Below are positions 1 through 64,000 of a stretch of DNA of 64,000 bases, in pieces. Positions within the stretch are counted from its first letter, which is position 1, and every line of letters starts with the position of its first letter. Below the pieces are notes generated by a model, which saw only the letters and a list, made by a program, of their open reading frames with translations, searched no databases and was not told the DNA's origin. This DNA comes from Myxococcales bacterium. Lineage in GTDB: Bacteria > Myxococcota_A > Polyangia > Polyangiales > Polyangiaceae. The position numbers and the translations under genes were made by a program. The DNA is taken from assembly GCA_016703425.1 (NCBI GenBank), contig JADJCA010000011.1, positions 122,050 to 186,049 on the forward strand. The letters run 5' to 3'.

Positions 1-249
1 CTCACGCCGCAGTCGCGCGTCGTCGACCTCTCGTGGGCGGTCAACGAGGGCGTCGTCCGCTTCTTCAGTCACTCGCCAAAAGCCGCCGCCAACCTCGCCG
101 AGCTGTTCGGCCGCACCTTCAAGGCCTTCGGCCTGGAGCTAGTCCCCGAATCGCCACACACCCTTCGGGCACGCCTCGGCCTCACGAAGAGCGAAGAGAG
201 CGCGTGGAAGTCGCTCGAGAGCTTGGTCTTGGCGCGAGAGGAGACCTGA
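1..249 (+). CDS. 3' end of an unidentified protein (partial; continues upstream of the window)
   Basis: Open frame from the window edge to TGA at 247-249 with high GC3. Its stop overlaps the GTG start of the next gene (TGAGTG), which suggests translational coupling. No family recognised. Confidence 0.3.
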   Translation, partial: LTPQSRVVDLSWAVNEGVVRFFSHSPKAAANLAELFGRTFKAFGLELVPESPHTLRARLGLTKSEESAWKSLESLVLAREET

Positions 250-915
250 GTGGATCTCGTCGATCAAATCGAGGGGCGACGGTTCGTCGGCCGCGAGTTT
301 CTGTTGTGGCTGTGGTTCGAGACCGAGATCTTCGAAGCGACGCTCGAAACCAAAGAGCACGGCGCCTTCGGCCTTTGGGTCGGGTCACGCATCGGCCTCT
401 CCGACCGCAAAGAGAGCACCGTCATCAAGGGCGCCGCGCCGGGCGCGCACCGCGAAGCAAAAGAGGCGCTCCTGCGCGGCAAGATGCCCGACACCATGGG
501 TTTCACCTTGTCGCGTGAAGACGGCGACGCCCGCTTCGTCCTGAAGGGCGAGACGCTCGGCCTCGTGGGCCTCGTGCTCCCTACCGTGCTCGGTGACGGC
601 GCCGAGGAGGAGGCCACCACCCTCGCGAAGCCGCCGCCCAAGAAGAAAGGGCGCGACCGTGATCGCGCCCGCGAAGAAGAGGCGGAGGCCGATGAGGCGG
701 CGGAAGCGTTTTACGAGCGCATGCAACTGGCGAAGACCATCGAAGACATCCTCGAAGCGCTCTTCCGCGACTTCACGGCGCTGCGTTTGAGCGACGCGTG
801 GTCACGGGGCGTTATGCCAAAGCTCGAGGCGTGGGCCGCCGGTGAAGACGTGGACGTCGACGGCTACCGAGCCGTGCGCGCCGCCCACGCGACGACCAAG
901 AAGAAGTCGAAGTGA
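250..915 (+). CDS. hypothetical protein with a Glu/Lys/Arg-rich low-complexity linker
   Basis: 221-aa ORF (GTG start) with high GC3 and balanced composition. Contains an FLLWLWFETE motif and a central KKKGRDRDRAREEEAEADEAAEA charged segment. No confident family assignment. Confidence 0.5.
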   Translation: MDLVDQIEGRRFVGREFLLWLWFETEIFEATLETKEHGAFGLWVGSRIGLSDRKESTVIKGAAPGAHREAKEALLRGKMPDTMGFTLSREDGDARFVLKGETLGLVGLVLPTVLGDGAEEEATTLAKPPPKKKGRDRDRAREEEAEADEAAEAFYERMQLAKTIEDILEALFRDFTALRLSDAWSRGVMPKLEAWAAGEDVDVDGYRAVRAAHATTKKKSK

Positions 916-964
916 GACCGAGCGGCGCGCGCTCTCCCGGTCGAGCCGCGTTAGACTCGGGCCG

Positions 965-3124
965 ATGACTGCCCCGATGGATCCGGCGCCGCGCATCGCC
1001 GAGGAGCTTCGGCTCCCGCCAGCCGGCGTACGCGCCGCGCTGCGGCTCCTCGGTGAGGGCGCGACCGTCGCGTTCATCGCGCGCTATCGCAAAGAGCAAA
1101 CCGGCGGACTCGACGAGGTGGCCATTGGGGCCATCGTCGACAAGCGCGACTACGTCGTGTCGCTGGAGCAACGGCGCGCCGTGATCCTCGAGGCCATCGC
1201 GGCGCAGGGAAAGCTCACGGCCGACCTCGAGCGCGCCATTCGCAGGACGTGGCTCAAGGCGGAGCTCGAAGATCTGTACCTGCCCTACAAGACGAAGCGG
1301 CGAACGCGCGCGTCGCAGGCGCGGGAGCGCGGCCTTCTGCCGCTGGCGAATCGACTCCTCGCGCAGCCGCCACAAGGCGACCCGCGCCGCGAGGCGGCGG
1401 CGTTCGTCGACGCCGCGAAAGACGTCCCCGACGTCGACGCCGCGCTCGCCGGTGCGCGAGACATCGTCGCTGAATTGGTAGCCGAGCAGCCCAGCGTGCG
1501 AGCGTTAGCGCGCTCACGCTTCGACCGCGAGGCCGTCGTGGAGTCGGTGGCCATCGCCGCGAAGACGAAGGCGCCCACCAAGTTCGAGGCCTACTACGAC
1601 TTCCAAGAGCGCGCGAAGACGATCCCGTCACATCGGTACTTGGCCATCGTTCGCGGCGAAGAAGAGGGCGTGCTCCGCGTCAAGGTTCGCATCGACGACG
1701 CGGCGTTGGCCGTCGAGATCGCCCCGGCGGCGGGCTTGCGGCGCGGCTCGCCCTTTGGCAAGGAACTCGAGGCTGCGCTGGCCGACGCAACGAAGCGCCT
1801 CCTCGTGCCGTCCATCGAATCGGACGTCCGGGCCGAGCTCAAGGAGCGGGCCGACCTGGGCGCCGTGGCCGTCTTCGCCGAGAACGTGTCGAAGCTACTC
1901 CTGGCGGCGCCGCTCGGGCGACGCGTGGTGCTCGGCATCGACCCGGGCCAGCGAACCGGCTGCAAGTGCGCCGTCGTCGATGACACGGGCAAGCTCGTCG
2001 CGCACACAAGGCTCCTGCTCGTGGGCGGCGCCGGTGCCCTCGAACAAGCGAAGCGCACCTTCGCCGAGCTCCTCGCGAGGCACCGGCCCCACGCCATCGC
2101 CGTTGGCAACGGGACCCACGGCCGCGAGACGGCCGACTTTTGCCGAGGCGAGCTCACCGCGGCGGGAAGGGCCGACGTCGTCGTGGTGCTCGTGAACGAG
2201 GCCGGCGCGAGCGTCTATTCGGCGAGCGAGGTCGCACGGGAGGAGTTCCCGGAGCTCGATCTCACGGTGCGCGGCGCCATCTCCATCGCGCGGCGCCTCC
2301 AAGATCCGCTCGCCGAGCTCGTGAAGATCGACCCGAAGGCCATCGGCGTGGGGCAGTACCAACACGACGTCGACCAGCCGACCCTCGCACGCAAGCTCGA
2401 CGAGGTCGTCGAACGCTGCGTAAACGCCGTGGGGGTCGAAGTGAACACCGCCAGCGCGCCGCTCTTGGCACGCGTCGCCGGCGTAGGGCCGTCTTTGGCA
2501 AAGAAGATCGTCGCGCATCGAGACAAGAGCGGCGCCTTTCGGTCGCGCCGAGATCTGCTCAAGGTCTCCGGCCTCGGTCCTAAGGCCTTCGAGCAGGCCG
2601 CCGGCTTCGTTCGCATTCGCGAGGGCACGCATCCGCTCGACGCGAGCGGCGTTCACCCCGAGCGATACGCGCTCGTGGAGCGCATCGCGAAGGAGCGCGG
2701 CGTCGAGCTGGCTACCCTCGTTGGCAACGAAGAGCTTGCGCGCGGCATCCCGTGGGCGAGCTACGCCAACGATGAAGTGGGCCCGCCAACGCTCGAGGAC
2801 ATCCAGCGCGAGGTGAGCAAGCCGGGGCGCGATCCACGAGAAACGTTCACGGCGCCGACGTTCCGCGACGACGTTCGTAAGCTCGAAGATGTGTCATCGG
2901 GCATGGTGCTGGAGGGTGTCGTCACGAACGTCACGGCTTTTGGCGCGTTCGTCGACGTTGGCGTCCATCAAGATGGACTCGTGCACGTCTCGCAGCTCGC
3001 CGACCGGTTCGTCAAAGATCCGCACGCCGTCGTTAAGGTCGGCGAGCGCGTGAAGGTGCGCGTCCTCGAGGTCGATCTCGCGCGCAAGCGGCTCGCGCTG
3101 TCCATGAAGCAGGCGCCGAAGTAG
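965..3124 (+). CDS. tex: transcription accessory protein Tex (YqgF/RuvC-like + HhH + C-terminal S1 domain)
   Basis: N-terminus IAEELRLPPAGVRAALRLLGEGATVAFIARYRKEQTGGLDEV matches the Tex start. GIDPGQRTGCKCAVVDDTGKL is the YqgF-like motif. C-terminal S1 domain: GMVLEGVVTNVTAFGAFVDVG...RVLEVDLARKRLALSMK. Start taken at the in-frame ATG 965 (MTAPMDPAP); the track start at 842 looks like an N-terminal over-extension. Confidence 0.85.
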   Translation: MTAPMDPAPRIAEELRLPPAGVRAALRLLGEGATVAFIARYRKEQTGGLDEVAIGAIVDKRDYVVSLEQRRAVILEAIAAQGKLTADLERAIRRTWLKAELEDLYLPYKTKRRTRASQARERGLLPLANRLLAQPPQGDPRREAAAFVDAAKDVPDVDAALAGARDIVAELVAEQPSVRALARSRFDREAVVESVAIAAKTKAPTKFEAYYDFQERAKTIPSHRYLAIVRGEEEGVLRVKVRIDDAALAVEIAPAAGLRRGSPFGKELEAALADATKRLLVPSIESDVRAELKERADLGAVAVFAENVSKLLLAAPLGRRVVLGIDPGQRTGCKCAVVDDTGKLVAHTRLLLVGGAGALEQAKRTFAELLARHRPHAIAVGNGTHGRETADFCRGELTAAGRADVVVVLVNEAGASVYSASEVAREEFPELDLTVRGAISIARRLQDPLAELVKIDPKAIGVGQYQHDVDQPTLARKLDEVVERCVNAVGVEVNTASAPLLARVAGVGPSLAKKIVAHRDKSGAFRSRRDLLKVSGLGPKAFEQAAGFVRIREGTHPLDASGVHPERYALVERIAKERGVELATLVGNEELARGIPWASYANDEVGPPTLEDIQREVSKPGRDPRETFTAPTFRDDVRKLEDVSSGMVLEGVVTNVTAFGAFVDVGVHQDGLVHVSQLADRFVKDPHAVVKVGERVKVRVLEVDLARKRLALSMKQAPK

Positions 3125-3126
3125 GG

Positions 3127-3873
3127 TCAGTTTTGGACGGCGGTGAAGCGCCAGGCGAGAGGGAACGTGGCGCCAACAAGCGGCTTTATCTCCACAACAT
3201 AGGGGAAAGCTGATTGCAGCGTCACGACCGGCGTCGCCACGCCGTTCACATAGAAGGTGGGCGCCACCGCACCGCTCCACTCCCAATTGAGGCCCGACGA
3301 GTTGCCCGGTATTTGGAAGCGGACGAAGTCGAGGTCGGCGGCGCTGGTCGCCGTGCCGCATATGGATCGCGTGCCGCCGATGGCCGTCGCAAGGGCCGCC
3401 GGCATCGGCGTGGCCGTGGCGAGGGTCCCGTTGGGTTCGACCTCAACGATGCCGTTGACGACCCCGACACCGCAGGGACCGATGCCCGAGTCAGCCGAAG
3501 CGTCGGCGCCATCGGCGCGCGCATCGCCGGGCGCATCCACGCGCGCGTCGCTCGGCGCGTCGAGTCGAGCATCACCGGCCGACGCGTCAGGGCCCGCCCC
3601 GTCAGACCCGAGGCCACCATCGCCGGTCGCGCTGTCGCTGACCACGGCGCCGTCATCGGACGCGCCATCGACGGCCGAGTCGTCATCAAGGCCACCGTCG
3701 CCGCCACCGCTCGCGCTGTCGCTGCCGTTGCCATCGGCCGACGCGCTGCCGTCGCCGCTGCTCGCCCCGTCGAGTGAACCCGCGTCGTGATCACTGGTCT
3801 GCCCCAACGTCCCCGCAGCGCCGCCGCACGCTGCGAGCGTCGCGAGCGCCGCCCAACCAAGCCAACGCCTCAT
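3127..3873 (-). CDS. secreted lipoprotein with periodic Asp/Ala-rich repeats (DARxDAP, GDG-S) and a C-terminal beta-rich domain
   Basis: Start set at the internal ATG (cat at 3871-3873), which gives MRRWLGWAALATLAACGG, a signal peptide plus LAAC lipobox. The 75 codons upstream in the track ORF are Arg-rich junk. The protein body is low-complexity D/A/S/G repeats followed by a hydrophobic beta-like C-terminus. Confidence 0.55.
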   Translation of the reverse strand: MRRWLGWAALATLAACGGAAGTLGQTSDHDAGSLDGASSGDGSASADGNGSDSASGGGDGGLDDDSAVDGASDDGAVVSDSATGDGGLGSDGAGPDASAGDARLDAPSDARVDAPGDARADGADASADSGIGPCGVGVVNGIVEVEPNGTLATATPMPAALATAIGGTRSICGTATSAADLDFVRFQIPGNSSGLNWEWSGAVAPTFYVNGVATPVVTLQSAFPYVVEIKPLVGATFPLAWRFTAVQN

Positions 3874-3979
3874 CCGCAAAGGCTCGCACGACCCCGCGCC
3901 GAATGAAAACGCTGCCGCACGTTCGCGGCCTCGACGAGGAGGGCGCCCGCCCACCCTGGCCGGTGGTGTGTGCGCCCGC

Positions 3980-4030
3980 TTGGTATGCTGCCCGTGCATG
4001 GCGCTCGGACCCGACGATCTCGCCTTCGTG
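3980..4030. repeat. 51-bp perfect direct repeat, copy 1 (identical to 5794..5844)
   Basis: TTGGTATGCTGCCCGTGCATGGCGCTCGGACCCGACGATCTCGCCTTCGTG read directly at both positions with no mismatch. Flanking bases differ immediately outside the repeat. Confidence 0.85.
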
Positions 4031-4111
4031 CCCGCGGTGAGCGCGGTCCACGAGGGCCACACGGGCGCCCGCTGCGTCCTTGTCAGTCGCCGCAGACGCA
4101 TTCGCGACTGA
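3998..4111 (+). pseudogene. 37-codon remnant ORF duplicating the first 11 codons of the downstream kinase gene (MALGPDDLAFV), then diverging
   Basis: ATG at 3998 lies inside repeat copy 1 and encodes MALGPDDLAFV, identical to the start of the 5812 gene. It continues PAVSAVHEGHTGARCVLVSRRRRIRD* with no similarity beyond the repeat. Confidence 0.4.
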
Positions 4112-5609
4112 GTATCAAGGCTACGGGCTCGTGTTCCCCTTCGTCGCCCCGAGCAGTGACGGGCGCGAAGCCGGACTCATAACGACCGCACCCTTTACTC
4201 GAGTCGCTTACTGGGGCGACTGCGTGCACGGTGATGGCGCCGCTGCCTTGCACCTTCATGTCAAACCGGCCCGCTGCATCCGTCACCGCCGTCGCGTCGA
4301 GCGCGCTGACCAGCGCGCCGGCACGAGGCGTTGGCGTTCGTGCCACATTAGGGCTCGGCGCGGCGGTGGTCATCACGACGCCGGTGACCCGCATCGTTCG
4401 CGAACTCGGTGCCCCACCGCGAAGCCGCACTGGCCCCTCATCGCCACGGCTGAACGACAACGTATGGACCCACCGCTGCCCACCGTGCTCACGCGCGAGC
4501 AGGGCGCTGCAGCGCCCCAACCCTATGGTCGCGCGCAGCGCGCCGCTCCGTGCGTCAAGCGTACGCAACACGCCTTCGTTGGTGCAGGCGAGCACGTCTT
4601 CGCCAAGGAGGGCGAGCGACTCCTGGGGCTCGCCCAAGGTGAGGTATGGCGCCGTTCGCCACATCACTTGCAGCGACGCCATATCGACAGCGAGCACACT
4701 CTCGAGAGCGCCAACGTTGAGCGCCGGGACGGCGGGCCCCGTCGTCACCTTGAGGTAGACGATGCCATCGCGGTGCGCGGCCCCGTGCGCCGAACCGACC
4801 TTGGTGCGGGCCCGCTCATGCCCGTTCGATGCATCGAGCGCGATGAGAGCGTCATCGGCTAGTACCGCGAGCGTGCCTCCGTGGGCGAAGAGCGCGGTAA
4901 GGTTCGGGAGGGCGGTTGACCACCGATCAATCCCGGTTCGCAAGTCGACCGCAACGAACCTGTCGTGATAACCGAGGTACGCCGCGTCTCCCGCGAGCCA
5001 CGTACCGACCCCCAGGCCCGGCGCACTCTTGGTCCAAAGAGTCGCGCCTGTCTGTGCGTCAAGCGCCACCACCCGTGGCAATACGGTCGATCGGGCATCC
5101 CCACCCACGAGAACCACCTCGGAATTGCCGACGACCCGCGGATGCGGCCGAAACGTCAGTTCACGGGTCCACCGCAGGATGAGCGAAGGGAGCGCGAACG
5201 CGTCGATGCGTCCCCCGGTCACAAGAAACGTCGATGGTCCAGCCACGATCGTCCCTGCGACGAACCGTTGTTCATCCGGGACGTCCATCGCGGCCACGAC
5301 GGTTTCTCCATCGCCTTCGGTGAGCAGGAGCCGGTCGCCCTCAACGTGTAGCAAGCGATCTCCCGCGGGGTGATGCCAATTCGGCCTCGACTCGACGGTC
5401 CAGCCTCGCGACGGCCCCACGACACCGCGGACGTGAGACCCGTACCCATTGGAGGCGATCCGCGTCGACGACACCCGCACCTGGGCCTGTGCGTTTGGTG
5501 GTGATCCGTTGGCGCCACAGGCGGAGAGTGGTGCCGTGAGCACAAGTCCGAGCAGTCCAACCGCTCGTTGAGCTCCGTTCGGAACGCTGCGCCTTAGTCG
5601 GTCGACCAT
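4083..5609 (-). CDS. PQQ-like beta-propeller repeat lipoprotein (BamB-like fold) with a C-terminal CarboxypepD_reg-like beta-sandwich
   Basis: N-terminal signal peptide with lipobox LSAC. Repeated ...TGATLWT.../...DLRTGIDRWST.../...ASLQVMWRT... blades typical of PQQ-propeller proteins. C-terminus AVTDAAGRFDMKVQGSGAITVHAV resembles carboxypeptidase regulatory-like domains. Confidence 0.75.
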   Translation of the reverse strand: MVDRLRRSVPNGAQRAVGLLGLVLTAPLSACGANGSPPNAQAQVRVSSTRIASNGYGSHVRGVVGPSRGWTVESRPNWHHPAGDRLLHVEGDRLLLTEGDGETVVAAMDVPDEQRFVAGTIVAGPSTFLVTGGRIDAFALPSLILRWTRELTFRPHPRVVGNSEVVLVGGDARSTVLPRVVALDAQTGATLWTKSAPGLGVGTWLAGDAAYLGYHDRFVAVDLRTGIDRWSTALPNLTALFAHGGTLAVLADDALIALDASNGHERARTKVGSAHGAAHRDGIVYLKVTTGPAVPALNVGALESVLAVDMASLQVMWRTAPYLTLGEPQESLALLGEDVLACTNEGVLRTLDARSGALRATIGLGRCSALLAREHGGQRWVHTLSFSRGDEGPVRLRGGAPSSRTMRVTGVVMTTAAPSPNVARTPTPRAGALVSALDATAVTDAAGRFDMKVQGSGAITVHAVAPVSDSSKGCGRYESGFAPVTARGDEGEHEPVALILSRECVCGD

Positions 5610-5793
5610 GTTGCCACGCCACTCGTCCTACCGCGCGCTGCCGGTCGAGCCAGGCGTTCGGCGCGGCGCGCGGAATACTTCTGACCCACCGCAACCGTGG
5701 GCGCTCACCAGGTGGTCAGATAACTTCCTCAGACGCGACCCTCGTTCACACCTCGCCGACGACAACGGCTCCCATCTCTTCTGGAACGCAGCG

Positions 5794-5844
5794 TTGGTAT
5801 GCTGCCCGTGCATGGCGCTCGGACCCGACGATCTCGCCTTCGTG
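5794..5844. repeat. 51-bp perfect direct repeat, copy 2 (identical to 3980..4030); spans the kinase gene start
   Basis: Exact copy of 3980..4030. It contains 18 bp of upstream sequence plus the ATG (5812) and codons 1-11 of the phosphotransferase gene. Confidence 0.85.
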
Positions 5845-6774
5845 GCTCGCGTGACTGGTGCGGAGCGTACGAGCGGCCCGGGAGAGCGGATTCAATCCCT
5901 GTGGGGCGGCTACGGCGAACTTGTGCGCGTTCGCCTCGTGGGCGCGCCGATGAACTCGGCCATCGTGAAGCGCGTTCGGGCGCCCCGGAGCCACGACGCC
6001 GATGGCCGTTCGCACGTGCGAAAGAAGCGTTCGTACGAGGTCGAGACCACCTGGTACCAAACGCTGGCGACGCGTTGCGACGAAACCTGCCGCGTGGCGA
6101 GGCTCTACGGAGCGACCCGCGCATCGGACGGCCACCTGCTTGTGCTTGAAGATCTCGACGACGCCGGCTTCGCGGGGCGGCGCACCGACGCGTCGCCGAA
6201 GGAGCGACGGACCTGCCTCGCGTGGCTCGCGGCGTTCCACGCGCTCTTTCTCCGCGTCCCGCCCGGCGATCTCTGGCGCGAAGGCACCTATTGGCACCTC
6301 GCCACGAGGCCCGACGAACTTCGCGCGACGGAAGACTTGCCGCTCCGCCGCGCGGCCCCGCACCTCGACGAACGGCTACGAAGCGCGAAGCACCAGACGC
6401 TCGTCCACGGCGACGCCAAGGAGGCGAACTTTTGTTTCTCGCGCCAAGGTGACGCGGTGGCGGCCGTGGACTTTCAATACGTCGGCGGCGGCGTGGGAGT
6501 GAAAGACGTCGCGTACCTCTTGAGCGACCTCGCCGGCGACGCGGCCGAACTCGAGTTCGTCGATGTGTACTTTGCACACTTACAGAGAGAGCTCTCGCGA
6601 CGCGGCCACGGGGCTTCGGCCGACCAGGTCGAAGGGGAGTGGCGCGCGCTCTATCCGGTCGCGCGGGCCGACTTTCACCGCTTCCTCGCCGGCTGGGCCA
6701 AAGACCATTGGCGCCGCGACGAAAAAGGGCGGCGCGTCACCGCAGCGTTCTTGCGCGCCGCGGGCCTCGACTGA
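5812..6774 (+). CDS. phosphotransferase-family kinase (APH/choline-kinase/EcKL-like fold)
   Basis: Start at the in-frame ATG 5812 (MALGPDDLAFV); the track ORF 5608.. carries an N-terminal extension. Brenner-type catalytic motif LVHGDAKEANFCF and Mg-binding VDFQYVGGGVGVKDVAYLL. Confidence 0.7.
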   Translation: MALGPDDLAFVARVTGAERTSGPGERIQSLWGGYGELVRVRLVGAPMNSAIVKRVRAPRSHDADGRSHVRKKRSYEVETTWYQTLATRCDETCRVARLYGATRASDGHLLVLEDLDDAGFAGRRTDASPKERRTCLAWLAAFHALFLRVPPGDLWREGTYWHLATRPDELRATEDLPLRRAAPHLDERLRSAKHQTLVHGDAKEANFCFSRQGDAVAAVDFQYVGGGVGVKDVAYLLSDLAGDAAELEFVDVYFAHLQRELSRRGHGASADQVEGEWRALYPVARADFHRFLAGWAKDHWRRDEKGRRVTAAFLRAAGLD

Positions 6775-6783
6775 CACGACGAT

Positions 6784-8655
6784 TCACTTGATCGGCGAGA
6801 CAACGACGCCGTTGATGGGTGCGGCTCCAGCTCCTGCGGGATACGCGTAGCTCACGTACGTGCTCGAGAACGCGCCGCTCGCCGCCGAGCCCCATCCCCA
6901 GACGGTGACGCCGAAGGGGCTCTTGCTGTGCATCTCGCGGCGACCGTTGTCGCACTGTCCTTGGGGTACGAAGTTGTTTCGAACGAGATCGGTGCGTGTG
7001 TATTCGTAGCGACCCTTCGTCCCGACGGGCATCCAACCGGTCAGCGGGCCCGCGCAGTCGAGGATCACGTCGTCGAAGCCAACGGAGCCGCGGCGACGAA
7101 CCACGACGAGGTTCGTCTCCGGGTAGGTCGGGTCCGCGAAGAAGACGTAGGAGTCGAGGTATTCGAGCGGCGGCACGACGTTCACGAACTCGGCGTCGCC
7201 GCGCCCGTCCTTGCCGCTCGGATCGTATTGCCCGGCGCCCGTCATGTGCGCCGAGAAGTAAAACGGATGGTCCGCGTCTTGGCTCTTCACGACGAAGGGC
7301 CCGGGCGAACGAAACTGCACGACTTGGCCCGGAGAGAGGCTGCTCGGCGCGCCCGCCGGCGGGCCCGGATCCCACTCGAGCGTGGTGCCAGGAACGGCCC
7401 CCATGAGCCGCCAAGGGGGCGCTTCTTCGTACTGATCGTAACGATTGCGATAGCGAACGCCGACGTACTCGCTGCCGAGCGCGCGAACGGGCGGGATCTG
7501 TTGATGCGAACTCTCACCGCAACAGGTGTCGATGGTCAGGCCCGTGTTGCCGCCCCAGACGCCGACGGGTTTGTTGGACGAAACGATGCTCCCCGCGAGC
7601 GACGCCGGCTGGACGAACTGCAACACCTGGCCGCGCTGGAGCGAATAGAGCGCCGGCGCGCCGGCCGGGGCTGCCGCGACGCCGGTGCCGCCGGCGATGG
7701 CGGCCTTGGGGTTCAACGTGATCTCGGTGCCGTCATCCTGTGCGGTGATGGCCACCACCGATTGCTCGACGGGGTTCGTTTGCCACGCGTCGATGGCCAC
7801 GTAGTTCGTGTCCCAGGCGGACGTCGGCAAGAGCAGCGTGGCGCTCGTGAGGGCGCTCGAACCGCCTCCGTAGGGGAACATGTCGTAGGCGACGACCGGC
7901 ACCGACGAGGTGATGCGAAAGGCGCGACCGATGCCGGTGCCGTGGAGCGCAGTGTCGCCGGCCACGGCCGCCGTGATGCTCGCGGGGCAGGCCGTGCCGG
8001 GGACCAGGCTCGGCGACTGCGACAGAAACAGGATGGCGACCTGCCCGGGCGGCACTTCGCCATTCGTGAGCGGTGCGTAGGTGATGTTCTTTCCTGAGCC
8101 CGAGGGCAGGTAGCCAAAGGTCGATGCATCGAGCGATTTGCCGTCGTGCTCCACCGTGAGCTTGGCGGGCGTCGTCCACGTGTTCGCCACGAACGTCGCG
8201 AAGCAACCGCCGGCAGCGGCAAAAATGACGTCGGGCTGAACCACGTAGTACTCGCAGCCCACGCTGCTCTTGGCGATGCGCGTGGCCTCGCAGGCAGGCG
8301 CACAGCCGGTCTCCGTGCAGCCTTCGTCGGCCGCGCAGGTGCGGATCACGTTCCCCGAACACTCGACGAACGTGTGCAGATCGCTCGAGCAGTGCGGCGC
8401 CGTGCAAAACGGATCGCCGAACTGCGCATCGGAGAACGCGGGCCCGGCGTCGACCGCCGGGGGTAACGATGCGTCGACCGCTCGCGACGACAGCTCGTCG
8501 CGCTGCGACGCGCCGCAACCAGCGGCCACCGCGGCCCAAGTCGTTAGCAACACAAGAGAGGCGCCGGCGAGCGTTCGCACGGAGGCTTCATGCCCCAATG
8601 GCCGGCGGGTGCCAATGCCAGACGACGTCTCGCGGCTTGCCGCGGGGCCCGCCAC
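6784..8655 (-). CDS. secreted Cys-rich lipoprotein, function unknown
   Basis: Long ORF with high GC3. The N-terminus contains ...VRTLAGASLVLLTTWAAVAAGCG (signal plus lipobox). A GTG at 8580 would give a cleaner signal peptide and may be the true start. Cys-rich N-terminal module (CTAPHCSSDL...CSGNVIRTCAADEGCTETGCAPAC). Confidence 0.6.
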   Translation of the reverse strand: MAGPAASRETSSGIGTRRPLGHEASVRTLAGASLVLLTTWAAVAAGCGASQRDELSSRAVDASLPPAVDAGPAFSDAQFGDPFCTAPHCSSDLHTFVECSGNVIRTCAADEGCTETGCAPACEATRIAKSSVGCEYYVVQPDVIFAAAGGCFATFVANTWTTPAKLTVEHDGKSLDASTFGYLPSGSGKNITYAPLTNGEVPPGQVAILFLSQSPSLVPGTACPASITAAVAGDTALHGTGIGRAFRITSSVPVVAYDMFPYGGGSSALTSATLLLPTSAWDTNYVAIDAWQTNPVEQSVVAITAQDDGTEITLNPKAAIAGGTGVAAAPAGAPALYSLQRGQVLQFVQPASLAGSIVSSNKPVGVWGGNTGLTIDTCCGESSHQQIPPVRALGSEYVGVRYRNRYDQYEEAPPWRLMGAVPGTTLEWDPGPPAGAPSSLSPGQVVQFRSPGPFVVKSQDADHPFYFSAHMTGAGQYDPSGKDGRGDAEFVNVVPPLEYLDSYVFFADPTYPETNLVVVRRRGSVGFDDVILDCAGPLTGWMPVGTKGRYEYTRTDLVRNNFVPQGQCDNGRREMHSKSPFGVTVWGWGSAASGAFSSTYVSYAYPAGAGAAPINGVVVSPIK

Positions 8656-8812
8656 GCGAGCGTCTCCCGCGCGAGAACCTCGGATCCGCTTCGATCCAAA
8701 CGTCCGGCGGCGGCGCTCCTTTCCTGCAGGATTTTTCGCGACTGAGCGGAGCTACGCGCGCTGGCATATGAGGTGCTGAGGTGTGGGCACAACCTCTTTC
8801 CGCGAGAGCCCC

Positions 8813-11461
8813 ATGAACCTCACTCGAATCCTCTTCGGCGTCACGGCCTTCGGCCTCATCGCGTGCACCAACGGGTGCTCGTCGACGGGCGACGACAGCG
8901 AAGAGAGCGACGACGCGCTCACGACGAGCCAGCCAGGCCAATGGGTCGTGGACCTGAAGAAGGTCGCGCTGCCCACGGACCGCGGCGGCTACGGTCGCTC
9001 GTCGCAGCTGTTCTTCGGCCTCGGGCCTGCCGAGTACCTGTGCAAGCCGGGCGAGCCCGCCGAGCAGTGCGCGCAAAAGCCCGCCTTGTGGGACCAGACG
9101 TTCCGCTTCGGCCCGGTCGCTGATGAAGCCGGCGTGGCGTTTCGAAAGCCCTTCGCGAACGACAAGGAGAACCCCGTCGTCAAGACCGCCGACGGCAAGA
9201 TCACCGGCCCGAAGGGCAAGGGGCTCAACATCATCCCGCTGCTCAAGAACACCGACCCGACCAAGCAGGTCTACCTGCGCCAGTGGCTAAAGAACGGCGA
9301 CGTGCTCGCGTTCTTCCACCCCGAGCAGTCGAGCATGCGCAACCTGATGGACCGTCGCGTGAGCCACGTGGCCATGCACTACGACTACAAGAGTCCGCTC
9401 AACGGCAAAGAGTACGTCCACCACATCGACAACCCGAACAACTACGGCCCCCGCTACAACTACCCGCCGAGCCGGAACATGCCGTTCCACGTCTTCCGGT
9501 TCCAGCCCAAGGGCATGGACGCGAAGAAGGCCGAGGCCTACGCGCTCGCGGCCCGCAACTGGGCCTTCTTGAACGACGACCTCTCGCCCTTCGCGGACTT
9601 CTTCGACCTTCAACTTCAGACGCAGCGCGACCTCAAGACGAAGTTCGTCGACAAGCTCCTCGCGGGCAGTGAGTCGGCGGAGGTCTATTGCTCCGGTCTC
9701 GCCTTCACGAACCTCAACCTGGGGACGAATCACCCGCTTAAGCCGGGCCTTCTGACCAAGGAATACAAGCGCGGCGAGACGGGCGAAACGTTCGCGCCTG
9801 GCGATTGCCAGAGCGGCAACGAGGACAAGTGCGTGCTCGCTCCGGCCAAGCTCGGTGGCGTCGAGGTCGCGTCGCTCGAGAGCCGAAACAAGCTCGTGGT
9901 GAACCCTTACACGACGGGCGAGCTTGCCACCCAGTGGCTCGACAACACCTACGGCGAGTTGCCGCTCGAAAAGCGGGCCGAGATCGCCGCAAAGCCGGAG
10001 ACCCAACAGCAGCTGGCCCAAGGCCTCTACAACGTTCAGTGGAGCGACGGCGACGGCAAGCCTGGCGACGCGGCGGCCACGGCGCCGCCGGCGGTGACCG
10101 CGACCGAGAACCTCAAGGCCTGGGGCGACGCCTACGGCGCAACGCTCGCGTGGAGCAAGGCCATGAAGGCCGGCGACCAAGCGGCCGCCGCTCTGGCGAC
10201 GCAGGCCTTCGTCGACGCTCATCAATTGAAGGCGAAGAGCGGCGAAGTGCTCGGCCTCGCGCAGCTCATCGAGAAGCATAACGCGGCGGTGCCGACGGGC
10301 GACGACGCCGAGAAGTGGATCGCCGTCGACGCGGCGAAGATGTCCGCGGCGCAGATCCTGAGGGCACTTGAGATCGCCCACGTCACCAACCGCTACGTGC
10401 CGCCGCGTATGTGGCTCGATACGGCCGACGACCACACGTTCTTGCCCAGCGGCTTCGACCCGCGCACCGAGAGCAAGGGCGACATGGTCTACGTGGGCAC
10501 GGTCATCAACTGCGAGCTCTTGGCCGCCACCGACGGCTCGTCGAAGGACGCGTGCGCGGTCGACGGCGCCGGCGTCGGCGCAGGCTCCGATCAGTTCAGC
10601 GAAGGCGGCGCCGACACGAGCACCTACGCGCACTACGCCGTGGCGAACGGCGCCGAGCGAACGCACCGACGCTTCGACGCTAGCACCGGACCCGAGCTCA
10701 TGGGGAAGGGAACCAAGATCACCGTCCGCGCCACGAGCTTCGAGATGAAGGACGTGAAGTTCCTTCTGCACACGCCCGATCTCTACGCCGAGGGCTTTCC
10801 TCAACACGTCAACGAACTGTTCGGGGCCCTTCCGCCCGAGGCGCTCCCCGCCGACGCCCGGCAAGCGGGCCTCCCAGCCCTCAGCGTCCGCGACTACGAC
10901 ACCGCGTGCACGGCCATGAACAAGGTCGCGAGAGCCCAACAGCGCCGCGGCTCCTGCGCGCCAAAACGCGCCATCGTGCTCGACGTCTCGAAGTCCGCTG
11001 AGGTCGCTCGCCGCGACGCGCGCGCCACCGCATCGGGCCCGGTCCCCGACGCCGTGTACACCTTCGACCTCACGAAGGTGTGCCGCATCACGAGCCACAC
11101 GGCGCGCACGATGAAGTGCCCCGTCGTCTCCCAGAAGGCCGACGGCTCAGGGTGGGACTTCGCCAACGTCAAGGACGTGGAGGTCAGCCGCTCGACCCAC
11201 GGGCTGGTGTCGACGACGATGGTCGACGTTGGCGCCACGGCGACCGGCCAAGCGCCTCAAGTCGATGCGTCGAACGCAAACAGCGAGCGCGACCAGCGCT
11301 CCTACGGCCTCTGCGCGGCCTGCGACGCCGGCGGCGGGCACTTCAACCAGTGGACCATCTCGATCCAGAACGAGGCGATCGCGACGCCGGCGCCCAATCC
11401 GACGCCAACGCCGACGCCCCCGCCGCCGCCGCCGGTTAACCCGTCGACGCCGGGCAAGTAG
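8813..11461 (+). CDS. large secreted lipoprotein (882 aa) with a Pro/Thr-rich C-terminal tail; function unknown
   Basis: Start at ATG 8813 gives MNLTRILFGVTAFGLIACTNGC (signal plus lipobox). Continuous high-GC3 frame to TAG 11461. C-terminus ATPAPNPTPTPTPPPPPPVNPSTPGK. No catalytic family recognised. Confidence 0.65.
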   Translation: MNLTRILFGVTAFGLIACTNGCSSTGDDSEESDDALTTSQPGQWVVDLKKVALPTDRGGYGRSSQLFFGLGPAEYLCKPGEPAEQCAQKPALWDQTFRFGPVADEAGVAFRKPFANDKENPVVKTADGKITGPKGKGLNIIPLLKNTDPTKQVYLRQWLKNGDVLAFFHPEQSSMRNLMDRRVSHVAMHYDYKSPLNGKEYVHHIDNPNNYGPRYNYPPSRNMPFHVFRFQPKGMDAKKAEAYALAARNWAFLNDDLSPFADFFDLQLQTQRDLKTKFVDKLLAGSESAEVYCSGLAFTNLNLGTNHPLKPGLLTKEYKRGETGETFAPGDCQSGNEDKCVLAPAKLGGVEVASLESRNKLVVNPYTTGELATQWLDNTYGELPLEKRAEIAAKPETQQQLAQGLYNVQWSDGDGKPGDAAATAPPAVTATENLKAWGDAYGATLAWSKAMKAGDQAAAALATQAFVDAHQLKAKSGEVLGLAQLIEKHNAAVPTGDDAEKWIAVDAAKMSAAQILRALEIAHVTNRYVPPRMWLDTADDHTFLPSGFDPRTESKGDMVYVGTVINCELLAATDGSSKDACAVDGAGVGAGSDQFSEGGADTSTYAHYAVANGAERTHRRFDASTGPELMGKGTKITVRATSFEMKDVKFLLHTPDLYAEGFPQHVNELFGALPPEALPADARQAGLPALSVRDYDTACTAMNKVARAQQRRGSCAPKRAIVLDVSKSAEVARRDARATASGPVPDAVYTFDLTKVCRITSHTARTMKCPVVSQKADGSGWDFANVKDVEVSRSTHGLVSTTMVDVGATATGQAPQVDASNANSERDQRSYGLCAACDAGGGHFNQWTISIQNEAIATPAPNPTPTPTPPPPPPVNPSTPGK

Positions 11462-11467
11462 ATCGAA

Positions 11468-11506
11468 AAGCTCGCCGAGGTTCGTCCTCGGCGAGCTTCT
11501 TTTTCC
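11468..11506. terminator. Rho-independent terminator hairpin between convergent genes
   Basis: AAGCTCGCCGAGG-ttcgt-CCTCGGCGAGCTT is a perfect 13-bp stem (11468-11480 / 11486-11498) followed by cTTTTTcc. It lies 7 nt after the TAG of the 8813 gene and 73 nt beyond the stop of the convergent 11579 gene. Confidence 0.6.
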
Positions 11507-11578
11507 TGGTGAAGTCAGCGTGGCGCGAACCAGCGCGCAACATGAGCCCCGCCATGCGCGAAGGCGCGCGACTTGCGA

Positions 11579-12001
11579 TTACTGAAGGGCCACGAGCTCG
11601 TCGCGACTCTTGACGACCTCGTCGTGGATCTCGACGAGCACCGCGCGCACGGAAGCCGACCATTCGCCCGTGAGGGCCGTCGCGAAACGCGACTCGAGCC
11701 GGGCCTGCGAAGCTTTGCACGCGGTGAGCACGTCGCCGGCGTTGGGCCCGGCCGCGAACATCATGGCACTCACGCGAGCTGCCCGGACTTCGCCAAGAAA
11801 CGACGCGCGAGCGCCCGGCACGCCACGAAGGGTGCGGCCCGCTTGCTGGAGCTCGGAGACGAAGTGGACGCGGCGTCGCGCGAGGCGCGCGAGCGGTGCG
11901 CGGCGCGATGGATCGAGTCGCTCGCCGCGGTCGAGCATGTGCTCGTCGTCGACACACGCCCGAAGGAGTGTGCGGAGTTGCCGGTTCATTGATTGCGCCA
12001 T
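11579..12001 (-). CDS. hypothetical protein (140 aa)
   Basis: Chosen over the antisense ORF 11573..11992 because codon-position GC is gene-like in this frame (GC1 about 77% > GC2 about 53%, GC3 high). An AAAGG Shine-Dalgarno sits 9 nt upstream of ATG 12001. The terminator hairpin lies downstream. No family recognised. Confidence 0.45.
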   Translation of the reverse strand: MAQSMNRQLRTLLRACVDDEHMLDRGERLDPSRRAPLARLARRRVHFVSELQQAGRTLRGVPGARASFLGEVRAARVSAMMFAAGPNAGDVLTACKASQARLESRFATALTGEWSASVRAVLVEIHDEVVKSRDELVALQ

Positions 12002-12672
12002 GCGAGTCGACCTTTCGTGGTGACTCGACGCGCGCGCTCTTGCGCGGGTTCATTGGAGCCGACCGCCGGCCCGCGCTCTCGCGCTCGACGGTCGGAAGGG
12101 AACATAGGCACGCTCCGCCGATCTCGCCTGAACATTCGCAGAAATCGTGACGCCGGGCTCCGCGCGAGGGCCGCCCATGCCCCGTCTCCGCGCGGAAAGC
12201 TTGCGGATCGAGGGCGATCCAAAGCCAGGCGCCGCCGGAGCTGTACCGCCGCGCTCCCACCGTGTGACACGACAGGCGACACGTCTGGCTGAGCCGGGCG
12301 CGAGTGGCGCTTTTTTCGTGTTTGCGCTCGTTTCGTCGGAGGTATTCCCGATCCATCCTCGGGCAGGCTCGGCCCGCTCCGGCGGCCGATTCTTCGGCAG
12401 ATCCGGCGCCGCGTCGTTGGCACCGTCCCTGCTCAGACCAAAGACATCATGAGCAGAGAGCTCCCGGACCTTGCACTCCTACGGCGACTCCGCGCCGGTT
12501 TGAGTGCCCACGAGCCAACGGTAACGGTCAGACCCATTGTGGTCGGGCGTGGTTACAACGCGTCCCAAAAGATGCGTGAAGACCTCGAGCTCATGGCCTG
12601 GTCGCTCTCGCGCTCCGGGCTCTTGCCCTGGTAGGGAGTCGACGCGAGACCCGCGCGCGAGAACGCCGGGCG

Positions 12673-14235
12673 CTAAAACGCGACGCCGGCGCCGACCGCA
12701 GCCCCGATCGTAAAACGCGGCTCGGTCCCCGAAGTCGTCGGCACGAGCAGCGAAGCGCCATCGGCACCAACGCTCATGAAGAGCGGGCCTGCAACGCGCC
12801 AGGAAGCACGGAGCAGCGCGCCAAGCCCGGCGCCGACGGCGCTCTTCGACTCGGATGTGACGAGCCCCGCAGCGGAGGCGCGCTCCGCGTCGATGCGCTC
12901 GAGGCGCTGGCCAATCCACTCCAGGACAGGTCCACCACCGGCGCGAAGCGTGATCGGCCCGATGGCGCCGCGCCACTCGATGTTGAGCGAAGCGCCCGCG
13001 GTCTTCTCGTCGACGCGTCGGGCCGCCGTATCCATGCGGCCGACGGCGCCGTGTACGCCCACGCCCATGGCCCAACCGTCGAAGCGCCGGTGGTAACGCA
13101 AGAAGCCTCGCTGGACGAGCCCCAACTCGAGCTGCACCGCCGGTGCGTAGAGCGCTTCGAGCTCATTCGGAGAAACGATGACGGCCCCGCCCTTCTGCGC
13201 CAGCGTCTCGAGCGCGACATCTCGAAAGTCCGACGGTCCAAGGGTGCGCTCCTCGCCGCGACCGAGCGTGACCTCGGCCGCACCGCCGCGCCCCGCCGCG
13301 CGACGTTGGACCACGTAAGCACCGGGGGCGAGCGCGAGGGAGACGCGACGATCGGCGGCGCTCCAGGCCTCCGAGAGGACGCGGCGCGAGCGGGGCTCGT
13401 AGACCAGGTATTGCGCGTCGGCGACTTGTGGGAGCACGAGCCGCGCCGTCATCGGCGTTGGCGTGGTCAGCACGACGGGCCCCGTTTCGCGGAGGTCGAG
13501 CTGCGCTGTGGGCCTTTGGAGCACGCCCGAGGCGCGCGCCGACCGAAAGAGCGTCTGGTGGTACGCGTAGTCGTAAGCCTCGGCCAGCGTCACGCGCCGA
13601 TCGGAGTCGGCGTCGGCGGCGCCGCGCAGGCCGCTCAACCAGTAGTGCGTAAAGACGCCTCCGCCCAGCTCGCGAGACTCTTGCGCCGGATCGCCCTCCG
13701 ACGACGCGTGGATCCACACCGTGCCGACGGCCGCGCCGGTGCCGTCGGGCAGCGCGACGGCGAAGGGCGCGTCTTGGCTCATGCCCTTTTCGCGTGTGTC
13801 ATCGTTGCGGCACGCGTCGAGGACCACGACGCGGAGGGCCGCCGGCACCTTGGCGACGCGGGCCGCTAGGTCCGACACGGCCATCGTCTCGGCAGCCAAA
13901 TGCAGGCGTTCGCGATCGCCGTGACCGCTGAAATAGAAGACGAGGCTCACCTCGTCGGGGCGCCGCGCTTGAGCCATCACGCGGGCCCGCTCGAGCGCCG
14001 CCGCGAGCTGGGCGCCGGTGGGCTCGTCGAGAAAGATGGCCGCGTCGGGGCGAACGCCGCCGATCTGACGAAAGACCTCCGAGACGCGCATCGCGTCGTC
14101 GCGTGCATACTGCAAAGGACGCTCGCTGGGCGCGCCGTAGCGGTGCCCCGCCGCGACGAGAATGCGCAGCGGCTCACCGTGCGCTGGAGACGCGACGAAG
14201 AGCCCTGCGAGCAGGCCTGCCGCGACGCGCTTCAT
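12673..14235 (-). CDS. caspase-domain (peptidase C14 / orthocaspase-like) secreted protein with a C-terminal beta-barrel-like domain
   Basis: Signal peptide MKRVAAGLLAGLFVASPAHG. His-Gly in SLVFYFSGHGD and Cys in VVVLDACRND form the caspase catalytic dyad. About 270 C-terminal residues rich in alternating hydrophobics end in ...GAAVGAGVAF, an OMP-like C-terminal Phe signature. The ATGA overlaps the stop of the upstream anti-sigma gene. Confidence 0.75.
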   Translation of the reverse strand: MKRVAAGLLAGLFVASPAHGEPLRILVAAGHRYGAPSERPLQYARDDAMRVSEVFRQIGGVRPDAAIFLDEPTGAQLAAALERARVMAQARRPDEVSLVFYFSGHGDRERLHLAAETMAVSDLAARVAKVPAALRVVVLDACRNDDTREKGMSQDAPFAVALPDGTGAAVGTVWIHASSEGDPAQESRELGGGVFTHYWLSGLRGAADADSDRRVTLAEAYDYAYHQTLFRSARASGVLQRPTAQLDLRETGPVVLTTPTPMTARLVLPQVADAQYLVYEPRSRRVLSEAWSAADRRVSLALAPGAYVVQRRAAGRGGAAEVTLGRGEERTLGPSDFRDVALETLAQKGGAVIVSPNELEALYAPAVQLELGLVQRGFLRYHRRFDGWAMGVGVHGAVGRMDTAARRVDEKTAGASLNIEWRGAIGPITLRAGGGPVLEWIGQRLERIDAERASAAGLVTSESKSAVGAGLGALLRASWRVAGPLFMSVGADGASLLVPTTSGTEPRFTIGAAVGAGVAF

Positions 14236-14990
14236 GGCCGCGCCGCGCCAAAGGGGATCACCCGCAGGCCGTCCGCCGCCGCCGGATTGCGAGAGAGGCG
14301 CACCCGCGCGACCGCTTCCGGAGCGCCGACCACGATGTGTCCCGAGGGGGGCGCGTCATCGAAGCGCAGGGAAAATTCCGAAAAGAACGTGCCGCCATCA
14401 AAGAGCGAGGCCTCGATGAGCGGCACCCAGGTACCGTCTTCGGCGAGGGCCCCGGCGGCGAGCGGCGTGGGCCCTTCAAGGGCAACCTCGAGGCGAAGCC
14501 GATCTTGCGGCACGACCTCGACGGGACCGACGACGCGTTGCTGCGCGCCGCCGCGCTCGCGGATGAGCGCGACGGCGAAGCCACCCTTGAAGGTCGTCTC
14601 GGGGATCACGCTCGAGGTTCCGCCGCCTGCTGAAGGAGAACTTGCTCGCTGTGAAGGAACGTCGAAGGCGCCGGGCACGCCGCTCTGCGGGCGAAAGACC
14701 AGCAGAAGGAGCGCCGCCGCCGCCAACGGAGCGAGCCCCCAATAGATGCGCGCGCGCAGCACGCGTTCAAACGGCACGACGGAGGGACGCTCGCGGGAGG
14801 CCTTCCGCAGGGTCGCGTCGATGAAGTCGTCGGCGCTCGCGGCTCGAAGGAAGTCCGCGCTCCCCTGTTTGAGCGACGCCACGAAGGCCGCGCACGCCTC
14901 GCAGGCAGCCACGTGCGCCTCGGTGGCCGCGTCAGGCTCTCCGGCAAAGTGCGCTTCGAGGGTGCGCGCCGACGGATGCTCCGCGCTCAT
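14232..14990 (-). CDS. anti-sigma factor (zinc-finger HxxxCxxC type, single TM, periplasmic C-terminal domain)
   Basis: N-terminal EAHVAACEACAAF is a putative zinc-binding anti-sigma motif. TM segment LAPLAAAALLLLVF. Start overlaps the ECF sigma stop by 4 bp (ATGA at 14987-14990); stop overlaps the caspase gene start. Confidence 0.65.
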   Translation of the reverse strand: MSAEHPSARTLEAHFAGEPDAATEAHVAACEACAAFVASLKQGSADFLRAASADDFIDATLRKASRERPSVVPFERVLRARIYWGLAPLAAAALLLLVFRPQSGVPGAFDVPSQRASSPSAGGGTSSVIPETTFKGGFAVALIRERGGAQQRVVGPVEVVPQDRLRLEVALEGPTPLAAGALAEDGTWVPLIEASLFDGGTFFSEFSLRFDDAPPSGHIVVGAPEAVARVRLSRNPAAADGLRVIPFGAARP

Positions 14991-15484
14991 GACGCCGCCG
15001 CGGCACGGGCCGCCCTCTCTTTGAGTGCCGAGAGGCGCTTGTGGATCGCGGGCTGACTCACGCCTAGCTCGGCCGCGAGTTCCGTCTGGGTGAGGCCATC
15101 GACGTAAGCGAGCACGGCGAGCTCCTGTTCGTGGTCGTCGAGGCGACTGAGCACGCGAAGCGCGAGGTTTCGGGCTTCGTGGTCGACCCCCGGCGGCGCC
15201 GGGACGTCAACGGCGTCGTCGTCGAGCGGTGCGCTCGCTCGTTCGCGCCGATTGCGTCGCATCTGATCGAAACACGTTCGATCGGTGACGCGTTTGAGCC
15301 AAGAGAGCGGCTTTGCCGCGTCGCGCACGCCGGCGCCGCTTCGGAGCAGTTTCACGAAGACCTCCTGCAGCGCGTCGTCGGCGCCGGCCTTGTCGCGCAA
15401 GAGCGTCGTGCATCGCCGGTGCAGCAGAAAGCCGTACCGGCGATACAGATCGGTGAGCTCGTCACGGGTGAGGCCTTCGTCCAC
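14987..15484 (-). CDS. ECF (sigma-70 family, group IV) RNA polymerase sigma factor
   Basis: Region 2 (LTDLYRRYGFLLHRRCTTLLRDKAGADDALQEVFVKL) and region 4 HTH (ELAVLAYVDGLTQTELAAELGVSQPAIHKRLSALKERA) are both recognisable. Confidence 0.8.
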   Translation of the reverse strand: MDEGLTRDELTDLYRRYGFLLHRRCTTLLRDKAGADDALQEVFVKLLRSGAGVRDAAKPLSWLKRVTDRTCFDQMRRNRRERASAPLDDDAVDVPAPPGVDHEARNLALRVLSRLDDHEQELAVLAYVDGLTQTELAAELGVSQPAIHKRLSALKERAARAAAAS

Positions 15485-15513
15485 GGTGGCGCGGCGAGCA
15501 TACTCTCACCGGG

Positions 15514-16649
15514 TCAGGGGGAAACGCAGGGCCAGTTGGCGGGCACCGGCGAGGGGCGCGAAACGACGGTCGTGTCGCAAACGACGCGGTCGCCGCAGAG
15601 GTTCTGCGAGTTCTCGCACGGCGTGTAGCTGAAGCTCGAGCCGTCCGCCTTGCAGTAGAGGCGCGGACTCCCGGCCGGCGGGTAGTAAGTCGAACCGTTG
15701 CCGTTCACGCCACCCATGGCGACCGCCACGCCCATCGAGCCTCCCTGCCCCTGGCACATGAACTCCGTCAATTTCGGCGACGCCGTAAGGGGCAACGTGA
15801 AGAGCGCGTCGATGGCGTGAACCTGCGGCTCGCCGCTGGTGCACTCGCGCGTCGGCATCGGGACGGGCGCGCCGGCGCCCGCGTCAGTGCGCACATCGGT
15901 CGCTTCGCCGCCGACCTCACCGCGCGTGCAGACGTCGCTCGGCAGCGAGAGCTGACTGAAGCCCTTGGGGATCGAGAGCTGCGCGAAATCCGTGCCCGCG
16001 GGCGCCACACCTTCGGCGTAGACCACGTAGAGATCTTCGTTCACCCCCACGACGCGATCGACCGCCGTGGTGGCCTTGTCGTCGAGCAAGTCTAGGATGC
16101 CGTTGCCGTTCAAGTCCTCGTAGGCGACCAGTGTCCCGATGGCGATGCGGAAGGGATCGCCAGGGAGCGCCGGCCGGAGATCACTCTGCGGGCGCACGCC
16201 GCCGCCGCTCGGAGGCGCGGGCGTCGGCGAGGGGACGCCCCCCGCGCTGGGCGGTGCGTCGTCGCAAAGCGCCGAGGCCGGCGGCGCGGCCGCGCCGCTG
16301 CTGGGATCGTAGCCGGGACTGCACTCGCTGGGCTTGTTGACCTTGCCGGGAGCGCGCATCGCGTCGAGAGGAGGAAGGGCCCTTACGTCGAGCTTGAACT
16401 GCGACGGAAACACCGGCTGCACGGGAACGTCTTGCGAGACGCGAACGCCTCCGCCTCGCCGCCCCACACGATGGCGACGCGCATGTTGGCGCCAGCCGCA
16501 TACCCCTCGGGGTTCGCCAACTGCCCACGGATCGTGGCGATGATCGGGGCCTGAGCCGGATCGCCATCGAGCTGGCCACAACCGGAGGCGAAGCCCGCGA
16601 GTGCGACGAGGGACGCGAGGGCCAACGAGGACGAGATGACATTGCGCAT
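15514..16649 (-). CDS. secreted Cys/Pro-rich lipoprotein, apparently disrupted by a frameshift near 16440
   Basis: A good lipoprotein N-terminus (MRNVISSSLALASLVALAGFASGCG, ATG at 16649) reads to a stop at 16383. The protein-like body (VSQDVPVQPVFPSQFKLDV... through CVSP*) continues in the -1 frame, starting within the same nucleotides. The 355-aa track ORF 15514..16581 has an Arg/Trp-rich junk N-terminus. This is either a pseudogene or a sequencing indel. Confidence 0.5.
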
Positions 16650-16943
16650 GAAAGCCTCAAGTGGCGCCGCCGACGTCCTTGAACGACGGGGCGCGAAGCA
16701 TGGCCCAGTCCCGCGGTGGCGCAAGGCCAGGGCGAAAACGGGCGGTTATTTGCGGAGCGCCTTTGCGTGAAGTGCGGGCGGCGCCGACATCCACGAAGAC
16801 GCCGGTGGTGGCGGCCGCGATAACCAAAATCGACACGTCCTCGAAAGAAACTACGACGCCGCGCGCGCCGCGGTGATTTCGTCGCGCCTTTGCTTGGGAG
16901 GCCCCGTTGTTTCGGGGCGAGGAAGGCCGTAAAGAGCGTGGCC

Positions 16944-17957
16944 ATGACCATTTTCGACCTTCGTGTTTCCGCCCTCGCCGCCTTGGCCCTTGCTTCGCTC
17001 GCATGCGGTGCCGAACCGCCGACCCCCGCAGCTCCCCCGCCCCCGGCCGTGCCAAGTGCGCCCACCCCGCCGGCGCCGGTGGCCACGACGGCGCCCGCCG
17101 CGGCGACGCCCGCCGCGCCGCCCGCACCGGAAGCGCCGAAGGCTCCCACGCCGGCCCTCCGCTACACCGGCTTTGCGACCCCCGAGAGCGTCCTTCACGA
17201 CGAGGCTCGCGATCGCTACTTGGTCACGAACATCAACGGCAAGCCCGTCGACGCCGACAACAACGGCTTCATCAGCGAGCTGTCGCCCGAGGGCAAGGTC
17301 ACCACGCTGAAGTGGATCGAGGCGGGCAAGAACAAGGTCACGCTGAACGCGCCCAAGGGCATGGCGATCGTGAAGGACGTTCTCTACGTGGCGGACCTCG
17401 ACACGGTGCGGATGTTCGACGCGAAGAGCGGCGCCCCGAAAGGCGAGGTCAAGATCGCCGGCGCGACGTTCCTGAACGACGTGGCGGCCGCGGACGACGG
17501 ACGCATCTTCGTGTCCGACTCAGGCATCAAGATGGAAGGCTCGGAGTTCGTCGGCACCGGCACCGACGCTGTATGGATCATCGAGAAGGGCAAAGCCAAG
17601 GTCCTCGCCAAGGCCGCTGAGCTCTCGCGCCCCAACGGTCTCTTGGTCGACGGCAAGACGGTCATCGTCGTTCCCTTTGGCTCGAACGAGATTTACCGCC
17701 TCGACGAGAAGGGCAAGAAGGCCGACATGACGAAGCTGCCGAAGGGCGGCTTCGATGGCGTCGCCAAGCTCGGCGACGCGCTCCTCGTCTCAAGCTGGGA
17801 AGGTAGCGCCGTCTACAGGGGCAAGCTCGGCGGCACCTTCGAAGTCGCGCTCCCGGGACTCAAGGCGCCGGCGGATTTCGGCTACGACAAGAAGCGCGGC
17901 CGTGTGCTCGTGCCCCGCTTCATGGAAGACGCCGTCGAAGCCTACGACATGAAGTGA
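16944..17957 (+). CDS. lipoprotein with a Pro/Ala-rich linker and a beta-propeller (SGL/NHL/strictosidine-synthase-like) domain
   Basis: ATG 16944 gives MTIFDLRVSALAALALASLAC (lipobox). An approximately 50-aa PAPPAP linker follows, then repeated Y-L-V-T-N / D-G-x-I-F-V-S-D blade motifs. The TTG at 16890 used by the track is an over-extension. Confidence 0.6.
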   Translation: MTIFDLRVSALAALALASLACGAEPPTPAAPPPPAVPSAPTPPAPVATTAPAAATPAAPPAPEAPKAPTPALRYTGFATPESVLHDEARDRYLVTNINGKPVDADNNGFISELSPEGKVTTLKWIEAGKNKVTLNAPKGMAIVKDVLYVADLDTVRMFDAKSGAPKGEVKIAGATFLNDVAAADDGRIFVSDSGIKMEGSEFVGTGTDAVWIIEKGKAKVLAKAAELSRPNGLLVDGKTVIVVPFGSNEIYRLDEKGKKADMTKLPKGGFDGVAKLGDALLVSSWEGSAVYRGKLGGTFEVALPGLKAPADFGYDKKRGRVLVPRFMEDAVEAYDMK

Positions 17958-18001
17958 ATGACAAGAGGGGCGGCGACGGACCTCCGCGAGCGAGTCGCGT
18001 C

Positions 18002-19162
18002 ATGAACGGACGAAAGCTCCGCCGCGGGCTCGCGTGGTCGCTCCTCGCGGTCGTCGTCGGAGCGATTCTCTTTCACGTCGTCGCCGGCTGGACCGCCTTC
18101 GGCAAGCAGCCCTCGGGTGAGCGCCTCGTGCGCATGGCGCGCTCGCCCGAGCGCCGCGGCGAGGTCTTCGTGAACCGCGAGCCGCTCGAGAACGATCTGT
18201 GGCTCTCGCTCAAAGACGCCTTCGCGGCCAGCCCGCATACGAGCCCATCGGCGCCGATTCCCTTGACGCACGCGCCAGCGGGCCGGTTCGCGACGCCGCC
18301 GGCGTCGGGCCTGCGGCTCACATGGCTTGGCCATTCAACGACCCTCATCGAGATCGACGGGCGGCGAGTGCTCACCGATCCCATTTGGAGCAAGCGCGCC
18401 TCGCCGTTCTCATGGATCGGCCCTCAGCGCTTCTACGCTCCTCCCCTCGCCATGGAGGACGTTCCGCCGCTCGATGCGGTCGTCATCTCGCACGATCACT
18501 ACGACCACCTCGACATGAAGACGGTGCAAGCCCTCACCTCGCGCACCAAGCGCTTCGTGGTACCCCTCGGCATCGGCTCGCATCTCGCGTATTGGGGCGT
18601 TCCCGAGGCGCAGATCGTCGAGCTCGATTGGTGGGAGCACGTGGACCTCGGCGGCGTCGAGCTGGTGGCGGCTCCAGCGCGCCACGCCTCGGGCCGCGTG
18701 CTCATCGACAACGACACGCGCCTCTGGGCCGGCTACGCCATGCTCGGTCCCAAACACCGCGCCTACTACTCGGGCGACACGGGCCTCTTCCCGGCCATGC
18801 GCGAGATCGGCGAGCGGCTCGGTCCCTTCGACGTGACGCTCCTCGAAGCGGGGCAATACGGCCGCTCGTGGCCCGACTGGCACCTCGGGCCAGAGCAGGC
18901 CGTCGTCGCCCACCAGTGGCTTCGCGGCCGGGTCATGGTGCCGGTCCATTGGGCAGGCTTCGCCCTCGCGTACCACGGGTGGACCGAGCCGGTGGAGCGC
19001 GTGCTCGCGGCCGCAAGCTTGGCCAACGTGACGGTCCTCGCACCGATGCCGGGCCAGAGCGTGGAGCCCGACGCGCCCTTGGGCGTGACGCGCTGGTGGC
19101 CCGAGGTGCCGTGGAAGACCGGGGCCGAAGACCCAATTCGCGCGACACACATGCCACCGTGA
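18002..19162 (+). CDS. membrane-anchored MBL-fold metallo-hydrolase (NAPE-PLD-like Zn-dependent hydrolase)
   Basis: ATG 18002 gives MNGRKLRRGLAWSLLAVVVGAILFHVV (signal-anchor). HxHxDH motif VISHDHYDHLD. Further conserved Asp/His residues are downstream (YYSGDTG, VPVHW). Confidence 0.7.
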   Translation: MNGRKLRRGLAWSLLAVVVGAILFHVVAGWTAFGKQPSGERLVRMARSPERRGEVFVNREPLENDLWLSLKDAFAASPHTSPSAPIPLTHAPAGRFATPPASGLRLTWLGHSTTLIEIDGRRVLTDPIWSKRASPFSWIGPQRFYAPPLAMEDVPPLDAVVISHDHYDHLDMKTVQALTSRTKRFVVPLGIGSHLAYWGVPEAQIVELDWWEHVDLGGVELVAAPARHASGRVLIDNDTRLWAGYAMLGPKHRAYYSGDTGLFPAMREIGERLGPFDVTLLEAGQYGRSWPDWHLGPEQAVVAHQWLRGRVMVPVHWAGFALAYHGWTEPVERVLAAASLANVTVLAPMPGQSVEPDAPLGVTRWWPEVPWKTGAEDPIRATHMPP

Positions 19163-19179
19163 TCGCCGCGGGGCGTGCC

Positions 19180-20538
19180 TCAGTCGGCTGACGCGTCCAA
19201 AGAAGGCGTGCCGGCATCGCAGCGGGAGGGGCCCGACCAGGCGCAGTCGTCGCACCATTGGGTCCCCGCATCGTCGGGGCACGGCACTCCGGAGCCGAGC
19301 GTCGAATCCTCGATGGCGAGGACCCGGCCGCCGTCAACGCGACTCAGTGCGGACTGCACCGACGAGAAAAAGAGGGCCGCTGACAATTCGCCACAGTTGA
19401 GGTTTTCGTCCGTTGAGCCAGGCATGGGAAGGTCCAGGCGTCCGCAGAGGGTGGTGCGAGCAAACGACTGGTAGTCACTGGCATTCCCAGGCTCGCAGAG
19501 CTGGCCGCTCTTCGTGCTCGAGGGGTTGCGGCTGTTGCCGACGACACTCAACAAGCTGGCACTTGGCATTCGCATCGCCAGGCGACCCCGCGACAGCGCA
19601 AGTTGAACGACACCGTCAGCGCCGACGGAGCGCTCGATTCCAGCGACGAGCACGCCGCTGCGATAGGAGGTGCCGCCTCCACCGGGAACGCTGATCGGCA
19701 GGAGCCCGGGGCCGGTCTCGGGCACCACAAGTACGCCCCCCGTCACGTAACCGTCGGCAAGGTAGCGCGAGGTGACAAGTTCCGAGCCAGCCTCGCCGAG
19801 GATAGATCGGCGGTCCACGACCCACGAGCTGGGCCCACCGCCGTCCCACACCACGGGCATAGAGGCTAGGTCCGCGATGCTCACAACCGGCGAGCCGCCA
19901 TCGCGTGGCAGGCGCAGCCGCTCTTCGCGAGCCGCAACCCAGAAGCGGACGCGAACAGCTCGGTCGTCGGCCTCGCCATTGTAGTCGTCCAGCTCGAGAA
20001 GAAGGTTCGTAGCGCCGACCTCGATGACGCGGTTTGGGTCGAAGGTTCGCGCGCCGGGGTTCACGCCGGGAACCTGAAGGATGAGGTCCAGGACGCCAGG
20101 CAGCGCATTGTCCACCCCGTGCTCGTAGTCACAGGCCGTCGAGACGGTCGGCGTCGCGCAGGAGCGTTGCTCCGCGCACCCCGTCGCCGCGTCACCGCGC
20201 CATGTGTTCTTGCCGTCAAGGTTGAAGCCCGGGTCGTCGCAGAAGAGCGGGCTCTTGTCGGGCCCGTCGTTGCGAAAGGCCCATCGTCGGACAGCGAAAA
20301 AGAAGGGTGGCTGACTTGGTTTGTTGGCGCCCACGTCGGACGCAGGGGGCCCCGGCGGTACGGGGCCGCAGGGATCAGGCGCTGCGGGAATGTGCGCGTC
20401 GGGCGCTGTCGCACCGTCATCGCTCGCGTCAACGTCCGCGGTGACCTCGGCGCCACGCAGCGCCACGAGCCACTGGCACGCGGCCATGGACGCCACCAGC
20501 GGAGCCAAGAGCAGGAGGGAGGCATTGCGCGCTTTCAT
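19180..20538 (-). CDS. secreted Cys-rich lipoprotein, function unknown
   Basis: Internal ATG (20538) gives MKARNASLLLLAPLVASMAAC (lipobox). There are many paired Cys residues and high GC3. The 27 codons upstream in the track ORF are not signal-like. Confidence 0.6.
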   Translation of the reverse strand: MKARNASLLLLAPLVASMAACQWLVALRGAEVTADVDASDDGATAPDAHIPAAPDPCGPVPPGPPASDVGANKPSQPPFFFAVRRWAFRNDGPDKSPLFCDDPGFNLDGKNTWRGDAATGCAEQRSCATPTVSTACDYEHGVDNALPGVLDLILQVPGVNPGARTFDPNRVIEVGATNLLLELDDYNGEADDRAVRVRFWVAAREERLRLPRDGGSPVVSIADLASMPVVWDGGGPSSWVVDRRSILGEAGSELVTSRYLADGYVTGGVLVVPETGPGLLPISVPGGGGTSYRSGVLVAGIERSVGADGVVQLALSRGRLAMRMPSASLLSVVGNSRNPSSTKSGQLCEPGNASDYQSFARTTLCGRLDLPMPGSTDENLNCGELSAALFFSSVQSALSRVDGGRVLAIEDSTLGSGVPCPDDAGTQWCDDCAWSGPSRCDAGTPSLDASAD

Positions 20539-20752
20539 CTGCTGCTCGTCGGCATCGCCCCTCGAATCTACCGATGGAACACCACGTCGACCAGGGACCC
20601 AAGGCTGGCGACGTCTCATTCACACGAAGCGGCTCGTCGCCGACGTGCCTCGCGAGATGTGCTACCTCTGGACGCGAAAGGGTGCGGCGCGGGCCGCAGG
20701 ACATCGGATGGTCGGGCCGCCATCCACGCCGGGATACCGGCGAGGTCCCACC

Positions 20753-22165
<1,413 letters not shown>

Positions 22166-22210
22166 GGTCTGCACGCGAGCAGGTGGCGCCCGGGGCGCTG
22201 AGCGCGACGA

Positions 22211-22861
22211 TCACCAGCCGGGGGGTACTCTCCCCTGCAAGCAGTGGATCGTGCACGGGAGGCCGGGGCTCGAGCCAGCCCCTAGCTCAGGCGCGCTCGC
22301 CGTGCCGCGCCGGATGCCTTCCTCGCGGGGCCACAACGCACGCTGCCCGGGCACGAGCGAGTGCAGGCCGCTTTGCCAAAACCCAATGACGTGCGTGTGG
22401 CCTCCAACGCGTACCCCAAGCGTGTCGGCGAGCGCTTCGGCGAACGCCTGACCGACGTCGCCGCCGAAGGCCTCGCACGTGCGGAGCCAGACGAGCGATC
22501 GCTCGCTTGTGACAAGGCGCTCTTTGAGCACTGCCACCACGCGACGTGCGCCGGCGTCGGCGCCGGGCGCTCCCACGAGGGCGCGAAGGTCGAGCGGGGC
22601 TCGGTCGACGAAGACGCGGCCGAAGCGACCGTGGCCCCAATACTGAAGCTCCGCCAGCGGGGCATCGAGCGCTTCGATGGCGCGAGCGGCGCCGGCCCAG
22701 TCGTCAATTCCCACCGACGCGTTGACGGCACCCGAAGCGCAGTAGAGCGCCGCACCGCCGCGCCAGACGGCGGAGAGTCCGCCCGCTGGGCGCGTGCACG
22801 TGCGGTCGTAGAGAACGAGTCGTTGCGCCACGGGGAGGCAATCGTGACGCGGCCGCGACAA
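22211..22861 (-). CDS. hypothetical protein
   Basis: Open frame with gene-like GC1 (about 75%) > GC2 (about 58%). The start is uncertain: TTG 22861 sits in the T-tract of the upstream gene's terminator, and a GTG lies about 30 nt inside. No family recognised. Confidence 0.4.
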   Translation of the reverse strand: MSRPRHDCLPVAQRLVLYDRTCTRPAGGLSAVWRGGAALYCASGAVNASVGIDDWAGAARAIEALDAPLAELQYWGHGRFGRVFVDRAPLDLRALVGAPGADAGARRVVAVLKERLVTSERSLVWLRTCEAFGGDVGQAFAEALADTLGVRVGGHTHVIGFWQSGLHSLVPGQRALWPREEGIRRGTASAPELGAGSSPGLPCTIHCLQGRVPPGW

Positions 22862-22870
22862 AAAGGAAAA

Positions 22871-22911
22871 CCCCCAAGAGGCTCGGGGTTGCGCCCACGT
22901 CCTCTTGGGGG
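22871..22911 (-). terminator. Rho-independent terminator of the substrate-binding-protein gene
   Basis: CCCCCAAGAGG (22871-81) and CCTCTTGGGGG (22901-11) form a perfect 11-bp inverted repeat. On the minus strand it is followed by TTTTCCTTTTTGTC, 38 nt after the stop at 22949. Confidence 0.55.
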
Positions 22912-22948
22912 TCGGTCGCGAAGGCCCGCGGGGGCGTTCGCCGGCGCG

Positions 22949-24394
22949 CTACTTCTTCCCCGGCGCCGTCTTCGCGTTCGCTGCGGCGGGCGGCGGCGTC
23001 GCCGTGCCCTTCTCGCCGGGCTTCGCGTCCTTGGCGTCCTTGTCGTCCTTCGCAAGGAGGACCGGCTCGGGCTTGTCGGTGAGGTACTTCTTCATGTCCG
23101 TCACGAGCACGAACTCATCGTTCTTGATGCCCGAGAGCCATACGCTGTCGAAGCCCTGGTTGTCACCCTGGCCCCAGGTGAGCTTCTGACCAACGCCCGG
23201 GTCCCACCCGACCATCGACTCGGCAGCCTTGCGAAGCGATTCTCGCGTCAGGTTCTTGCCGGCTCGCTCCATGGCTTCGACGAGGGCTCGCGCGCCGATG
23301 AAGCTCTCGAGCGCGTTGGTGCTGTAGCGGAGCGGGCGATAGTTGGGGTCTGCGATCTGGGCAGGCAGATCAGCCTTCCGCTTGTCGGTGAGGTCTCTGT
23401 ACTCACGCACCGCGGGCAGGTCGGTGGCGCTGACGGGCGGCGAGTTCGTGCAGCCAATGAGCGCGTTGGTCATTCGCTTGCTGGTCTTCTTTTCGATGGC
23501 GATGAGCTGACGCAACATCGTGTCGGGCGTGCCCATGGTCGCGGCGGCCACGTTCCAGCCGGACTCGCGGGCGTCCCGCACGAAGACCGTCGACGGGTTG
23601 TAGGTCGCCGCAAGGACGACTGCTTCCGCGCCTGCAGCCTTCATCTTCGCCACGATGTCCTTTGCGTCGCTCGTCTCGGGCTTGGCCGACTTGGGGATCG
23701 GCAGCTCGAGGACCATCGTGAGGCCCTTGTCCTCGATGGCCTTCTTGGCCGCCGTGGCGGCGCTCTTCCCGAAGCCGTCGTCTTGCGCGACAACGCCGAT
23801 CTTCTTGAAGCCCGCCGACGCGAACGCCTCGACGACATCCTTGCCGGAGCTCTTGAGTGAGCCGCGAATGTTGAAGGCGAAGGGCGCAAACTCGGGAGCG
23901 CGCAACACCTCGGCGCCGCTCGTCGAGCCCCACAAGACGAACTTCTTCGCCTCGTACTTCTTCAGGGTCTTCACGATGCCGCTCGAAGGCTCGGTGCCGC
24001 TGGCGCCGAAGAACACAAAGGGCCGATCGTCGTTGATCGCTTTCTCGGTCGCCGCCTCTCCGCCCTCCGACGTGTACTTGTCGTCGACGGGCACGATCTC
24101 GATCTTGCGTCCATGGACGCCACCGCGCGCATTCACCTCGGCGAAGTACGCCATGGCGCCGCGGTACGACTCGGTGCCCAAGCCGGCTTGGGCGCCGGTG
24201 AACGAGGCAACCTGCGACAGGCGAACGGTCTCATCGGTCACGCCGTCGGGCGCCTCCTTCGCAGCCTCCTTGGTGGCTTCCGTCGACTCCCCCTGATCGT
24301 CGCGGCGCGCTCGCGCCTTCTTGCAACCGATCACGGACGTTGCAAACACCAAGAGCCCGACGACACCCAACGCTTGTTTCGACCATGCGCGCAT
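22949..24394 (-). CDS. ABC transporter substrate-binding lipoprotein (type-1 periplasmic binding fold, Leu/Ile/Val-binding-like)
   Basis: ATG at 24394 gives MRAWSKQALGVVGLLVFATSVIGC (lipobox). Body is LivK/PBP1-like (GGVHGRKIEIVPVDDKYTSEGG...PFVFFGASGT). Lys-rich unstructured N- and C-terminal tails. Confidence 0.75.
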   Translation of the reverse strand: MRAWSKQALGVVGLLVFATSVIGCKKARARRDDQGESTEATKEAAKEAPDGVTDETVRLSQVASFTGAQAGLGTESYRGAMAYFAEVNARGGVHGRKIEIVPVDDKYTSEGGEAATEKAINDDRPFVFFGASGTEPSSGIVKTLKKYEAKKFVLWGSTSGAEVLRAPEFAPFAFNIRGSLKSSGKDVVEAFASAGFKKIGVVAQDDGFGKSAATAAKKAIEDKGLTMVLELPIPKSAKPETSDAKDIVAKMKAAGAEAVVLAATYNPSTVFVRDARESGWNVAAATMGTPDTMLRQLIAIEKKTSKRMTNALIGCTNSPPVSATDLPAVREYRDLTDKRKADLPAQIADPNYRPLRYSTNALESFIGARALVEAMERAGKNLTRESLRKAAESMVGWDPGVGQKLTWGQGDNQGFDSVWLSGIKNDEFVLVTDMKKYLTDKPEPVLLAKDDKDAKDAKPGEKGTATPPPAAANAKTAPGKK

Positions 24395-24586
24395 GTTCTT
24401 CCTCCGCGAAGCCCCCGCTTCAAAGCTCCTGCGCGGTGACGCAAAAGCCCGAGGTTCGAGAGTATGGGGCCCGTCGACGTGGGTGAAGCTTTTCGCCGGC
24501 GCCCTCGCCAAATGAGTGCGCGCTCGCCCCCCGTGTCGGGCCAGCGGCGGCGTGAAAAGTTTCGTCTAGTTGGATGGAGAATACAC

Positions 24587-24624
24587 AAAAAAAGCCCGGC
24601 CTACAGCGGAGCCGTAGGCCGGGC
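24587..24624 (-). terminator. Rho-independent terminator of dnaK
   Basis: GCCCGGCCTAC-agcggagcc-GTAGGCCGGGC is an 11-bp perfect stem 41 nt downstream of the dnaK stop (24665). It is followed on the minus strand by TTTTTTTGTG. Confidence 0.6.
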
Positions 24625-24664
24625 TGGCGAGCACCACTTGGGCGCCGCTTGAAGCGTCGTCAGG

Positions 24665-26581
<1,917 letters not shown>

Positions 26582-26957
26582 GATTCCCTAGCCTCCAGCG
26601 ATCTTCAGTCTTCCGGCGAGGCCCTTCGGCGTTCCGGGTTCCGGGGCGCCGCCGGCCTCCGCCGAAAAGGCAAGGCTAAACAGCGGACCGCGGCGGAATT
26701 TGCCGAATTCCTCGTCGTGTTCGGGGGCAAGCTAATCACCTCGGCCCGGACGTCAACCGTTGGCGGCATGGCAGGTGCACATGCGGGCCCGACGTGAACT
26801 TGAACCAAAGCTCTCGTTGCGGGAGACGCCAATGGACTGCTAGAGTCCCGAGGCATTTGACAGTTCCTCTACGATAAGAGCCGGCCCTCGGCGCCAGAGC
26901 GCGGCCGCCCGTGTACGACGGGCGAGACCGACCGCCAGACGCTCGGGTCCCTTCGCG

Positions 26958-28289
26958 ATGCGACGACCCAAGGACGACCTCCCTCCCCCGCCCGAACTTC
27001 CCTCGTTCACCATCGAGGCCGACGCCGATGTCCCCGAGGACGTCTCGCTGCGGCATGACGGCACGTCGCTAACGCGCCACGACGTCGACATCGCCGAGGC
27101 CGATCTCGACCCTGACGCCGCCAAGGTTGTCCGGCGCCTTGAGCGAGCGGGACACCAGGCCTACCTCGTTGGCGGCTGCGTCCGGGACCTCCTTCTGGAC
27201 CACAAGCCGAAAGACTGGGACATCGCCACGAGCGCGAGACCGGAAGACGTTCGCCAGCTCTTTCGCAACTGCCGCATCATCGGCCGGAGGTTCCGGCTCG
27301 CCCATGTCCTTTTTGGCCACGGCAAGGTCATCGAGGTCGCGACCTTCCGGAAGAACCCCGCGGAGCCCGTCGACGACGACGCCGTCAGCGACCTCTTGAT
27401 TCGAAGCGACAACGTCTTCGGCGAAGCGCACGAGGACGCCATCCGACGCGACTTCACCATCAACGCGCTCTTCTACGACGTGGACCGCCGTCAGGTGCTC
27501 GATTGGTGCGGCGGCATGGAGCACATCGCCCACCGAACGATCCACACCATCGGCGATCCAAACGTTCGCTTCCGCGAGGATCCGGTGCGAATCCTCCGCG
27601 CCATCAAGTTCGCCGCCCGCCGCGATCTCGGGATTTCGCCCGCCGTCTACGACGCCATGGTGGCTCATCGCGAGTCGCTCGGTCACGCGGCCCGGCCCCG
27701 CATCTTCGAGGAGATCCTCCGGCTCCTACGCTATGGCGCGGCCCACCGGTCTCTTTGGCTCTTCTGGGAAACGGGCGCGATGGCGCAGCTCATTCCCGAG
27801 CTCGCCGCGTTCCTCGACGACGATGGCGGGGCGACCGGCGGCGGCGGCGTTGAACGCTTCTTCAAGAAAATGGACGCCATCGATCGCCGCATTCGCGCCG
27901 GCGGGCCGGTCCCCGACGACGTGACGCTCTTCACGGTCTTGCTCCGCGAGCCGCTCGAAGAGGCCTGCGATGGCGCCCGCGACAAGGTGGAAGCGGCCTA
28001 CCAGTTCCTCGATCCGATCATGGAACGCATCGCGATCCCGCGGCGCATCTCCGACGCCATGCGTCGCATCGTCTCGATGCAGCCGCGCCTCGAGACGAAG
28101 CGCTTGGGACGCCTCGCCCGCGCCGAGCACGCGGGCCTCGCGCTCGACGTCCTCGAGATTGAGCTGGAATCAAAGGGCGCTGACACGTCGCACCTCGAGG
28201 CGATGCGAGCCGAGATCCCTGCCGTAACGGACCGCGAAGAAGACGGCCCCGGCATCCGGCGCCCAAAGCGGCGCCGCCGCCGCCACTAG
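26958..28289 (+). CDS. pcnB: poly(A) polymerase / tRNA nucleotidyltransferase family protein (PcnB-like)
   Basis: Nucleotidyltransferase head motif (AYLVGGCVRDLLLDHKPKDWDIAT) and PcnB-like body (RDFTINALFYD...RFREDPVRILRAIKF). Arg-rich basic C-terminus. Confidence 0.8.
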   Translation: MRRPKDDLPPPPELPSFTIEADADVPEDVSLRHDGTSLTRHDVDIAEADLDPDAAKVVRRLERAGHQAYLVGGCVRDLLLDHKPKDWDIATSARPEDVRQLFRNCRIIGRRFRLAHVLFGHGKVIEVATFRKNPAEPVDDDAVSDLLIRSDNVFGEAHEDAIRRDFTINALFYDVDRRQVLDWCGGMEHIAHRTIHTIGDPNVRFREDPVRILRAIKFAARRDLGISPAVYDAMVAHRESLGHAARPRIFEEILRLLRYGAAHRSLWLFWETGAMAQLIPELAAFLDDDGGATGGGGVERFFKKMDAIDRRIRAGGPVPDDVTLFTVLLREPLEEACDGARDKVEAAYQFLDPIMERIAIPRRISDAMRRIVSMQPRLETKRLGRLARAEHAGLALDVLEIELESKGADTSHLEAMRAEIPAVTDREEDGPGIRRPKRRRRRH

Positions 28290-28383
28290 AAAAGGGCGCG
28301 CGCGCGATTTGCTTCCACCGATCAAGACCGGTGGGGCTTTTTCACGCCTCGGAGACGCGACACCGGGGTGTTCCCAATGCTAC

Positions 28384-29901
28384 GTGGTTCTCGTGACGGA
28401 AGGACTCTCTCGCCGGGCTTCTAGCCTATCCCCCAAGTGCGGCGCCCTGGCCGTGCCGGCGCTCGCCGTCCTTTTGGCCTCAGCCTTCGCCTGCTCGCAG
28501 GCAGGCGACAACGCCAAAGCGCCCGCGCCGGCCCTCGCCCCGAGCGCCGCGCCAACCACGCCGCCGATGCCGTCGGCGACGCCTACCGCGACGCCCGCCG
28601 CCGGCGACCTCCGCGCCGCAGTGGCTGTCGTCGACGCGACACCCAAGGTGGGTGTCCCGCTGGCCGGTTACACGAAGCGACGACGCCTCGTCCCCGACTT
28701 CGATCCGAACAACGACGTTCAATACTTCGCGCCGTCAACGGCGGTGCGCGATCCGATGCTCGCCAAGGCCCTCGTGCTCGAGAGCGGCGGCCAGCGCCTC
28801 TACATCCTGAGCATCGACGCCATCGCCACCATCGCGGAGGTCGTGGAACGGATCGTCGCGACGGCGCGCGCGAAGGGTTCGGCGGTGACGGCCGACCGCC
28901 TGCTCGCCGCGGCGTCGCACACGCACTCCGGTCCCGGCGCGCTGACGAGCCTCGGCTTCTGGGTCCAGGCGGCGACCGACTCGCTCGTGCCCCGCGTGCG
29001 CGACGCGTACGTGGATGCGCACGCCGAAGCCATCGTGCGCGCCGAGCGCTCGCTCGCGGCGGCGCGTTTTGGCATCGGCCGGAGCGAGCTCGAAGGCGCG
29101 ACGACCAATCGACGTTCTGGCGTCTCGAAGGTCCTGAAGGCCGGCGACATCGATCCCGAGCTCTTCGTGATGCGCGTCGACCACGAGGATGGCACGCCGC
29201 TGGCGACGCTGACCAACTACGGCATTCACGGCACGGCATTGCCGGCCGCCAACGAAGCGCTCTCCGCCGACGTCATGGGAGTCATCAACCGCACCGTCGC
29301 GCAGAAGACCGGCGCGCCGGCCCTCTTCGCCAACAGTGCGGAGGCCGACATCGCGCCGTTGGCCGCGACCGACGCGGAGATGGAGTCGCTCGGGAGCGTC
29401 ATTGGCGACAAGGTCGTCGCTGTCCGTAGCGGCATCGCCACGCGTGACCGCGTCGCGATAAGAGTTGCCACGACGACCGTCGACTTCGGCAAGGCCGAGC
29501 TCAAGCTCCGCGCCGACGGCCTATCGACGGGCGCGCTCGACTTGTCGTTGCTCGGCACGTTGCTCGGCGGCCCCTCTGGAATTTCGTCGATTCCCCTCGA
29601 CGAGACCATGGTCGAGCACAAGTTCCGCATGACCGCCGTGGCCCTCGATGGCGACGTCATCAGCGCCGTACCGGGCGAGCCCGTTCATCGCCTCGGCCTC
29701 GACATCAAGGCGCGCGGCAAGGCCCTCGGCTTCGCGAACGTCCTCGTCTTCGGTCTCACCAACGGCTTCATGAGCTACGTCGTCGACAAGGACGAGTACG
29801 AAGCCGGAGGCTACGAAGCGGCGGCGACGTTCTTCGGACCGGACACGGGCTCACGCCTCACCGACGCGTGCGTCCAGCAGATCGCGGCCGTCGCGAAGTA
29901 G
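28384..29901 (+). CDS. neutral/alkaline ceramidase-like N-terminal-domain lipoprotein (assignment tentative)
   Basis: The motif AASHTHSGPG resembles the neutral ceramidase family; size is about 500 aa. There is no in-frame ATG. A GTG at 28384 or 28393 gives a signal ending in the lipobox LASAFAC; TTG 28309 (track) is less likely. Confidence 0.5.
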   Translation: MVLVTEGLSRRASSLSPKCGALAVPALAVLLASAFACSQAGDNAKAPAPALAPSAAPTTPPMPSATPTATPAAGDLRAAVAVVDATPKVGVPLAGYTKRRRLVPDFDPNNDVQYFAPSTAVRDPMLAKALVLESGGQRLYILSIDAIATIAEVVERIVATARAKGSAVTADRLLAAASHTHSGPGALTSLGFWVQAATDSLVPRVRDAYVDAHAEAIVRAERSLAAARFGIGRSELEGATTNRRSGVSKVLKAGDIDPELFVMRVDHEDGTPLATLTNYGIHGTALPAANEALSADVMGVINRTVAQKTGAPALFANSAEADIAPLAATDAEMESLGSVIGDKVVAVRSGIATRDRVAIRVATTTVDFGKAELKLRADGLSTGALDLSLLGTLLGGPSGISSIPLDETMVEHKFRMTAVALDGDVISAVPGEPVHRLGLDIKARGKALGFANVLVFGLTNGFMSYVVDKDEYEAGGYEAAATFFGPDTGSRLTDACVQQIAAVAK

Positions 29902-29955
29902 CGGGCGGGCGGGGCTGGCGGGGCCGGGGCTGACGGGGCCGGGGCCAGCGCGCCG

Positions 29956-30657
29956 TCAGACCGTCTGCGCGACGCGCATGAGCTCGCCGGCGACGTCGCC
30001 TTCAAGGGTCTCGTGGTGCGAGACGATGATGCGCTTGAGCGTCGGCGTCTTGGCGAGCTCTTCGAGATCGGCGCGGAAGGCCGCCTTGTCTTTGAGCATC
30101 ATGGTGCGAAAGAGCCGAGTCACCTTGAAGCCACCCGAGGAGCCCATCACGTTCTTCACGATGAAGCCCTGAAAGCCCGGCGCGTGTGGCATGTTGAAGA
30201 GCGCGTCGTTGAAGGTGAGGGTCGTGCCGCCCTCCGTTGTGACGGTCATGACGCCCTCGGCGTCCTTCACGCCCTTCAGCGTTCGAAGGGCCACGCGAGC
30301 GTCTTTCGGAAATTCTTCGTAGACGAGGTCGACGGGGACGACCTTTTCGACCTTCGCCCTCGCGCCCTTCGGGCACACGAACTTCGCCTTCGGGTAGCGG
30401 TCCTTGTAGGCCGGCGCGTCCAAGCGATGAAAGGCGTTGGGCACGATGACGTAGGCCACGGTGCCGAGAGCGTCGAGCTCCTTCATGGCGGGGTCTGCGA
30501 GCATCATCGCGTTATGAACGACGAGGTCGCCGCTCGCGAGCTTCGCGACGGTCATGACGCGGTGGAGCGGCATGCCGCTGAGCGAGCCCTCGACGCGCCA
30601 GAGGCCGTCTTCGAGCTTCGTCAGCGGACCGTGCGGAAGGATCTTCTTTTCAGACAC
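29956..30657 (-). CDS. hypothetical protein (DUF4336-like)
   Basis: Compact 233-aa ORF with normal composition and high GC3. Recalled similarity to the DUF4336 family only; no catalytic motif identified. Confidence 0.45.
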   Translation of the reverse strand: MSEKKILPHGPLTKLEDGLWRVEGSLSGMPLHRVMTVAKLASGDLVVHNAMMLADPAMKELDALGTVAYVIVPNAFHRLDAPAYKDRYPKAKFVCPKGARAKVEKVVPVDLVYEEFPKDARVALRTLKGVKDAEGVMTVTTEGGTTLTFNDALFNMPHAPGFQGFIVKNVMGSSGGFKVTRLFRTMMLKDKAAFRADLEELAKTPTLKRIIVSHHETLEGDVAGELMRVAQTV

Positions 30658-30722
30658 GCGCGGGAGCTTACGCTCGGATCGGACCCTTGGAAACGCGCGA
30701 CGTCGCGCGCTGCTAGGCGCCC

Positions 30723-31865
30723 TCAGGGCTTGGTGACGGTGCGCGTGTATTCGACGTTGCCGGCGTCATCCAAGAACTCGCCGGTGAGCTTCTTGCCATC
30801 GATCACGACGTAGAGGAATCCGGTGGCCTCTTTCTGGAACTGCGTCGGGTTCTTGGTGTTGATGGCTGTCGTGGTTGCGCCGCCACCCGAGACGATGAGC
30901 TCGGTGCCGTTGCACTTGTCGGTGAGCCACTGGCGGCTGTGGTCGTGTCCCGATAGATAGAAGTCGACGCGACCGCAGACGGCGTCTTCGAGGAAGTTCT
31001 TCACACCGCCGCCGTTGAACGGCGCGGGCAAGATGCAGAGGCCGCCGGGCGGATCGTAACAACCGGCGTTTCCGTGCGTGCCGTTTGAAAGGTACGGGTG
31101 GTGGCCCATGGCAATCTTCCACGTCGCCGTCGAAGCCTTCATCCAGGCTTTGAGGTCGGTTCGCTGGAGCGCGTCTTGGGCCCCGAAGAGCTTGCCGTCG
31201 CCGACGAGCGCGCTGTTGCCGACCATCGCCGAGTTCGTGTCGCCAACGAACAACTCGAGCGTGCCGCCGCCAAAGACCTGGTGGTAGTGCTTGGCCGGCA
31301 GCTTCCACTTCTTCGAGTGCTGCGTGTAGTCGACCTCGTTTTGACCGACCGCGAACGTCGTGCCCGCGCCATCGTTGCCGTAGTCGTGGTTGCCGAGGGC
31401 GACGTAGAACGGGATATCCAGGTTCTTGTAGGGCTCTTCGAAGATCTTCTGGAAGATCGGATCGGTCGGACTCGTCGCACCCGACGGGTAGATGTTGTCG
31501 CCGAGGAGCAGGCCGAAGTCGCAGCCGTCCTTGGCGCACTTGGCCTCCATGGCCGCCGCCACCTTGCACTGACCGTCGGTGGGCGCCGCGTCCGTCGCCG
31601 TGCAACCCTTGCCTTGGTCACCGAGGGCGACGAAGCGGACCGGCGTCCGCGGGCCCGTGTCGGCGTCGACGCCTGTGTCGGGCACCGTCGCGTCGGGACC
31701 TGTCGGCGAGGTCGCCGTGACTGTGGCCGTAGGCTTGGTGCTCGCGGTCGTCGAGGCCGAGGGAGTCGTGTCAGGCGCCGCAGGCGCCGTGTCGCCGCAG
31801 GCAAAGGCGCTCACGGCCATCGCGCCCGAAACAGCGGCGAGAATCAGGACAGGGACTTTGAGCAC
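30723..31865 (-). CDS. metallophosphoesterase (calcineurin-like / purple-acid-phosphatase-like) lipoprotein
   Basis: Metallophosphatase motifs ALGDQG, LLLGDNIYP, ALGNHDY, MGHHPY and SGHDHS. Start taken at GTG 31865 (MLKVPVLILAAVSGAMAVSAFAC, lipobox). The 120 upstream codons of the track ORF (to 32243) are Arg/Pro-rich junk that overlaps the YyaL C-terminus. Confidence 0.7.
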   Translation of the reverse strand: MLKVPVLILAAVSGAMAVSAFACGDTAPAAPDTTPSASTTASTKPTATVTATSPTGPDATVPDTGVDADTGPRTPVRFVALGDQGKGCTATDAAPTDGQCKVAAAMEAKCAKDGCDFGLLLGDNIYPSGATSPTDPIFQKIFEEPYKNLDIPFYVALGNHDYGNDGAGTTFAVGQNEVDYTQHSKKWKLPAKHYHQVFGGGTLELFVGDTNSAMVGNSALVGDGKLFGAQDALQRTDLKAWMKASTATWKIAMGHHPYLSNGTHGNAGCYDPPGGLCILPAPFNGGGVKNFLEDAVCGRVDFYLSGHDHSRQWLTDKCNGTELIVSGGGATTTAINTKNPTQFQKEATGFLYVVIDGKKLTGEFLDDAGNVEYTRTVTKP

Positions 31866-31891
31866 GGTGGCCTTCAACGCGTGGAGGTTGC

Positions 31892-31920
31892 AGCAAAAAA
31901 AGCCTCCCCCGGAGGGCTTC
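31892..31920 (-). terminator. putative terminator hairpin downstream of the YyaL-like gene
   Basis: On the minus strand AAGCCCTCCGGGGGAGGCTT is followed by TTTTTTTGCTG. The stem is imperfect (one bulged G). It lies 70 nt after the stop at 31990. Confidence 0.4.
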
Positions 31921-31989
31921 TTCCGGGGGACCGTAGCGCGTTGGCCCCGAGAATCAACGTCTCTCCCTGGTCCAGGCCGCGTTGAATGC

Positions 31990-34133
31990 CTAGCCAGCGA
32001 GGATCGCGCGGAGGTCGGCCGGCGCCGAGACGGGAGCGGAGCACGCCCTGCCGCGGCACACGTAGGCAGCGGCCACGGGCCCTCCGCGCTTGCCGTCGGC
32101 GAGCGCGCGGCAGGCGGCGCGCGTCTCAGGATCGTCGGGGTCAAGCCAGGCCACAACGCGCGCCCCCGCGTCGCCGGGACTCCGAAACGCGGCGTCGGCG
32201 AGGGCTTGCGCCTCGGCGCTTGCCCGGCGCCCCACGATGACAACCTCCGTAAAGCCGGAGACCATGGCGGAAAGGACGTTCACCGTTTGACTCATGCCGA
32301 GCGGCTGCTTGAGGGCCATAGGGGCAAGCCGCTCAAGGGCGACGCGAGCCCGCGACGCGTCTTCGCCGGTGAGCGCCTCGAGGCGCAAGAGCGCCGAGGT
32401 GAGCATTGAGACGCCGCTGGGGATGGCGTGGTCGAACGGGTCCTTCGCACGCACGAGGAGCGCCGGCGCGTCGTCGGGCGTGAAGAAGAAGTCGCCGTGT
32501 TCGCCGTCGTGAAAGTGTGCGAGTCCCCGCGAACGATGCGCGTCGCGACGTCAACGTAACGCGGCGCCCCCGTTGCCCCGTAGAGATCGAGGGCGGCGCA
32601 CGCGAGAAAGCCGACGTCGTCGAGGAAGCCTTGCCCTTTGCCCTGCCCTTCCATCGACAGTCGGCGAGGCCGCAATCGCTCGCCAACGGCGACGAGCAGC
32701 TCGCGCTCGACGAATGCAAACGCGCGCTCCGCCATCGCAAGGAGCTTTGGCGCCGCGAGCGTTCGCGAGGCGCCGGCGAGCGCGCCGATGAGGAGCGCGT
32801 TCCAGCTCGCGAGAATCTTGTCGTCGCGAAGCGGTCGCACGCGCGCGGCGCGCGCCCTTAGGAGCGCGACCTTGCCCCGCTCGAGCGCCGCGCGAGCCAC
32901 CGAATCGTCGAGACCGAGCTCCTCGGCGACGGCCCCGATGGAGCGGGCCTCGTGGAGCACGCAGGTGCCGCTTTCTTCGAAGTTGCCCTCCTCGGTGAGG
33001 CCGAAGAATGCCTCGAGCACGCGAAAGGCGTCGGCGTCGCCGACGAGGAGCGCCGCCACCTCGCCGCGCGACCAAACGAAATAGCGCCCCTCCTCGCCTT
33101 CGCTGTCGGCGTCTTGGCTCGAGTAGAAGGCGCCGCCCGCGTCGGTCATCTCGCGCTCCAGGTAGGCTGCGATGTCGAGCGACGTTTGCCGGTAGCGCTC
33201 GTCGCCAAAGCTGCGAAACGCGTCCGCGTAGAGGCGCAAGAGGAGCGCGTTGTCGTAGAGCATCTTCTCGAAGTGCGGCACAAGCCACGCTTCGTCGGTC
33301 GAGTAGCGGTGGAAGCCGCCCCCGAGCTGATCCCAGATGCCGCCGGCCCGCATGCCGTCGAGGGCCAAGCGCACGCGCCGCTCGGCGCCGGCGTCGCGCT
33401 CGTGAACGGCCCTTCGGAGCAGGACGTCGAGGGCCATCGTGTTCGGGAACTTGGGACGATGACCGAAGCCGCCGTGCTCGTCGTCGAAATTCTTGGCGAC
33501 GCGCGCGGCCGCGGCGCCGAGCGCCTCGCTCGTCAACGCGGCGCTCGCGCCCGCTTCGCCGCCGACGTCTCTTGTCACGCCTTGTGTCACGTCTTGCGTG
33601 ACGTCTTGTGTCACGCGCGTGATGGCGCGCGTGAGCTCGTCGGCTTGACCGGTGATCTCGGAGCGGCGCTCGCGGTAGGCCTCGGCGAGGGCGGCGAGCA
33701 CGCGTGGGAAGCCGGGACGCCCGTATTTGTCGGCCGGTGGGAAATACGTGCCGCCGTAGAAAGGGCGCTCGTCAGGCGTAAGGAAGACGGTGAGAGGCCA
33801 GCCGCCACCCTGCCCCATGAGCTGGACCACCACTTGATAGATCTGGTCGAGGTCGGGGCGCTCCTCGCGGTCAACCTTGATGCAAACGAAGTGCTCGTTC
33901 ATGAGCGCCGCGATGGCGTCGTCTTCGAACGACTCGCGCTCCATCACGTGACACCAGTGGCACGCCGCGTAGCCGACGCTGAGGAGGATGGGCTTGTCGG
34001 CCTTGCGCGCGAGGGTCAGCGCTTCATCGCCCCAAGGAAACCAGTCGACGGGGTTCGCCCCGTGTTGCCTCAAGTACGGCGAGGCCTCGTGGGCCAGTCG
34101 ATTGAGGCGCGGGGCGCTGACCTTGCCTTGCAT
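31990..34133 (-). CDS. thioredoxin-domain protein of the YyaL/DUF255 (N-acylglucosamine-2-epimerase-like) family, with an apparent frameshift near 32500-32530
   Basis: N-terminus [54 protein letters not shown] (thioredoxin CxxC). The real-looking C-terminus ([39 protein letters not shown]...[24 protein letters not shown]) is in a different frame (track ORF 31990..32454). The 613-aa frame dissolves into Ser/Thr/Arg junk after ...[10 protein letters not shown]. Confidence 0.7.
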
Positions 34134-34184
34134 CGCCCCGATGTAGCGTCACGGCCCCGCGATGGCTAGCGCGCGGGGCGCGGA

Positions 34185-35513
34185 CTACGCCGCGGTGATC
34201 TCGACGCGAAGCAGCTTGCGACCGATGAAGATGTAGTCGCCGTGGGACAGCTCGCGCTCTTGCGTGAGGCGCACGTAGGTCCCGTTGCGGCTGTTTAGAT
34301 CGGTGAGCGAGTACTTGCCGCTCTGGTCCTCGATGCGGCAGTGCGTCGCGCTCATGTAGAGGTCCGTGGGGAAGTTGAGATCGCCGCCCTCGCGGCCGAT
34401 CTGGAGCGAGGCGCCCCGGGCGCACGCCGTCATGCCGAGGCCGCCGCCTTGAAGGAGCTGCGTCACGCGGAAGCCGCTCTGGTGTTTCGGCGACGCGTAG
34501 AAATACGTGCCGTCGGGTCCAGGCCCTTCGTTGGCCTGTGGGGCCGTGTCGAAGCGGAAGAGCTGTTCGCCGCAGAGGAACGAGTCGCCGGGGAGGAGAT
34601 CCACGGTGCCGCGCACGCGCAGGTAGACGCCGTTGAGCGAGCCCTCGTCGCGCACGACGAGCTTGCCGTTGCGGTAGAAGAGGTTCGCGTGTTTCGGTGA
34701 GACGAAGGGATCGTCGGGGAAGACGAGTTGGCCCGTGCGACCGACGACGTGTTGCTCAGCGTTGAGCTGATAGCTGAGGCCTTCGACGCCTTCGCCGCGA
34801 ATGAGGATCAGCTTGGCCTTGCCGGGCACCTGAAGCTGACCAAAAAACTGCGTGCGCGCGTTGACGATCTCCGGCGGAATCCCGGCCCCGCAGCGACCAC
34901 AGAACTTGTGCCCCATGGGGACCGGCGTCGAGCATGAGCGGCAGACGAAGTGCTTGGCTTGTTCCATTTGCTCCTCCAAGGAGAGTGAAGACCAACCGAG
35001 CGAACCGCTCGATGATTGCGGCGTCGCATGACGCGGCGCTGGGGTAGAACGTCGCGGGGCGTGGCTCGGTGCGCGTAGCGGTTCGCCGCGCGGCGGTGTT
35101 TGGCGCCCCGGCGGGTTCCCGACCCCCGGTGAGTTCCCGTAGGGCGGCATCGCCGGGGTGACCGACGCCGAGACCGCCGCCACCTGATCGTCGGACGGAG
35201 AACGCCGAGGCTTCAGGCGCTGATCGAAGACCGACGACGGAGGGCCGTTGTCGATCCTCACGAGGTGCTCGGCGCGCGGCGTGATCTCCGTCTCGTCGAA
35301 GCTCGGCGGCTCGAACCTCGTGCGAGGCGCGTCGAGCTCGACGTCGGGAACTCGAGGTTTGCCCGGGCCTGCCGGCGCGTCGGCCATCACCGACGGGCCG
35401 ATGCCCAGCCAGAGGCTCAGGTTCTGCCCGCAATCGGAGCACGAGCGGGCCCCCATCGGGCTCAGCCGATCGCATTTGCCGCAGGCGATGCCGATGTCGA
35501 TCTCGTCCATCAC
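34185..35513 (-). CDS. FHA-domain protein with two zinc-ribbon motifs and two FHA domains
   Basis: Zn-ribbons CGKCDRLSPMGARSCSDCG and CRSCSTPVPMGHKFCGRCG. FHA cores VVGRTGQLVFPDDPFVSPKHANLFYRNGKLVVRDEGSLNGVYLR and QIGREGGDLNFPTDLYMSATHCRIEDQSGKYSLTDLNSRNGTYVR. A Pro-rich linker joins them. Confidence 0.75.
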   Translation of the reverse strand: MMDEIDIGIACGKCDRLSPMGARSCSDCGQNLSLWLGIGPSVMADAPAGPGKPRVPDVELDAPRTRFEPPSFDETEITPRAEHLVRIDNGPPSSVFDQRLKPRRSPSDDQVAAVSASVTPAMPPYGNSPGVGNPPGRQTPPRGEPLRAPSHAPRRSTPAPRHATPQSSSGSLGWSSLSLEEQMEQAKHFVCRSCSTPVPMGHKFCGRCGAGIPPEIVNARTQFFGQLQVPGKAKLILIRGEGVEGLSYQLNAEQHVVGRTGQLVFPDDPFVSPKHANLFYRNGKLVVRDEGSLNGVYLRVRGTVDLLPGDSFLCGEQLFRFDTAPQANEGPGPDGTYFYASPKHQSGFRVTQLLQGGGLGMTACARGASLQIGREGGDLNFPTDLYMSATHCRIEDQSGKYSLTDLNSRNGTYVRLTQERELSHGDYIFIGRKLLRVEITAA

Positions 35514-35666
35514 AGGGGGCGGGGGCTCGTAGCGGCGCCTGCCTCGGCGCAGGAATGTACCGCAACCTCGCGGTCCGTTGCGCCCAAGAACGGCTCCCGG
35601 GACCGGGCTCAGGCGGGCGCGCGCAAGCGCCCGAACTCATGGCCCCTCTGCTCATGGTCGGCGTCC

Positions 35667-36302
35667 TCACCAGAGAAATGTGAAACGGCCCTTCGCGTCA
35701 CCGATGCCGGCTGCGCTCCAGAGCCGGTAGACGATCTGAAGGCACGTATCGGGATTGACCGCGCCGAAGTCGCGCGAGTCGAGGTGGATGCGCCGGTTGT
35801 CGCTGGCGAGAAAGAGCTTCCCCGCCTCGACTTTGCCGCGGAACTCGGCGTCGTGATCGGTGATGCCGCGGATGATGCCTTGCCGCCGGCCGGCAAACTC
35901 CTCGAAGTGGCACGCCAGGTCGACCTCGAGGGAGTTCTGCGGGACCGTCAGCGTGAGCGTCGGCGGATCGCACGGGCTGCCGGTCGGCTCGCGCTTGCCG
36001 TTGATGCGCATCGTGTCGTCGTGAATGTGCACCTCTTCACCGGGGAGCCCCACGACGCGCCCGAGCACGAAGCGCCCCGGCGCGTCGGGATCGAGGCAGC
36101 GCACGAGCTCACCCTGATCGGCCTTGGAGCGGCGCCCTACGAGGAGGACGTCGCCGGCCATCATGTTGGGCTGGATGGACGCGGAGAGCAGCGGATCGTC
36201 GGTGGGCACGGTCCACACCTCCACGACGGTCAACATGAGGACCCCGACGAAGGCGGCGAGGATGAGCCCGGCCCAAACGACGAATTTGCCGAAACCTCGC
36301 AT
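35667..36302 (-). CDS. lepB: signal peptidase I (S26 family)
   Basis: N-terminal TM anchor. Box B SASIQPNMMAGD (catalytic-Ser region), box D RINGK and box E LASDNRRIHLDSRDFG (GDNR...S.DSR). A GGGAGGG RBS lies upstream of ATG 36302. Confidence 0.8.
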   Translation of the reverse strand: MRGFGKFVVWAGLILAAFVGVLMLTVVEVWTVPTDDPLLSASIQPNMMAGDVLLVGRRSKADQGELVRCLDPDAPGRFVLGRVVGLPGEEVHIHDDTMRINGKREPTGSPCDPPTLTLTVPQNSLEVDLACHFEEFAGRRQGIIRGITDHDAEFRGKVEAGKLFLASDNRRIHLDSRDFGAVNPDTCLQIVYRLWSAAGIGDAKGRFTFLW

Positions 36303-36333
36303 TCAATTCCCTCCCACGAGGGGAGCCTCATCC

Positions 36334-36414
36334 GGGTAGTGCTGGCGGGTAGTGCTGACGGGCAGTGCTGACGGGTAGTGTTGACGTCGACCGGGAAGGT
36401 TAGCCGTGCTGACG
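36334..36414. repeat. tandem 13-bp direct repeats (GGGYAGTGYTGRC x4 plus a partial fifth) in a divergent promoter region
   Basis: Four contiguous units: GGGTAGTGCTGGC, GGGTAGTGCTGAC, GGGCAGTGCTGAC and GGGTAGTGTTGAC (36334-36385). A related AGCCGTGCTGACG follows at 36402-36414. The array lies between the lepB start (36302) and the CAP-lipoprotein start (36582). Confidence 0.8.
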
Positions 36415-36581
36415 CTCGCCGGCCAAGCCAGCGACCGGTCGCGATGGAACCAAGTGAAGCCGGCGGGAGACAAGGAGCCGATCCAACCCGAACGGAACGG
36501 CCTCCGCGGGGCGCCCGAAACGGGGCCATTGCAGCTCCAGCAGATCGACGCCGCTGGCGAGGATCCTGCTTACGTGGGGGC

Positions 36582-37232
36582 ATGCCTCGACTCCTTGCCC
36601 CGCAGATGCTGGCCCTCACGGTTTCCGCGCTGCTCGCCGTCACCGGCTGCAGCGGGACCGACGGGATCGTCATTCCCGACGGCGAGCCCGGCAACGCCAG
36701 CGCGCAGGTCACCATGGTGCAGAGCCCCTTGCCGGAGGCCCAAGGCGCGACCATCGACGCGGGGGTCGCCGAAGGCCCCGATGCAGGGGCCTGGGTGCCG
36801 CCGAGCGCTGATCCGCTCCCGCCCTCACTGCCCACACCGGGCATCGTGCCACCGGCGCCGGCCACGCTCGAAGCGCTCCACGCGGGGTGCGTGGCGCTCG
36901 TGAACGGATACCGCGCCAGCGTGGGCCGGCCCGCGCTCATTCGCGCGCAGGGAGCCGAAGCGTGCGCCGACGCGCAGGCGAGCTTCGACGCACACAACGG
37001 GACCGCGCACAGCGGCTACCGTCGGTGCGCCGAACAAGCGCAGAACGAGTGCCCCGATTGGCCGGGCGCGAACGTGTCGCAAGCGCTGGCGAGCTGCCTC
37101 CAGACGATGTGGAACGGCGGCCCGTCGGGCAGCCACTTTCGCAACATGGCGTCGACGCAGATCTCGTATGTCGCCTGCGGGTTCTACCAGGCGCCCAACG
37201 GCCGCTACTGGCTCGTTCAAAACTTCCGTTGA
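36582..37232 (+). CDS. CAP/SCP (PR-1-like) domain lipoprotein
   Basis: ATG 36582 gives MPRLLAPQMLALTVSALLAVTGC (lipobox). The C-terminal module has CAP-family hallmarks (HAGCVALVNGYRASVGRPAL...HSGYRRCAEQ...GSHFRNMASTQISYVACGFY). The track start at 36378 is an Arg-rich extension. Confidence 0.6.
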   Translation: MPRLLAPQMLALTVSALLAVTGCSGTDGIVIPDGEPGNASAQVTMVQSPLPEAQGATIDAGVAEGPDAGAWVPPSADPLPPSLPTPGIVPPAPATLEALHAGCVALVNGYRASVGRPALIRAQGAEACADAQASFDAHNGTAHSGYRRCAEQAQNECPDWPGANVSQALASCLQTMWNGGPSGSHFRNMASTQISYVACGFYQAPNGRYWLVQNFR

Positions 37233-37282
37233 GCGGGCATTGCGCGAGGAAGCCCGCGATGCGCAGCGCGCGCTGAACGCAG

Positions 37283-38257
37283 CTACGGCGCTTCTTCCCT
37301 CGAAGCGGCCACGGCGGCGCGCTGAAAATTGCGAGCCTTGAGCGCGTAAGGCCCGGACGGTCGCTCGCGCAGGTGGTTCTCGAAGCTGTCGGCGGAGGCG
37401 AGAAACTTCCGCATCCGGAACTGGGCGACGCCCTTGGCGAAGGCGACCGGGTACGACGGATCGAGGTTTGCGAAGCGCTGAATGCGGTCGAGGCGCCAGT
37501 TCTCCGCCGAGAGCCGCTCGCCCGCGGCGATGGCGTCGCATGCGGCGCGGTCTTTGGCGCCCTTGCGCGCGGCGTCGAAGGCTCGAATTTGCGGCTCCGG
37601 CGCGTGCGGCAGGCGGAAGTAGAGCCCGTAAAGGACGCGCGTCTCGTCGAGCGTCACGGCGAAGTCGGCACGCTTCTCGACGCCCGCAATGCCGTTCCAC
37701 GTGGACTTGTAGGCGACCCGCCGCTCTTCCTCCGTCAAGAGCACGTGGCGGCCCCGAATCCAACCGACGGCGCGCATGCGCTCGATGAAGGGACCGCCGA
37801 GCGCTTGGAGTTCCGCGGAGATCGCGCCAGTGGTCTCGAAGCGACGCACCTCCGCGAGGAACGCCTCGAGCTGCACTGCGCGTAGAGCGCGCAGCGGCTC
37901 TACGCCAGAAGCGAGGAGCGTGGGAAGGAGGCGGTCGAGGGCGCCCCGCGACTCCGAGATGCGCGACGCGTCGGCGCCGTCACTCTCGAGCTTGTTCCAA
38001 TCGCGGATGAGCGAACCGAACTCGCGGACTTGGGACGGCAAAGGCGCTGACCGGGCCCCCGCGGCAAGGGCCAAGTCGCGCGTGATCTCGCGGCGAAGCG
38101 CGACGCCGTCCACCTCGGGCACCGGCACCACGTCAGGCGGCGCAGGGCGCGGCGCCAGAAACGCGGCGAAGGCCACGCACGCGAGCACGGGAACCGCCGC
38201 GAGCCAGCGCCCGTGCGCGCCGCGCGCCGCCCCAAGTTCGATGCTCCAGAGCCGCAC
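37283..38257 (-). CDS. hypothetical signal-anchored protein
   Basis: 324-aa ORF with an N-terminal hydrophobic segment (WLAAVPVLACVAFAAFLA), then a charged, helix-rich body with normal composition and high GC3. No family recognised. Confidence 0.5.
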   Translation of the reverse strand: MRLWSIELGAARGAHGRWLAAVPVLACVAFAAFLAPRPAPPDVVPVPEVDGVALRREITRDLALAAGARSAPLPSQVREFGSLIRDWNKLESDGADASRISESRGALDRLLPTLLASGVEPLRALRAVQLEAFLAEVRRFETTGAISAELQALGGPFIERMRAVGWIRGRHVLLTEEERRVAYKSTWNGIAGVEKRADFAVTLDETRVLYGLYFRLPHAPEPQIRAFDAARKGAKDRAACDAIAAGERLSAENWRLDRIQRFANLDPSYPVAFAKGVAQFRMRKFLASADSFENHLRERPSGPYALKARNFQRAAVAASREEAP

Positions 38258-38263
38258 GGGAGA

Positions 38264-38590
38264 GTGATATCATACGGCCCCGTGACAGAAGAGCATCGCC
38301 GTAGCCCTCGTGTGCCCCTCGACGCCGACGTCCTGCTTGAGCATGGCAACCGCTCGCTCGAAGGGCGATCCAAGGACATCTCGCTCGGTGGCATGTTCGT
38401 CCTCTTGAACGAGTCGTTGCCCTTCGGTGCAGCCATCACGGTTCGCTTTCGCCTCCCGTCGGGTGAAGGACCGATGGCCCTTCAAGGCATCGTGCGCTGG
38501 GAACGCACCGACGGCGTCGGGGTGCAGTTCGGCCCCGTCGGCGCAAAAGAGACCTTCGCGATCACCGAGTGGGTCCGCACGGCTGGTTAG
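38264..38590 (+). CDS. PilZ-domain protein (c-di-GMP receptor family)
   Basis: PilZ motifs RRSPRVPL (RxxxR) and DISLGGMFV (D-x-S-x-GG). The start is uncertain (GTG 38264 or 38282). The track start 38213 would overlap the divergent upstream gene. Confidence 0.65.
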   Translation: MISYGPVTEEHRRSPRVPLDADVLLEHGNRSLEGRSKDISLGGMFVLLNESLPFGAAITVRFRLPSGEGPMALQGIVRWERTDGVGVQFGPVGAKETFAITEWVRTAG

Positions 38591-38645
38591 GCCTCGCGTC
38601 TGCCGGACGCTGCCGGCCAGAGCTTGTCGCCTCGGCCGTCCCGCC

Positions 38646-39788
38646 TCAGTGCTCGGTGACGATGGTCATGCGCCGTGAGCTGGAGGGGCCGAAGCGTCCC
38701 TTGAAGACCGCCTCCGACGCGCACGACTGAACGACCGGCGCCAAAGGCGGATCGAAGCGAACGATCTTGGGCGTGCCCGCCGCGTCGGCGTCGACGATGA
38801 GCGTGGTTGACACGGTGACGCGCACGGCGCCCTTGACGATGCTTCGCTCGATGCAGCCACGCACGGCGAGCGCCACGTCTTCCGGCGTGAGCGGCGCCGG
38901 AGCGGCCACGTGACCTGCGTCGACGCGCGGAGTCGAGGGCGGCGCGGCGGGCGCGGGTGCGGGCGGCTTCTCGGGGGTCTTGGCGGAAACCTCCGGCGGC
39001 GCCGTGACGACCTCCGCCTTGATGACGCGAACATCGTCCGGGCGATCGAGGTCGAGATCGACGTGGGCCGGCGCCGTGATGCGCGTGCCCTCGGTCATGC
39101 CCGCCAGCGGCACCGGGCCGATGACGATGGTTCCCTCCGTGAGGTCGACGCTCGCCTTTTGTCCGCTGCGAACGACCCGCAAACGAGTTCCGCGAACGGC
39201 CACGCGGAGCGGGCCGACGTCGACCACGAAGGCCTCGCCGCTCGACACCGGATCAACTTCGGCGTCGACGGAGCCGGCGAGGAGCGCGAGGGCGAGCGGC
39301 ATGCGTGCATGTTGCACACTAACCTTGGCGCCCGCCTCGAGTCGCCACGCGACGCCTTTGTTTGGTGACTCGGTCATGGAGTGGAGCGAGGCGCGACTCG
39401 TCGTCTCGATGCGATCGCCCACGACGACGCCGCCGGCGCGGGGCCGAACCTGTCCCGTGGCGGAGAGGATGTGGAGCCCCTCACCGGTCGTCACGGTTGC
39501 GACGGGCGTCGGCGGTGCCTCCCGGACGGGGGGTGCAGGACGAAAAAAGAGCGTCGCCGCGGCGGCCGCCGCGAGCAAAACGCCCGAGACGACGGCGACG
39601 ACCGGCGGCCTACCTCGCGCGGCGAGGGCCGAGACGGGCATCGACCCGGGCGGGCCGTTGACACGATGCTCGAGCGCGTCGTCGATGCCCGACCAGTCGC
39701 CTGAAGCACCGCGACGGGGCGGCGTGAAGTGCTCGCGCGCCTCGCGAAGAAGCGCCGGCAATCCGTCGGGTCGCGCCTTGCGTGTCAT
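38646..39788 (-). CDS. anti-sigma factor with a periplasmic FecR-like domain and a C-terminal AgmX/PglI-type Cys-pair domain
   Basis: ATG 39788 (MTRKARPDGLPALLREAREHF) overlaps the sigma-factor stop (ATGA). TM segment VVAVVSGVLLAAAAAATLFF. FecR-like core GGVVVGDRIETTSRASLH...WRLEAGAKVSV. The C-terminal domain (RGCIERSIVKGAVRVTVSTTLIVDADAAGTPKIVRFDPPLAPVVQSCASEAVF) resembles the repeated domains of the 52833 gene. The track ORF carries 132 junk codons at its N-terminus. Confidence 0.65.
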   Translation of the reverse strand: MTRKARPDGLPALLREAREHFTPPRRGASGDWSGIDDALEHRVNGPPGSMPVSALAARGRPPVVAVVSGVLLAAAAAATLFFRPAPPVREAPPTPVATVTTGEGLHILSATGQVRPRAGGVVVGDRIETTSRASLHSMTESPNKGVAWRLEAGAKVSVQHARMPLALALLAGSVDAEVDPVSSGEAFVVDVGPLRVAVRGTRLRVVRSGQKASVDLTEGTIVIGPVPLAGMTEGTRITAPAHVDLDLDRPDDVRVIKAEVVTAPPEVSAKTPEKPPAPAPAAPPSTPRVDAGHVAAPAPLTPEDVALAVRGCIERSIVKGAVRVTVSTTLIVDADAAGTPKIVRFDPPLAPVVQSCASEAVFKGRFGPSSSRRMTIVTEH

Positions 39789-40567
39789 GACTCTTCCTCG
39801 GTCGCGAGGGTCGCCTCGGGCGCCTCGGCGGTGGCGGCGAGCGGCGCGAGGCAAGGCTCGTCCCGCATCAACCGTTCGATCTCGCGACGCGCGTAGAAGA
39901 GGCGAGTGCGCACCGTGAGGACCGGCGCGCCGACCATCTTCGCAATGTCGCCGGGCGCGTGACCCTCGAGCTCGTGGAGCACGAACACGTCGCGCTTCTT
40001 CTCGGGGAGCTTGTCGAGGATCCGCGCGAAGGCGCGCATGCGCTCCCGACGGTCGGCGTCTTCGTCGGGCAAGAGCGCGCCGTCGACCCGCGTCTCGGGC
40101 ATCGAGTCGTCGGCGAAGACGGGGCGGCTGCGGGCAGACCTCCGATGCATCAAGACCACGTTGACGGTGACGCGATGGAGCCACGTAGTGAACTTGGACT
40201 GGCCACGGAAGTCGCGAAGGCTCCGGTGCACTTGCACGAAGACCTCTTGAATGACGTCGTCGAGGTCAGCCGTGCGGCCCGCGAGCATCCGGTAGACGAG
40301 CCGCGCGACGTCGACGCGATGGCGTTCGTAGAGGGCGCGGAAGGCCGCGGCGTCTCCGGCTTGCGCCCGCGCGATGACGGGGTCGTCGCTCACAGCGAGC
40401 ACCGCGGCGAACGGGGCGCGCCACAGCTGCCTCGAAGGGGCGCCGGGGAGCGGGCCGGCGGCCGCGCGAAACGGGCTGGCATGAGCGACGGAAACCACTG
40501 GAAAGCTTCGGTGCCCGGCGCCGCCCGCAAATTCAGGGAGCGCCCCGAGCCCTGCACATCCGTGCAC
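39785..40567 (-). CDS. ECF (group IV) RNA polymerase sigma factor
   Basis: Region 2 (IARAQAGDAAAFRALYERHRVDVARLVYRMLAGRTADLDDVIQEVFVQVHRSLRDF) and region 4 HTH (DVFVLHELEGHAPGDIAKMVGAPVLTVRTRLFYARREIERLM). The real start is probably an internal GTG near 40402, because the 70-aa N-terminal extension is not sigma-like. Confidence 0.8.
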   Translation of the reverse strand: MHGCAGLGALPEFAGGAGHRSFPVVSVAHASPFRAAAGPLPGAPSRQLWRAPFAAVLAVSDDPVIARAQAGDAAAFRALYERHRVDVARLVYRMLAGRTADLDDVIQEVFVQVHRSLRDFRGQSKFTTWLHRVTVNVVLMHRRSARSRPVFADDSMPETRVDGALLPDEDADRRERMRAFARILDKLPEKKRDVFVLHELEGHAPGDIAKMVGAPVLTVRTRLFYARREIERLMRDEPCLAPLAATAEAPEATLATEEES

Positions 40568-40755
40568 GAGCCACCGGGCGCCGCTGTTGGACCTCGCTCA
40601 CCGCTTGCGGTTGGCGAAATCGCGCACGTCGACGACGAAAAGCCCGAGACCCACGGCCAAAGCGACGAGGAGCATGTTCCACAGGGAGCATGCTCGGGCG
40701 ATTTTGGCCCAATTTTCAGTGCGCCCGACCGACACATGGGACGGCGGGGCCGCGC

Positions 40756-41088
40756 TCAGAAGAGCGCGCGGAGGTCGACCGGGGCTTGCTTCTTCTGCAC
40801 CAGGACGTGGTTCACGGCGCGAAGGATCCGCGACTTCGTGGGGCCTGAGAGCTTGCCGCCCTTCATGGCCGCATCGATGGCGCGCTGGGTGACGGGCCGG
40901 CCCGAGCGGGGCTTGCGCGTCTCCTTGGCGGCGCCTTCTTCGGCGGCGCCACCCTTGCCGCGACGCTTCGCGAGCTTGATCGCGCGGTCTTCGCGGGTGA
41001 GCGTCTCGAGCTCGTGCGACGCCACGAGAACGCGGCGCGGGTCGATCTTCTTGTCGGCGAGCAGTTTGGCGAGCTTCGAGTCGGCCAT
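40756..41088 (-). CDS. small basic hypothetical protein (110 aa)
   Basis: Clean ATG start (MADSKLAKLLADKK). Lys/Arg-rich helical composition and high GC3. Divergent from comEC. Confidence 0.45.
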   Translation of the reverse strand: MADSKLAKLLADKKIDPRRVLVASHELETLTREDRAIKLAKRRGKGGAAEEGAAKETRKPRSGRPVTQRAIDAAMKGGKLSGPTKSRILRAVNHVLVQKKQAPVDLRALF

Positions 41089-41286
41089 GATGTTCTCTCT
41101 TACGTTTGCGCGTCTCGGGCCTGGCGCAGGTGTCCGCGGGGCTCAACTCGAAACGGGGGCGGGACCCTAGCCCAGCTCCCTCCTCGGGCGCAAGGGGCGG
41201 ATGGCAGGTGACCCGAGGACCCGCGGTCTGGGCGCCACCTGGCCGCGCGGACGGCCAGACGTGGCCGTGGCCACCGACGCCGGCGA

Positions 41287-43713
41287 GTGCTGCGCGCAAA
41301 TCGCGGCGAGCGGGGCTGGCGAGGGATCTGCAGGGGTTGGCGCGTGGACCTGCCCCTCGTTCTCGCCGTCGCCTTCCTCGCGGGGCCGCTGCTCCTTGTC
41401 GCGCCCGTCGAAACGCTCGCGGCCCTTGCCGCGCTCTTTCTCATGGGCCGGGCGACCGCGCGCCACCCGCCGTGCTCCTTTCCGAAGCTCGCACTCCTGT
41501 TCTTAACGGCGCTCCTCAGCCTCGGCGCCTCCGCGTACCGGGCGTCCGCGCAATGGGACGCAGCGGCAGAGGCGCTCGAACGGCTCGGGCAGACGTTGCC
41601 GGGAACGAACCTGTGCGATCTCGAAGGCACCGTTGCCGCATCGCCCACGATCCGAACGAGCTCGGCCGCGCGCGTGGTGCGCCTCGTCGTCGACGCCAGC
41701 GTCCTGTCCTGCGACGGGCACGAAGCGCGCGACGTTCGCGTCGTCCTTTATGGGAGCGCCAACACGGGCCGCGGTGACGCGCTCCGTGGACTCGTGCAAC
41801 TTGCGCCACCCGAGCTCTTTCACAACGCGGAGCTCGGAAGCCCGTGGCCAGCGCTCGCCCGTTCCCGGACGCTTCGCACCGGGAACGCCCTGTGGGTCGA
41901 GATCACCCGAGAGGGCCTCGGCCCCGCGCGGCTCGTTGACGCGGCGCGCGCCCACGTGCGCTCACGCATCGAGGCCACCTTCGCGCCTGCCGCGGCGCCG
42001 CTCGCGCGGGCCCTCGTGCTCGGGGAGACCGATCTCGACGCGGAGGACGGCGAGGCCTTCAAGGCGAGCGGTCTCTCTCACCTCTTGGCCGTGTCGGGCA
42101 TGCACCTCGTGCTCGCAGCGCTCACGGCGCGGCGGCTCTTCGAAGCGCTCCTCGTGCGCATCACGGTCCTCTCTTCGCGGGGAGCCGCCTCGGCGTGGTC
42201 CGCCGCAGCCACGATCCCGCTCGTGTGGCTCTACGCCGATTTCGCCGGACGGAGCGGCTCGGCGGTCCGCGCGGCAGCGATGCTCACGGCGCTGCTCGTC
42301 ACAGGCGCGTGCCTTCGTCGGCCCGCCGGAGCTCGCGCCATGGCGCTTTCGACGCTCGCCATTGCCCTCGTCGACCCGCTCGCGATCTTCGATGTGTCGC
42401 TCCTCTTGTCGCTCGGCGCGACGGCGGGCCTCTTCGCTTTCGCGCAGCCGATCACCGGCTTCTTGTCGGCCCACGCAGAGCAACCTTCACGGCTCGCGGC
42501 CTCTCTCGGCACGACGCTCGCCGCGATGCTCCCTTGCGCACCGCTCCTCGCGGCGCTCGGGCCCTCCCTTCCGATGGGAGGCCTGCTCGCCAACGTCGTC
42601 GCCGTTCCCATTGGCGAGCTCTTGGCGCTTCCCCTCTGCCTATTTCACGCCGTCTCTTCCGCCGTCCCGTGGCTCGAGCAGGGCTCGGCAGCGGCCGGCT
42701 CGGGTGCGCTTCTCTTGGTGCGCGCCGTGGCGCGCAGCACCGCGGCCATCCCCTGGCTCGCACTCCAAGTTCCCCCGCCATCAGCGCTTGAGCTCGCTGC
42801 GCTCGCCGTCCTGCTCGGTGCAGCGGCGATGCGCGTGGCCCGCTGGCGACTCGTGGCTTGCGGCATGATGCTCGTCATCGCCGCGGGCGAAGCGCACCTT
42901 CGGCGTCCAACACGCGGGCACTTGACGGTCACCATGCTCGACGTCGGTCAGGGCGACGCGCTCTTCGTCGAGCTGCCGAGCGGGGAGGCCATGCTCATCG
43001 ACGCCGGCGGTCTCGTGGGGAGCCCCGTCGACGTCGGTGAACGGGTGGTGGCCTCGGTGCTTCGCGCGAGGCGCCGCAGCGAGCTTCGCGTCGTCGCCCT
43101 CTCTCACCCGCACCCCGATCATTACGGCGGGCTCGCCGCGGCGACGAAGAACGTGACGGTGCGCGAGTTCTGGGAGACCGGCGAGGGGCGGGCGAGGACC
43201 GGCGGCGCCGTCGCACGCTTGGCCCACGAGCTCGGTCGGCGCGGTGCGCGCGTTCGCGGCCCCGACTCGCTATGCGGCACGATGGAGCTCGGCGGCGCCA
43301 GCGTTGACGTGCTCGCCCCTTGCCCAAGCTTCGACCCCGACCGCGGGGCCAACGACAACTCCTTCGTGTTCCGCTTTCGATACGGTCGGCGTGCGTTTCT
43401 GTTCGTCGGCGACGCCGAGCACGACGAGGAACGGCTCTTGCTCCGCGACGACGGCGCCGCGCGGCTCAAGGCCGACGTCCTCAAGGTTGGCCACCACGGC
43501 AGCGCGACCTCGTCGACGCCCGCTTTTCTCGCGGCCGTCGGCCCGTCGGTGGCCCTCATCTCGACGGGGGTCCGGAACCGCTTCGGGCACCCGCGGCGCG
43601 AAACCCTTGAAGCGCTATCGGCGGTCGGCTCGAGGGTGTTTCGGACCGATCGCCAAGGGCAGATCGTCGTCGACACGGACGGCGATTCGCTTCGCATCCG
43701 CACGGCGCGGTGA
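41287..43713 (+). CDS. comEC: DNA internalization-related competence protein ComEC/Rec2
   Basis: Polytopic N-terminal membrane region and a central competence domain ([12 protein letters not shown]). C-terminal MBL domain [28 protein letters not shown]...[12 protein letters not shown]...KVGHHGS. The start is either GTG 41287 or GTG 41344. Confidence 0.8.
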
Positions 43714-43779
43714 GCGACGCGACGCGCCGAGGACCCGCCCTTGTTCGCCCCCTCAGCCCCGAGGCTCCCGCCTCACACC

Positions 43780-43808
43780 CCTGTCTTTACACCCCCGTCT
43801 TTACACCC
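43780..43808. repeat. two tandem copies of CC(T)GTCTTTACACCC immediately upstream of hpt
   Basis: CCTGTCTTTACACCC (43780-94) and CCGTCTTTACACCC (43795-808) are read directly; an ACACCC also precedes them. The repeats end 29 nt before ATG 43838. Confidence 0.5.
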
Positions 43809-43837
43809 GGAGCACGAGGAGCGAGCATGCGCGCCTC

Positions 43838-44365
43838 ATGTCCGAACGTATCGTCAGCATGTTGTCGGAAGACGTCATTCGCGCCCGCGTGAAAGAGCTC
43901 GGCGCGCAGATCTCCAAGGACTACGCCGGCAAGCACTTGGTGCTCGTCTGCGTGCTCAAGGGCAGCTTCGTCTTCGCCGCCGACTTGGCCCGCGCCATCG
44001 AACTGACCACGCTGCGCATCGACTTCCTCGGCACCCGCTCCTACGGCGAGGGCACCGACTCGAGTGGGGTCGTGCAGATCACGCAGGATCTCTCGAGGCC
44101 CATCGCCGGCGAGGACGTCCTCATCGTCGAAGACATCGTCGACACGGGCCTCACCATTGCGCACTTGATGGACCTCTTCCGAACGCGGAATCCCGGGAGC
44201 GTGCGTGTGTGTTCGTTGCTCCACAAGCCGGCGCGCGCGCGCGTCGAAGTGAACGTCGACTACTTGGGCTTCACCATCGAAGACAAGTTCGTCGTTGGCT
44301 ATGGCCTCGACTTCGCCGAGCGCTACCGCAACCTGCCGTTCATCGGCATCGTCGAGCGCACCTGA
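43838..44365 (+). CDS. hpt: hypoxanthine phosphoribosyltransferase
   Basis: [20 protein letters not shown] and the PRPP-binding motif [13 protein letters not shown]. 175 aa. The upstream part of track ORF 43244.. is junk. Confidence 0.9.
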
Positions 44366-44676
44366 TGAGCAAGCGCCTCCTCTTCCTAGAAAAGCTCACG
44401 AGCGACGGCTCAGCCGATCCCTTCGCTTGGTACGGACTCGCCCTCGAGTACCGGAACCTCGAGCGCCACGACGACGCCCTTCGCACCTTCGAGACGCTGA
44501 AGGCGAAGGCGCCGGACTACGTGCCCCTGTACCTCATGGCAGCGCAGATGCTCGAGAAGCTCGGTCGCGGCGCCGAGGCCCGCAGCTACGCCGAGGAAGG
44601 CATTGCGCAGGCGAAGAAGAAGGGCGACTCGCACGCGCTCTCCGAGCTCGAGACGCTCCTCTCGACACTCACGTAG
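44365..44676 (+). CDS. small TPR-like helical protein (103 aa)
   Basis: ATG overlaps the hpt stop (TGATG). The sequence FAWYGLALEYRNLERHDDALRTFETLKAKAPDYVPLYLMAAQMLEKLGRGAEARSYAEEGIAQA is TPR-like helix pairs. Confidence 0.5.
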   Translation: MSKRLLFLEKLTSDGSADPFAWYGLALEYRNLERHDDALRTFETLKAKAPDYVPLYLMAAQMLEKLGRGAEARSYAEEGIAQAKKKGDSHALSELETLLSTLT

Positions 44677-44710
44677 CGCTCTCGCCGCCGCGCGCTCTCG
44701 CGATCGGTCG

Positions 44711-45565
44711 CTAACGCGTCAGCGCCGCACGCGCTGCCGTTAGGGCTTCGTCACGCCACGCGTAGAGTTCCTGCTCGCGCACGCCTTCGCGGGCGGCGAC
44801 CTTGGCCGGCGAAAGACCAAGGGCGAGGTCTAGGATCGCCGCGAGCTTTCGGTCGACGGTGCCCGGCGCTGCCGGCGCCAAGGGCCTTTGAAGCGAGAGC
44901 GGCGTCCTCTGCCACGACAGGAGCCGCACGAGCTCGCGGTCGTCGCCCGAGAAAGCGCGGCGGCCATGGAGCATGCGAAAGTTGTCGACGAGGAGCAGCT
45001 CACCGGCGGCGAGCAGGAACTCGATGCGCGGCGCCTTCGCCACAAAGGCGGCAAAGCGAGCCCCGATGGAGTCGCTGGCATCGAGGGGCATGGGAGAGAC
45101 CGTCAAGATGGGGGCCCCGGTCGCGTGGCGACGGGCCGTGGGGCCCACGAAGTCTCCAAAGTAGAACGGGATGCGGCGCGGGACGTCGAAGAGCGCGCGG
45201 TAGAGTTCGCTGTCTTCGCGCTCGACGGTCGCCAAGAGGCGCGCACCGTCGACGAGCTGGCATTCGCCGCCGGAAGGCGCGGGCCTTCGGCACCACATCA
45301 CCTGGAGCGCGGGTGCGTTTCCCAGGTACGGCTGGCTGTCGGTGTGCATCGGCGTCACGACGTTCGTCGATGCGAAAGAGCGCCCGCCAGGGACACTACG
45401 AATCGTCTGCCGCTCGACCATCAAGGGCCGCTCGCCGACGAGCGCCTCCACGAAGGAGAAGGGCTCGCTGAGCAGCGACGCGTCGAAGGCTCCGCTCGGG
45501 AGCACGACGAAGCCGCGCTCCGCCAACGGCGCGCGAACGTCCTCGACGCTGCTCCGGACTGTCAT
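44711..45565 (-). CDS. TauD/TfdA-family Fe(II)/2-oxoglutarate-dependent dioxygenase
   Basis: HxD facial-triad motif in TPMHTDSQPY and the second-His/2OG-Arg region in FRMLHGRRAF. Size is about 280 aa. Lies 10 nt downstream of the preceding cluster gene. Confidence 0.7.
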   Translation of the reverse strand: MTVRSSVEDVRAPLAERGFVVLPSGAFDASLLSEPFSFVEALVGERPLMVERQTIRSVPGGRSFASTNVVTPMHTDSQPYLGNAPALQVMWCRRPAPSGGECQLVDGARLLATVEREDSELYRALFDVPRRIPFYFGDFVGPTARRHATGAPILTVSPMPLDASDSIGARFAAFVAKAPRIEFLLAAGELLLVDNFRMLHGRRAFSGDDRELVRLLSWQRTPLSLQRPLAPAAPGTVDRKLAAILDLALGLSPAKVAAREGVREQELYAWRDEALTAARAALTR

Positions 45566-45575
45566 GAGCGGGCTG

Positions 45576-47009
45576 TCATGAGAGCGCTCCGTCGAAGCCG
45601 CCTCGTTCGAACGAGAAGGTGCTCGTGAGGAGCCACGACGGCACCGCGAAAAGGTGCGCCAGCGGTTGGCCGCTGGGCACGTCGATGGCGCGATCGACGT
45701 GGGGAAGCTGGAAGACCGCCGGCGTGGCGTGAAAGCGGTCGGTCTCGATGACGCCGCGCATGACGTCGTAGCCTGCGCCGGGGATGCCTTCGATGAGCGT
45801 CGCGGTGCCCTTTGGCGTGTGCACGAGGGCGGCGGGCTTCACGAAGAAGTGGGCCTCGCCTCGCGGGTGAGGCGTCACGTATTTCGTCAGGTAGAGCAGC
45901 GCTCCTTCGTGCGGCGCATCGCCGGACGCCGCGCGGGCGGCCATGAGCGGCTGCCATCGGCTACGGACCTCGGCGGCGAAGCGCGCGAGCTCGTCTTTGT
46001 CGGGCTCCACGGACAAGTCGAGGCCATCAAAGCGCGCGCGGAATGAGACGGCGTTGTCGACGGCGAGGCGATCGGCTTCGCCTTGGTAGGGCGAGGGGCC
46101 ATCCGGCCCATGAACGCTCTCGGCCTTCTCCTCACGAACGGAGCGCGGACCGCCGAGCGCGACGGAGAGCGCTGCCTCCGCCGGGTACGCTTCTCGCGGC
46201 GCGACGGCCGCCGACGAACGCTCGCGCCGGTACTTTCGCGAGACGTCGCCGCCGCGTTTCGTCGCAAAGTAGTTCGCGTCGTAGAACGCGAGGTGCGCGG
46301 CCGTCACGGAGGGCGTGTCCTCGATGGCGCCGACGGCGAGGCGCGTCGTCGCCAGAAGCGGTGCCAGCGTCGCGATCTCACCGGCGAGCGCGAAGGTGTC
46401 GGTGTTGGCCTCGAGCTCGAGCACGAGCGGCGTGAAGCGCTCCGTGTCCAAGATGAGCGCTTCTCGCGCTTGGTACGCGAAGGAGCGGCGGTTCTTGATC
46501 ATCGACTGCCGGAGCCGAAGGCCCGGCGCGGGCCGCACGAAGAGCCCCGTAAAGAGGAAGAGCCGCGGCGCTTCTCGACGCACCGCTTGCCCGAAGCGAA
46601 CGGCGAGCGGCGCGGGCGGTGGAGCGCCGACGATGTTCGCGGCAAAGAGCTCGCTCCAGTGAGCATCGGGAGACAAGAGCCCTCGCGCGTGAAGCATCGG
46701 GAGGTTCGCGCGGTGGAGCCGAGCGAGATCGCCCTCCCCGTCGAAGGAGACCGCGTAACCGCGCCCGCGGCGAGACACGTCGAGGCGCTTCGAGAGCGCC
46801 ACTTGGAAGCCGTAGGCGTTCCCTTCAAGCAGAGGCGCACATGCCTGGGCCACGCGAAGGGGCACGCTTCCGCCGAGGGTGCCGTCGCGGCGCTCGAGGC
46901 GACAGAAGCCACCGAGGACGTCGATGACCTCGAACGCTGGCGCGTTGCCTTCCCCGGCGACGCGCTCGCTTTCGCCTCGACGGGGCGCGTCCAAAGGCAC
47001 GGCGATCAT
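45576..47009 (-). CDS. hypothetical protein (478 aa) in the MNIO cluster
   Basis: ATG 47009 (MIAVPLDAPRRG) overlaps the stop of the upstream membrane-protein gene (ATGA). Balanced composition and high GC3. No family recognised. Confidence 0.55.
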   Translation of the reverse strand: MIAVPLDAPRRGESERVAGEGNAPAFEVIDVLGGFCRLERRDGTLGGSVPLRVAQACAPLLEGNAYGFQVALSKRLDVSRRGRGYAVSFDGEGDLARLHRANLPMLHARGLLSPDAHWSELFAANIVGAPPPAPLAVRFGQAVRREAPRLFLFTGLFVRPAPGLRLRQSMIKNRRSFAYQAREALILDTERFTPLVLELEANTDTFALAGEIATLAPLLATTRLAVGAIEDTPSVTAAHLAFYDANYFATKRGGDVSRKYRRERSSAAVAPREAYPAEAALSVALGGPRSVREEKAESVHGPDGPSPYQGEADRLAVDNAVSFRARFDGLDLSVEPDKDELARFAAEVRSRWQPLMAARAASGDAPHEGALLYLTKYVTPHPRGEAHFFVKPAALVHTPKGTATLIEGIPGAGYDVMRGVIETDRFHATPAVFQLPHVDRAIDVPSGQPLAHLFAVPSWLLTSTFSFERGGFDGALS

Positions 47010-48058
47010 CCGCAGCCGCCACCGCCGCCGCAGCCGCCGCCACCGCCACAACCGCCGCCGCCGCCGCAGCTCGAGGAGCTACAAGAGCTTCCTCCATCAC
47101 CGCTGCCACCGCCGCTCGACGACGACGTGTGCATTTGTGGCGGCGGCGCGAAGGCCGCGGCCATGGCCGCGTAGGCGGGCATCGCCGCCAACATGGCGAC
47201 GCCGCCGACGGCGACGCCGAGGCACACTTCGAGCGGATTCGTACGCCGACCGCCGCGCACATCAGACTGAAGCGACGACGTCGCGTCGTCGAGCCACGCG
47301 AGGTATTGCTTCGGCCGCGTGCTCTCTTCGAGGCCGCGCGTCATGAGGAACGTCGTGAGCGCCACGAGGACCATCGCGCCGAAGAGAACGAACGGGAACG
47401 GCGCGTCGCCTTGCGTTAGCTCGGCGCGCACGACGATGCGAATGACGCCAAGCGATAGGGCGATGGCGCCGCCCGCCAGGACGATGACCTTCAACGTCGA
47501 GATGACGCTCGCGGGACGCACGAAGCCGGCCGAAGCGAGATCGCCCTTGATGGCGTCTTCGATGCCATACGCCACGCTGCGGGCCGCGGCGCGCACTTCG
47601 GCGGGCGTCGGGCTTTGCTTTCCCTTGAGCGCATCGAAGAAGCGGCCCATGACCGGCTCGCCGGGGTGCACGCCTCCGAGGTTCTGGTAGGCCTTGCCGT
47701 CAGGCGACGCGACGAGCCAGCCCGCCGACAAGGCACCGCTGACGAGGGTCTCTTCGACGGCGTCGTTCTTCCCGCGCAGGTACGCGACGGGCCACAGCTC
47801 GTCGATGCGAGGGATGTACCCGACGGTCAGGCGCTCGTGGCGCGCGACGGGCGCGGCGGCGGGAATCCGGTAGCCCTCCGGGGTGACGGCAAGCACCTCC
47901 GGCTTCGCCTTGGTCGACGAAGCGTCGGCGCTTCGAGCGACGCCGTCGCGGAGCGCCTTCGTGACGAGGAGGATCGGCACGGCCATCATGAGGTAGATGA
48001 GGGCCCACGCTTCCGTGGGACCCATGTCGAAGGGGAAGAAGCCGAAGAGCTCGCTCAC
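47006..48058 (-). CDS. polytopic membrane protein with a C-terminal Ser/Gly/Cys repeat tail SSSSGGGSGDGGSSCSSSSC(GGGGGC)3G (TIGR04222-like architecture)
   Basis: Four predicted TM helices (AWALIYLMMAVPILLV; VIVLAGGAIALSLGVIRIVV; FPFVLFGAMVLVALTTFLM; VCLGVAVGGVAMLAAMPAYAAMAAAFA). The tail is seen directly in the DNA (47010-47130) as three perfect GGGGGC hexapeptides. The start overlaps the nucleotidyltransferase stop by 4 bp. Confidence 0.65.
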   Translation of the reverse strand: MSELFGFFPFDMGPTEAWALIYLMMAVPILLVTKALRDGVARSADASSTKAKPEVLAVTPEGYRIPAAAPVARHERLTVGYIPRIDELWPVAYLRGKNDAVEETLVSGALSAGWLVASPDGKAYQNLGGVHPGEPVMGRFFDALKGKQSPTPAEVRAAARSVAYGIEDAIKGDLASAGFVRPASVISTLKVIVLAGGAIALSLGVIRIVVRAELTQGDAPFPFVLFGAMVLVALTTFLMTRGLEESTRPKQYLAWLDDATSSLQSDVRGGRRTNPLEVCLGVAVGGVAMLAAMPAYAAMAAAFAPPPQMHTSSSSGGGSGDGGSSCSSSSCGGGGGCGGGGGCGGGGGCG

Positions 48059-48786
48059 GCGCGGCTCTCCTGGCCCGAGTCCTGTCCGAAGCGATCGACG
48101 TCGACGAGAGCGCGATCAAGCAGCTTCGCGAGGGCGTCGTAAGCGGCCCGCGCGTCTTCGCGTGCCCGGCGAAGCGGGGCCGGGTCGACCTCGTAGGTCT
48201 TCGCCGCGGCGTCGATGACCGGGTCAAGGCGGTCTTCGACGGCGAGCCCCTTGAGGGCCAGGAGCGCCCAGAGGGGCCCGCGCACCTGCTTGATCTTGCG
48301 CTCGACGGCGCGACCAAAGGTCGGGTCGCCGCCCATGTCGGTCGCCACGCGCCGCATGCGAATGCGCGCTTCGCGAAGCTCTTGTTCGATGCGGAGGCGC
48401 TTGTGCTCGCTCTCGATGCGCATGCCCTCGAAGGGACTCTTGCCGCGTACGACGATGGAGTGGCGCGCCACGTCGTCGTAGAGGAGCGGGAAGCAATCGG
48501 CCGCGTTGGGCACCTCGTCGCGACGCAACATCAAGACCTCGATGCGCGCCGAGAAGCGAGCGAGCTGCAAGGCGGGCCCGAGCGCGGCGAGCTTGCCTGC
48601 GTCGTCGTTTTCGAGAACGAGGAGCACGTCGACGTCGCTCTCGCCCTCGCGGTAGTCGCCGCGGGCAGCGCTCCCGTAGACGAGCATCGCGACGAGGTCC
48701 GTATCGAGGGCCGCGGCGAGCGTGGCCTCGAGCTCGTCTAAGCGAGCTTTGATGTTCGTGGGAAGGCGATCGAGGGCGGTGGTCAT
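48055..48786 (-). CDS. nucleotidyltransferase-domain protein (Pol-beta superfamily)
   Basis: Minimal NTase signature LVYGSAARGDYREGESDVDVLLV (GS-x9-13-D-x-D). 243 aa. Lies 18 nt downstream of the DUF692 gene. Confidence 0.65.
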   Translation of the reverse strand: MTTALDRLPTNIKARLDELEATLAAALDTDLVAMLVYGSAARGDYREGESDVDVLLVLENDDAGKLAALGPALQLARFSARIEVLMLRRDEVPNAADCFPLLYDDVARHSIVVRGKSPFEGMRIESEHKRLRIEQELREARIRMRRVATDMGGDPTFGRAVERKIKQVRGPLWALLALKGLAVEDRLDPVIDAAAKTYEVDPAPLRRAREDARAAYDALAKLLDRALVDVDRFGQDSGQESRA

Positions 48787-48804
48787 GTCGGGTCTTTCTG
48801 GAGC

Positions 48805-50217
48805 TCAGGGCGGCGGCGCGACGAACGACGGAGCGGGGACCGGCTTGACGGGTGCGGCGCGGGAGCCTGACTCCCAAAGGCGCACTGGGGCGAAAGCGCC
48901 GATGCCCTTGTAGGCGCGCAGTCGCGAGCCATCGGGGCGCGTGACGCTCCCCACGAAGGGCCCTCTCCGGGGCGTCGAGCCGTCGCCGTCGAAGGCGAAG
49001 CGCGCCTCGAGGAGCAGCGCGTCGAAGGCCGCGTCATCGGCGAGCGCCTCGATGGCCAGCGCCGCGCGGGCGATGGCGCGGGCGTCTTTGGGGCCAGCGC
49101 CACGGCGAGCTCGCTCAGTCTCGTGCGTGACACGTTCTGCGAGGGCCCGAAGCTCACCGATGCGCGCACCCAAACGGCCGAGCAAGGGCAGCGCATCGTC
49201 GACGCGCTTGCGCTCAAGGACGCCGCGCGCGCGCGCGATCGCGGCCGCGCCGATGGCCTCCGCGAGGGGCGTGTTCCAATCGGGCGTCTTGCCGACGAGC
49301 AGGGCCGCCACCGCCGCCTGACGCTCCACCAAGCGACGCCGCGCGGCGCCGTCGACCGGCACCGAGGCCGGCGGCTCAGCCGCGCGAGGCGTCGCTCCTA
49401 CCGCACCCCGCTTGTCCGGCCTCATGTTGCGGAGCCGCGAGAGCTCCCCGGCGATCTCAACGAAGGACTCGAAGCCAGCGTCCCGCTCCAGGAGGATGGG
49501 AACGTCCGGCGACACCTTGAGCACGGCGTCGATGAGTCGATACACGGCGTCGGGGACGGCGTGGGCGTGGGTGTCGAAGTAGAAGCCGTCTTCCCAGACG
49601 CCGCCGGCGACGTGGAGCATCGCAACCTGCTCGAGAGGAAACGCGCGGAGCGTCGCCAGCGGATCATGGCCGGAGTTCACGGCGTTGGCGTAGAGGTTTC
49701 CGACGTCCAGCAAGAGGTGGCAGCCGGTCCGACGGACCACCTCTTGGTAGAACGTCGGCTCGTCCATCTCGTGGTCCGGCGACGGAAACGTGAAGGCCAC
49801 GTTCTCGAGCAGGAGCGGAATGTCAGGCAGGACGCGCCGCGCTTTGGCCACGTTGGCCGCGAGGACCTCGAGCGCCGCGCGGGTGCGCGGCAACTCGGTG
49901 AGGTGACCGATCTCGTGACGACCGCCGCGCGTGAACGCCACGTGCTCCGACACGAGCGGCGCGCGAAGCTCGCGGCACAGTGCCGCGAGGCGCTCGAGCC
50001 GCACCTCGTCGATGCCGTCGGCGCTGCCCAGAGAGAGCTTCACGCCGTGCGGCACGACGGGCCACACCGAGGCGAGGGCCGCCGCCTCGCGACGCGTGTC
50101 GCGCTGCGCGAAGCAGCTCTCGGCGACGACCTCGACGAAGTCGACGCGATCGCGAGCGAAGAGCAGCTCGGTCGCGATCTCCTTGCGGTGGCCGACGCCT
50201 GTCGCTCGGGAAAACAC
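48805..50217 (-). CDS. DUF692 / MNIO-family enzyme (MbnB/TglH/BufB-like multinuclear non-haem iron oxidase, TIM-barrel) with a roughly 190-aa C-terminal extension, possibly a fused partner domain
   Basis: DUF692 signature run: GVGHRKEIATELL, DFVEVVAESCF, HGVKLSLGS, LVSEHVAF, LLLENVAF, TGCHLLLDVGNLYANAVNSGHD, LHVAGG and DTHAH. About 280 aa of TIM-barrel are followed by an Ala/Arg-rich helical extension (RRRLVERQAAVAALLVGKTPDW...) that has the position and size of a DUF2063/MbnC-like partner. Confidence 0.8.
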   Translation of the reverse strand: MFSRATGVGHRKEIATELLFARDRVDFVEVVAESCFAQRDTRREAAALASVWPVVPHGVKLSLGSADGIDEVRLERLAALCRELRAPLVSEHVAFTRGGRHEIGHLTELPRTRAALEVLAANVAKARRVLPDIPLLLENVAFTFPSPDHEMDEPTFYQEVVRRTGCHLLLDVGNLYANAVNSGHDPLATLRAFPLEQVAMLHVAGGVWEDGFYFDTHAHAVPDAVYRLIDAVLKVSPDVPILLERDAGFESFVEIAGELSRLRNMRPDKRGAVGATPRAAEPPASVPVDGAARRRLVERQAAVAALLVGKTPDWNTPLAEAIGAAAIARARGVLERKRVDDALPLLGRLGARIGELRALAERVTHETERARRGAGPKDARAIARAALAIEALADDAAFDALLLEARFAFDGDGSTPRRGPFVGSVTRPDGSRLRAYKGIGAFAPVRLWESGSRAAPVKPVPAPSFVAPPP

Positions 50218-50250
50218 GCGCCGGAGGTTAGCCGACCGGCGCGACGAACG

Positions 50251-51267
<1,017 letters not shown>

Positions 51268-51365
51268 GCTGCGCTCTCCAGTTCATGCTGCACCGCAGCA
51301 TTACCCTTCACGTAGCACCGCTTTTCGGTCGTGTCAGGTGTTTTGTGCAACGCAGCATTGCTGCG

Positions 51366-52727
51366 TCATCGCTTGCCGCGCAGGGCTTCGAGGCGCGCCT
51401 TGATGCGGCCTTCCTCGCCGCGCTCCGTCGGCTCGTAGAGCACCTCGCCCACGAGCGCCTCGGGGAGGTACGTCTCCCCTGGAACGACGCCGCCTTCGTA
51501 GTCGTGCGCGTAGGCGTAACCGGCGCCGTAGCCGTCGTCTTTCATGAGCTTCGTCGCCGCGTTGCGGAGCTTCTTGGGTACCGGCAAGGCGCCGTGCTCG
51601 GCGATGAGCGCCTTGGCGCGATGCCAAGCCAGGTTGGCAGCGTTGGACTTGGGCGCCGAAGCCAAATAGGTCACCGCTTGGGCCAAGGGGTAGAGTCCCT
51701 CCGGCATGCCCAGGCGGCGAAACGCCTGATCGGCCGTCATCGCCACGAGGAGCGCGCGCGGATCCGCGTTGCCGACGTCTTCGCTGGCAAAGATGATCAT
51801 GCGACGAAGCACGAAGAGCGGATCGTCTCCCGCCTCGAGCATGCGCATCATCCAGTAGATCGCGGCGTCGGGATCGGAGCCGCGCATCGATTTGATGAAC
51901 GCGCTGACGACGTTGTAGTGCTCCTCGCCGCTCTTGTCGTAGAGGAGCGGCTCGTGCTCTCGGTCGCCGGCCACAAGGTCGAGCGTGAGTCGCGGGGCGC
52001 CGAGGCTCGTCGCGTGTTCGGCCGCGACCTCGAGCGAGGTAAGCGCGCGGCGGGCGTCGCCTCGTGAGAGGCGCGCGAGCGCCACCAAAGCGTCGTCGTC
52101 GGCTTCGAGGGCCAGGGCTCCGAGGCCGTGCGTTCCATCGGACAGGGCGCGGCGAAGGAGGGCCACGACCTCGGTCTCCGAGAGCGCTTCGAGGCGGAAA
52201 ACCTTGCAGCGCGACAAGAGCGCCGCGTTCACCGCGAACGAGGGGTTCTCCGTCGTGGCCCCCACGAGCGTGATGGTCCCGGCTTCGACGTGGGGCAGAA
52301 ACGCATCCTGCTGCGACTTGTTGAAGCGGTGGATCTCGTCGACGAAGACGAGCGTCCGCTCGCCGCGAAAGTCGAGCGACTCCTTCGCCGCGCGGACGAT
52401 CTCGCGCACGTCAGCCACGCTGCCGAGGACCGCGCTGAAGGGAACAAAGTGCGCGCGCGTGCGGTTCGCGATGACGCGACCGAGGGTCGTCTTGCCGACG
52501 CCCGGCGGTCCCCAGAGGATCATCGAGGGGATGCGGTCGCGCTCGAGGGCGCGCGCCAGCAGCTTCCCCGGTGCCACGAGGTGGGCCTGCCCCAAAACAT
52601 CCTCGAGCGCGTCGGGCCGCATTCGCTCGGCCAGCGGAGCGGCCGCATCGCTGCCCGCCCCGGCGACGCGGCGGGCGGCCGAGAACAAGGTCTCGCCGCC
52701 GAGGTCCGATTTGGAGCGCGCCTTCAC
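51366..52727 (-). CDS. rarA: replication-associated recombination protein A (RarA/MgsA AAA+ ATPase)
   Basis: PLAERMRPDALEDVLGQ. Walker A GPPGVGKTTL and Walker B LVFVDEIHRFNKSQQD. RarA C-terminal domain (YDKSGEEHYNVVSAFIKSMRGSDPDAAIYWMMRMLEAGDDP). Start taken at GTG 52727; the track ORF runs 146 junk codons further and overlaps the divergent 52833 gene. Confidence 0.85.
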   Translation of the reverse strand: MKARSKSDLGGETLFSAARRVAGAGSDAAAPLAERMRPDALEDVLGQAHLVAPGKLLARALERDRIPSMILWGPPGVGKTTLGRVIANRTRAHFVPFSAVLGSVADVREIVRAAKESLDFRGERTLVFVDEIHRFNKSQQDAFLPHVEAGTITLVGATTENPSFAVNAALLSRCKVFRLEALSETEVVALLRRALSDGTHGLGALALEADDDALVALARLSRGDARRALTSLEVAAEHATSLGAPRLTLDLVAGDREHEPLLYDKSGEEHYNVVSAFIKSMRGSDPDAAIYWMMRMLEAGDDPLFVLRRMIIFASEDVGNADPRALLVAMTADQAFRRLGMPEGLYPLAQAVTYLASAPKSNAANLAWHRAKALIAEHGALPVPKKLRNAATKLMKDDGYGAGYAYAHDYEGGVVPGETYLPEALVGEVLYEPTERGEEGRIKARLEALRGKR

Positions 52728-52832
52728 GAAGCGAGCTTGGCGGCGAGCTCCGGCGGCGGCAACGAAAAGGTGTGCGAATTCCCGATCGGCACCGCTCCAA
52801 AGGGCGCGGGAGCGCCGTATAGTGAACGGTCT

Positions 52833-53954
52833 ATGGCAGATCGTCGGAGCTCGTCGGCACGACCTCGCGCGCGGGCCGCGCGGCGGGGCCGTCTGTCCTG
52901 GTGCGCGTCGCGCGCCGCAGCGTGGCTCTTGGCGGGCTCGGCACGGTTTGTCGGCACGGGGTTTGTCGGCACGGGGGTTGTCGGCACCGGGGTTGTCGGC
53001 GCGATCGGTGTTGGCGCGGTGGCCTTGGGGGCGAGCGCGTGCGCCGCCGGCGGTGCACCTTCGCAACCACCGTTCGTTCGCAGCGCGCGCCACGTCGACG
53101 TGGAGATCCCCCAGTTCGAGATTCACGCCGACAACGTCGACCGTTTCGCCACGTGTCCGCCGCAAGGCGGCATGACGCAGGGCTGGATTCCGCCGGTGCC
53201 GCCGTGGTCAGCCCCGAAGGGTGTGGTGGCCGCGCCGACGTCGACGCAAGCCGTCGACGCGGGTCCGTCTTTCTTCGGCGACGCGGCCCCGCCGCCGGAG
53301 GGCGAAATCAACCTCGGGCGCAGCTCCGCCGATCCGATGAACGCGCCGTCGCCGGCCGAGAAGGCGATCCGCGACACGTTGCAACCCTTCCGGGCGTGTC
53401 ACCGCCGCGCGTTGCGCCACGACCAGACGCAGAGCGGGCACGTCGCCGTCGTGGTTCGCGTCGGCGCCGACGGAAAGGTCGTTCGCACCGAGAGCCATGG
53501 CGCCTGCGACCTGTCTCGCGAAGCCATTGCTTGCATGTTGCAGACGGCCGCGCGTTTGCGGTTTGATCCGCCAGCGGACGGCAACGCGACCATCATCATT
53601 CCCGCGGTGTTCGCCCCTCGCGGCGGCATCGTGCGGGCGGTACCGGGCCAACACGACGACTACGCGGCGGCCGTGGCCGTCACCGTCGAGACGGGCCGCG
53701 CCGAGCTGCACGCGTGCGATGAGCGCGAGCGCCGCGCCGTGCGGCCACGCTCCGGCTGGGGCAACTTCATCATCGATCTCGACGAGAATGGGCGCGCGGC
53801 GCGCCAGAACATCGAACCCTACGACGGGAACCAGGAGCTGCTCCGCTGCGCGAGCGACGTGGTGGGTCGGCTAAAGTTTCCCGCGCCGCCGGGGGGCACG
53901 GCCACGGTGCGCGTCCGCATCGAGTTCAACCCGAGCGCCAGCGTGAGCCAATAG
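52833..53954 (+). CDS. signal-anchored protein with two AgmX/PglI-type C-terminal Cys-pair domains
   Basis: ATG 52833 (MADRRSSSARPRARAARRGRLSWCASRAAAWLLAGS...). The hydrophobic anchor contains FVGTG/FVGTG/VVGTG repeats. Two homologous about 75-aa domains, each with a conserved Cys pair (ACHRRALRHDQ...GACDLSREAIACML and LHACDERERRAV...LLRCASDVVGRL), resemble AgmX/PglI C-terminal domains. Confidence 0.6.
   Translation: MADRRSSSARPRARAARRGRLSWCASRAAAWLLAGSARFVGTGFVGTGVVGTGVVGAIGVGAVALGASACAAGGAPSQPPFVRSARHVDVEIPQFEIHADNVDRFATCPPQGGMTQGWIPPVPPWSAPKGVVAAPTSTQAVDAGPSFFGDAAPPPEGEINLGRSSADPMNAPSPAEKAIRDTLQPFRACHRRALRHDQTQSGHVAVVVRVGADGKVVRTESHGACDLSREAIACMLQTAARLRFDPPADGNATIIIPAVFAPRGGIVRAVPGQHDDYAAAVAVTVETGRAELHACDERERRAVRPRSGWGNFIIDLDENGRAARQNIEPYDGNQELLRCASDVVGRLKFPAPPGGTATVRVRIEFNPSASVSQ
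52945..53004. repeat. four tandem 15-bp in-frame repeats (TTTGTCGGCACGGGG x2, then 2 degenerate) inside the signal-anchor coding region
   Basis: 52945-59 and 52960-74 are identical. 52975-89 is GTTGTCGGCACCGGG and 52990-53004 is GTTGTCGGCGCGATC. They encode FVGTG-FVGTG-VVGTG-VVGAI. Confidence 0.8.
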
Positions 53955-53967
53955 TGCACCGACCTCG

Positions 53968-55962
53968 ATGTTCCATCAACGTCCGCATGCGGGCGTCTCG
54001 CTGCGCGAGGCGCCGGTGACGGCGCTCACCGACGCAGCTCCCGCGGGGCCGCGCTTCGTCGTCGTTCCCTTTGGCGTTCCCGAAGACGGACGCGGGCTCG
54101 GGCTCGGGCTCGCGGCGCTCGTTCATCACTTCGGCCGCCTCGAGGGAGACAACGTGGCGCTCGCGCAGCTCCTGTCGAGGCCGCAGGCGCCGAGTGAGAA
54201 GCCAACGGCTGCTGAAGCGGCCATGAACCCCGCGGCGTGGAGCGAGCTCGAAAAGAGAGGCGATGCACCGCGCGGCGTCGAGGTCGTGATCTCGGGCAAC
54301 TTCGAGCCGCCGGAAGGGGGGTCGGGACTCTTGGAGCTCGTAGCCTTCGACCCGAGCTCCGGGAAGGTTCTCGCGAGCGGCGAGACAACGGTGCTCTCGG
54401 CGCAGGCTGGCCGCGCTGTGGCCGAGACCTGCGACCGCGTGTTCCGCGAGATGGGCGGCGAGCTCGACCTCGCCTCGCGCGTGGGTGAGCTGGAATGGGA
54501 GGCCCTCGAGAGCATCCTCTACGCCGAGCGGGCCGCGATCTACGATCCGGTGCGCGGAGAGCCGCACGACCGCATGGCGGCGCTCATTCACCTGGGCCGC
54601 GCCGTCGAAGAGGCTCCGCGCTCGCGCTACGCCGCGAGCCGCCTCTCGCACTTGGCCCTCGAGGCCGCGATGCTGGGCGATCGGCGCCTCGCCGAAGCCG
54701 GCCATCGTGCCCTCGCGCGCGCGTCGGCCGACGCGCCGGCGAACATCGATCTCTTGGAGGCCCGCGCGGCGCTAGAGCTGCGCCTCGGGTCCACGGTGGA
54801 GGCCGAGGTCGCCGCCTTGTCGGCGCTCGCGCAGTCGCCGGGGCGCAGCCGGTTGCACGCGCTCGTTTCTGAGGCGCGCCGCACGCGCGGCGACTTCCCC
54901 GCGGCGAACGCCGCCATCGCCGAAGGCTTCACGAAAGCGGGCCGCGATCCGATCTTGCTCACGGAATACGGCACGCTCCAGGTCGAGAGCGGCGACGCGA
55001 TCGGCGCGCGCCACGCGTGGCTCGAGGCGTTGTCCTTCTCGCCGCTCTTCCCGCCGGCCTTCCTCAACCTGGCGGCGCTCGCGCTCCGGGAGCGCGACGA
55101 GACCGGTGCCGCGTCGCTCGTCGATCGCGCGCTCACAACGGACGCTGCCCATCCCGAGGTGTTGCGACGAGCCGTGGTGCTAGCGTTGGCCTTCGAGCCC
55201 GAAGGCTTGGCGCGGGCGGCGCGAATCGTGAAGATCGGCAACCTGCTCCTGTCGCATGCGCCCAACGACGTCTGGGCTCTCCTCGCCACCGCGCATGCGC
55301 TTTCGCAGACGGGCCCCAAGGAAGAGGCCCTGCGTCGCTTCCAACAGGTCGAGCGCCTGGCAGCCGACACGGCGCTGGCAGCGGAAGCCGCGCGCGGCCT
55401 CTTTCACGTGGAGGCACCTGCGGCGGCCCGCGAGATCGACGAGACCATCACGAAGGCACTCTCGGCGGAGCGCGCCGAGCTTGAGCTCATCGCGGGCCGA
55501 GCGCGGGCGCTCGCCCTCGAACACGGGGTGTGGACGGCGAAGCTCGCGGTCGGCATCGCGGAGCGGCGGCTCGGCCTTTCTACGGAGGCGTACCAGGCCT
55601 TCGAAGAGACGCTCGAACGAGCGCCCGGCTGCGTCGAAGCGCATCTCGAGCTGGCTACGCTCGCCGCCGAGGTCGATCGACCGGTCGACGCCGTGGCGCA
55701 CGCGGAGCGCGCCCTCGAATTGGCCGGCGAGTCGCGACAAACGCTCCTGGTGCTGGGGCAGGCGCTCGTGGCGGCGAGGCAACCTAACGACGCGCGCCTC
55801 GTGATCGATCGCCTTCTCGCCGCCGACGCCGACGATCCGGCCGCGCTGCGCCTCCTCGGCGACCTCGAGCGTTCGTCTTTGGCGCCGCCGCCGCCACCGG
55901 CCTCAACGCGGGGAAAGCTCGCGGAGCGCCTCGCGCGTTTCTCCGACCGATTCCGCAGGTAG
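53968..55962 (+). CDS. tetratricopeptide-repeat (TPR) protein
   Basis: 664 aa of Ala/Leu/Arg-rich helical repeats with recurrent A-x-x-x-L-E-x-A / LxxALxLxP patterns. Starts 14 nt after the 52833 gene, so it is probably co-transcribed. Confidence 0.65.
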   Translation: MFHQRPHAGVSLREAPVTALTDAAPAGPRFVVVPFGVPEDGRGLGLGLAALVHHFGRLEGDNVALAQLLSRPQAPSEKPTAAEAAMNPAAWSELEKRGDAPRGVEVVISGNFEPPEGGSGLLELVAFDPSSGKVLASGETTVLSAQAGRAVAETCDRVFREMGGELDLASRVGELEWEALESILYAERAAIYDPVRGEPHDRMAALIHLGRAVEEAPRSRYAASRLSHLALEAAMLGDRRLAEAGHRALARASADAPANIDLLEARAALELRLGSTVEAEVAALSALAQSPGRSRLHALVSEARRTRGDFPAANAAIAEGFTKAGRDPILLTEYGTLQVESGDAIGARHAWLEALSFSPLFPPAFLNLAALALRERDETGAASLVDRALTTDAAHPEVLRRAVVLALAFEPEGLARAARIVKIGNLLLSHAPNDVWALLATAHALSQTGPKEEALRRFQQVERLAADTALAAEAARGLFHVEAPAAAREIDETITKALSAERAELELIAGRARALALEHGVWTAKLAVGIAERRLGLSTEAYQAFEETLERAPGCVEAHLELATLAAEVDRPVDAVAHAERALELAGESRQTLLVLGQALVAARQPNDARLVIDRLLAADADDPAALRLLGDLERSSLAPPPPPASTRGKLAERLARFSDRFRR

Positions 55963-56002
55963 CGGCGGGACGCGGGGCGCGCTTTGGCTTGCGTCGACGA
56001 CG

Positions 56003-56680
56003 CTACGCCCGCTCGCCGAAGATGGCCGTGCCGACGCGCACCAAGGTGGCGCCAGAGGCGATCGCCACTTCGAGGTCGCTCGACATGCCCATCGACAGCT
56101 CGGGCAAGCGCGCGGGACCGCCGTGAAGGTTGCGAATCGAACGAAGCGTGTCGAAGACGCCGCGGCTCGTCTCGGGATCGCCGAAGGGCGGCATGGTCAT
56201 GAGACCGCGCAGGCGCAGGCTGGGTTCGCGCTCGACGGCCGCGAGCACGCCCTCCAGGTCGGCCGGCACAACGCCGCTCTTCTGCGCTTCGCCAGCGACG
56301 CTCACTTCGACGAGGACGTCGATGGCCCGAGACGCGAGCGTCGCGCGGCGCGCGAGCTCTCGCGCCAAGTGCGTCGAGTCGACGGTCTCGACGGTGCTCA
56401 CGACCGGCGCCACGAGCTTCACTTTGTTGGTCTGCAGGTGACCGGTGAAGTGCCACTCGATGTCAGCGAGATCAGCTAGCGCTTTCGCCTTCTCCCTCAG
56501 CTCTTGCGCGTAGTTCTCGCCGAAGGCGCGCTGCCCCGCCACGTAAGCCTCGCGAACGCTCGACGCCGGGTGAAGCTTCGAAATGGCCACGAGCCGCACT
56601 GTCGCCGCATCCCGTCCGGCGGCCTCCGCGGCGCGGGCCATGCGCTCTTTAACGGCGGCGAGGCGCGCGGCAACGCTCAC
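56003..56680 (-). CDS. yggS: YggS-family pyridoxal-phosphate homeostasis protein
   Basis: VRLVAISKLHPASSVREAYVAGQRAFGENYAQEL (PLP-Lys in ISK), WHFTGHLQTNK and SMGMSSDLEVAIASGATLVRVGTAIFG are YggS hallmarks. Confidence 0.85.
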   Translation of the reverse strand: MSVAARLAAVKERMARAAEAAGRDAATVRLVAISKLHPASSVREAYVAGQRAFGENYAQELREKAKALADLADIEWHFTGHLQTNKVKLVAPVVSTVETVDSTHLARELARRATLASRAIDVLVEVSVAGEAQKSGVVPADLEGVLAAVEREPSLRLRGLMTMPPFGDPETSRGVFDTLRSIRNLHGGPARLPELSMGMSSDLEVAIASGATLVRVGTAIFGERA

Positions 56681-57507
56681 CTTCGCCTCGCGTGCCAGAT
56701 CATGACGTCGCTCTCACCGGTGAGCGGGCCACCGGCGAAGTCGCCGTGCACGTCGATGGCCTCGAGGCCGTTGTAGTGGAGGAGCGCTTCGAACTCGGCG
56801 GGAAAGAACTGCCGGTGCGCCAGCGGCGTGCTCCAAGGCTCGGCGCCGTCGTGCGGCGTGAACTCCATCGTCACGAAGAGGATCTGCCGAACGGCGTCGT
56901 AGTCGAAGCGTTCGCGGTAACGGACGCGGCCCGCGGAGGGATGGCGAAACGGCGGCGAGCCGTGCCACTGGTTGGGATCGCGGGCGAGGTCGTACGGTTG
57001 CGGCGTCGAGAGATCCACGACGAAGCGTCCGCCGGGCCGGAGGTGCGCGCGGGCGCATGCGAAGAAGCCCTCCAGATCACGGCGCGTGAAGAGATGAAGC
57101 GCCGTGTTGAAGGCCGCGATGACGAGGGGGAATTGGCGCGCGAGCTTCTTCTTTCGAATGTCGCCGCGACGAAGCGTGATGCGCGCCTTGACGTGCGGCG
57201 GCTCGCTCGCGAGGCGGCGCTGAAGGTCCTTCAGCATGGCCGCGGACGCGTCGATGCCCACCACGTCGAGCCCGTGACGCGCCAGCGGGAGCGCGATGCG
57301 CCCGTTGCCGACGCCGAGTTCGAGCACCGGTCCGCCGATGGCGCGCGCCAAGTCGACGTAATACGCGACGTCGGCGACGCGGTTTTTATAGGTCGAGCCG
57401 TAGTAGGCCGGATCTTCGTAGTGTGCTGAAGCGCCGGCGCGCAGCTCAAGATCGCGGACGGTGCCGCGCAGCTGCGCGAGCACGCGACGGCCGGCGGAGC
57501 GCGTCAC
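56677..57507 (-). CDS. class I SAM-dependent methyltransferase
   Basis: Motif I VLELGVGNGRIALPLA (GxGxG) and post-I acidic residue (VVGIDAS). Its stop overlaps the yggS start (4 bp). Confidence 0.75.
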   Translation of the reverse strand: MTRSAGRRVLAQLRGTVRDLELRAGASAHYEDPAYYGSTYKNRVADVAYYVDLARAIGGPVLELGVGNGRIALPLARHGLDVVGIDASAAMLKDLQRRLASEPPHVKARITLRRGDIRKKKLARQFPLVIAAFNTALHLFTRRDLEGFFACARAHLRPGGRFVVDLSTPQPYDLARDPNQWHGSPPFRHPSAGRVRYRERFDYDAVRQILFVTMEFTPHDGAEPWSTPLAHRQFFPAEFEALLHYNGLEAIDVHGDFAGGPLTGESDVMIWHARRR

Positions 57508-57508
57508 G

Positions 57509-57751
57509 TCAGAGGATCGTGATCTTGTTCTGGCGGTCGATCCACTCGGAGACCACTTCGTGGCTGTTGCGGTCGTAGTGGACCTTGCCGGCGGCGATCT
57601 CGCGAAGCGCCGTAACGGCGGCCTTGTTCTTCGACGGAACGAGCGAGGTCGAGCCCTTCATCAGCTGACGGCAGCGCGTGGAGGCAAGCACGACCAGCGC
57701 GAAGCGGTTCTCTTCGCGCTCGAGGCAGTCTTCAACGGTAACGCGAGCCAT
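57509..57751 (-). CDS. rpoZ: DNA-directed RNA polymerase subunit omega
   Basis: [30 protein letters not shown] matches the RpoZ N-terminus (E. coli [30 protein letters not shown]). Read as an 80-aa product; the rest of the 316-aa track ORF is junk. Confidence 0.8.
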
Positions 57752-57926
57752 ACGTACTCCTGATTCCGAAGCGGGCGCGACGGCACAAGGCCGTCTTCCG
57801 AGTGGGGAACGGACCGTAGTCGCCCTTCTTCGGATGCGCAAGGGCGTGGCCTTTCGGTGGCCGCGGCGCCCTTCTGTTGGTGGCCTGAACGCATGCACCG
57901 TGCCTCGAGAGCGGCCCGCGCCGGCC

Positions 57927-59006
57927 TCAATGCAGCATCGCTTCGTCGTCGTCGGCGACGTCGACGCCGGGCGACTCGGCGCGGCGCAAGGCCACCGTTT
58001 CGCCGCGCGTGCACGCGCTCGTGACGGCTGGCGACGCGGTGCTGAGAATCCACTGGGCGCCGGGAATGGCCCGGCGCAAGAGGCCCGGGAGCGCTCGCAG
58101 CGTGGCCTGGTCCTGCCCCGCCTCGATGTCATCGACCAGCGCCACGCAGTCGCGCTCCCGGAGCGACCTGCCGAGGGCGCCGGGGCCAGCTCCGCCGATG
58201 GCGCGGAGGACCGAGGCGCCGATGGCCACCAGGTGGCGAGCGCCGCGGGGGAGCTCTTCGAAGCCGGTGGTGCGTCCCTCCGCGTCTCGGAAGATCGGCT
58301 CCAACGTGTCGAGCGCCACGCCTTCGAAGCGGCGACCGAAGGGCTCGAGCAACACGAGGAGCGTCTCCTCCAAGGCTTCTCGAAGCGCGATAAGGTGCGC
58401 GCCTTTCGCGTCGAGGGTAGCGCCCTTCTGCCGTTCTGCGGCGGCGAGCGTCGCGCCAATGACTGCGTACGAGAGGACCTGCTTGGTCTCCCTTGTCAGG
58501 TCGGCCCGCGTAGCATCCTCGACGACGGGGGGCGCCCTCACGTCGAATCGACCGACCGTCCGCTCTGGCTGCGTCAGGAGGTTCGGCGTCCTTGAGAACC
58601 AGCGAACGCCGGAGATCATCACGCAGGCGAAGCCCCCCTGCTCTTGCGCGCGCCGATCGAAGAGCGCCTGCTCCTTCCGACGAAAGGCCGTCTCGTCGGG
58701 CGACTCGCCTTCGAGAACCGCCGTCGGGCTGCTGACGCGGAGCAGGTGGGGCCGCTCCTCGTCTTCCTCACCAAGGACGTAGTCGCAAATCACCATCGGC
58801 GCCGCGTCACCGAACTTCCGACTCGGCGGCGGCGGCGCAGCGAAGCCGGGGCGCGTCGATGCGATGGTCGCGAGCAAGGTGGTCTTGCCGGTGCGATCGC
58901 CGCCGAAGAGAACGGTGAGGGGACGCGGCGTGCCGTCGTCGACGAAGGAGACGGTCACGTCGGCAAACGGCGAGAGCGCACGGATCCGGACGCGAGCGAG
59001 CTTCAC
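57927..59006 (-). CDS. P-loop ATPase (AAA/ABC-like ATP-binding protein), function unknown
   Basis: Walker [18 protein letters not shown] near the N-terminus. Walker B-like [13 protein letters not shown] near the C-terminus. 359 aa. Confidence 0.6.
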
Positions 59007-59097
59007 AGCGCGAGCGTATCGCCTAGCGCACCGGGCGTGTCCTCATTTGCCCTGCGGCGTGGCCAGCCCACAGCTCGCTCCGGAGGAAAGGTGCGAG

Positions 59098-61128
59098 TCA
59101 GCGCCCCGTGTTCGCCGGGCCGGTGTTCGCAGGGAGGCGGCCCCGAAGGACGTTGACGCGAAGCGACGACGCGCGCTCCGGCGTGCGCAGGACCCGGTGG
59201 GTCTCCGTCTGAAAGTCGCTGTCCTTGGCCTGGTAGATGTCGAGGAAGCGCTGCGGGTTCCGATCCACGAGCGGGAACCATGTACTTTGCACGTGCACCA
59301 TGATGCGGTGGCCCGCGCGAAACGTGTGAAGCACGTCGGGGAGTGAGAACCGCACCCGTGTCGGCTCCCCGGGCTTGAAGGGCTCCGGCTTCTCGAAGCT
59401 CGTTCGGAACTTGCCGCGCATCACGTTGGCGCGAACGAGCGCTTGGTAGCCGCCCATGCGGACGCCCTTGGGGTTCGGTTGAGGGTCTTCCGCGTTCTCC
59501 GGGAACACGTCGACGACCTTCACGACCCAGTCGGCGTCGGTCCCCGTGGTGGTGACCCACAGATCGGCTTCGATGGGGCCGGCAATGGTCACATCGCTCT
59601 CGAGTTCGCCGCTCTTGTACACGACGACGTCGGGCCTCCGCGACGCGAAGCGCTGGTCGGCGACCATGTGCTCACGGTCGATGCGCGACGATGGCGCCGC
59701 TTGGTAGGGCACGGGCTTGCCGGGATCGCTCATGAAGGAATCGGCGCCCGGACCTTCTTCGCCGAGCCGCGGCGAGGACTCATCGAGGCCGCCCTTGCCG
59801 TGAAAGAAGAGCGTCGCTTCGCGAACGCCGGCCGGTGGCCACGCGGGGAAGGCTTGCCATCGATTCGTTCCCGTCTCGAAGACCACCGCCTCGGCCTGCG
59901 GCGCCACGCGCGCACCCTTCAAGTGCCGCTTGAAGAACGGCAGCTCCACCTGCTCGCGGTAGGTGAGCGACGTCTTCGCCCCGAAGGTCAGATCGCCGAG
60001 GCGGTCGCCTTCGGAGCGCGCCGAGCGGCCGTGAAACCGGGGCCCCAGGACGAGCGTGTTCTCGCCGCGGCCCTGCCGCTCGATGCTGCGGTAGGTCTCG
60101 AGGGCCCCCCAAAGGTTCTCCGCGTCGAACCACCCGCCGACGGTCATCACGGCCGGCTTGGTGGCCTTGTAGTGCGGCCGCGGATCGCGAGCCTGCCAGA
60201 AGGCGTCGCGGGTGCCGTGCTGCACGATGTCGTTCCAAAAGGGAATCTTCCCTTCGAGGTAGCGAGCGTTCGCGTTGGCGACGGGACCGAGCCGCAAGTA
60301 GAAGTCGTAGATGTCGCCGGTCTCGGTGTCGAAGTCCCACGCCCACTTCGCCGTGGGCTTGGGTCGCACCTTGCCGAAGTTCGCGTAGAAGCCCATGGCG
60401 TCGGCGAGGCACAAGGCACCGTTTCTGTGGAAGTCATCGCCGATGAACCACTCGGTGACGGGCGCCTGCGGCGACACCGCCTTGAGCGCCGGATGGGCGT
60501 CGATGCTGGCCTGCGCCGCATAGAAGCCCGGGTAGGAAATGCCCCACGCGCCGACCTTGCCATTGTTAGCGGGGGCGTTCTTTATCAGCCAGTCGATGGT
60601 GTCCCAGGCGTCGGTCGCCTCGTCGATGTCCTTGGGCCCGACGCCTGCGCGGCGCGGCCGTACGTCGGCGAACGCGCCTTCCGACATCATGCGACCGCGA
60701 ACGTCCTGCTGAACGAAGATGAAGCCATCGCGGACGAAGGCGGCCGACGGCGCCGCCACCTCGATGGACCGAGGGTTCTTGTCGGAAGGGGTGTTGTCGA
60801 CGCCATAAGGCGCGATGCCGTAGGGCGTCCGCAGCAGCATGATGGGGTACTTGCGAGCCTGATCCTTCGGAACGTACATGGCCGTGTAGAGGCGCGTTCC
60901 GTCGCGCATAGGGATCATCTGCACGTATTTCGTGTAGTGCTCACGGAAGGCGCGCGCGACATCAGCGGGCTCCTTGAGCTCGTACGGCACGAGCGGCGCT
61001 TCGGACATCGCGGGCGACGGCGTCGCCACGGCAGGCGGCGGCGCCGCGGCCTTTGGCGCTTGGGCTCCGCATGAGGCGAGCGAACAGAGGAGCATCAGAG
61101 CGAAGTGGCGCGCGCGAGCCGTGACCAT
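59098..61128 (-). CDS. CocE/NonD-family hydrolase (S15 X-Pro dipeptidyl-peptidase-like) lipoprotein
   Basis: Lipobox LLCSLASCG. Nucleophile elbow GAWGISYPGFYAAQA (GxSYxG). Size and C-terminal beta-sandwich region typical of CocE/NonD. Ends with the direct repeat LPANTGPANTGR. Confidence 0.8.
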   Translation of the reverse strand: MVTARARHFALMLLCSLASCGAQAPKAAAPPPAVATPSPAMSEAPLVPYELKEPADVARAFREHYTKYVQMIPMRDGTRLYTAMYVPKDQARKYPIMLLRTPYGIAPYGVDNTPSDKNPRSIEVAAPSAAFVRDGFIFVQQDVRGRMMSEGAFADVRPRRAGVGPKDIDEATDAWDTIDWLIKNAPANNGKVGAWGISYPGFYAAQASIDAHPALKAVSPQAPVTEWFIGDDFHRNGALCLADAMGFYANFGKVRPKPTAKWAWDFDTETGDIYDFYLRLGPVANANARYLEGKIPFWNDIVQHGTRDAFWQARDPRPHYKATKPAVMTVGGWFDAENLWGALETYRSIERQGRGENTLVLGPRFHGRSARSEGDRLGDLTFGAKTSLTYREQVELPFFKRHLKGARVAPQAEAVVFETGTNRWQAFPAWPPAGVREATLFFHGKGGLDESSPRLGEEGPGADSFMSDPGKPVPYQAAPSSRIDREHMVADQRFASRRPDVVVYKSGELESDVTIAGPIEADLWVTTTGTDADWVVKVVDVFPENAEDPQPNPKGVRMGGYQALVRANVMRGKFRTSFEKPEPFKPGEPTRVRFSLPDVLHTFRAGHRIMVHVQSTWFPLVDRNPQRFLDIYQAKDSDFQTETHRVLRTPERASSLRVNVLRGRLPANTGPANTGR

Positions 61129-61172
61129 CGGTGGCCCTTACTCCGAGACTCGATGCGCGTCGATCGGCGGTC

Positions 61173-61661
61173 TCAGAGGCGTCGCTCGAAGTACCGAACG
61201 GTCTTGCCGCGGTCCGGCAAGAAGGCCTCGCCAACGGGCATAAAGCCCATGGCGAGATGGAACGCGTCGGACGCCGGGTTGGGCGGCTCGGCGTTCACTT
61301 CGCAACAGAGGAGCGGCACGCCGACCGCTTGGCCGTGTTCCATCAGAGCCTCGTAGAGCGCCCGCGCCAAACCCCGCTTCTGCGCGTGCGCGGCGACGCA
61401 CACGCGGTCGACGTAGAGGAAGCGGAGGTGGCGCGCCAAGAACCACGAATGGTTCGGTCCCTGAGGCGGCGTTCGTTCGTCGAAGGCTATGAGGAAGGCG
61501 TCGGGAGCGCCCTCCGGTCCGAGGGCCAAGCGCGCCGCCGCAGCGGCGACGAGCCGTTCCAACTGCGCCGCGTCGAGGAGGCTCAGCTCGGCGGCGTGCG
61601 CGTTGTTGATGGCGAGCACCGTGGGCAGGTCGCTCGGGGCTATTTCGCGGACCGCGGGCAC
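61173..61661 (-). CDS. GNAT-family N-acetyltransferase
   Basis: AcCoA-binding motif in VDRVCVAAHAQKRGLARALYEAL (Q/R-x-x-G-x-A). 162 aa. Confidence 0.7.
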   Translation of the reverse strand: MPAVREIAPSDLPTVLAINNAHAAELSLLDAAQLERLVAAAAARLALGPEGAPDAFLIAFDERTPPQGPNHSWFLARHLRFLYVDRVCVAAHAQKRGLARALYEALMEHGQAVGVPLLCCEVNAEPPNPASDAFHLAMGFMPVGEAFLPDRGKTVRYFERRL

Positions 61662-61709
61662 GTCGCGAGCCTACCGCAAAGCGCTGCAAGCTGATTTGAT
61701 GGCTCGCCC

Positions 61710-62279
61710 GTGCCGGCTCCTCTTCACGAGCTCGATCAAAGGCTCGATCGCCTCCTCGCGAAGGCGCGCGCCCTCGCCGAGCTCGCCGTGATTGACGAAG
61801 TCGCGCTCTCGCCGGGCGCAACACCGGCCGAGCTTTCGGTGTTGGAGGCGCACCTCGGGTTCGCGCTTCCGCCGGAGCTTGCCTGGCTCCTGCGACGAAC
61901 GAACGGCGCCAAAGGCTTGCTCCTCTTCTTCGATCTCTTGGCCGCATCGGACATGATGCCAGGCTCGAGCGGTCACGAGCGCAGCGAGGCCCTGAAGAAG
62001 AGCGCTGTCGACGGACGTCCGATCGTGCCACCTACGGCCCTCGTGTTCGCCGACAAGCGCGGCGATCAGCCCGACTGCGTCTGGTTCGAACCGACGCCGG
62101 ATGGAGTCTGGCGCGTGGTGACGTTCGTTCCACCTTCCGGCGCCATCGTCGACGAGGACCTGCACGCCTTCCTCGCGCGCCTTGAGAAGCGCTGCGATTG
62201 GCTCCTCGAGGACGCGGGCGAAGCGCTCCGCGCCGACCTGGCGATCTTCGGTGATGCCGACGAAGAGGGCGCCGGGTAG
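61710..62279 (+). CDS. SMI1/KNR4 (SUKH-superfamily) protein, a family that includes polymorphic-toxin immunity proteins
   Basis: SUKH-1 core ATPAELSVLEAHLGFALPPELAWLLRRTNG (a.e..lE..LG..lP..Y..FL..NG pattern). 189 aa with GTG start. No adjacent toxin gene was recognised. Confidence 0.55.
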   Translation: MPAPLHELDQRLDRLLAKARALAELAVIDEVALSPGATPAELSVLEAHLGFALPPELAWLLRRTNGAKGLLLFFDLLAASDMMPGSSGHERSEALKKSAVDGRPIVPPTALVFADKRGDQPDCVWFEPTPDGVWRVVTFVPPSGAIVDEDLHAFLARLEKRCDWLLEDAGEALRADLAIFGDADEEGAG

Positions 62280-62308
62280 CTCGGCGACGTGGCGTACCAT
62301 CGCAGCTG

Positions 62309-63088
62309 ATGAATCTGCATGGCGCCGCGGCGAGGAAGACGGCGATGGGCGCGGCGCTGGCGTGCGCAGTCGTTTGCGTAACCTCTCTCCTTCACGCGCA
62401 GGCTCACGCCCCGGCCGATGCGGGAGCACAAGGAGACGCGGGCTCGGTCGCCGCGTCGCTCGACGAGGCGGAAGCGCTCGCATCGAAAGGGCACGTCATC
62501 GAGGCGCTGAAGAAGACGCACGACGTCCTCGGCGCCCTCGCGTCTTCGGGTGCGCCGCCGGCCGAGGCGGAGCGCACGAGGGCGCTCGCACGCCGGCTGC
62601 TCGACATGGCGGCGCGCGTCACGTTCACCCTGAGTCCGAGCGACGTAACGGACGTCGCGATCGAGTTCGACAATCGAGCCATCGCGCCGGGGGCGCTTGG
62701 CAAGACCTACTCCGTCAACCCCGGTGAGCACGTGATTCGCGGCCACGCCGTTGGCAAAGACAAGCAACCCCTCGTCGCCAATCAGACGCTCTTCATTAGG
62801 CCCGGCGAGACGACGAACGTCACGGTCGCGTTCGGAACCGAATCGCCGTTTTGCACCGGAACGGTTTGCCTCACCCCCACGCAGCTCACCTGCATGAAGG
62901 CCGTGAAGACCGCGGAAGAAGAAGCTGCGTGCGCGTGCGGCGGCGGCGGCGGCAGCGAGGTCGCGCAGCGACCCGGTTGCCACGCGTGTGCCATCGGACA
63001 AGGCTCGCGCGCCAGTACGCCGGCCCTCGCGGCCCTCGCCATGGTCTTCGCGGCCATGAGCCTTCGTCGCCGCCGCGCCGCGCCGTGA
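62309..63088 (+). CDS. secreted protein with a C-terminal MYXO-CTERM sorting domain
   Basis: Signal peptide MGAALACAVVCVTSLLHAQA. The C-terminus CACGGGGGSEVAQRPGCHACAIGQGSRASTPALAALAMVFAAMSLRRRRAAP* has the Cys-containing hinge, hydrophobic helix and Arg cluster of the MYXO-CTERM signal. Confidence 0.7.
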   Translation: MNLHGAAARKTAMGAALACAVVCVTSLLHAQAHAPADAGAQGDAGSVAASLDEAEALASKGHVIEALKKTHDVLGALASSGAPPAEAERTRALARRLLDMAARVTFTLSPSDVTDVAIEFDNRAIAPGALGKTYSVNPGEHVIRGHAVGKDKQPLVANQTLFIRPGETTNVTVAFGTESPFCTGTVCLTPTQLTCMKAVKTAEEEAACACGGGGGSEVAQRPGCHACAIGQGSRASTPALAALAMVFAAMSLRRRRAAP

Positions 63089-63102
63089 GGGTCAGCCGTG
63101 AG

Positions 63103-64000
63103 TCATGGCGTGACGCGCAGGGCAGGGAAAAACGGTAGCTCGACGCTGCATCCGCCGATGGGCGTGAAGACGACGCGGGCCTCGTCAGGGCGCGCAACGT
63201 CGAGGTCGACGATGGCCGAGATGGAGACGTCGCCGGTCACGGCCTTCTCGACGGCACGCTCGAGCCCGAAGGCCGCCATCGCAGCGCCAAGGCCAGGCAG
63301 CGCGTCTTCGCGCGCGGAGCGGACCATGTTCAGGCAGGGCGTCTTCGCGGAGGCGAGCTCGAGATGCACCTTGGGGCTCGCGCCAAACGAGGCCGAGCCC
63401 GAGGCCGTGCCTTGCAACGGGCCAAAGGCGAACGTGCCATCGGCGAGGCGAGCCACTTTCTCGTCGCCTTCGTAGCGAAACGAGAGCTGCGCCTTCGCCG
63501 CCATCGCGGCACCTTTGAGGTTGAGTCGTGAGGTGGCCACGTGGACGCGGCCGCTCGTCTTTAGTCCGACCTTGTCGTGTGCGATGTCAACGTCGAGCGT
63601 CGCGTCACCGGGGAACGCGGCGAGGTCCACGAGGCCCATGGCGCTCGCCTTCTGCGACTTGACGCGCACCTCGATGTGAGCGCTCGCGCCGCGCGTCACG
63701 CGCTTGAGCGTCGCGGCCTCGGGCGCGCCGGGCGCGAGTCTCACGACTTGTTCATCGCCCTCCGGTGTGCGCCGCCACGCAAGCTGCCACGGTCCGCGAA
63801 AGGGCTTGCCGCCCTGAAGTACGGCCAGCTCGCCCTCCAAGAAGAACGTGGCCCCGGCGCCGTCGAGGGAGCCCCGCAAGCCGCGCGCGACAAGACCGAG
63901 CGCGCCCACGGGGACGTTGTCGACAACGACGCTGCCATCACTCACCGTCACGGTGGGAGCCTTTCCCTGACCGCCGGGAGCGCCCGACGTGGACGCCCCG
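63103..64000 (-). CDS. hypothetical protein, 5'-partial (continues beyond the window end)
   Basis: Open frame from the window edge to the stop at 63103. Gly/Ala/Val-rich beta-like composition. The first in-window Met is at 63951, but the frame is open to position 64000. Confidence 0.35.
   Translation of the reverse strand, partial: GASTSGAPGGQGKAPTVTVSDGSVVVDNVPVGALGLVARGLRGSLDGAGATFFLEGELAVLQGGKPFRGPWQLAWRRTPEGDEQVVRLAPGAPEAATLKRVTRGASAHIEVRVKSQKASAMGLVDLAAFPGDATLDVDIAHDKVGLKTSGRVHVATSRLNLKGAAMAAKAQLSFRYEGDEKVARLADGTFAFGPLQGTASGSASFGASPKVHLELASAKTPCLNMVRSAREDALPGLGAAMAAFGLERAVEKAVTGDVSISAIVDLDVARPDEARVVFTPIGGCSVELPFFPALRVTP

Follow-up and report, generated by a model that had tools for sequence, protein, structure and literature searches.

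An intact, foreign-looking orphan lipoprotein gene lies between two perfect copies of the 5' end of a phosphotransferase (kinase) gene in the 64,000-nucleotide stretch of myxobacterial DNA analysed here (the window), and strains that are nearly identical at this locus occur both with and without it. This presence-absence polymorphism and both junctions of the filled allele are real and not products of assembly. The locus is probably a case of 'insertion with long target duplication' in which a single gene was inserted and varies between strains.

The direct repeat TTGGTATGCTGCCCGTGCATGGCGCTCGGACCCGACGATCTCGCCTTCGTG occurs at 3980-4030 and 5794-5844 with a start-to-start spacing of 1814, and when up to three mismatches were allowed the 51-mer gave exactly two matches across the 64-kb window, as compared to none in 100 shuffles. 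Each copy comprises 18 nt followed by an ATG (at 3998 and 5812) and the first 11 codons of the kinase, MALGPDDLAFV. The 1,763 bp between the copies (4031-5793) contain one ORF with protein-family support, which fills 87% of the interval and is referred to below as the cargo gene. The ORF that starts in the upstream copy converges on the cargo gene and overlaps its last 29 nt (Table 1). These observations uphold an initial annotation of the sequence, which had described identical 51-mers with 18 bp, ATG and codons 1-11, a dead 37-codon ORF behind the upstream copy and a single opposite-strand gene nearly filling the 1.76 kb; the search it proposed for other such repeats, run across the 64 kb, returned no further perfect repeat of at least 28 nt.

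The kinase gene behind the downstream copy encodes a product identical to P0121, and its start position is consistent with that of its orthologues. The lipoprotein gene on the left flank is the kinase's divergent partner in empty-site genomes and adjoins the kinase in L071-L076. The native intergenic region between the two, 100% identical in L080 and L083, is now joined only to the relic (upstream) copy, and the insert segment 5610..5793 has come to lie directly upstream of the 18-nt leader kept by the kinase; this segment resembles neither the native intergenic region nor any other part of the window. Scanning the genome collection with the kinase protein gave 69 loci, none above 59% identity and none with the same local gene order. 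A ComEC homologue is also encoded within the window.

Table 1. Features of the filled locus, in window coordinates (a dot marks a feature given without strand).
Feature	Position	Strand	Basis
Left flank: 248-aa putative lipoprotein MBK6694705.1 (IPG50_21220)	3127..3873	-	ORF; no Pfam family; identical protein P0281
Native intergenic region upstream of kinase start	3874..3979	.	Aligns with empty-site relatives up to the repeat
Upstream 51-bp copy: 18 nt before ATG plus kinase codons 1-11	3980..4030	+	Sequence; L083 contig agrees
Extended -10-like motif TGGTATGCT, 8 nt ahead of ATG	3981..3989; again 5795-5803	+	Read from sequence; function putative
Relic 37-codon ORF MALGPDDLAFVPAVSAVHEGHTGARCVLVSRRRRIRD: kinase start, then junction and insert sequence	3998..4111	+	Sequence; no family match
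Imperfect extension of duplicated target, CCCGCGGTGAGCG	4031..4043	+	Comparison with 94% lineage kinase
Inserted DNA proper, about 1.75 kb; left limit uncertain by a few nt	4044..5793	.	Missing from L080 and L070-L078
Cargo: 508-aa lipoprotein; signal peptide with lipobox LSAC, BamB-like beta-propeller, C-terminal beta-sandwich	4083..5609	-	PF13360, E 4.8e-12
Non-coding 5' side of insert, upstream of cargo gene	5610..5793	.	Sequence
Downstream 51-bp copy, running on into intact kinase gene	5794..5844	+	Sequence; also in L079
Target: 320-aa EcKL/APH-family phosphotransferase MBK6694707.1, intact	5812..6774	+	PF02958 and PF01636

Empty and filled alleles were compared among protein-cluster members and their contigs. 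In L080, a strain 99.7-100% identical to the window, 4031-5793 is absent and the lipoprotein and kinase genes are adjacent, with a single 51-mer (contig positions 172-222) that is common to both flank alignments; the identity is 100% over 3809-4030 and 99.73% over 5794-7274. Likewise, a lineage of 94-97% identity (L070-L078), represented by ten contigs from at least eight samples, lacks the insert, shows the same gene adjacency and has one copy of the 51-mer. The initial annotation had seen in the repeat the footprint of an insertion, by a route other than an insertion sequence, which dropped a lipoprotein gene between a divergent gene pair, and had suggested looking for related genomes that lack 4031-5793 and retain a single 51-mer. 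Such genomes exist in L080 and in the ten contigs, and they support the footprint; the opposite pattern, an old shared arrangement with divergence inside the repeats, was not seen among the relatives.

The filled state was recovered from two further sources. L083, a contig of 2,021 nt from a different metagenome assembly, runs gapless through window positions 2665-4685, is 100% identical from 3686 on and confirms the upstream junction, and L079, from another MAG, shows insert, 51-mer and kinase at 99.9% identity and confirms the downstream one. An artefact of assembly or polishing in a MAG drawn from a mixed population would be compatible with the origin of the window, itself from a MAG, with the 40 nt of poly-C junk that L079 carries exactly at the expected place of the upstream copy, and with the occurrence of filled and empty alleles in related samples. 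However, this explanation of the repeat is scarcely credible, since L083 reads the upstream junction base for base, L079 repeats the downstream junction, nothing unusual marks the sequence over the two junctions, and the cargo ORF continues unbroken to its family-conserved C terminus.

Between the window and L079 the left flank diverges by 0.66% and the insert plus right flank by 0.08%, the insert being 100% identical save for one 1-nt gap. Near-identity of the insert despite this divergence of the left flanks points to recent spread. Divergence from the 94% lineage is patchy along the locus, a mosaic that would fit a recombining population. It could nevertheless be argued that the filled state is ancestral and that the empty genomes are deletion derivatives formed by recombination between the repeats, in which case loss rather than recent gain would be observed. 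A perfect 51-bp repeat is a good deletion substrate that would leave exactly the single copy of L080, and the kinase segment following the upstream copy is unlike the one following the downstream copy, so that the duplication may predate some of the diversification of the lineages. Still, creation of the repeat would require an insertion or duplication in any case, the 94-97% lineage is empty in ten contigs with no trace of the gene, the codon usage of the cargo is the most deviant in the window, and the insert is near-identical across the strains with diverged left flanks. An ancestral filled state is accordingly regarded as quite unlikely; L080 itself is either never filled or secondarily emptied.

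The foreign look of the cargo is evident from its composition and its distribution. Of 25 window genes, the cargo gene is lowest in GC3 (0.735, z -2.9) and furthest in codon-usage distance (codon bias B 0.374, z 3.3), and the comparison of codon usage with neighbouring genes proposed in the initial annotation thus singles it out as the most atypical. The ORF is full length by family alignment and closes with the family-conserved CxCG end. Its full-length homologues reach at most 41% identity, and in protein libraries of 5.8 billion and 1.84 billion entries matches above 41% are confined to the two filled MAGs; the empty lineages therefore lack the gene elsewhere in the sampled data as well. 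The donor of the insert was not found. A species in which the cargo is naturally a neighbour of the kinase was considered as donor and rejected, no cargo homologue being present in the 69 kinase loci, and contig L081, which holds a 41% homologue, shows a different context with no similar flanks and no flanking repeat.

The AlphaFold model of the cargo (pLDDT 75.8) has BamB structures as its best PDB matches, and the only significant family is the generic propeller-repeat PF13360 (PQQ_2). The scores against the NCBIfam BamB equivalogs are below cutoff (TIGR03300, 27.6 bits, cutoff 285; NF008351, 21.2 bits, cutoff 423), as is that against the quinoprotein dehydrogenase TIGR03075 (16.2 bits, cutoff 480). 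An assignment as BamB proper was rejected on these scores, together with the extra C-terminal domain and the placement in a small separate family; in the model its fold resembles that of BamB. A PQQ-dependent dehydrogenase was likewise set aside, the TIGR03075 threshold not being reached. Of the earlier label 'PQQ-propeller lipoprotein', the lipoprotein propeller stands, and 'PQQ' survives only as the name of the Pfam family.

The duplicated segment appears to extend beyond the perfect repeat. The 13 nt that follow the upstream copy, CCCGCGGTGAGCG, agree at 11/13 positions with GCCGCGGTGACCG, which continues the kinase in the 94% lineage, as against only 6/13 for the window's own downstream continuation, GCTCGCGTGACTG; the comparison was anchored post hoc, and its chance probability is roughly 1e-4 before correction. 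From this match the target duplication was probably about 64 bp originally, stemming from a kinase allele unlike the window's own. A duplication reaching past 4043 was rejected, as gapped local alignment performed no better than shuffles (285/2000).

Both copies contain an extended -10-like motif. The 94% lineage has TGCTATGCT in place of TGGTATGCT, the sole difference falling on a free position, and Kofleriaceae orthologues show TAnGCT 3-5 nt ahead of a GTG start. In a consensus scan neither a sigma-70 two-hexamer promoter nor an intrinsic terminator was found. The repeat may thus be viewed as duplicated target DNA holding a putative -10-like promoter core. Because it has just 18 nt of upstream sequence, with a -10-like motif and no -35 region, duplication of a promoter core is something that we infer; the earlier claim of a duplicated promoter and start held for the start and codons 1-11, and did not hold for the promoter. 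An inverted-repeat recombinase core within the repeat (GGTATGC...GCATGGC) was also considered and set aside, since a spacer free to vary, separating the -10-like box from the ATG, explains its variable positions more simply.

Searches for mobile-element features gave no candidate. No transposase or integrase domain was detected in the 37 ORFs scanned across the window, and the ends of the insert have no significant terminal inverted repeats (best 8 nt, no better than 46-71/500 shuffles) and no visible repeated arm-type motifs. No second copy of the insert was found in the window, nor any tRNA or tmRNA target or Rfam family. Likewise, the 81 nt at 4020-4100, which cover the 52-nt 3' flank of the cargo, gave no attC-like fold better than shuffles (z -1.14). 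Taking as criterion a short target duplication of about 2-14 bp, terminal inverted repeats, and a transposase or multiple copies, an insertion sequence, DNA transposon or MITE was rejected on the lack of inverted repeats, transposase and second window copy and on a duplication of at least 51 bp. An integrase-carrying element (prophage, ICE or IME) was rejected because the insert's only family-supported ORF is the lipoprotein and the window ORFs include no integrase domain, and an integron gene cassette because neither an attC-like fold nor a nearby integrase is present.

A different case would be a site-specific integrative element surviving as a remnant or satellite, like a cis-mobilizable element, with the kinase 5' end as attB, the 51-mers as attL and attR, its own copy of the target-gene start, and an integrase encoded elsewhere that integrates and excises it. 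Such an element would account for perfect direct repeats that overlap a gene end yet do not disrupt the gene, and for the precise empty sites. Regions of attP usually show imperfect target-like sequence beyond the repeat, and imperfect target-like sequence is present at 4031-4043, on the element side of the left repeat. Moreover, contig L082 continues with a different sequence behind the first 29-31 nt of this kinase 5' segment, and the variant leader of this contig is also present in L084. However, the tail of L082, just 105 nt long, may come from a chimeric contig end, neither it nor the 51-mer has a match in the JGI metagenome or viral-contig collections, the 1.76-kb insert and the scanned window ORFs are devoid of integrases, and tRNA or tmRNA target, arm-type motifs and terminal inverted repeats are all lacking. 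An integrative element is on balance an unlikely source.

L082 and L084 possibly represent a third allele at the same spot. The junction in L082, with another sequence behind the kinase 5' segment, hints that the site may be preferred, which would speak against random illegitimate insertion. The contig end of L084 at 4008 was considered as a repeat boundary and rejected, as an A/G polymorphism at 4009 explains it. It is doubtful that the first 30-50 nt of the kinase serve as a reusable docking site at which single-gene cargoes come, go and are exchanged with no element-encoded recombinase; the BamB-like gene would be one such cargo, and a gene represented by its 3' end in L082 another. In that case, long target duplication would accompany a general, site-preferring route of gene insertion and mobility in large recombining myxobacterial genomes, reaching beyond restriction-modification genes.

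In the preferred reading of a single-gene insertion with long target duplication, a foreign segment of about 1.75 kb with one complete BamB-like lipoprotein gene would have joined the kinase 5' end by illegitimate recombination, with no transposase or integrase involved. About 64 bp of target sequence would have been duplicated in the joining step, 51 of which have remained identical in the two copies, and the chemistry of this step may have been staggered-break repair, end joining or template switching. The event was probably single and may have occurred in a related strain whose kinase allele was like that of the 94% lineage just past codon 11. As the duplicated segment spans the -10-like core through codon 11, the kinase gene is intact behind the insert, and the original promoter region would have been left with the dead 37-codon stub, reading antisense into the end of the cargo gene. 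The filled allele could then have moved among close strains by ordinary homologous recombination via its flanks, and the 51-bp repeats would allow precise loss through repeat-by-repeat recombination or slippage. Flank-mediated spread together with repeat-mediated loss would explain why filled and exactly empty alleles coexist in strains at least 99.7% identical; the direction of the later gains and losses is likewise one that we infer.

The usual accounts of bacterial gene gain involve phages, plasmids, transposons and integrases; here a complete foreign gene appears to have arrived without any of these, and near-identical wild strains preserve the filled allele as well as the exactly empty one. 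The duplication also shows how an insertion at a gene start may be tolerated, as the promoter core and start codon stay with the gene and an orphan promoter points into the newcomer, provided that the -10-like motif acts as presumed. Although modest by itself, the case offers a clean natural example for testing the origin of long target duplications.

Compared with known systems, the locus shares with cis-mobilizable elements and integrative islands the perfect direct repeats overlapping a gene end and the precise empty sites, but it has no integrase or recombination module in the insert or the 37 window ORFs, and its target is not a tRNA. The E. coli H47 island is likewise bounded by direct repeats and recombinase-less, being excised by host functions; in contrast to the single-gene 1.76-kb insert with 51-bp perfect repeats described here, it is a multi-gene island of 13 kb whose long repeats are imperfect and contain four homology blocks, and its mobility was demonstrated by PCR (PMC5426353). 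Recombination between short direct repeats that is independent of RecA is treated in the same source. A further comparison is with homology-facilitated illegitimate recombination in the course of DNA uptake (de Vries and Wackernagel 2002, cited in PMC2884548 and PMC3240628), in which, as in the present case, foreign DNA lies beside homology, the far junction is illegitimate and mobile-element genes are lacking; the ComEC homologue in the window is a further point of likeness. However, its events, as cited there, usually delete or replace recipient DNA, whereas here 51-64 bp are duplicated, and the donor arrangement that it needs, with the insert already beside the kinase start, was not found in the 69 orthologous loci. 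In Salmonella Typhimurium the 2.56-kb wzy (rfc) locus lies between 113-bp perfect direct repeats, and natural precise deletions leave one copy; experiments there demonstrated excision, reversion and a circular form, and re-acquisition from neighbouring cells was proposed (PMC12074656). Identical flanking repeats, a precise single-copy empty state and the lack of an encoded recombinase are common to both loci. The wzy repeats are, however, intergenic and their mobility was demonstrated by experiment, whereas the repeats described here overlap a gene start and were characterised from sequence.

The mode of insertion is already known in kind. For restriction-modification gene units, Nobusato et al. 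reportedly observed insertion with long target duplication in 2000. It has been described for such units, with direct repeats of 46-423 bp, by Furuta, Abe and Kobayashi 2010 (PMC2853133), and according to the legends of their Fig. 3 the repeats in H. influenzae extend 15 and 2 bp into the 3' ends of the flanking genes. Their criteria were absence from a close collinear relative, repeats above 30 bp corresponding to one copy in the empty site, a length below 20 kb, no mobility gene and a repeat unique in the genome. The present locus has a close empty relative with collinear flanks, a 51-bp repeat corresponding to one copy, a 1,763-bp insert and no mobility gene; uniqueness of the repeat was checked within the 64-kb window, where it occurs twice, and the JGI and viral collections, where it is absent. 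Both are small, strain-variable gene units with direct repeats above 30 bp and no mobility gene, often of atypical composition; the published repeats are not dispersed elements, nor is the present one within the window. Here, in contrast, the host is an uncultured myxobacterium, the duplication covers the 5' end of the target together with a probable promoter core, and the cargo is a BamB-like lipoprotein rather than a restriction-modification unit, so that the idea of Furuta et al. of cargo-made DNA breaks as driver cannot apply. For a class catalogued mainly from restriction-modification genes, with the cargo's own DNA cutting as the suspected driver, a lipoprotein cargo would mean that the host alone suffices.

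The 51-bp direct repeat reported in the initial annotation (TTGGTATGCTGCCCGTGCATGGCGCTCGGACCCGACGATCTCGCCTTCGTG, hereafter the 51-mer) was confirmed as two copies with zero mismatches between them, each consisting of 18 nt followed by an ATG and ten more codons (MALGPDDLAFV). Searching the 64-kb window with up to three mismatches returned these two matches, against none in 100 shuffles, and further perfect repeats of ≥28 nt were not found within the window. The claimed 37-codon ORF does follow the upstream copy, and between the copies lie 1,763 bp with a single ORF that has protein-family support, the opposite-strand gene noted earlier (hereafter the cargo), which leaves 52 nt of the insert past its stop codon and 184 nt ahead of its start codon. 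Beyond the left lipoprotein gene lies tex, and to the right of the phosphotransferase (kinase) gene a gene with an IgGFc_binding domain. In several Flavobacteriaceae (L017, L021, L028, L033, L069) a tex homologue is likewise found 2-10 kb from the orthologous kinase gene; no such linkage was seen in the myxobacterial relatives at 50-59% identity.

Features of the repeat-flanked insertion and of the sequence following each 51-mer
Feature	Coordinates	Strand	Description
Left lipoprotein gene (MBK6694705.1, IPG50_21220)	3127-3873	-	248 aa, divergent from kinase
51-mer, upstream copy	3980-4030		
Relic ORF	stop at 4111	+	37 codons; starts in upstream 51-mer
13 nt after upstream 51-mer	4031-4043		CCCGCGGTGAGCG
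Cargo (NCBI protein P0128)	4083-5609	-	508 aa, Pfam PQQ_2, E 4.8e-12
51-mer, downstream copy	5794-5844		
13 nt after downstream 51-mer			GCTCGCGTGACTG; 6/13 match to upstream copy
13 nt after 51-mer, kinase continuation of 94% lineage			GCCGCGGTGACCG; 11/13 match to upstream copy
Kinase gene (MBK6694707.1)	5812-6774	+	320-aa phosphotransferase, Pfam EcKL and APH; starts in downstream 51-mer

A scan of species-representative genomes with the kinase yielded relatives of ≤59% identity, with no gene order in common. Close relatives were taken from protein clusters (the 90% cluster of the kinase comprises eight sequences), and five kinds of allele were read from contigs carrying kinase-cluster members or variants of the left lipoprotein. 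In contigs of 94-97% identity (L070-L078, at least eight samples; the 94% lineage) the order is tex, lipoprotein, kinase and IgGFc gene, with no gene between lipoprotein and kinase. Window positions 3000-4043 and 5794-7000 both align to this lineage, overlapping in one 64-nt stretch of the relative, and its single 51-mer has three differences from that of the window, at 3983, 3995 and 4009. An exact empty site from a near-identical strain was provided by L080, which SPAdes assembled from another sample as a contig of 1,652 nt with one perfect 51-mer; it is 100% identical to window 3809-4030 and, from the 51-mer onward, 99.73% identical to 5794-7274. As the final k-mer of SPAdes usually exceeds the 51 bp of the repeat, this contig presumably rests on reads truly spanning the 51-mer. 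The alignment to related genomes that the initial annotation had proposed hence returned both L080 and the 94% lineage without 4031-5793 and with a single 51-mer. The empty state of L080 may mean that the site was never filled, or that it was emptied by recombination between the repeats.

The filled allele was recovered from two further assemblies. L083 (2,021 nt, another metagenome assembly) covers window 2665-4685 free of gaps, and its 13 mismatches all fall within 2784-3685, so that identity is unbroken from the intergenic region through the upstream 51-mer and the junction into 650 nt of insert. L079 (MAG GCA_964269505.1) carries the insert, the downstream 51-mer and the kinase at 99.9% identity to the window; here 40 nt of poly-C/T (L079:8401-8440) replace 294 nt (window 3957-4250) that include the upstream 51-mer as well as the 3' end of the cargo. 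Since L083 shares this left-flank allele and its junction is intact, the poly-C/T stretch in this public genome is an artefact of assembly; gene calls at this stretch merge the cargo and lipoprotein ORFs. The possibility that the repeat itself is an assembly artefact was dismissed because both filled-allele junctions are independently reproduced, upstream in L083 and downstream in L079.

Among 25 window genes, the cargo has the lowest GC3 (0.735; mean 0.839, z -2.9), and its codon usage lies farthest from the pool (B 0.374, z 3.3). This codon-usage comparison, suggested in the initial annotation, points on compositional grounds to acquisition from a different genome. Only two MAG proteins close to the cargo were retrieved by a word-indexed search of 5.8 billion sequences, the next-best matches covering a quarter of the protein at up to 35% identity, and HMMER, run exhaustively over 1.84 billion cluster representatives, gave a handful of full-length homologues (best 41% identity). 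These are all high-GC and lipoprotein-like with a conserved C-x-C-G end, and the cargo gene is complete as judged by its sharing of this end. The 508-aa product begins with a signal peptide and a lipobox (LSAC), both conserved in the family homologues and both missing from the 423-aa NCBI model, which uses an internal start codon. The AlphaFold model (pLDDT 75.8, pTM 0.76) consists of a beta-propeller followed by a beta-sandwich, with BamB as the best PDB matches. Assignment as BamB or as a PQQ-dehydrogenase was rejected, the family thresholds being missed by a wide margin, and the supportable label is a BamB-like propeller lipoprotein of unknown function.

Perfect identity of the two copies ends at 4030/5844. 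The 11/13 match between the upstream copy and the 94% lineage over the following positions has a chance probability of ~1e-4 at an anchored position, before correction for the length having been chosen post hoc, and nothing significant was found past 4043. From this resemblance, the duplicated target was probably ~64 bp long and derived from a kinase allele unlike the present downstream allele. The window lineage's own variants, including TTGG, are present in both 51-mer copies, and at 3970-3984 this lineage is missing 8 nt (CTCATTGC) of the 94% lineage (GCTTGGCTCATTGCTATGC vs GCTTGGTATGC). As the first four bases of the repeat (TTGG) arise only via this deletion, the deletion is older than the duplication. 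Comparison of window 5794-8700 with L071 of the 94% lineage gave ~10% divergence over the initial 400 nt of the kinase gene, <1% over the next 600 nt and again ~10% in the adjoining IgGFc_binding gene, a mosaic that indicates frequent homologous exchange between the two lineages. Relative to L079, the window diverges by 0.66% left of the insert (1-3956) and by 0.08% across the insert and 11 kb rightward (4251-16773); nine of the differences cluster at 3441-3685, where the left lipoprotein gene is of low complexity and rich in Gly, Ser and Asp codons. This pattern suggests that either a recombination boundary or a hypervariable segment lies beside the insertion. The simplest reading is that a single duplicative insertion occurred in a related strain, that the filled allele would have spread through its flanks by homologous recombination, and that the segment past the downstream 51-mer would later have been swapped by allelic recombination. 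The length of the perfect repeat would then reflect where the alleles first differ rather than the original event.

The initial annotation also held that the promoter had been duplicated, and of this at most a -10-like core stands. The repeat starts one base ahead of TGGTATGCT (3981-3989), which matches the extended -10 pattern TGnTAnnnT, while neither copy shows an evident -35-like hexamer and a consensus scan gave no promoter. The ATG lies 8 nt after the motif, and the predicted transcript would thus be nearly leaderless. The 94% lineage counterpart (TGCTATGCT) differs at the free position only, the remaining variable 51-mer positions are either synonymous within a codon or part of the spacer that precedes the ATG, and Kofleriaceae orthologues have TAnGCT 3-5 nt ahead of a GTG start. 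These observations fit, none of them decisively, a putative promoter core of the kinase. If the motif works, the duplication accounts for the kinase tolerating loss of its former upstream region, and the upstream copy would drive the 37-codon relic as well as transcription that enters the cargo antisense over its last 29 nt and continues beyond.

Regarding the nature of the insert, no second gene and no terminal inverted repeats were found in it (best match 8 nt, equalled in 46-71 of 500 shuffles), nor other copies of its ends or of the cargo gene within the 64-kb window. Folding of the stretch containing the insert 3' flank revealed nothing notable, and tRNA, tmRNA and Rfam searches gave no matches. 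Integrase or transposase domains were absent from all 37 ORFs scanned across the 64 kb; these ORFs are of housekeeping type, with dnaK, pcnB, fabH and a homologue of comEC among them. In the ~12-16 kb comparable with the 94% lineage, the other gaps listed within aligned blocks are only 3-6 nt. Transposon, integron cassette and integrase-bearing element were each tested by their class criteria on the insert and the 64-kb window and rejected. Elsewhere in the window, the ComEC/Rec2-type DNA-uptake channel gene (41212-43713; Competence and metallo-beta-lactamase domains) is compatible with uptake of free DNA by the organism and is no proof regarding the insertion. A gene for an MbnB/TglH/ChrH-type RiPP precursor-modification enzyme (48805-50250, E 5e-75) adjoins two large ORFs without Pfam matches, one with a Pro-rich repeat (47011-47069), and the region 45576-50250 may be a peptide natural-product locus.

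The insert may also be a cis-mobilizable element with an integrase supplied from a distant locus, a reading that gains some weight from L082. This contig tracks the window to ~4010, except that 1 nt is deleted and two are substituted in the spacer from the TATGCT box to the ATG; the same leader variant recurs in L084, from a different sample, which stops at 4008. In both contigs the kinase 5' segment is thus of a third haplotype (TTGGTATGCTGC-GGCGCATGGCGCTCGGAC; L082:1-140, L084:1-30, window ~3980-4010). The 105-nt tail of L082 encodes the C-terminal end of a minus-strand ORF (terminating in DPAERPASAREVLAELGG and a stop) and had no match in the sequences available for comparison. L082 could represent a third allele, in which other DNA was inserted at this same site, or its tail could be the end of a chimeric contig; such an allele is the one feature that could raise the importance of the finding.

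In combination, the strain-polymorphic insert, its empty and filled alleles and the lack of integrase or transposase among the 37 ORFs support the insertion footprint proposed in the initial annotation. The anatomy agrees with insertion with long target duplication as defined by Furuta, Abe and Kobayashi (PMC2853133), uniqueness of the repeat having been checked here in the 64-kb window. The published cases have repeats of 46-423 bp and all carry restriction-modification cargoes, for which DNA breakage by the cargo is the suspected driver (PMC2853133); this cannot apply here, where the cargo is a lipoprotein gene. The 2.56-kb Salmonella wzy locus lies between 113-bp perfect repeats and shows precise natural deletions and a detectable circle with no known recombinase (PMC12074656), and the recombinase-less E. 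coli H47 island excises via flanking repeats independently of RecA (PMC5426353). Homology-facilitated illegitimate recombination, as outlined in PMC2884548, is a further relative, although it normally replaces recipient DNA, which here is duplicated. The locus gives a clean case, polymorphic between strains, of a way of gaining genes that is known but poorly understood; the kind of cargo and the host are new.

Follow-up and report, generated by a model that had tools for sequence, protein, structure and literature searches.

A conserved Cys/Gly tail on a myxobacterial membrane protein and its probable modification by an MNIO enzyme of the same operon

In the window (the whole 64,000-nucleotide stretch that was analysed), we found a gene for a membrane protein whose C-terminus carries five Cys separated by Gly or Ser, and this gene is the third of five tightly packed minus-strand genes, one of which encodes an MNIO enzyme. 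We consider it quite likely that the tail is a substrate of this MNIO. The explanation that fits the locus best, and that we favour with moderate confidence, is that the tail is oxidised by the MNIO, binds metal and is displayed outside the cytoplasmic membrane. For the particular chemistry (thiooxazole-type) and for the metal, both of which are argued from analogy, we put the chances slightly short of even.

Results

Sequence and coding status of the tail

The gene for the Cys-tail protein lies at 47006..48058 on the minus strand (350 aa, GTG start, TGA stop at 47006-47008). Its translation ends in ...PPPQMHTSSSSGGGSGDGGSSCSSSSCGGGGGCGGGGGCGGGGGCG*, that is, in SSCSSSSC(GGGGGC)x3-G with five Cys in the tail, which confirms the five-Cys, minus-strand tail that a first-pass annotation of this DNA had reported. 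The low-complexity region as a whole covers aa 308-350 (QMHTSSSSGGGSGDGGSSCSSSSCGGGGGCGGGGGCGGGGGCG, five Cys; 47009..47137, minus strand) and contains no K or R; AlphaFold pLDDT is below 50 at aa 319-350, and the region is predicted to be disordered and extracytoplasmic. Within it, the (GGGGGC)x3 block occupies aa 332-349 (47012..47065, minus strand) and, together with Cys331, forms the motif C(G5C)3. At the DNA level, Tandem Repeats Finder detects an 18-nt period at 47010-47070 (3.4 copies, 83% matches), and the three units of the block are not identical (GGCGGCGGCGGCGGTTGT / GGCGGTGGCGGCGGCTGC / GGCGGCGGTGGCGGCTGC) but vary in their GGC/GGT and TGC/TGT codons.

The GC content of the Cys-tail ORF at codon positions 1, 2 and 3 is 0.68, 0.56 and 0.85, and genome GC is 69%. 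Because a third-position value of 0.85 against a second-position value of 0.56 is what is expected of a real gene at this genome GC, we take this ORF to be the coding frame. When we searched the six-frame translation of the window for the motif C[GS]{3,6}C[GS]{3,6}C[GS]{3,6}C, we found one occurrence, and there were none in 100 dinucleotide-preserving shuffles. On the plus strand, an ORF at 46083-47174 with PPPPPQ repeats reads PPPPPQPPPPPQPPPPPQ and mirrors the Gly/Cys codons; we rejected it as a gene and regard it as a shadow of the Cys-tail gene.

Conservation of the tail among relatives

A profile search of 1.84 billion representatives gave 205 relatives of the Cys-tail protein, and word-index searches for homologues returned one match each, whether the query was the protein body or a 25-sequence profile. 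Among the 103 relatives of at least 270 aa, with the window protein counted, 60 end in a Gly/Ser tail with 2-7 Cys. In this family, most spacers between tail Cys have 3, 4 or 5 residues and consist purely of Gly or Ser, and the last tail Cys is nearly always 1-2 residues from the C-terminus (CGG in 34, CS in 18 and CG in 3). The closer relatives were taken as DNA from a Nannocystaceae MAG (L001), from Pendulispora albinea (L010), from other MAGs and from 18 metagenome contigs, the contigs having been found with a five-sequence alignment.

Sixteen of these loci end exactly in C(G5C)3 followed by G, S or GG, and they hold 15 distinct DNA versions of one amino-acid block. Pairwise, the versions differ at 3-15 (mean 9.2) of 57 nt, and all of the differences are at third codon positions. 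Gly codon usage in the block (GGC approximately 0.64-0.65) is that of the rest of the operon (0.66). The protein bodies of four C(G5C)3 proteins, in comparison, have only 31-42% mutual identity. We also compared the window with a close strain, by way of contigs that carry a 99%-identical MNIO; here the Cys-tail gene is 16-18 nt different, and the tail has the same length and amino-acid sequence with four changes, all synonymous. Three contigs with an identical Cys-tail protein were selected by that identity and carry no information on variation. Since the changes in the block are confined to third positions while the bodies have diverged to 31-42% identity, and since the changes between strains are synonymous, the tail is under stronger constraint than any other part of the protein, and what is constrained is its amino acids.

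These results bear on the claim of the first-pass annotation that the repeat is maintained at the protein level and is not due to slippage, which they uphold. A GGC-rich sequence with an 18-nt period, present as four G5C units rather than three in two loci (L018 and L020), is what might be seen if the repeat were a non-functional simple-sequence or slippage product of a GC-rich genome, or a mis-called frame. However, none of the complete Cys-tail orthologues examined stops before the repeat, and in every one it is in frame at the C-terminus; one peptide is written in 15 ways that differ at third positions only; its length is constant between strains; and the motif is missing from the shuffles. 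We regard the artefact reading as excluded by these comparisons, with a probability that is practically nil, and we read the four-unit tails of L018 and L020 as a sign that units are gained or lost over long times. Taken together, the sequence comparisons strongly support a tail that is real, functionally constrained and maintained at the protein level. One further variant, on a short contig, has ten-Gly spacers (C-G10-C-G10-C-GG; L007:1479-2609, P0026), and two paralogous 225-aa ORFs lie upstream of it in place of the nucleotidyltransferase found in the window.

The carrier membrane protein and its relation to TIGR04222

The first-pass annotation had called the carrier a protein with four transmembrane segments (TMs), and four segments are indeed found both by Kyte-Doolittle analysis and in the AlphaFold model (at approximately aa 18-36, 191-209, 221-239 and 278-296; pLDDT 87). 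Structure predictions in this work took database homologues as input. The model begins with a short acidic stretch and TM1, which is not cleaved in the model, followed by a poorly ordered stretch (aa 49-84) that holds invariant G80 and P83 and by a helical/beta domain (aa 85-176) with the motif W-x-[IV]-A-Y-L-R-G-G; these form the large loop or domain between TM1 and TM2 (approximately aa 35-176; 47531..47956, minus strand), which is predicted to be cytoplasmic. The TM2-TM3 hairpin comes next, then an amphipathic helix (Y-L-x-W-L-D-D-A-T-x-S-L-R-x-D-V-x-x-G-R-R), a weak TM4 and the disordered tail. The fourth hydrophobic segment (approximately aa 277-300; 47159..47230, minus strand) is Ala/Gly-rich and only weakly hydrophobic (Kyte-Doolittle peak 1.87), is broken into short helices in the model (275-285, 287-292 and 294-303), and is followed by a Pro-rich linker and then the tail.

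To decide which side of the membrane the tail faces, a check that the first-pass annotation had proposed, we counted positive charges. Across 61 family members, K+R residues average 0.25 ahead of TM1 and 1.2 in the tail; the two ends of the large loop carry 2.7 and 3.1, loop 2 has 0.85 and loop 3 has 6.0. By the positive-inside rule, these counts place the N-terminus and the tail outside and the large domain and loop 3 in the cytoplasm. This is a simple-rule assignment in which the position of the tail is the least certain element, owing to the weak TM4, and we consider it fairly likely that the tail is outside the cytoplasmic membrane. A second conserved element, F-[FW]-P-F-[DN]-[ML] with invariant Pro9, is found just before TM1 (aa 5-13; 48020-48046); the prediction puts it outside, with the Cys tail, and the two might cooperate.

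Pfam and NCBIfam gave no accepted match for the Cys-tail protein. The Pfam family CwsA scored 17 bits against a cut-off of 26.7 and was rejected as a match to transmembrane and low-complexity sequence. The TIGR04222.1 model (curated cut-off 43 bits) did not match the window protein even at E<=10. Its relatives come closer to this model: P0001, an orthologue fragment, reaches 42.3 bits, and of the 54 relatives that were aligned, 41 match with E<=0.01 (the best at 6.1e-21). In a direct phmmer comparison, the window protein matches P0001, which bears the JGI name 'TIGR04222 family', with E 2.2e-33, and its layout is of the TIGR04222 type, with a multi-TM body and then a low-complexity C-terminal region of Ser/Gly(/Cys). 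By these sequence comparisons, the Cys-tail protein is clearly homologous to NCBIfam TIGR04222, of which it is a divergent relative. We also considered a PEP-CTERM/GlyGly-CTERM-type sorting signal and rejected it, as those signals consist of a motif, a TM and a basic tail, the reverse of the arrangement seen here; lipidation of the near-terminal Cys was rejected as well, as no supporting gene accompanies it.

TIGR04222 proteins were covered in a survey of MNIO clusters (PMC12452194, Microb Genom 2025), in which more than 3,500 of them were described, mostly from Actinomycetota, with Ser/Gly-rich C-terminal regions that have interspersed Cys and are predicted to be periplasmic. Subsets of these proteins were proposed in silico, without experiments, to be MNIO substrates, and in more than 10% of cases an MNIO gene precedes the TIGR04222 gene; the MNIOs linked to TIGR04222 were placed near those of bufferins and oxazolin (PMC12452194). 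No DUF2063 genes were found in TIGR04222 clusters, and many of the clusters seemingly have no partner (PMC12452194). In the TIGR04222 context, the main text of PMC12452194 is silent on nucleotidyltransferases, TauD, myxobacteria and MNIO-partner fusions, and our literature search found no later paper on TIGR04222 proteins as MNIO substrates.

The operon and its conservation

The first gene of the operon encodes the MNIO (470 aa; 48805..50217, minus strand), which matches PF05114 (MbnB_TglH_ChrH) over the whole model with 252.6 bits. It is followed by a Pol-beta-type nucleotidyltransferase with a GS...DVD motif (243 aa; 48055..48786, minus strand; PF01909, E 1.6e-6), by the Cys-tail gene, by a gene for a 477-aa protein without assigned family (45576..47009, minus strand) and finally by a TauD/TfdA-family Fe(II)/2-oxoglutarate oxygenase (284 aa; 44711..45565, minus strand; PF02668, 80.7 bits). 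The MNIO is thus two genes upstream of the Cys-tail gene, with spacers of 18 nt and -4 nt. The nucleotidyltransferase and Cys-tail genes overlap by 4 nt at 48055-48058 (GTGA), and the Cys-tail stop overlaps the ATG of the 477-aa gene by 4 nt at 47006-47009 (ATGA); these start/stop overlaps suggest translational coupling of the three genes. In the ATGA overlap, the tail's last Gly codon and stop also encode the start of the 477-aa gene. The promoter scan found no promoter-like sites, and terminator-like sites were at the shuffle level only.

Across relatives, the order MNIO, nucleotidyltransferase, membrane protein, 477-aa type protein and TauD recurs in six loci (L001, L011, L019, L020, L023 and L034), and it recurs in part on shorter contigs and in Pendulispora albinea (CP089984.1), where the MNIO is at about 2,440,136-2,441,578 and the membrane protein at about 2,442,237-2,443,253. 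The MNIO adjoins the Cys-tail gene in 17 of the 19 related Cys-tail loci with enough upstream DNA, and in most related loci the nucleotidyltransferase is between the MNIO and the membrane gene. Orthologues of the 477-aa protein are found downstream in L001, L006, L010, L011, L018-L020, L023, L025, L026, L029 and L034, and the TauD oxygenase is kept downstream in many related loci. A homologue whose tail has no Cys (L009) has no MNIO nearby. The 477-aa protein itself has no Pfam, NCBIfam or PDB match; when four of its orthologues of approximately 450 aa were tested (among them L011:10227-11507 and L006:1576-2943), two gave weak, sub-threshold DUF6065 matches in the C-terminal part (E 8.8e-4 and 5.5e-3), and the window copy gave none. 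A gene for a FabH-like KAS III (50251-51267, minus strand) lies 33 nt upstream of the MNIO and is present in the close strain too; it is absent beside the MNIO in the more distant loci whose neighbours were listed, and it is probably outside the system.

The first-pass annotation had offered the tail as a target of enzymatic Cys modification or as a metal chelator, and the MNIO in the operon and its adjacency elsewhere lend weight to that proposal. The Cys could instead escape modification and serve as a flexible poly-thiol that buffers metals, senses redox state or exchanges disulfides, with the MNIO and the other enzymes acting elsewhere. In two loci (L018:5290-9108 and L028:2915-4635), a nucleotidyltransferase is followed by the Cys-tail protein without an adjacent MNIO, and many TIGR04222 genomes, one third of them, have no MNIOs (PMC12452194), as would be expected if free thiols were sufficient. 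However, the exact five-Gly spacing and the near-terminal Cys exceed what thiol chelation needs, and the Cys-Cys and Cys-X-Cys clusters that are typical of metallothioneins are absent: reading the window protein, we found no Cys-Cys, Cys-X-Cys or Cys-X-X-Cys motif, and its Cys are 4-5 residues apart (mostly 3-5 in the family). With the MNIO next to the tail gene in 17 of 19 loci and no other Cys-rich candidate substrate in the operon, we consider free thiols improbable. L018 also encodes a 477-aa type protein and TauD, and has a divergent SppA (Peptidase_S49) gene upstream.

A different fate for a modified tail is that it is cleaved away as a core peptide, with the membrane protein as a very large leader or scaffold, and that the Cys/Gly peptide is released as a diffusible, methanobactin-like metal binder. 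The tail does sit after a conserved Pro-rich linker behind the last TM, its last Cys is nearly always within 1-2 residues of the C-terminus, and MNIO products such as methanobactin are released peptides. Release is nevertheless unlikely in our judgement, as we found no conserved protease or exporter in the operon among the loci examined and no conserved cleavage motif is evident; for the TIGR04222 group, modification of bona fide proteins is also what the authors of the survey favour (PMC12452194).

The MNIO and its fused partner-like domain

The MNIO consists of a catalytic TIM barrel (aa 6-265) fused to a C-terminal partner-like domain of approximately 200 aa. In a PDB sequence search, its closest solved relatives are 3BWW (E 1.3e-24), TglH (E 4.3e-19) and MbnB (E 5e-8). 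Residues H57, H92, E138, D171, N174, H202, D215 and H217 and the Glu of LLERD align with the metal-ligand positions of 3BWW, and by this alignment the active-site pattern is intact, including the Asn, Asp and His of iron site 3. These N, D and H ligands are essential in HvfBC, and 3BWW is 72% identical to HvfB (HvfBC preprint).

The C-terminal extension (aa 270-470; 48808..49410, minus strand) is predicted to form seven helices and a five-strand sheet. Sequence searches of PDB and Pfam with the extension gave nothing usable, and Foldseek with the partner-domain model gave nothing significant. In a fold comparison, its best match is TglI, and the two best matches, with moderate scores, are the two solved MNIO partners. 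Because it is unlikely by chance that both of the top matches would be MNIO partners, we read the extension, on the strength of the predicted structure, as a fused TglI/DUF2063-like partner domain. For an engineered fusion of HvfB with HvfC, high activity has been reported (oxazolin/HvfBC work). The precomputed Pfam family PF26136 is found on orthologous MNIOs (P0205, P0208, P0247, P0257 and P0264) and may model the C-terminal partner-like domain.

The prominence of TglH and TglI in these comparisons, as the second-best solved relative (E 4.3e-19) and the best fold match of the partner domain, raises the alternative that the MNIO modifies the tail with another chemistry and for a purpose other than metal binding, such as TglH-like beta-carbon excision, cross-linking, or nucleotidylation or hydroxylation of a Ser/Gly tract. 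Three products of the operon that bufferin and oxazolin clusters lack, namely the nucleotidyltransferase, the 477-aa protein and TauD, would fit such an outcome. On the other hand, the closest solved MNIO is the HvfB-like 3BWW, the repeated Gly-flanked Cys resemble the repeats of HvfA, and the TIGR04222-linked MNIOs are near the bufferin and oxazolin enzymes (PMC12452194). We judge another chemistry to be a minor prospect, and take HvfB-type oxidation of the Cys as our working model.

Comparison with known systems

The window protein resembles the TIGR04222 proteins of PMC12452194 in having several TMs, a disordered Ser/Gly C-terminus with Cys, a tail predicted to be outside and a gene that comes after an MNIO gene, and the clusters are alike in that there is no DUF2063 gene. 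In contrast to TIGR04222 proteins, the window protein receives no model match, and its large loop is cytoplasmic by the positive-inside rule rather than periplasmic. TIGR04222 is mostly actinomycete, whereas the named relatives of the window protein are from Myxococcota (Nannocystaceae, Pendulispora, Kofleriaceae and Polyangiaceae). The window system further differs in that the partner is apparently fused to the enzyme and that the nucleotidyltransferase, the ~450-aa protein and TauD are conserved.

In the oxazolin system of nontypeable Haemophilus influenzae, HvfB and HvfC turn six repeated C-terminal Cys of HvfA into copper-binding 5-thiooxazoles (HvfBC work). The repeated C-terminal Cys beside Gly and the 3BWW/HvfB-type MNIO are shared with the window, and a partner protein is required for oxazolin. 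HvfA, however, is Sec-exported and soluble, with EGKCG-type repeats and a separate DUF2063 partner, whereas the window carrier has four TMs and no signal peptide, spacers of pure Gly or Ser, an apparently fused partner and three extra genes. In bufferins, an MNIO and its partner make Cys thiooxazoles that chelate copper outside the cytoplasm (PMC12452194). Bufferins (Buf1/DUF2282, Buf2; BufB/BufC) are small and folded, with signal peptides and disulfides, unlike the window protein, in which Pfam and NCBIfam find no DUF2282, Buf or EGKCG signature and the repeats are G5C or S4C.

Methanobactin biosynthesis is similar in that an MNIO acts on the Cys of a ribosomal peptide to give a copper ligand, and MbnB and MbnC are detectable relatives. 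MbnA, however, is a short leader-core peptide; it undergoes cleavage and secretion and yields oxazolone/thioamide pairs, and sequence similarity, at E 5e-8 for MbnB, is much weaker. The TglA/TglH/TglI system shares a modified Cys at or near the C-terminus and, in TglI, the best structural match of the fused domain; in the 3-thiaglutamate pathway, however, a PEARL enzyme adds the single C-terminal Cys of TglA, a small molecule is made and no membrane protein takes part.

Discussion

The observations are consistent with a model in which the tail would be the substrate ('core') region of a membrane-anchored ribosomal protein that is modified by the operon's own enzymes. In the cytoplasm, the putative MNIO-partner fusion would oxidise the Gly-flanked Cys of the disordered tail, and by analogy with oxazolin (HvfA) and bufferins the products would most probably be 5-thiooxazole-type heterocycles. 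Additional steps would probably be carried out or helped along by the nucleotidyltransferase, the 477-aa protein and the TauD oxygenase. Once the last hydrophobic segment is inserted, the uncharged tail would lie on the outer side of the cytoplasmic membrane, and its evenly spaced heterocycles or thiols could there bind a soft metal such as copper.

A bolder version of this model, which we find conceivable but rather doubtful, is that the locus yields a product of a new class, tethered to the membrane and tailored in multiple ways. The protein would use its own cytoplasmic domain as leader, the strictly spaced C(G5C)3 array would be converted to a row of heterocycles by a naturally fused MNIO-partner enzyme, and the nucleotidyltransferase, the DUF6065-like protein and TauD would add modifications unseen in characterised MNIO pathways, giving a 'metal wire' or sensor at the surface in place of a soluble copper buffer.

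The class of tail was already proposed in silico in 2025 (PMC12452194), so it is not new in kind. We consider the window system to be a distinct variant because it belongs to a sub-threshold myxobacterial branch of TIGR04222, has the C(G5C)3 signature, has the enzyme apparently fused to its partner and includes three more conserved genes. MNIO enzymes supply a rapidly growing range of unusual peptide chemistry and copper-handling molecules, and TIGR04222 membrane proteins are the largest uncharacterised group of proposed MNIO substrates. The locus is a clean test case within this group, with an invariant target motif, conserved accessory enzymes and a putative partner fused to the enzyme, the last of which is favourable for biochemistry, as the engineered HvfBC fusion suggests. 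As cultured Pendulispora albinea has this operon too, the hypothesis is directly testable. Two points concern annotation: a whole myxobacterial branch escapes the curated TIGR04222 model, and 'no partner gene' in TIGR04222-type clusters may mean 'partner fused'.

Other features of the window

Two other tandem repeats were detected in the window, one at 36333-36386 (13 bp x 4.2, 90% matches; CGGGTAGTGCTGA) and one at 52948-53000 (15 bp x 3.5, 94% matches; TTGTCGGCACGGGGG). An nhaA-I RNA (RF03057, riboswitch type) was found by Rfam at 20680-20725 on the plus strand, with 49.6 bits against a gathering threshold of 37 and over the full model length.
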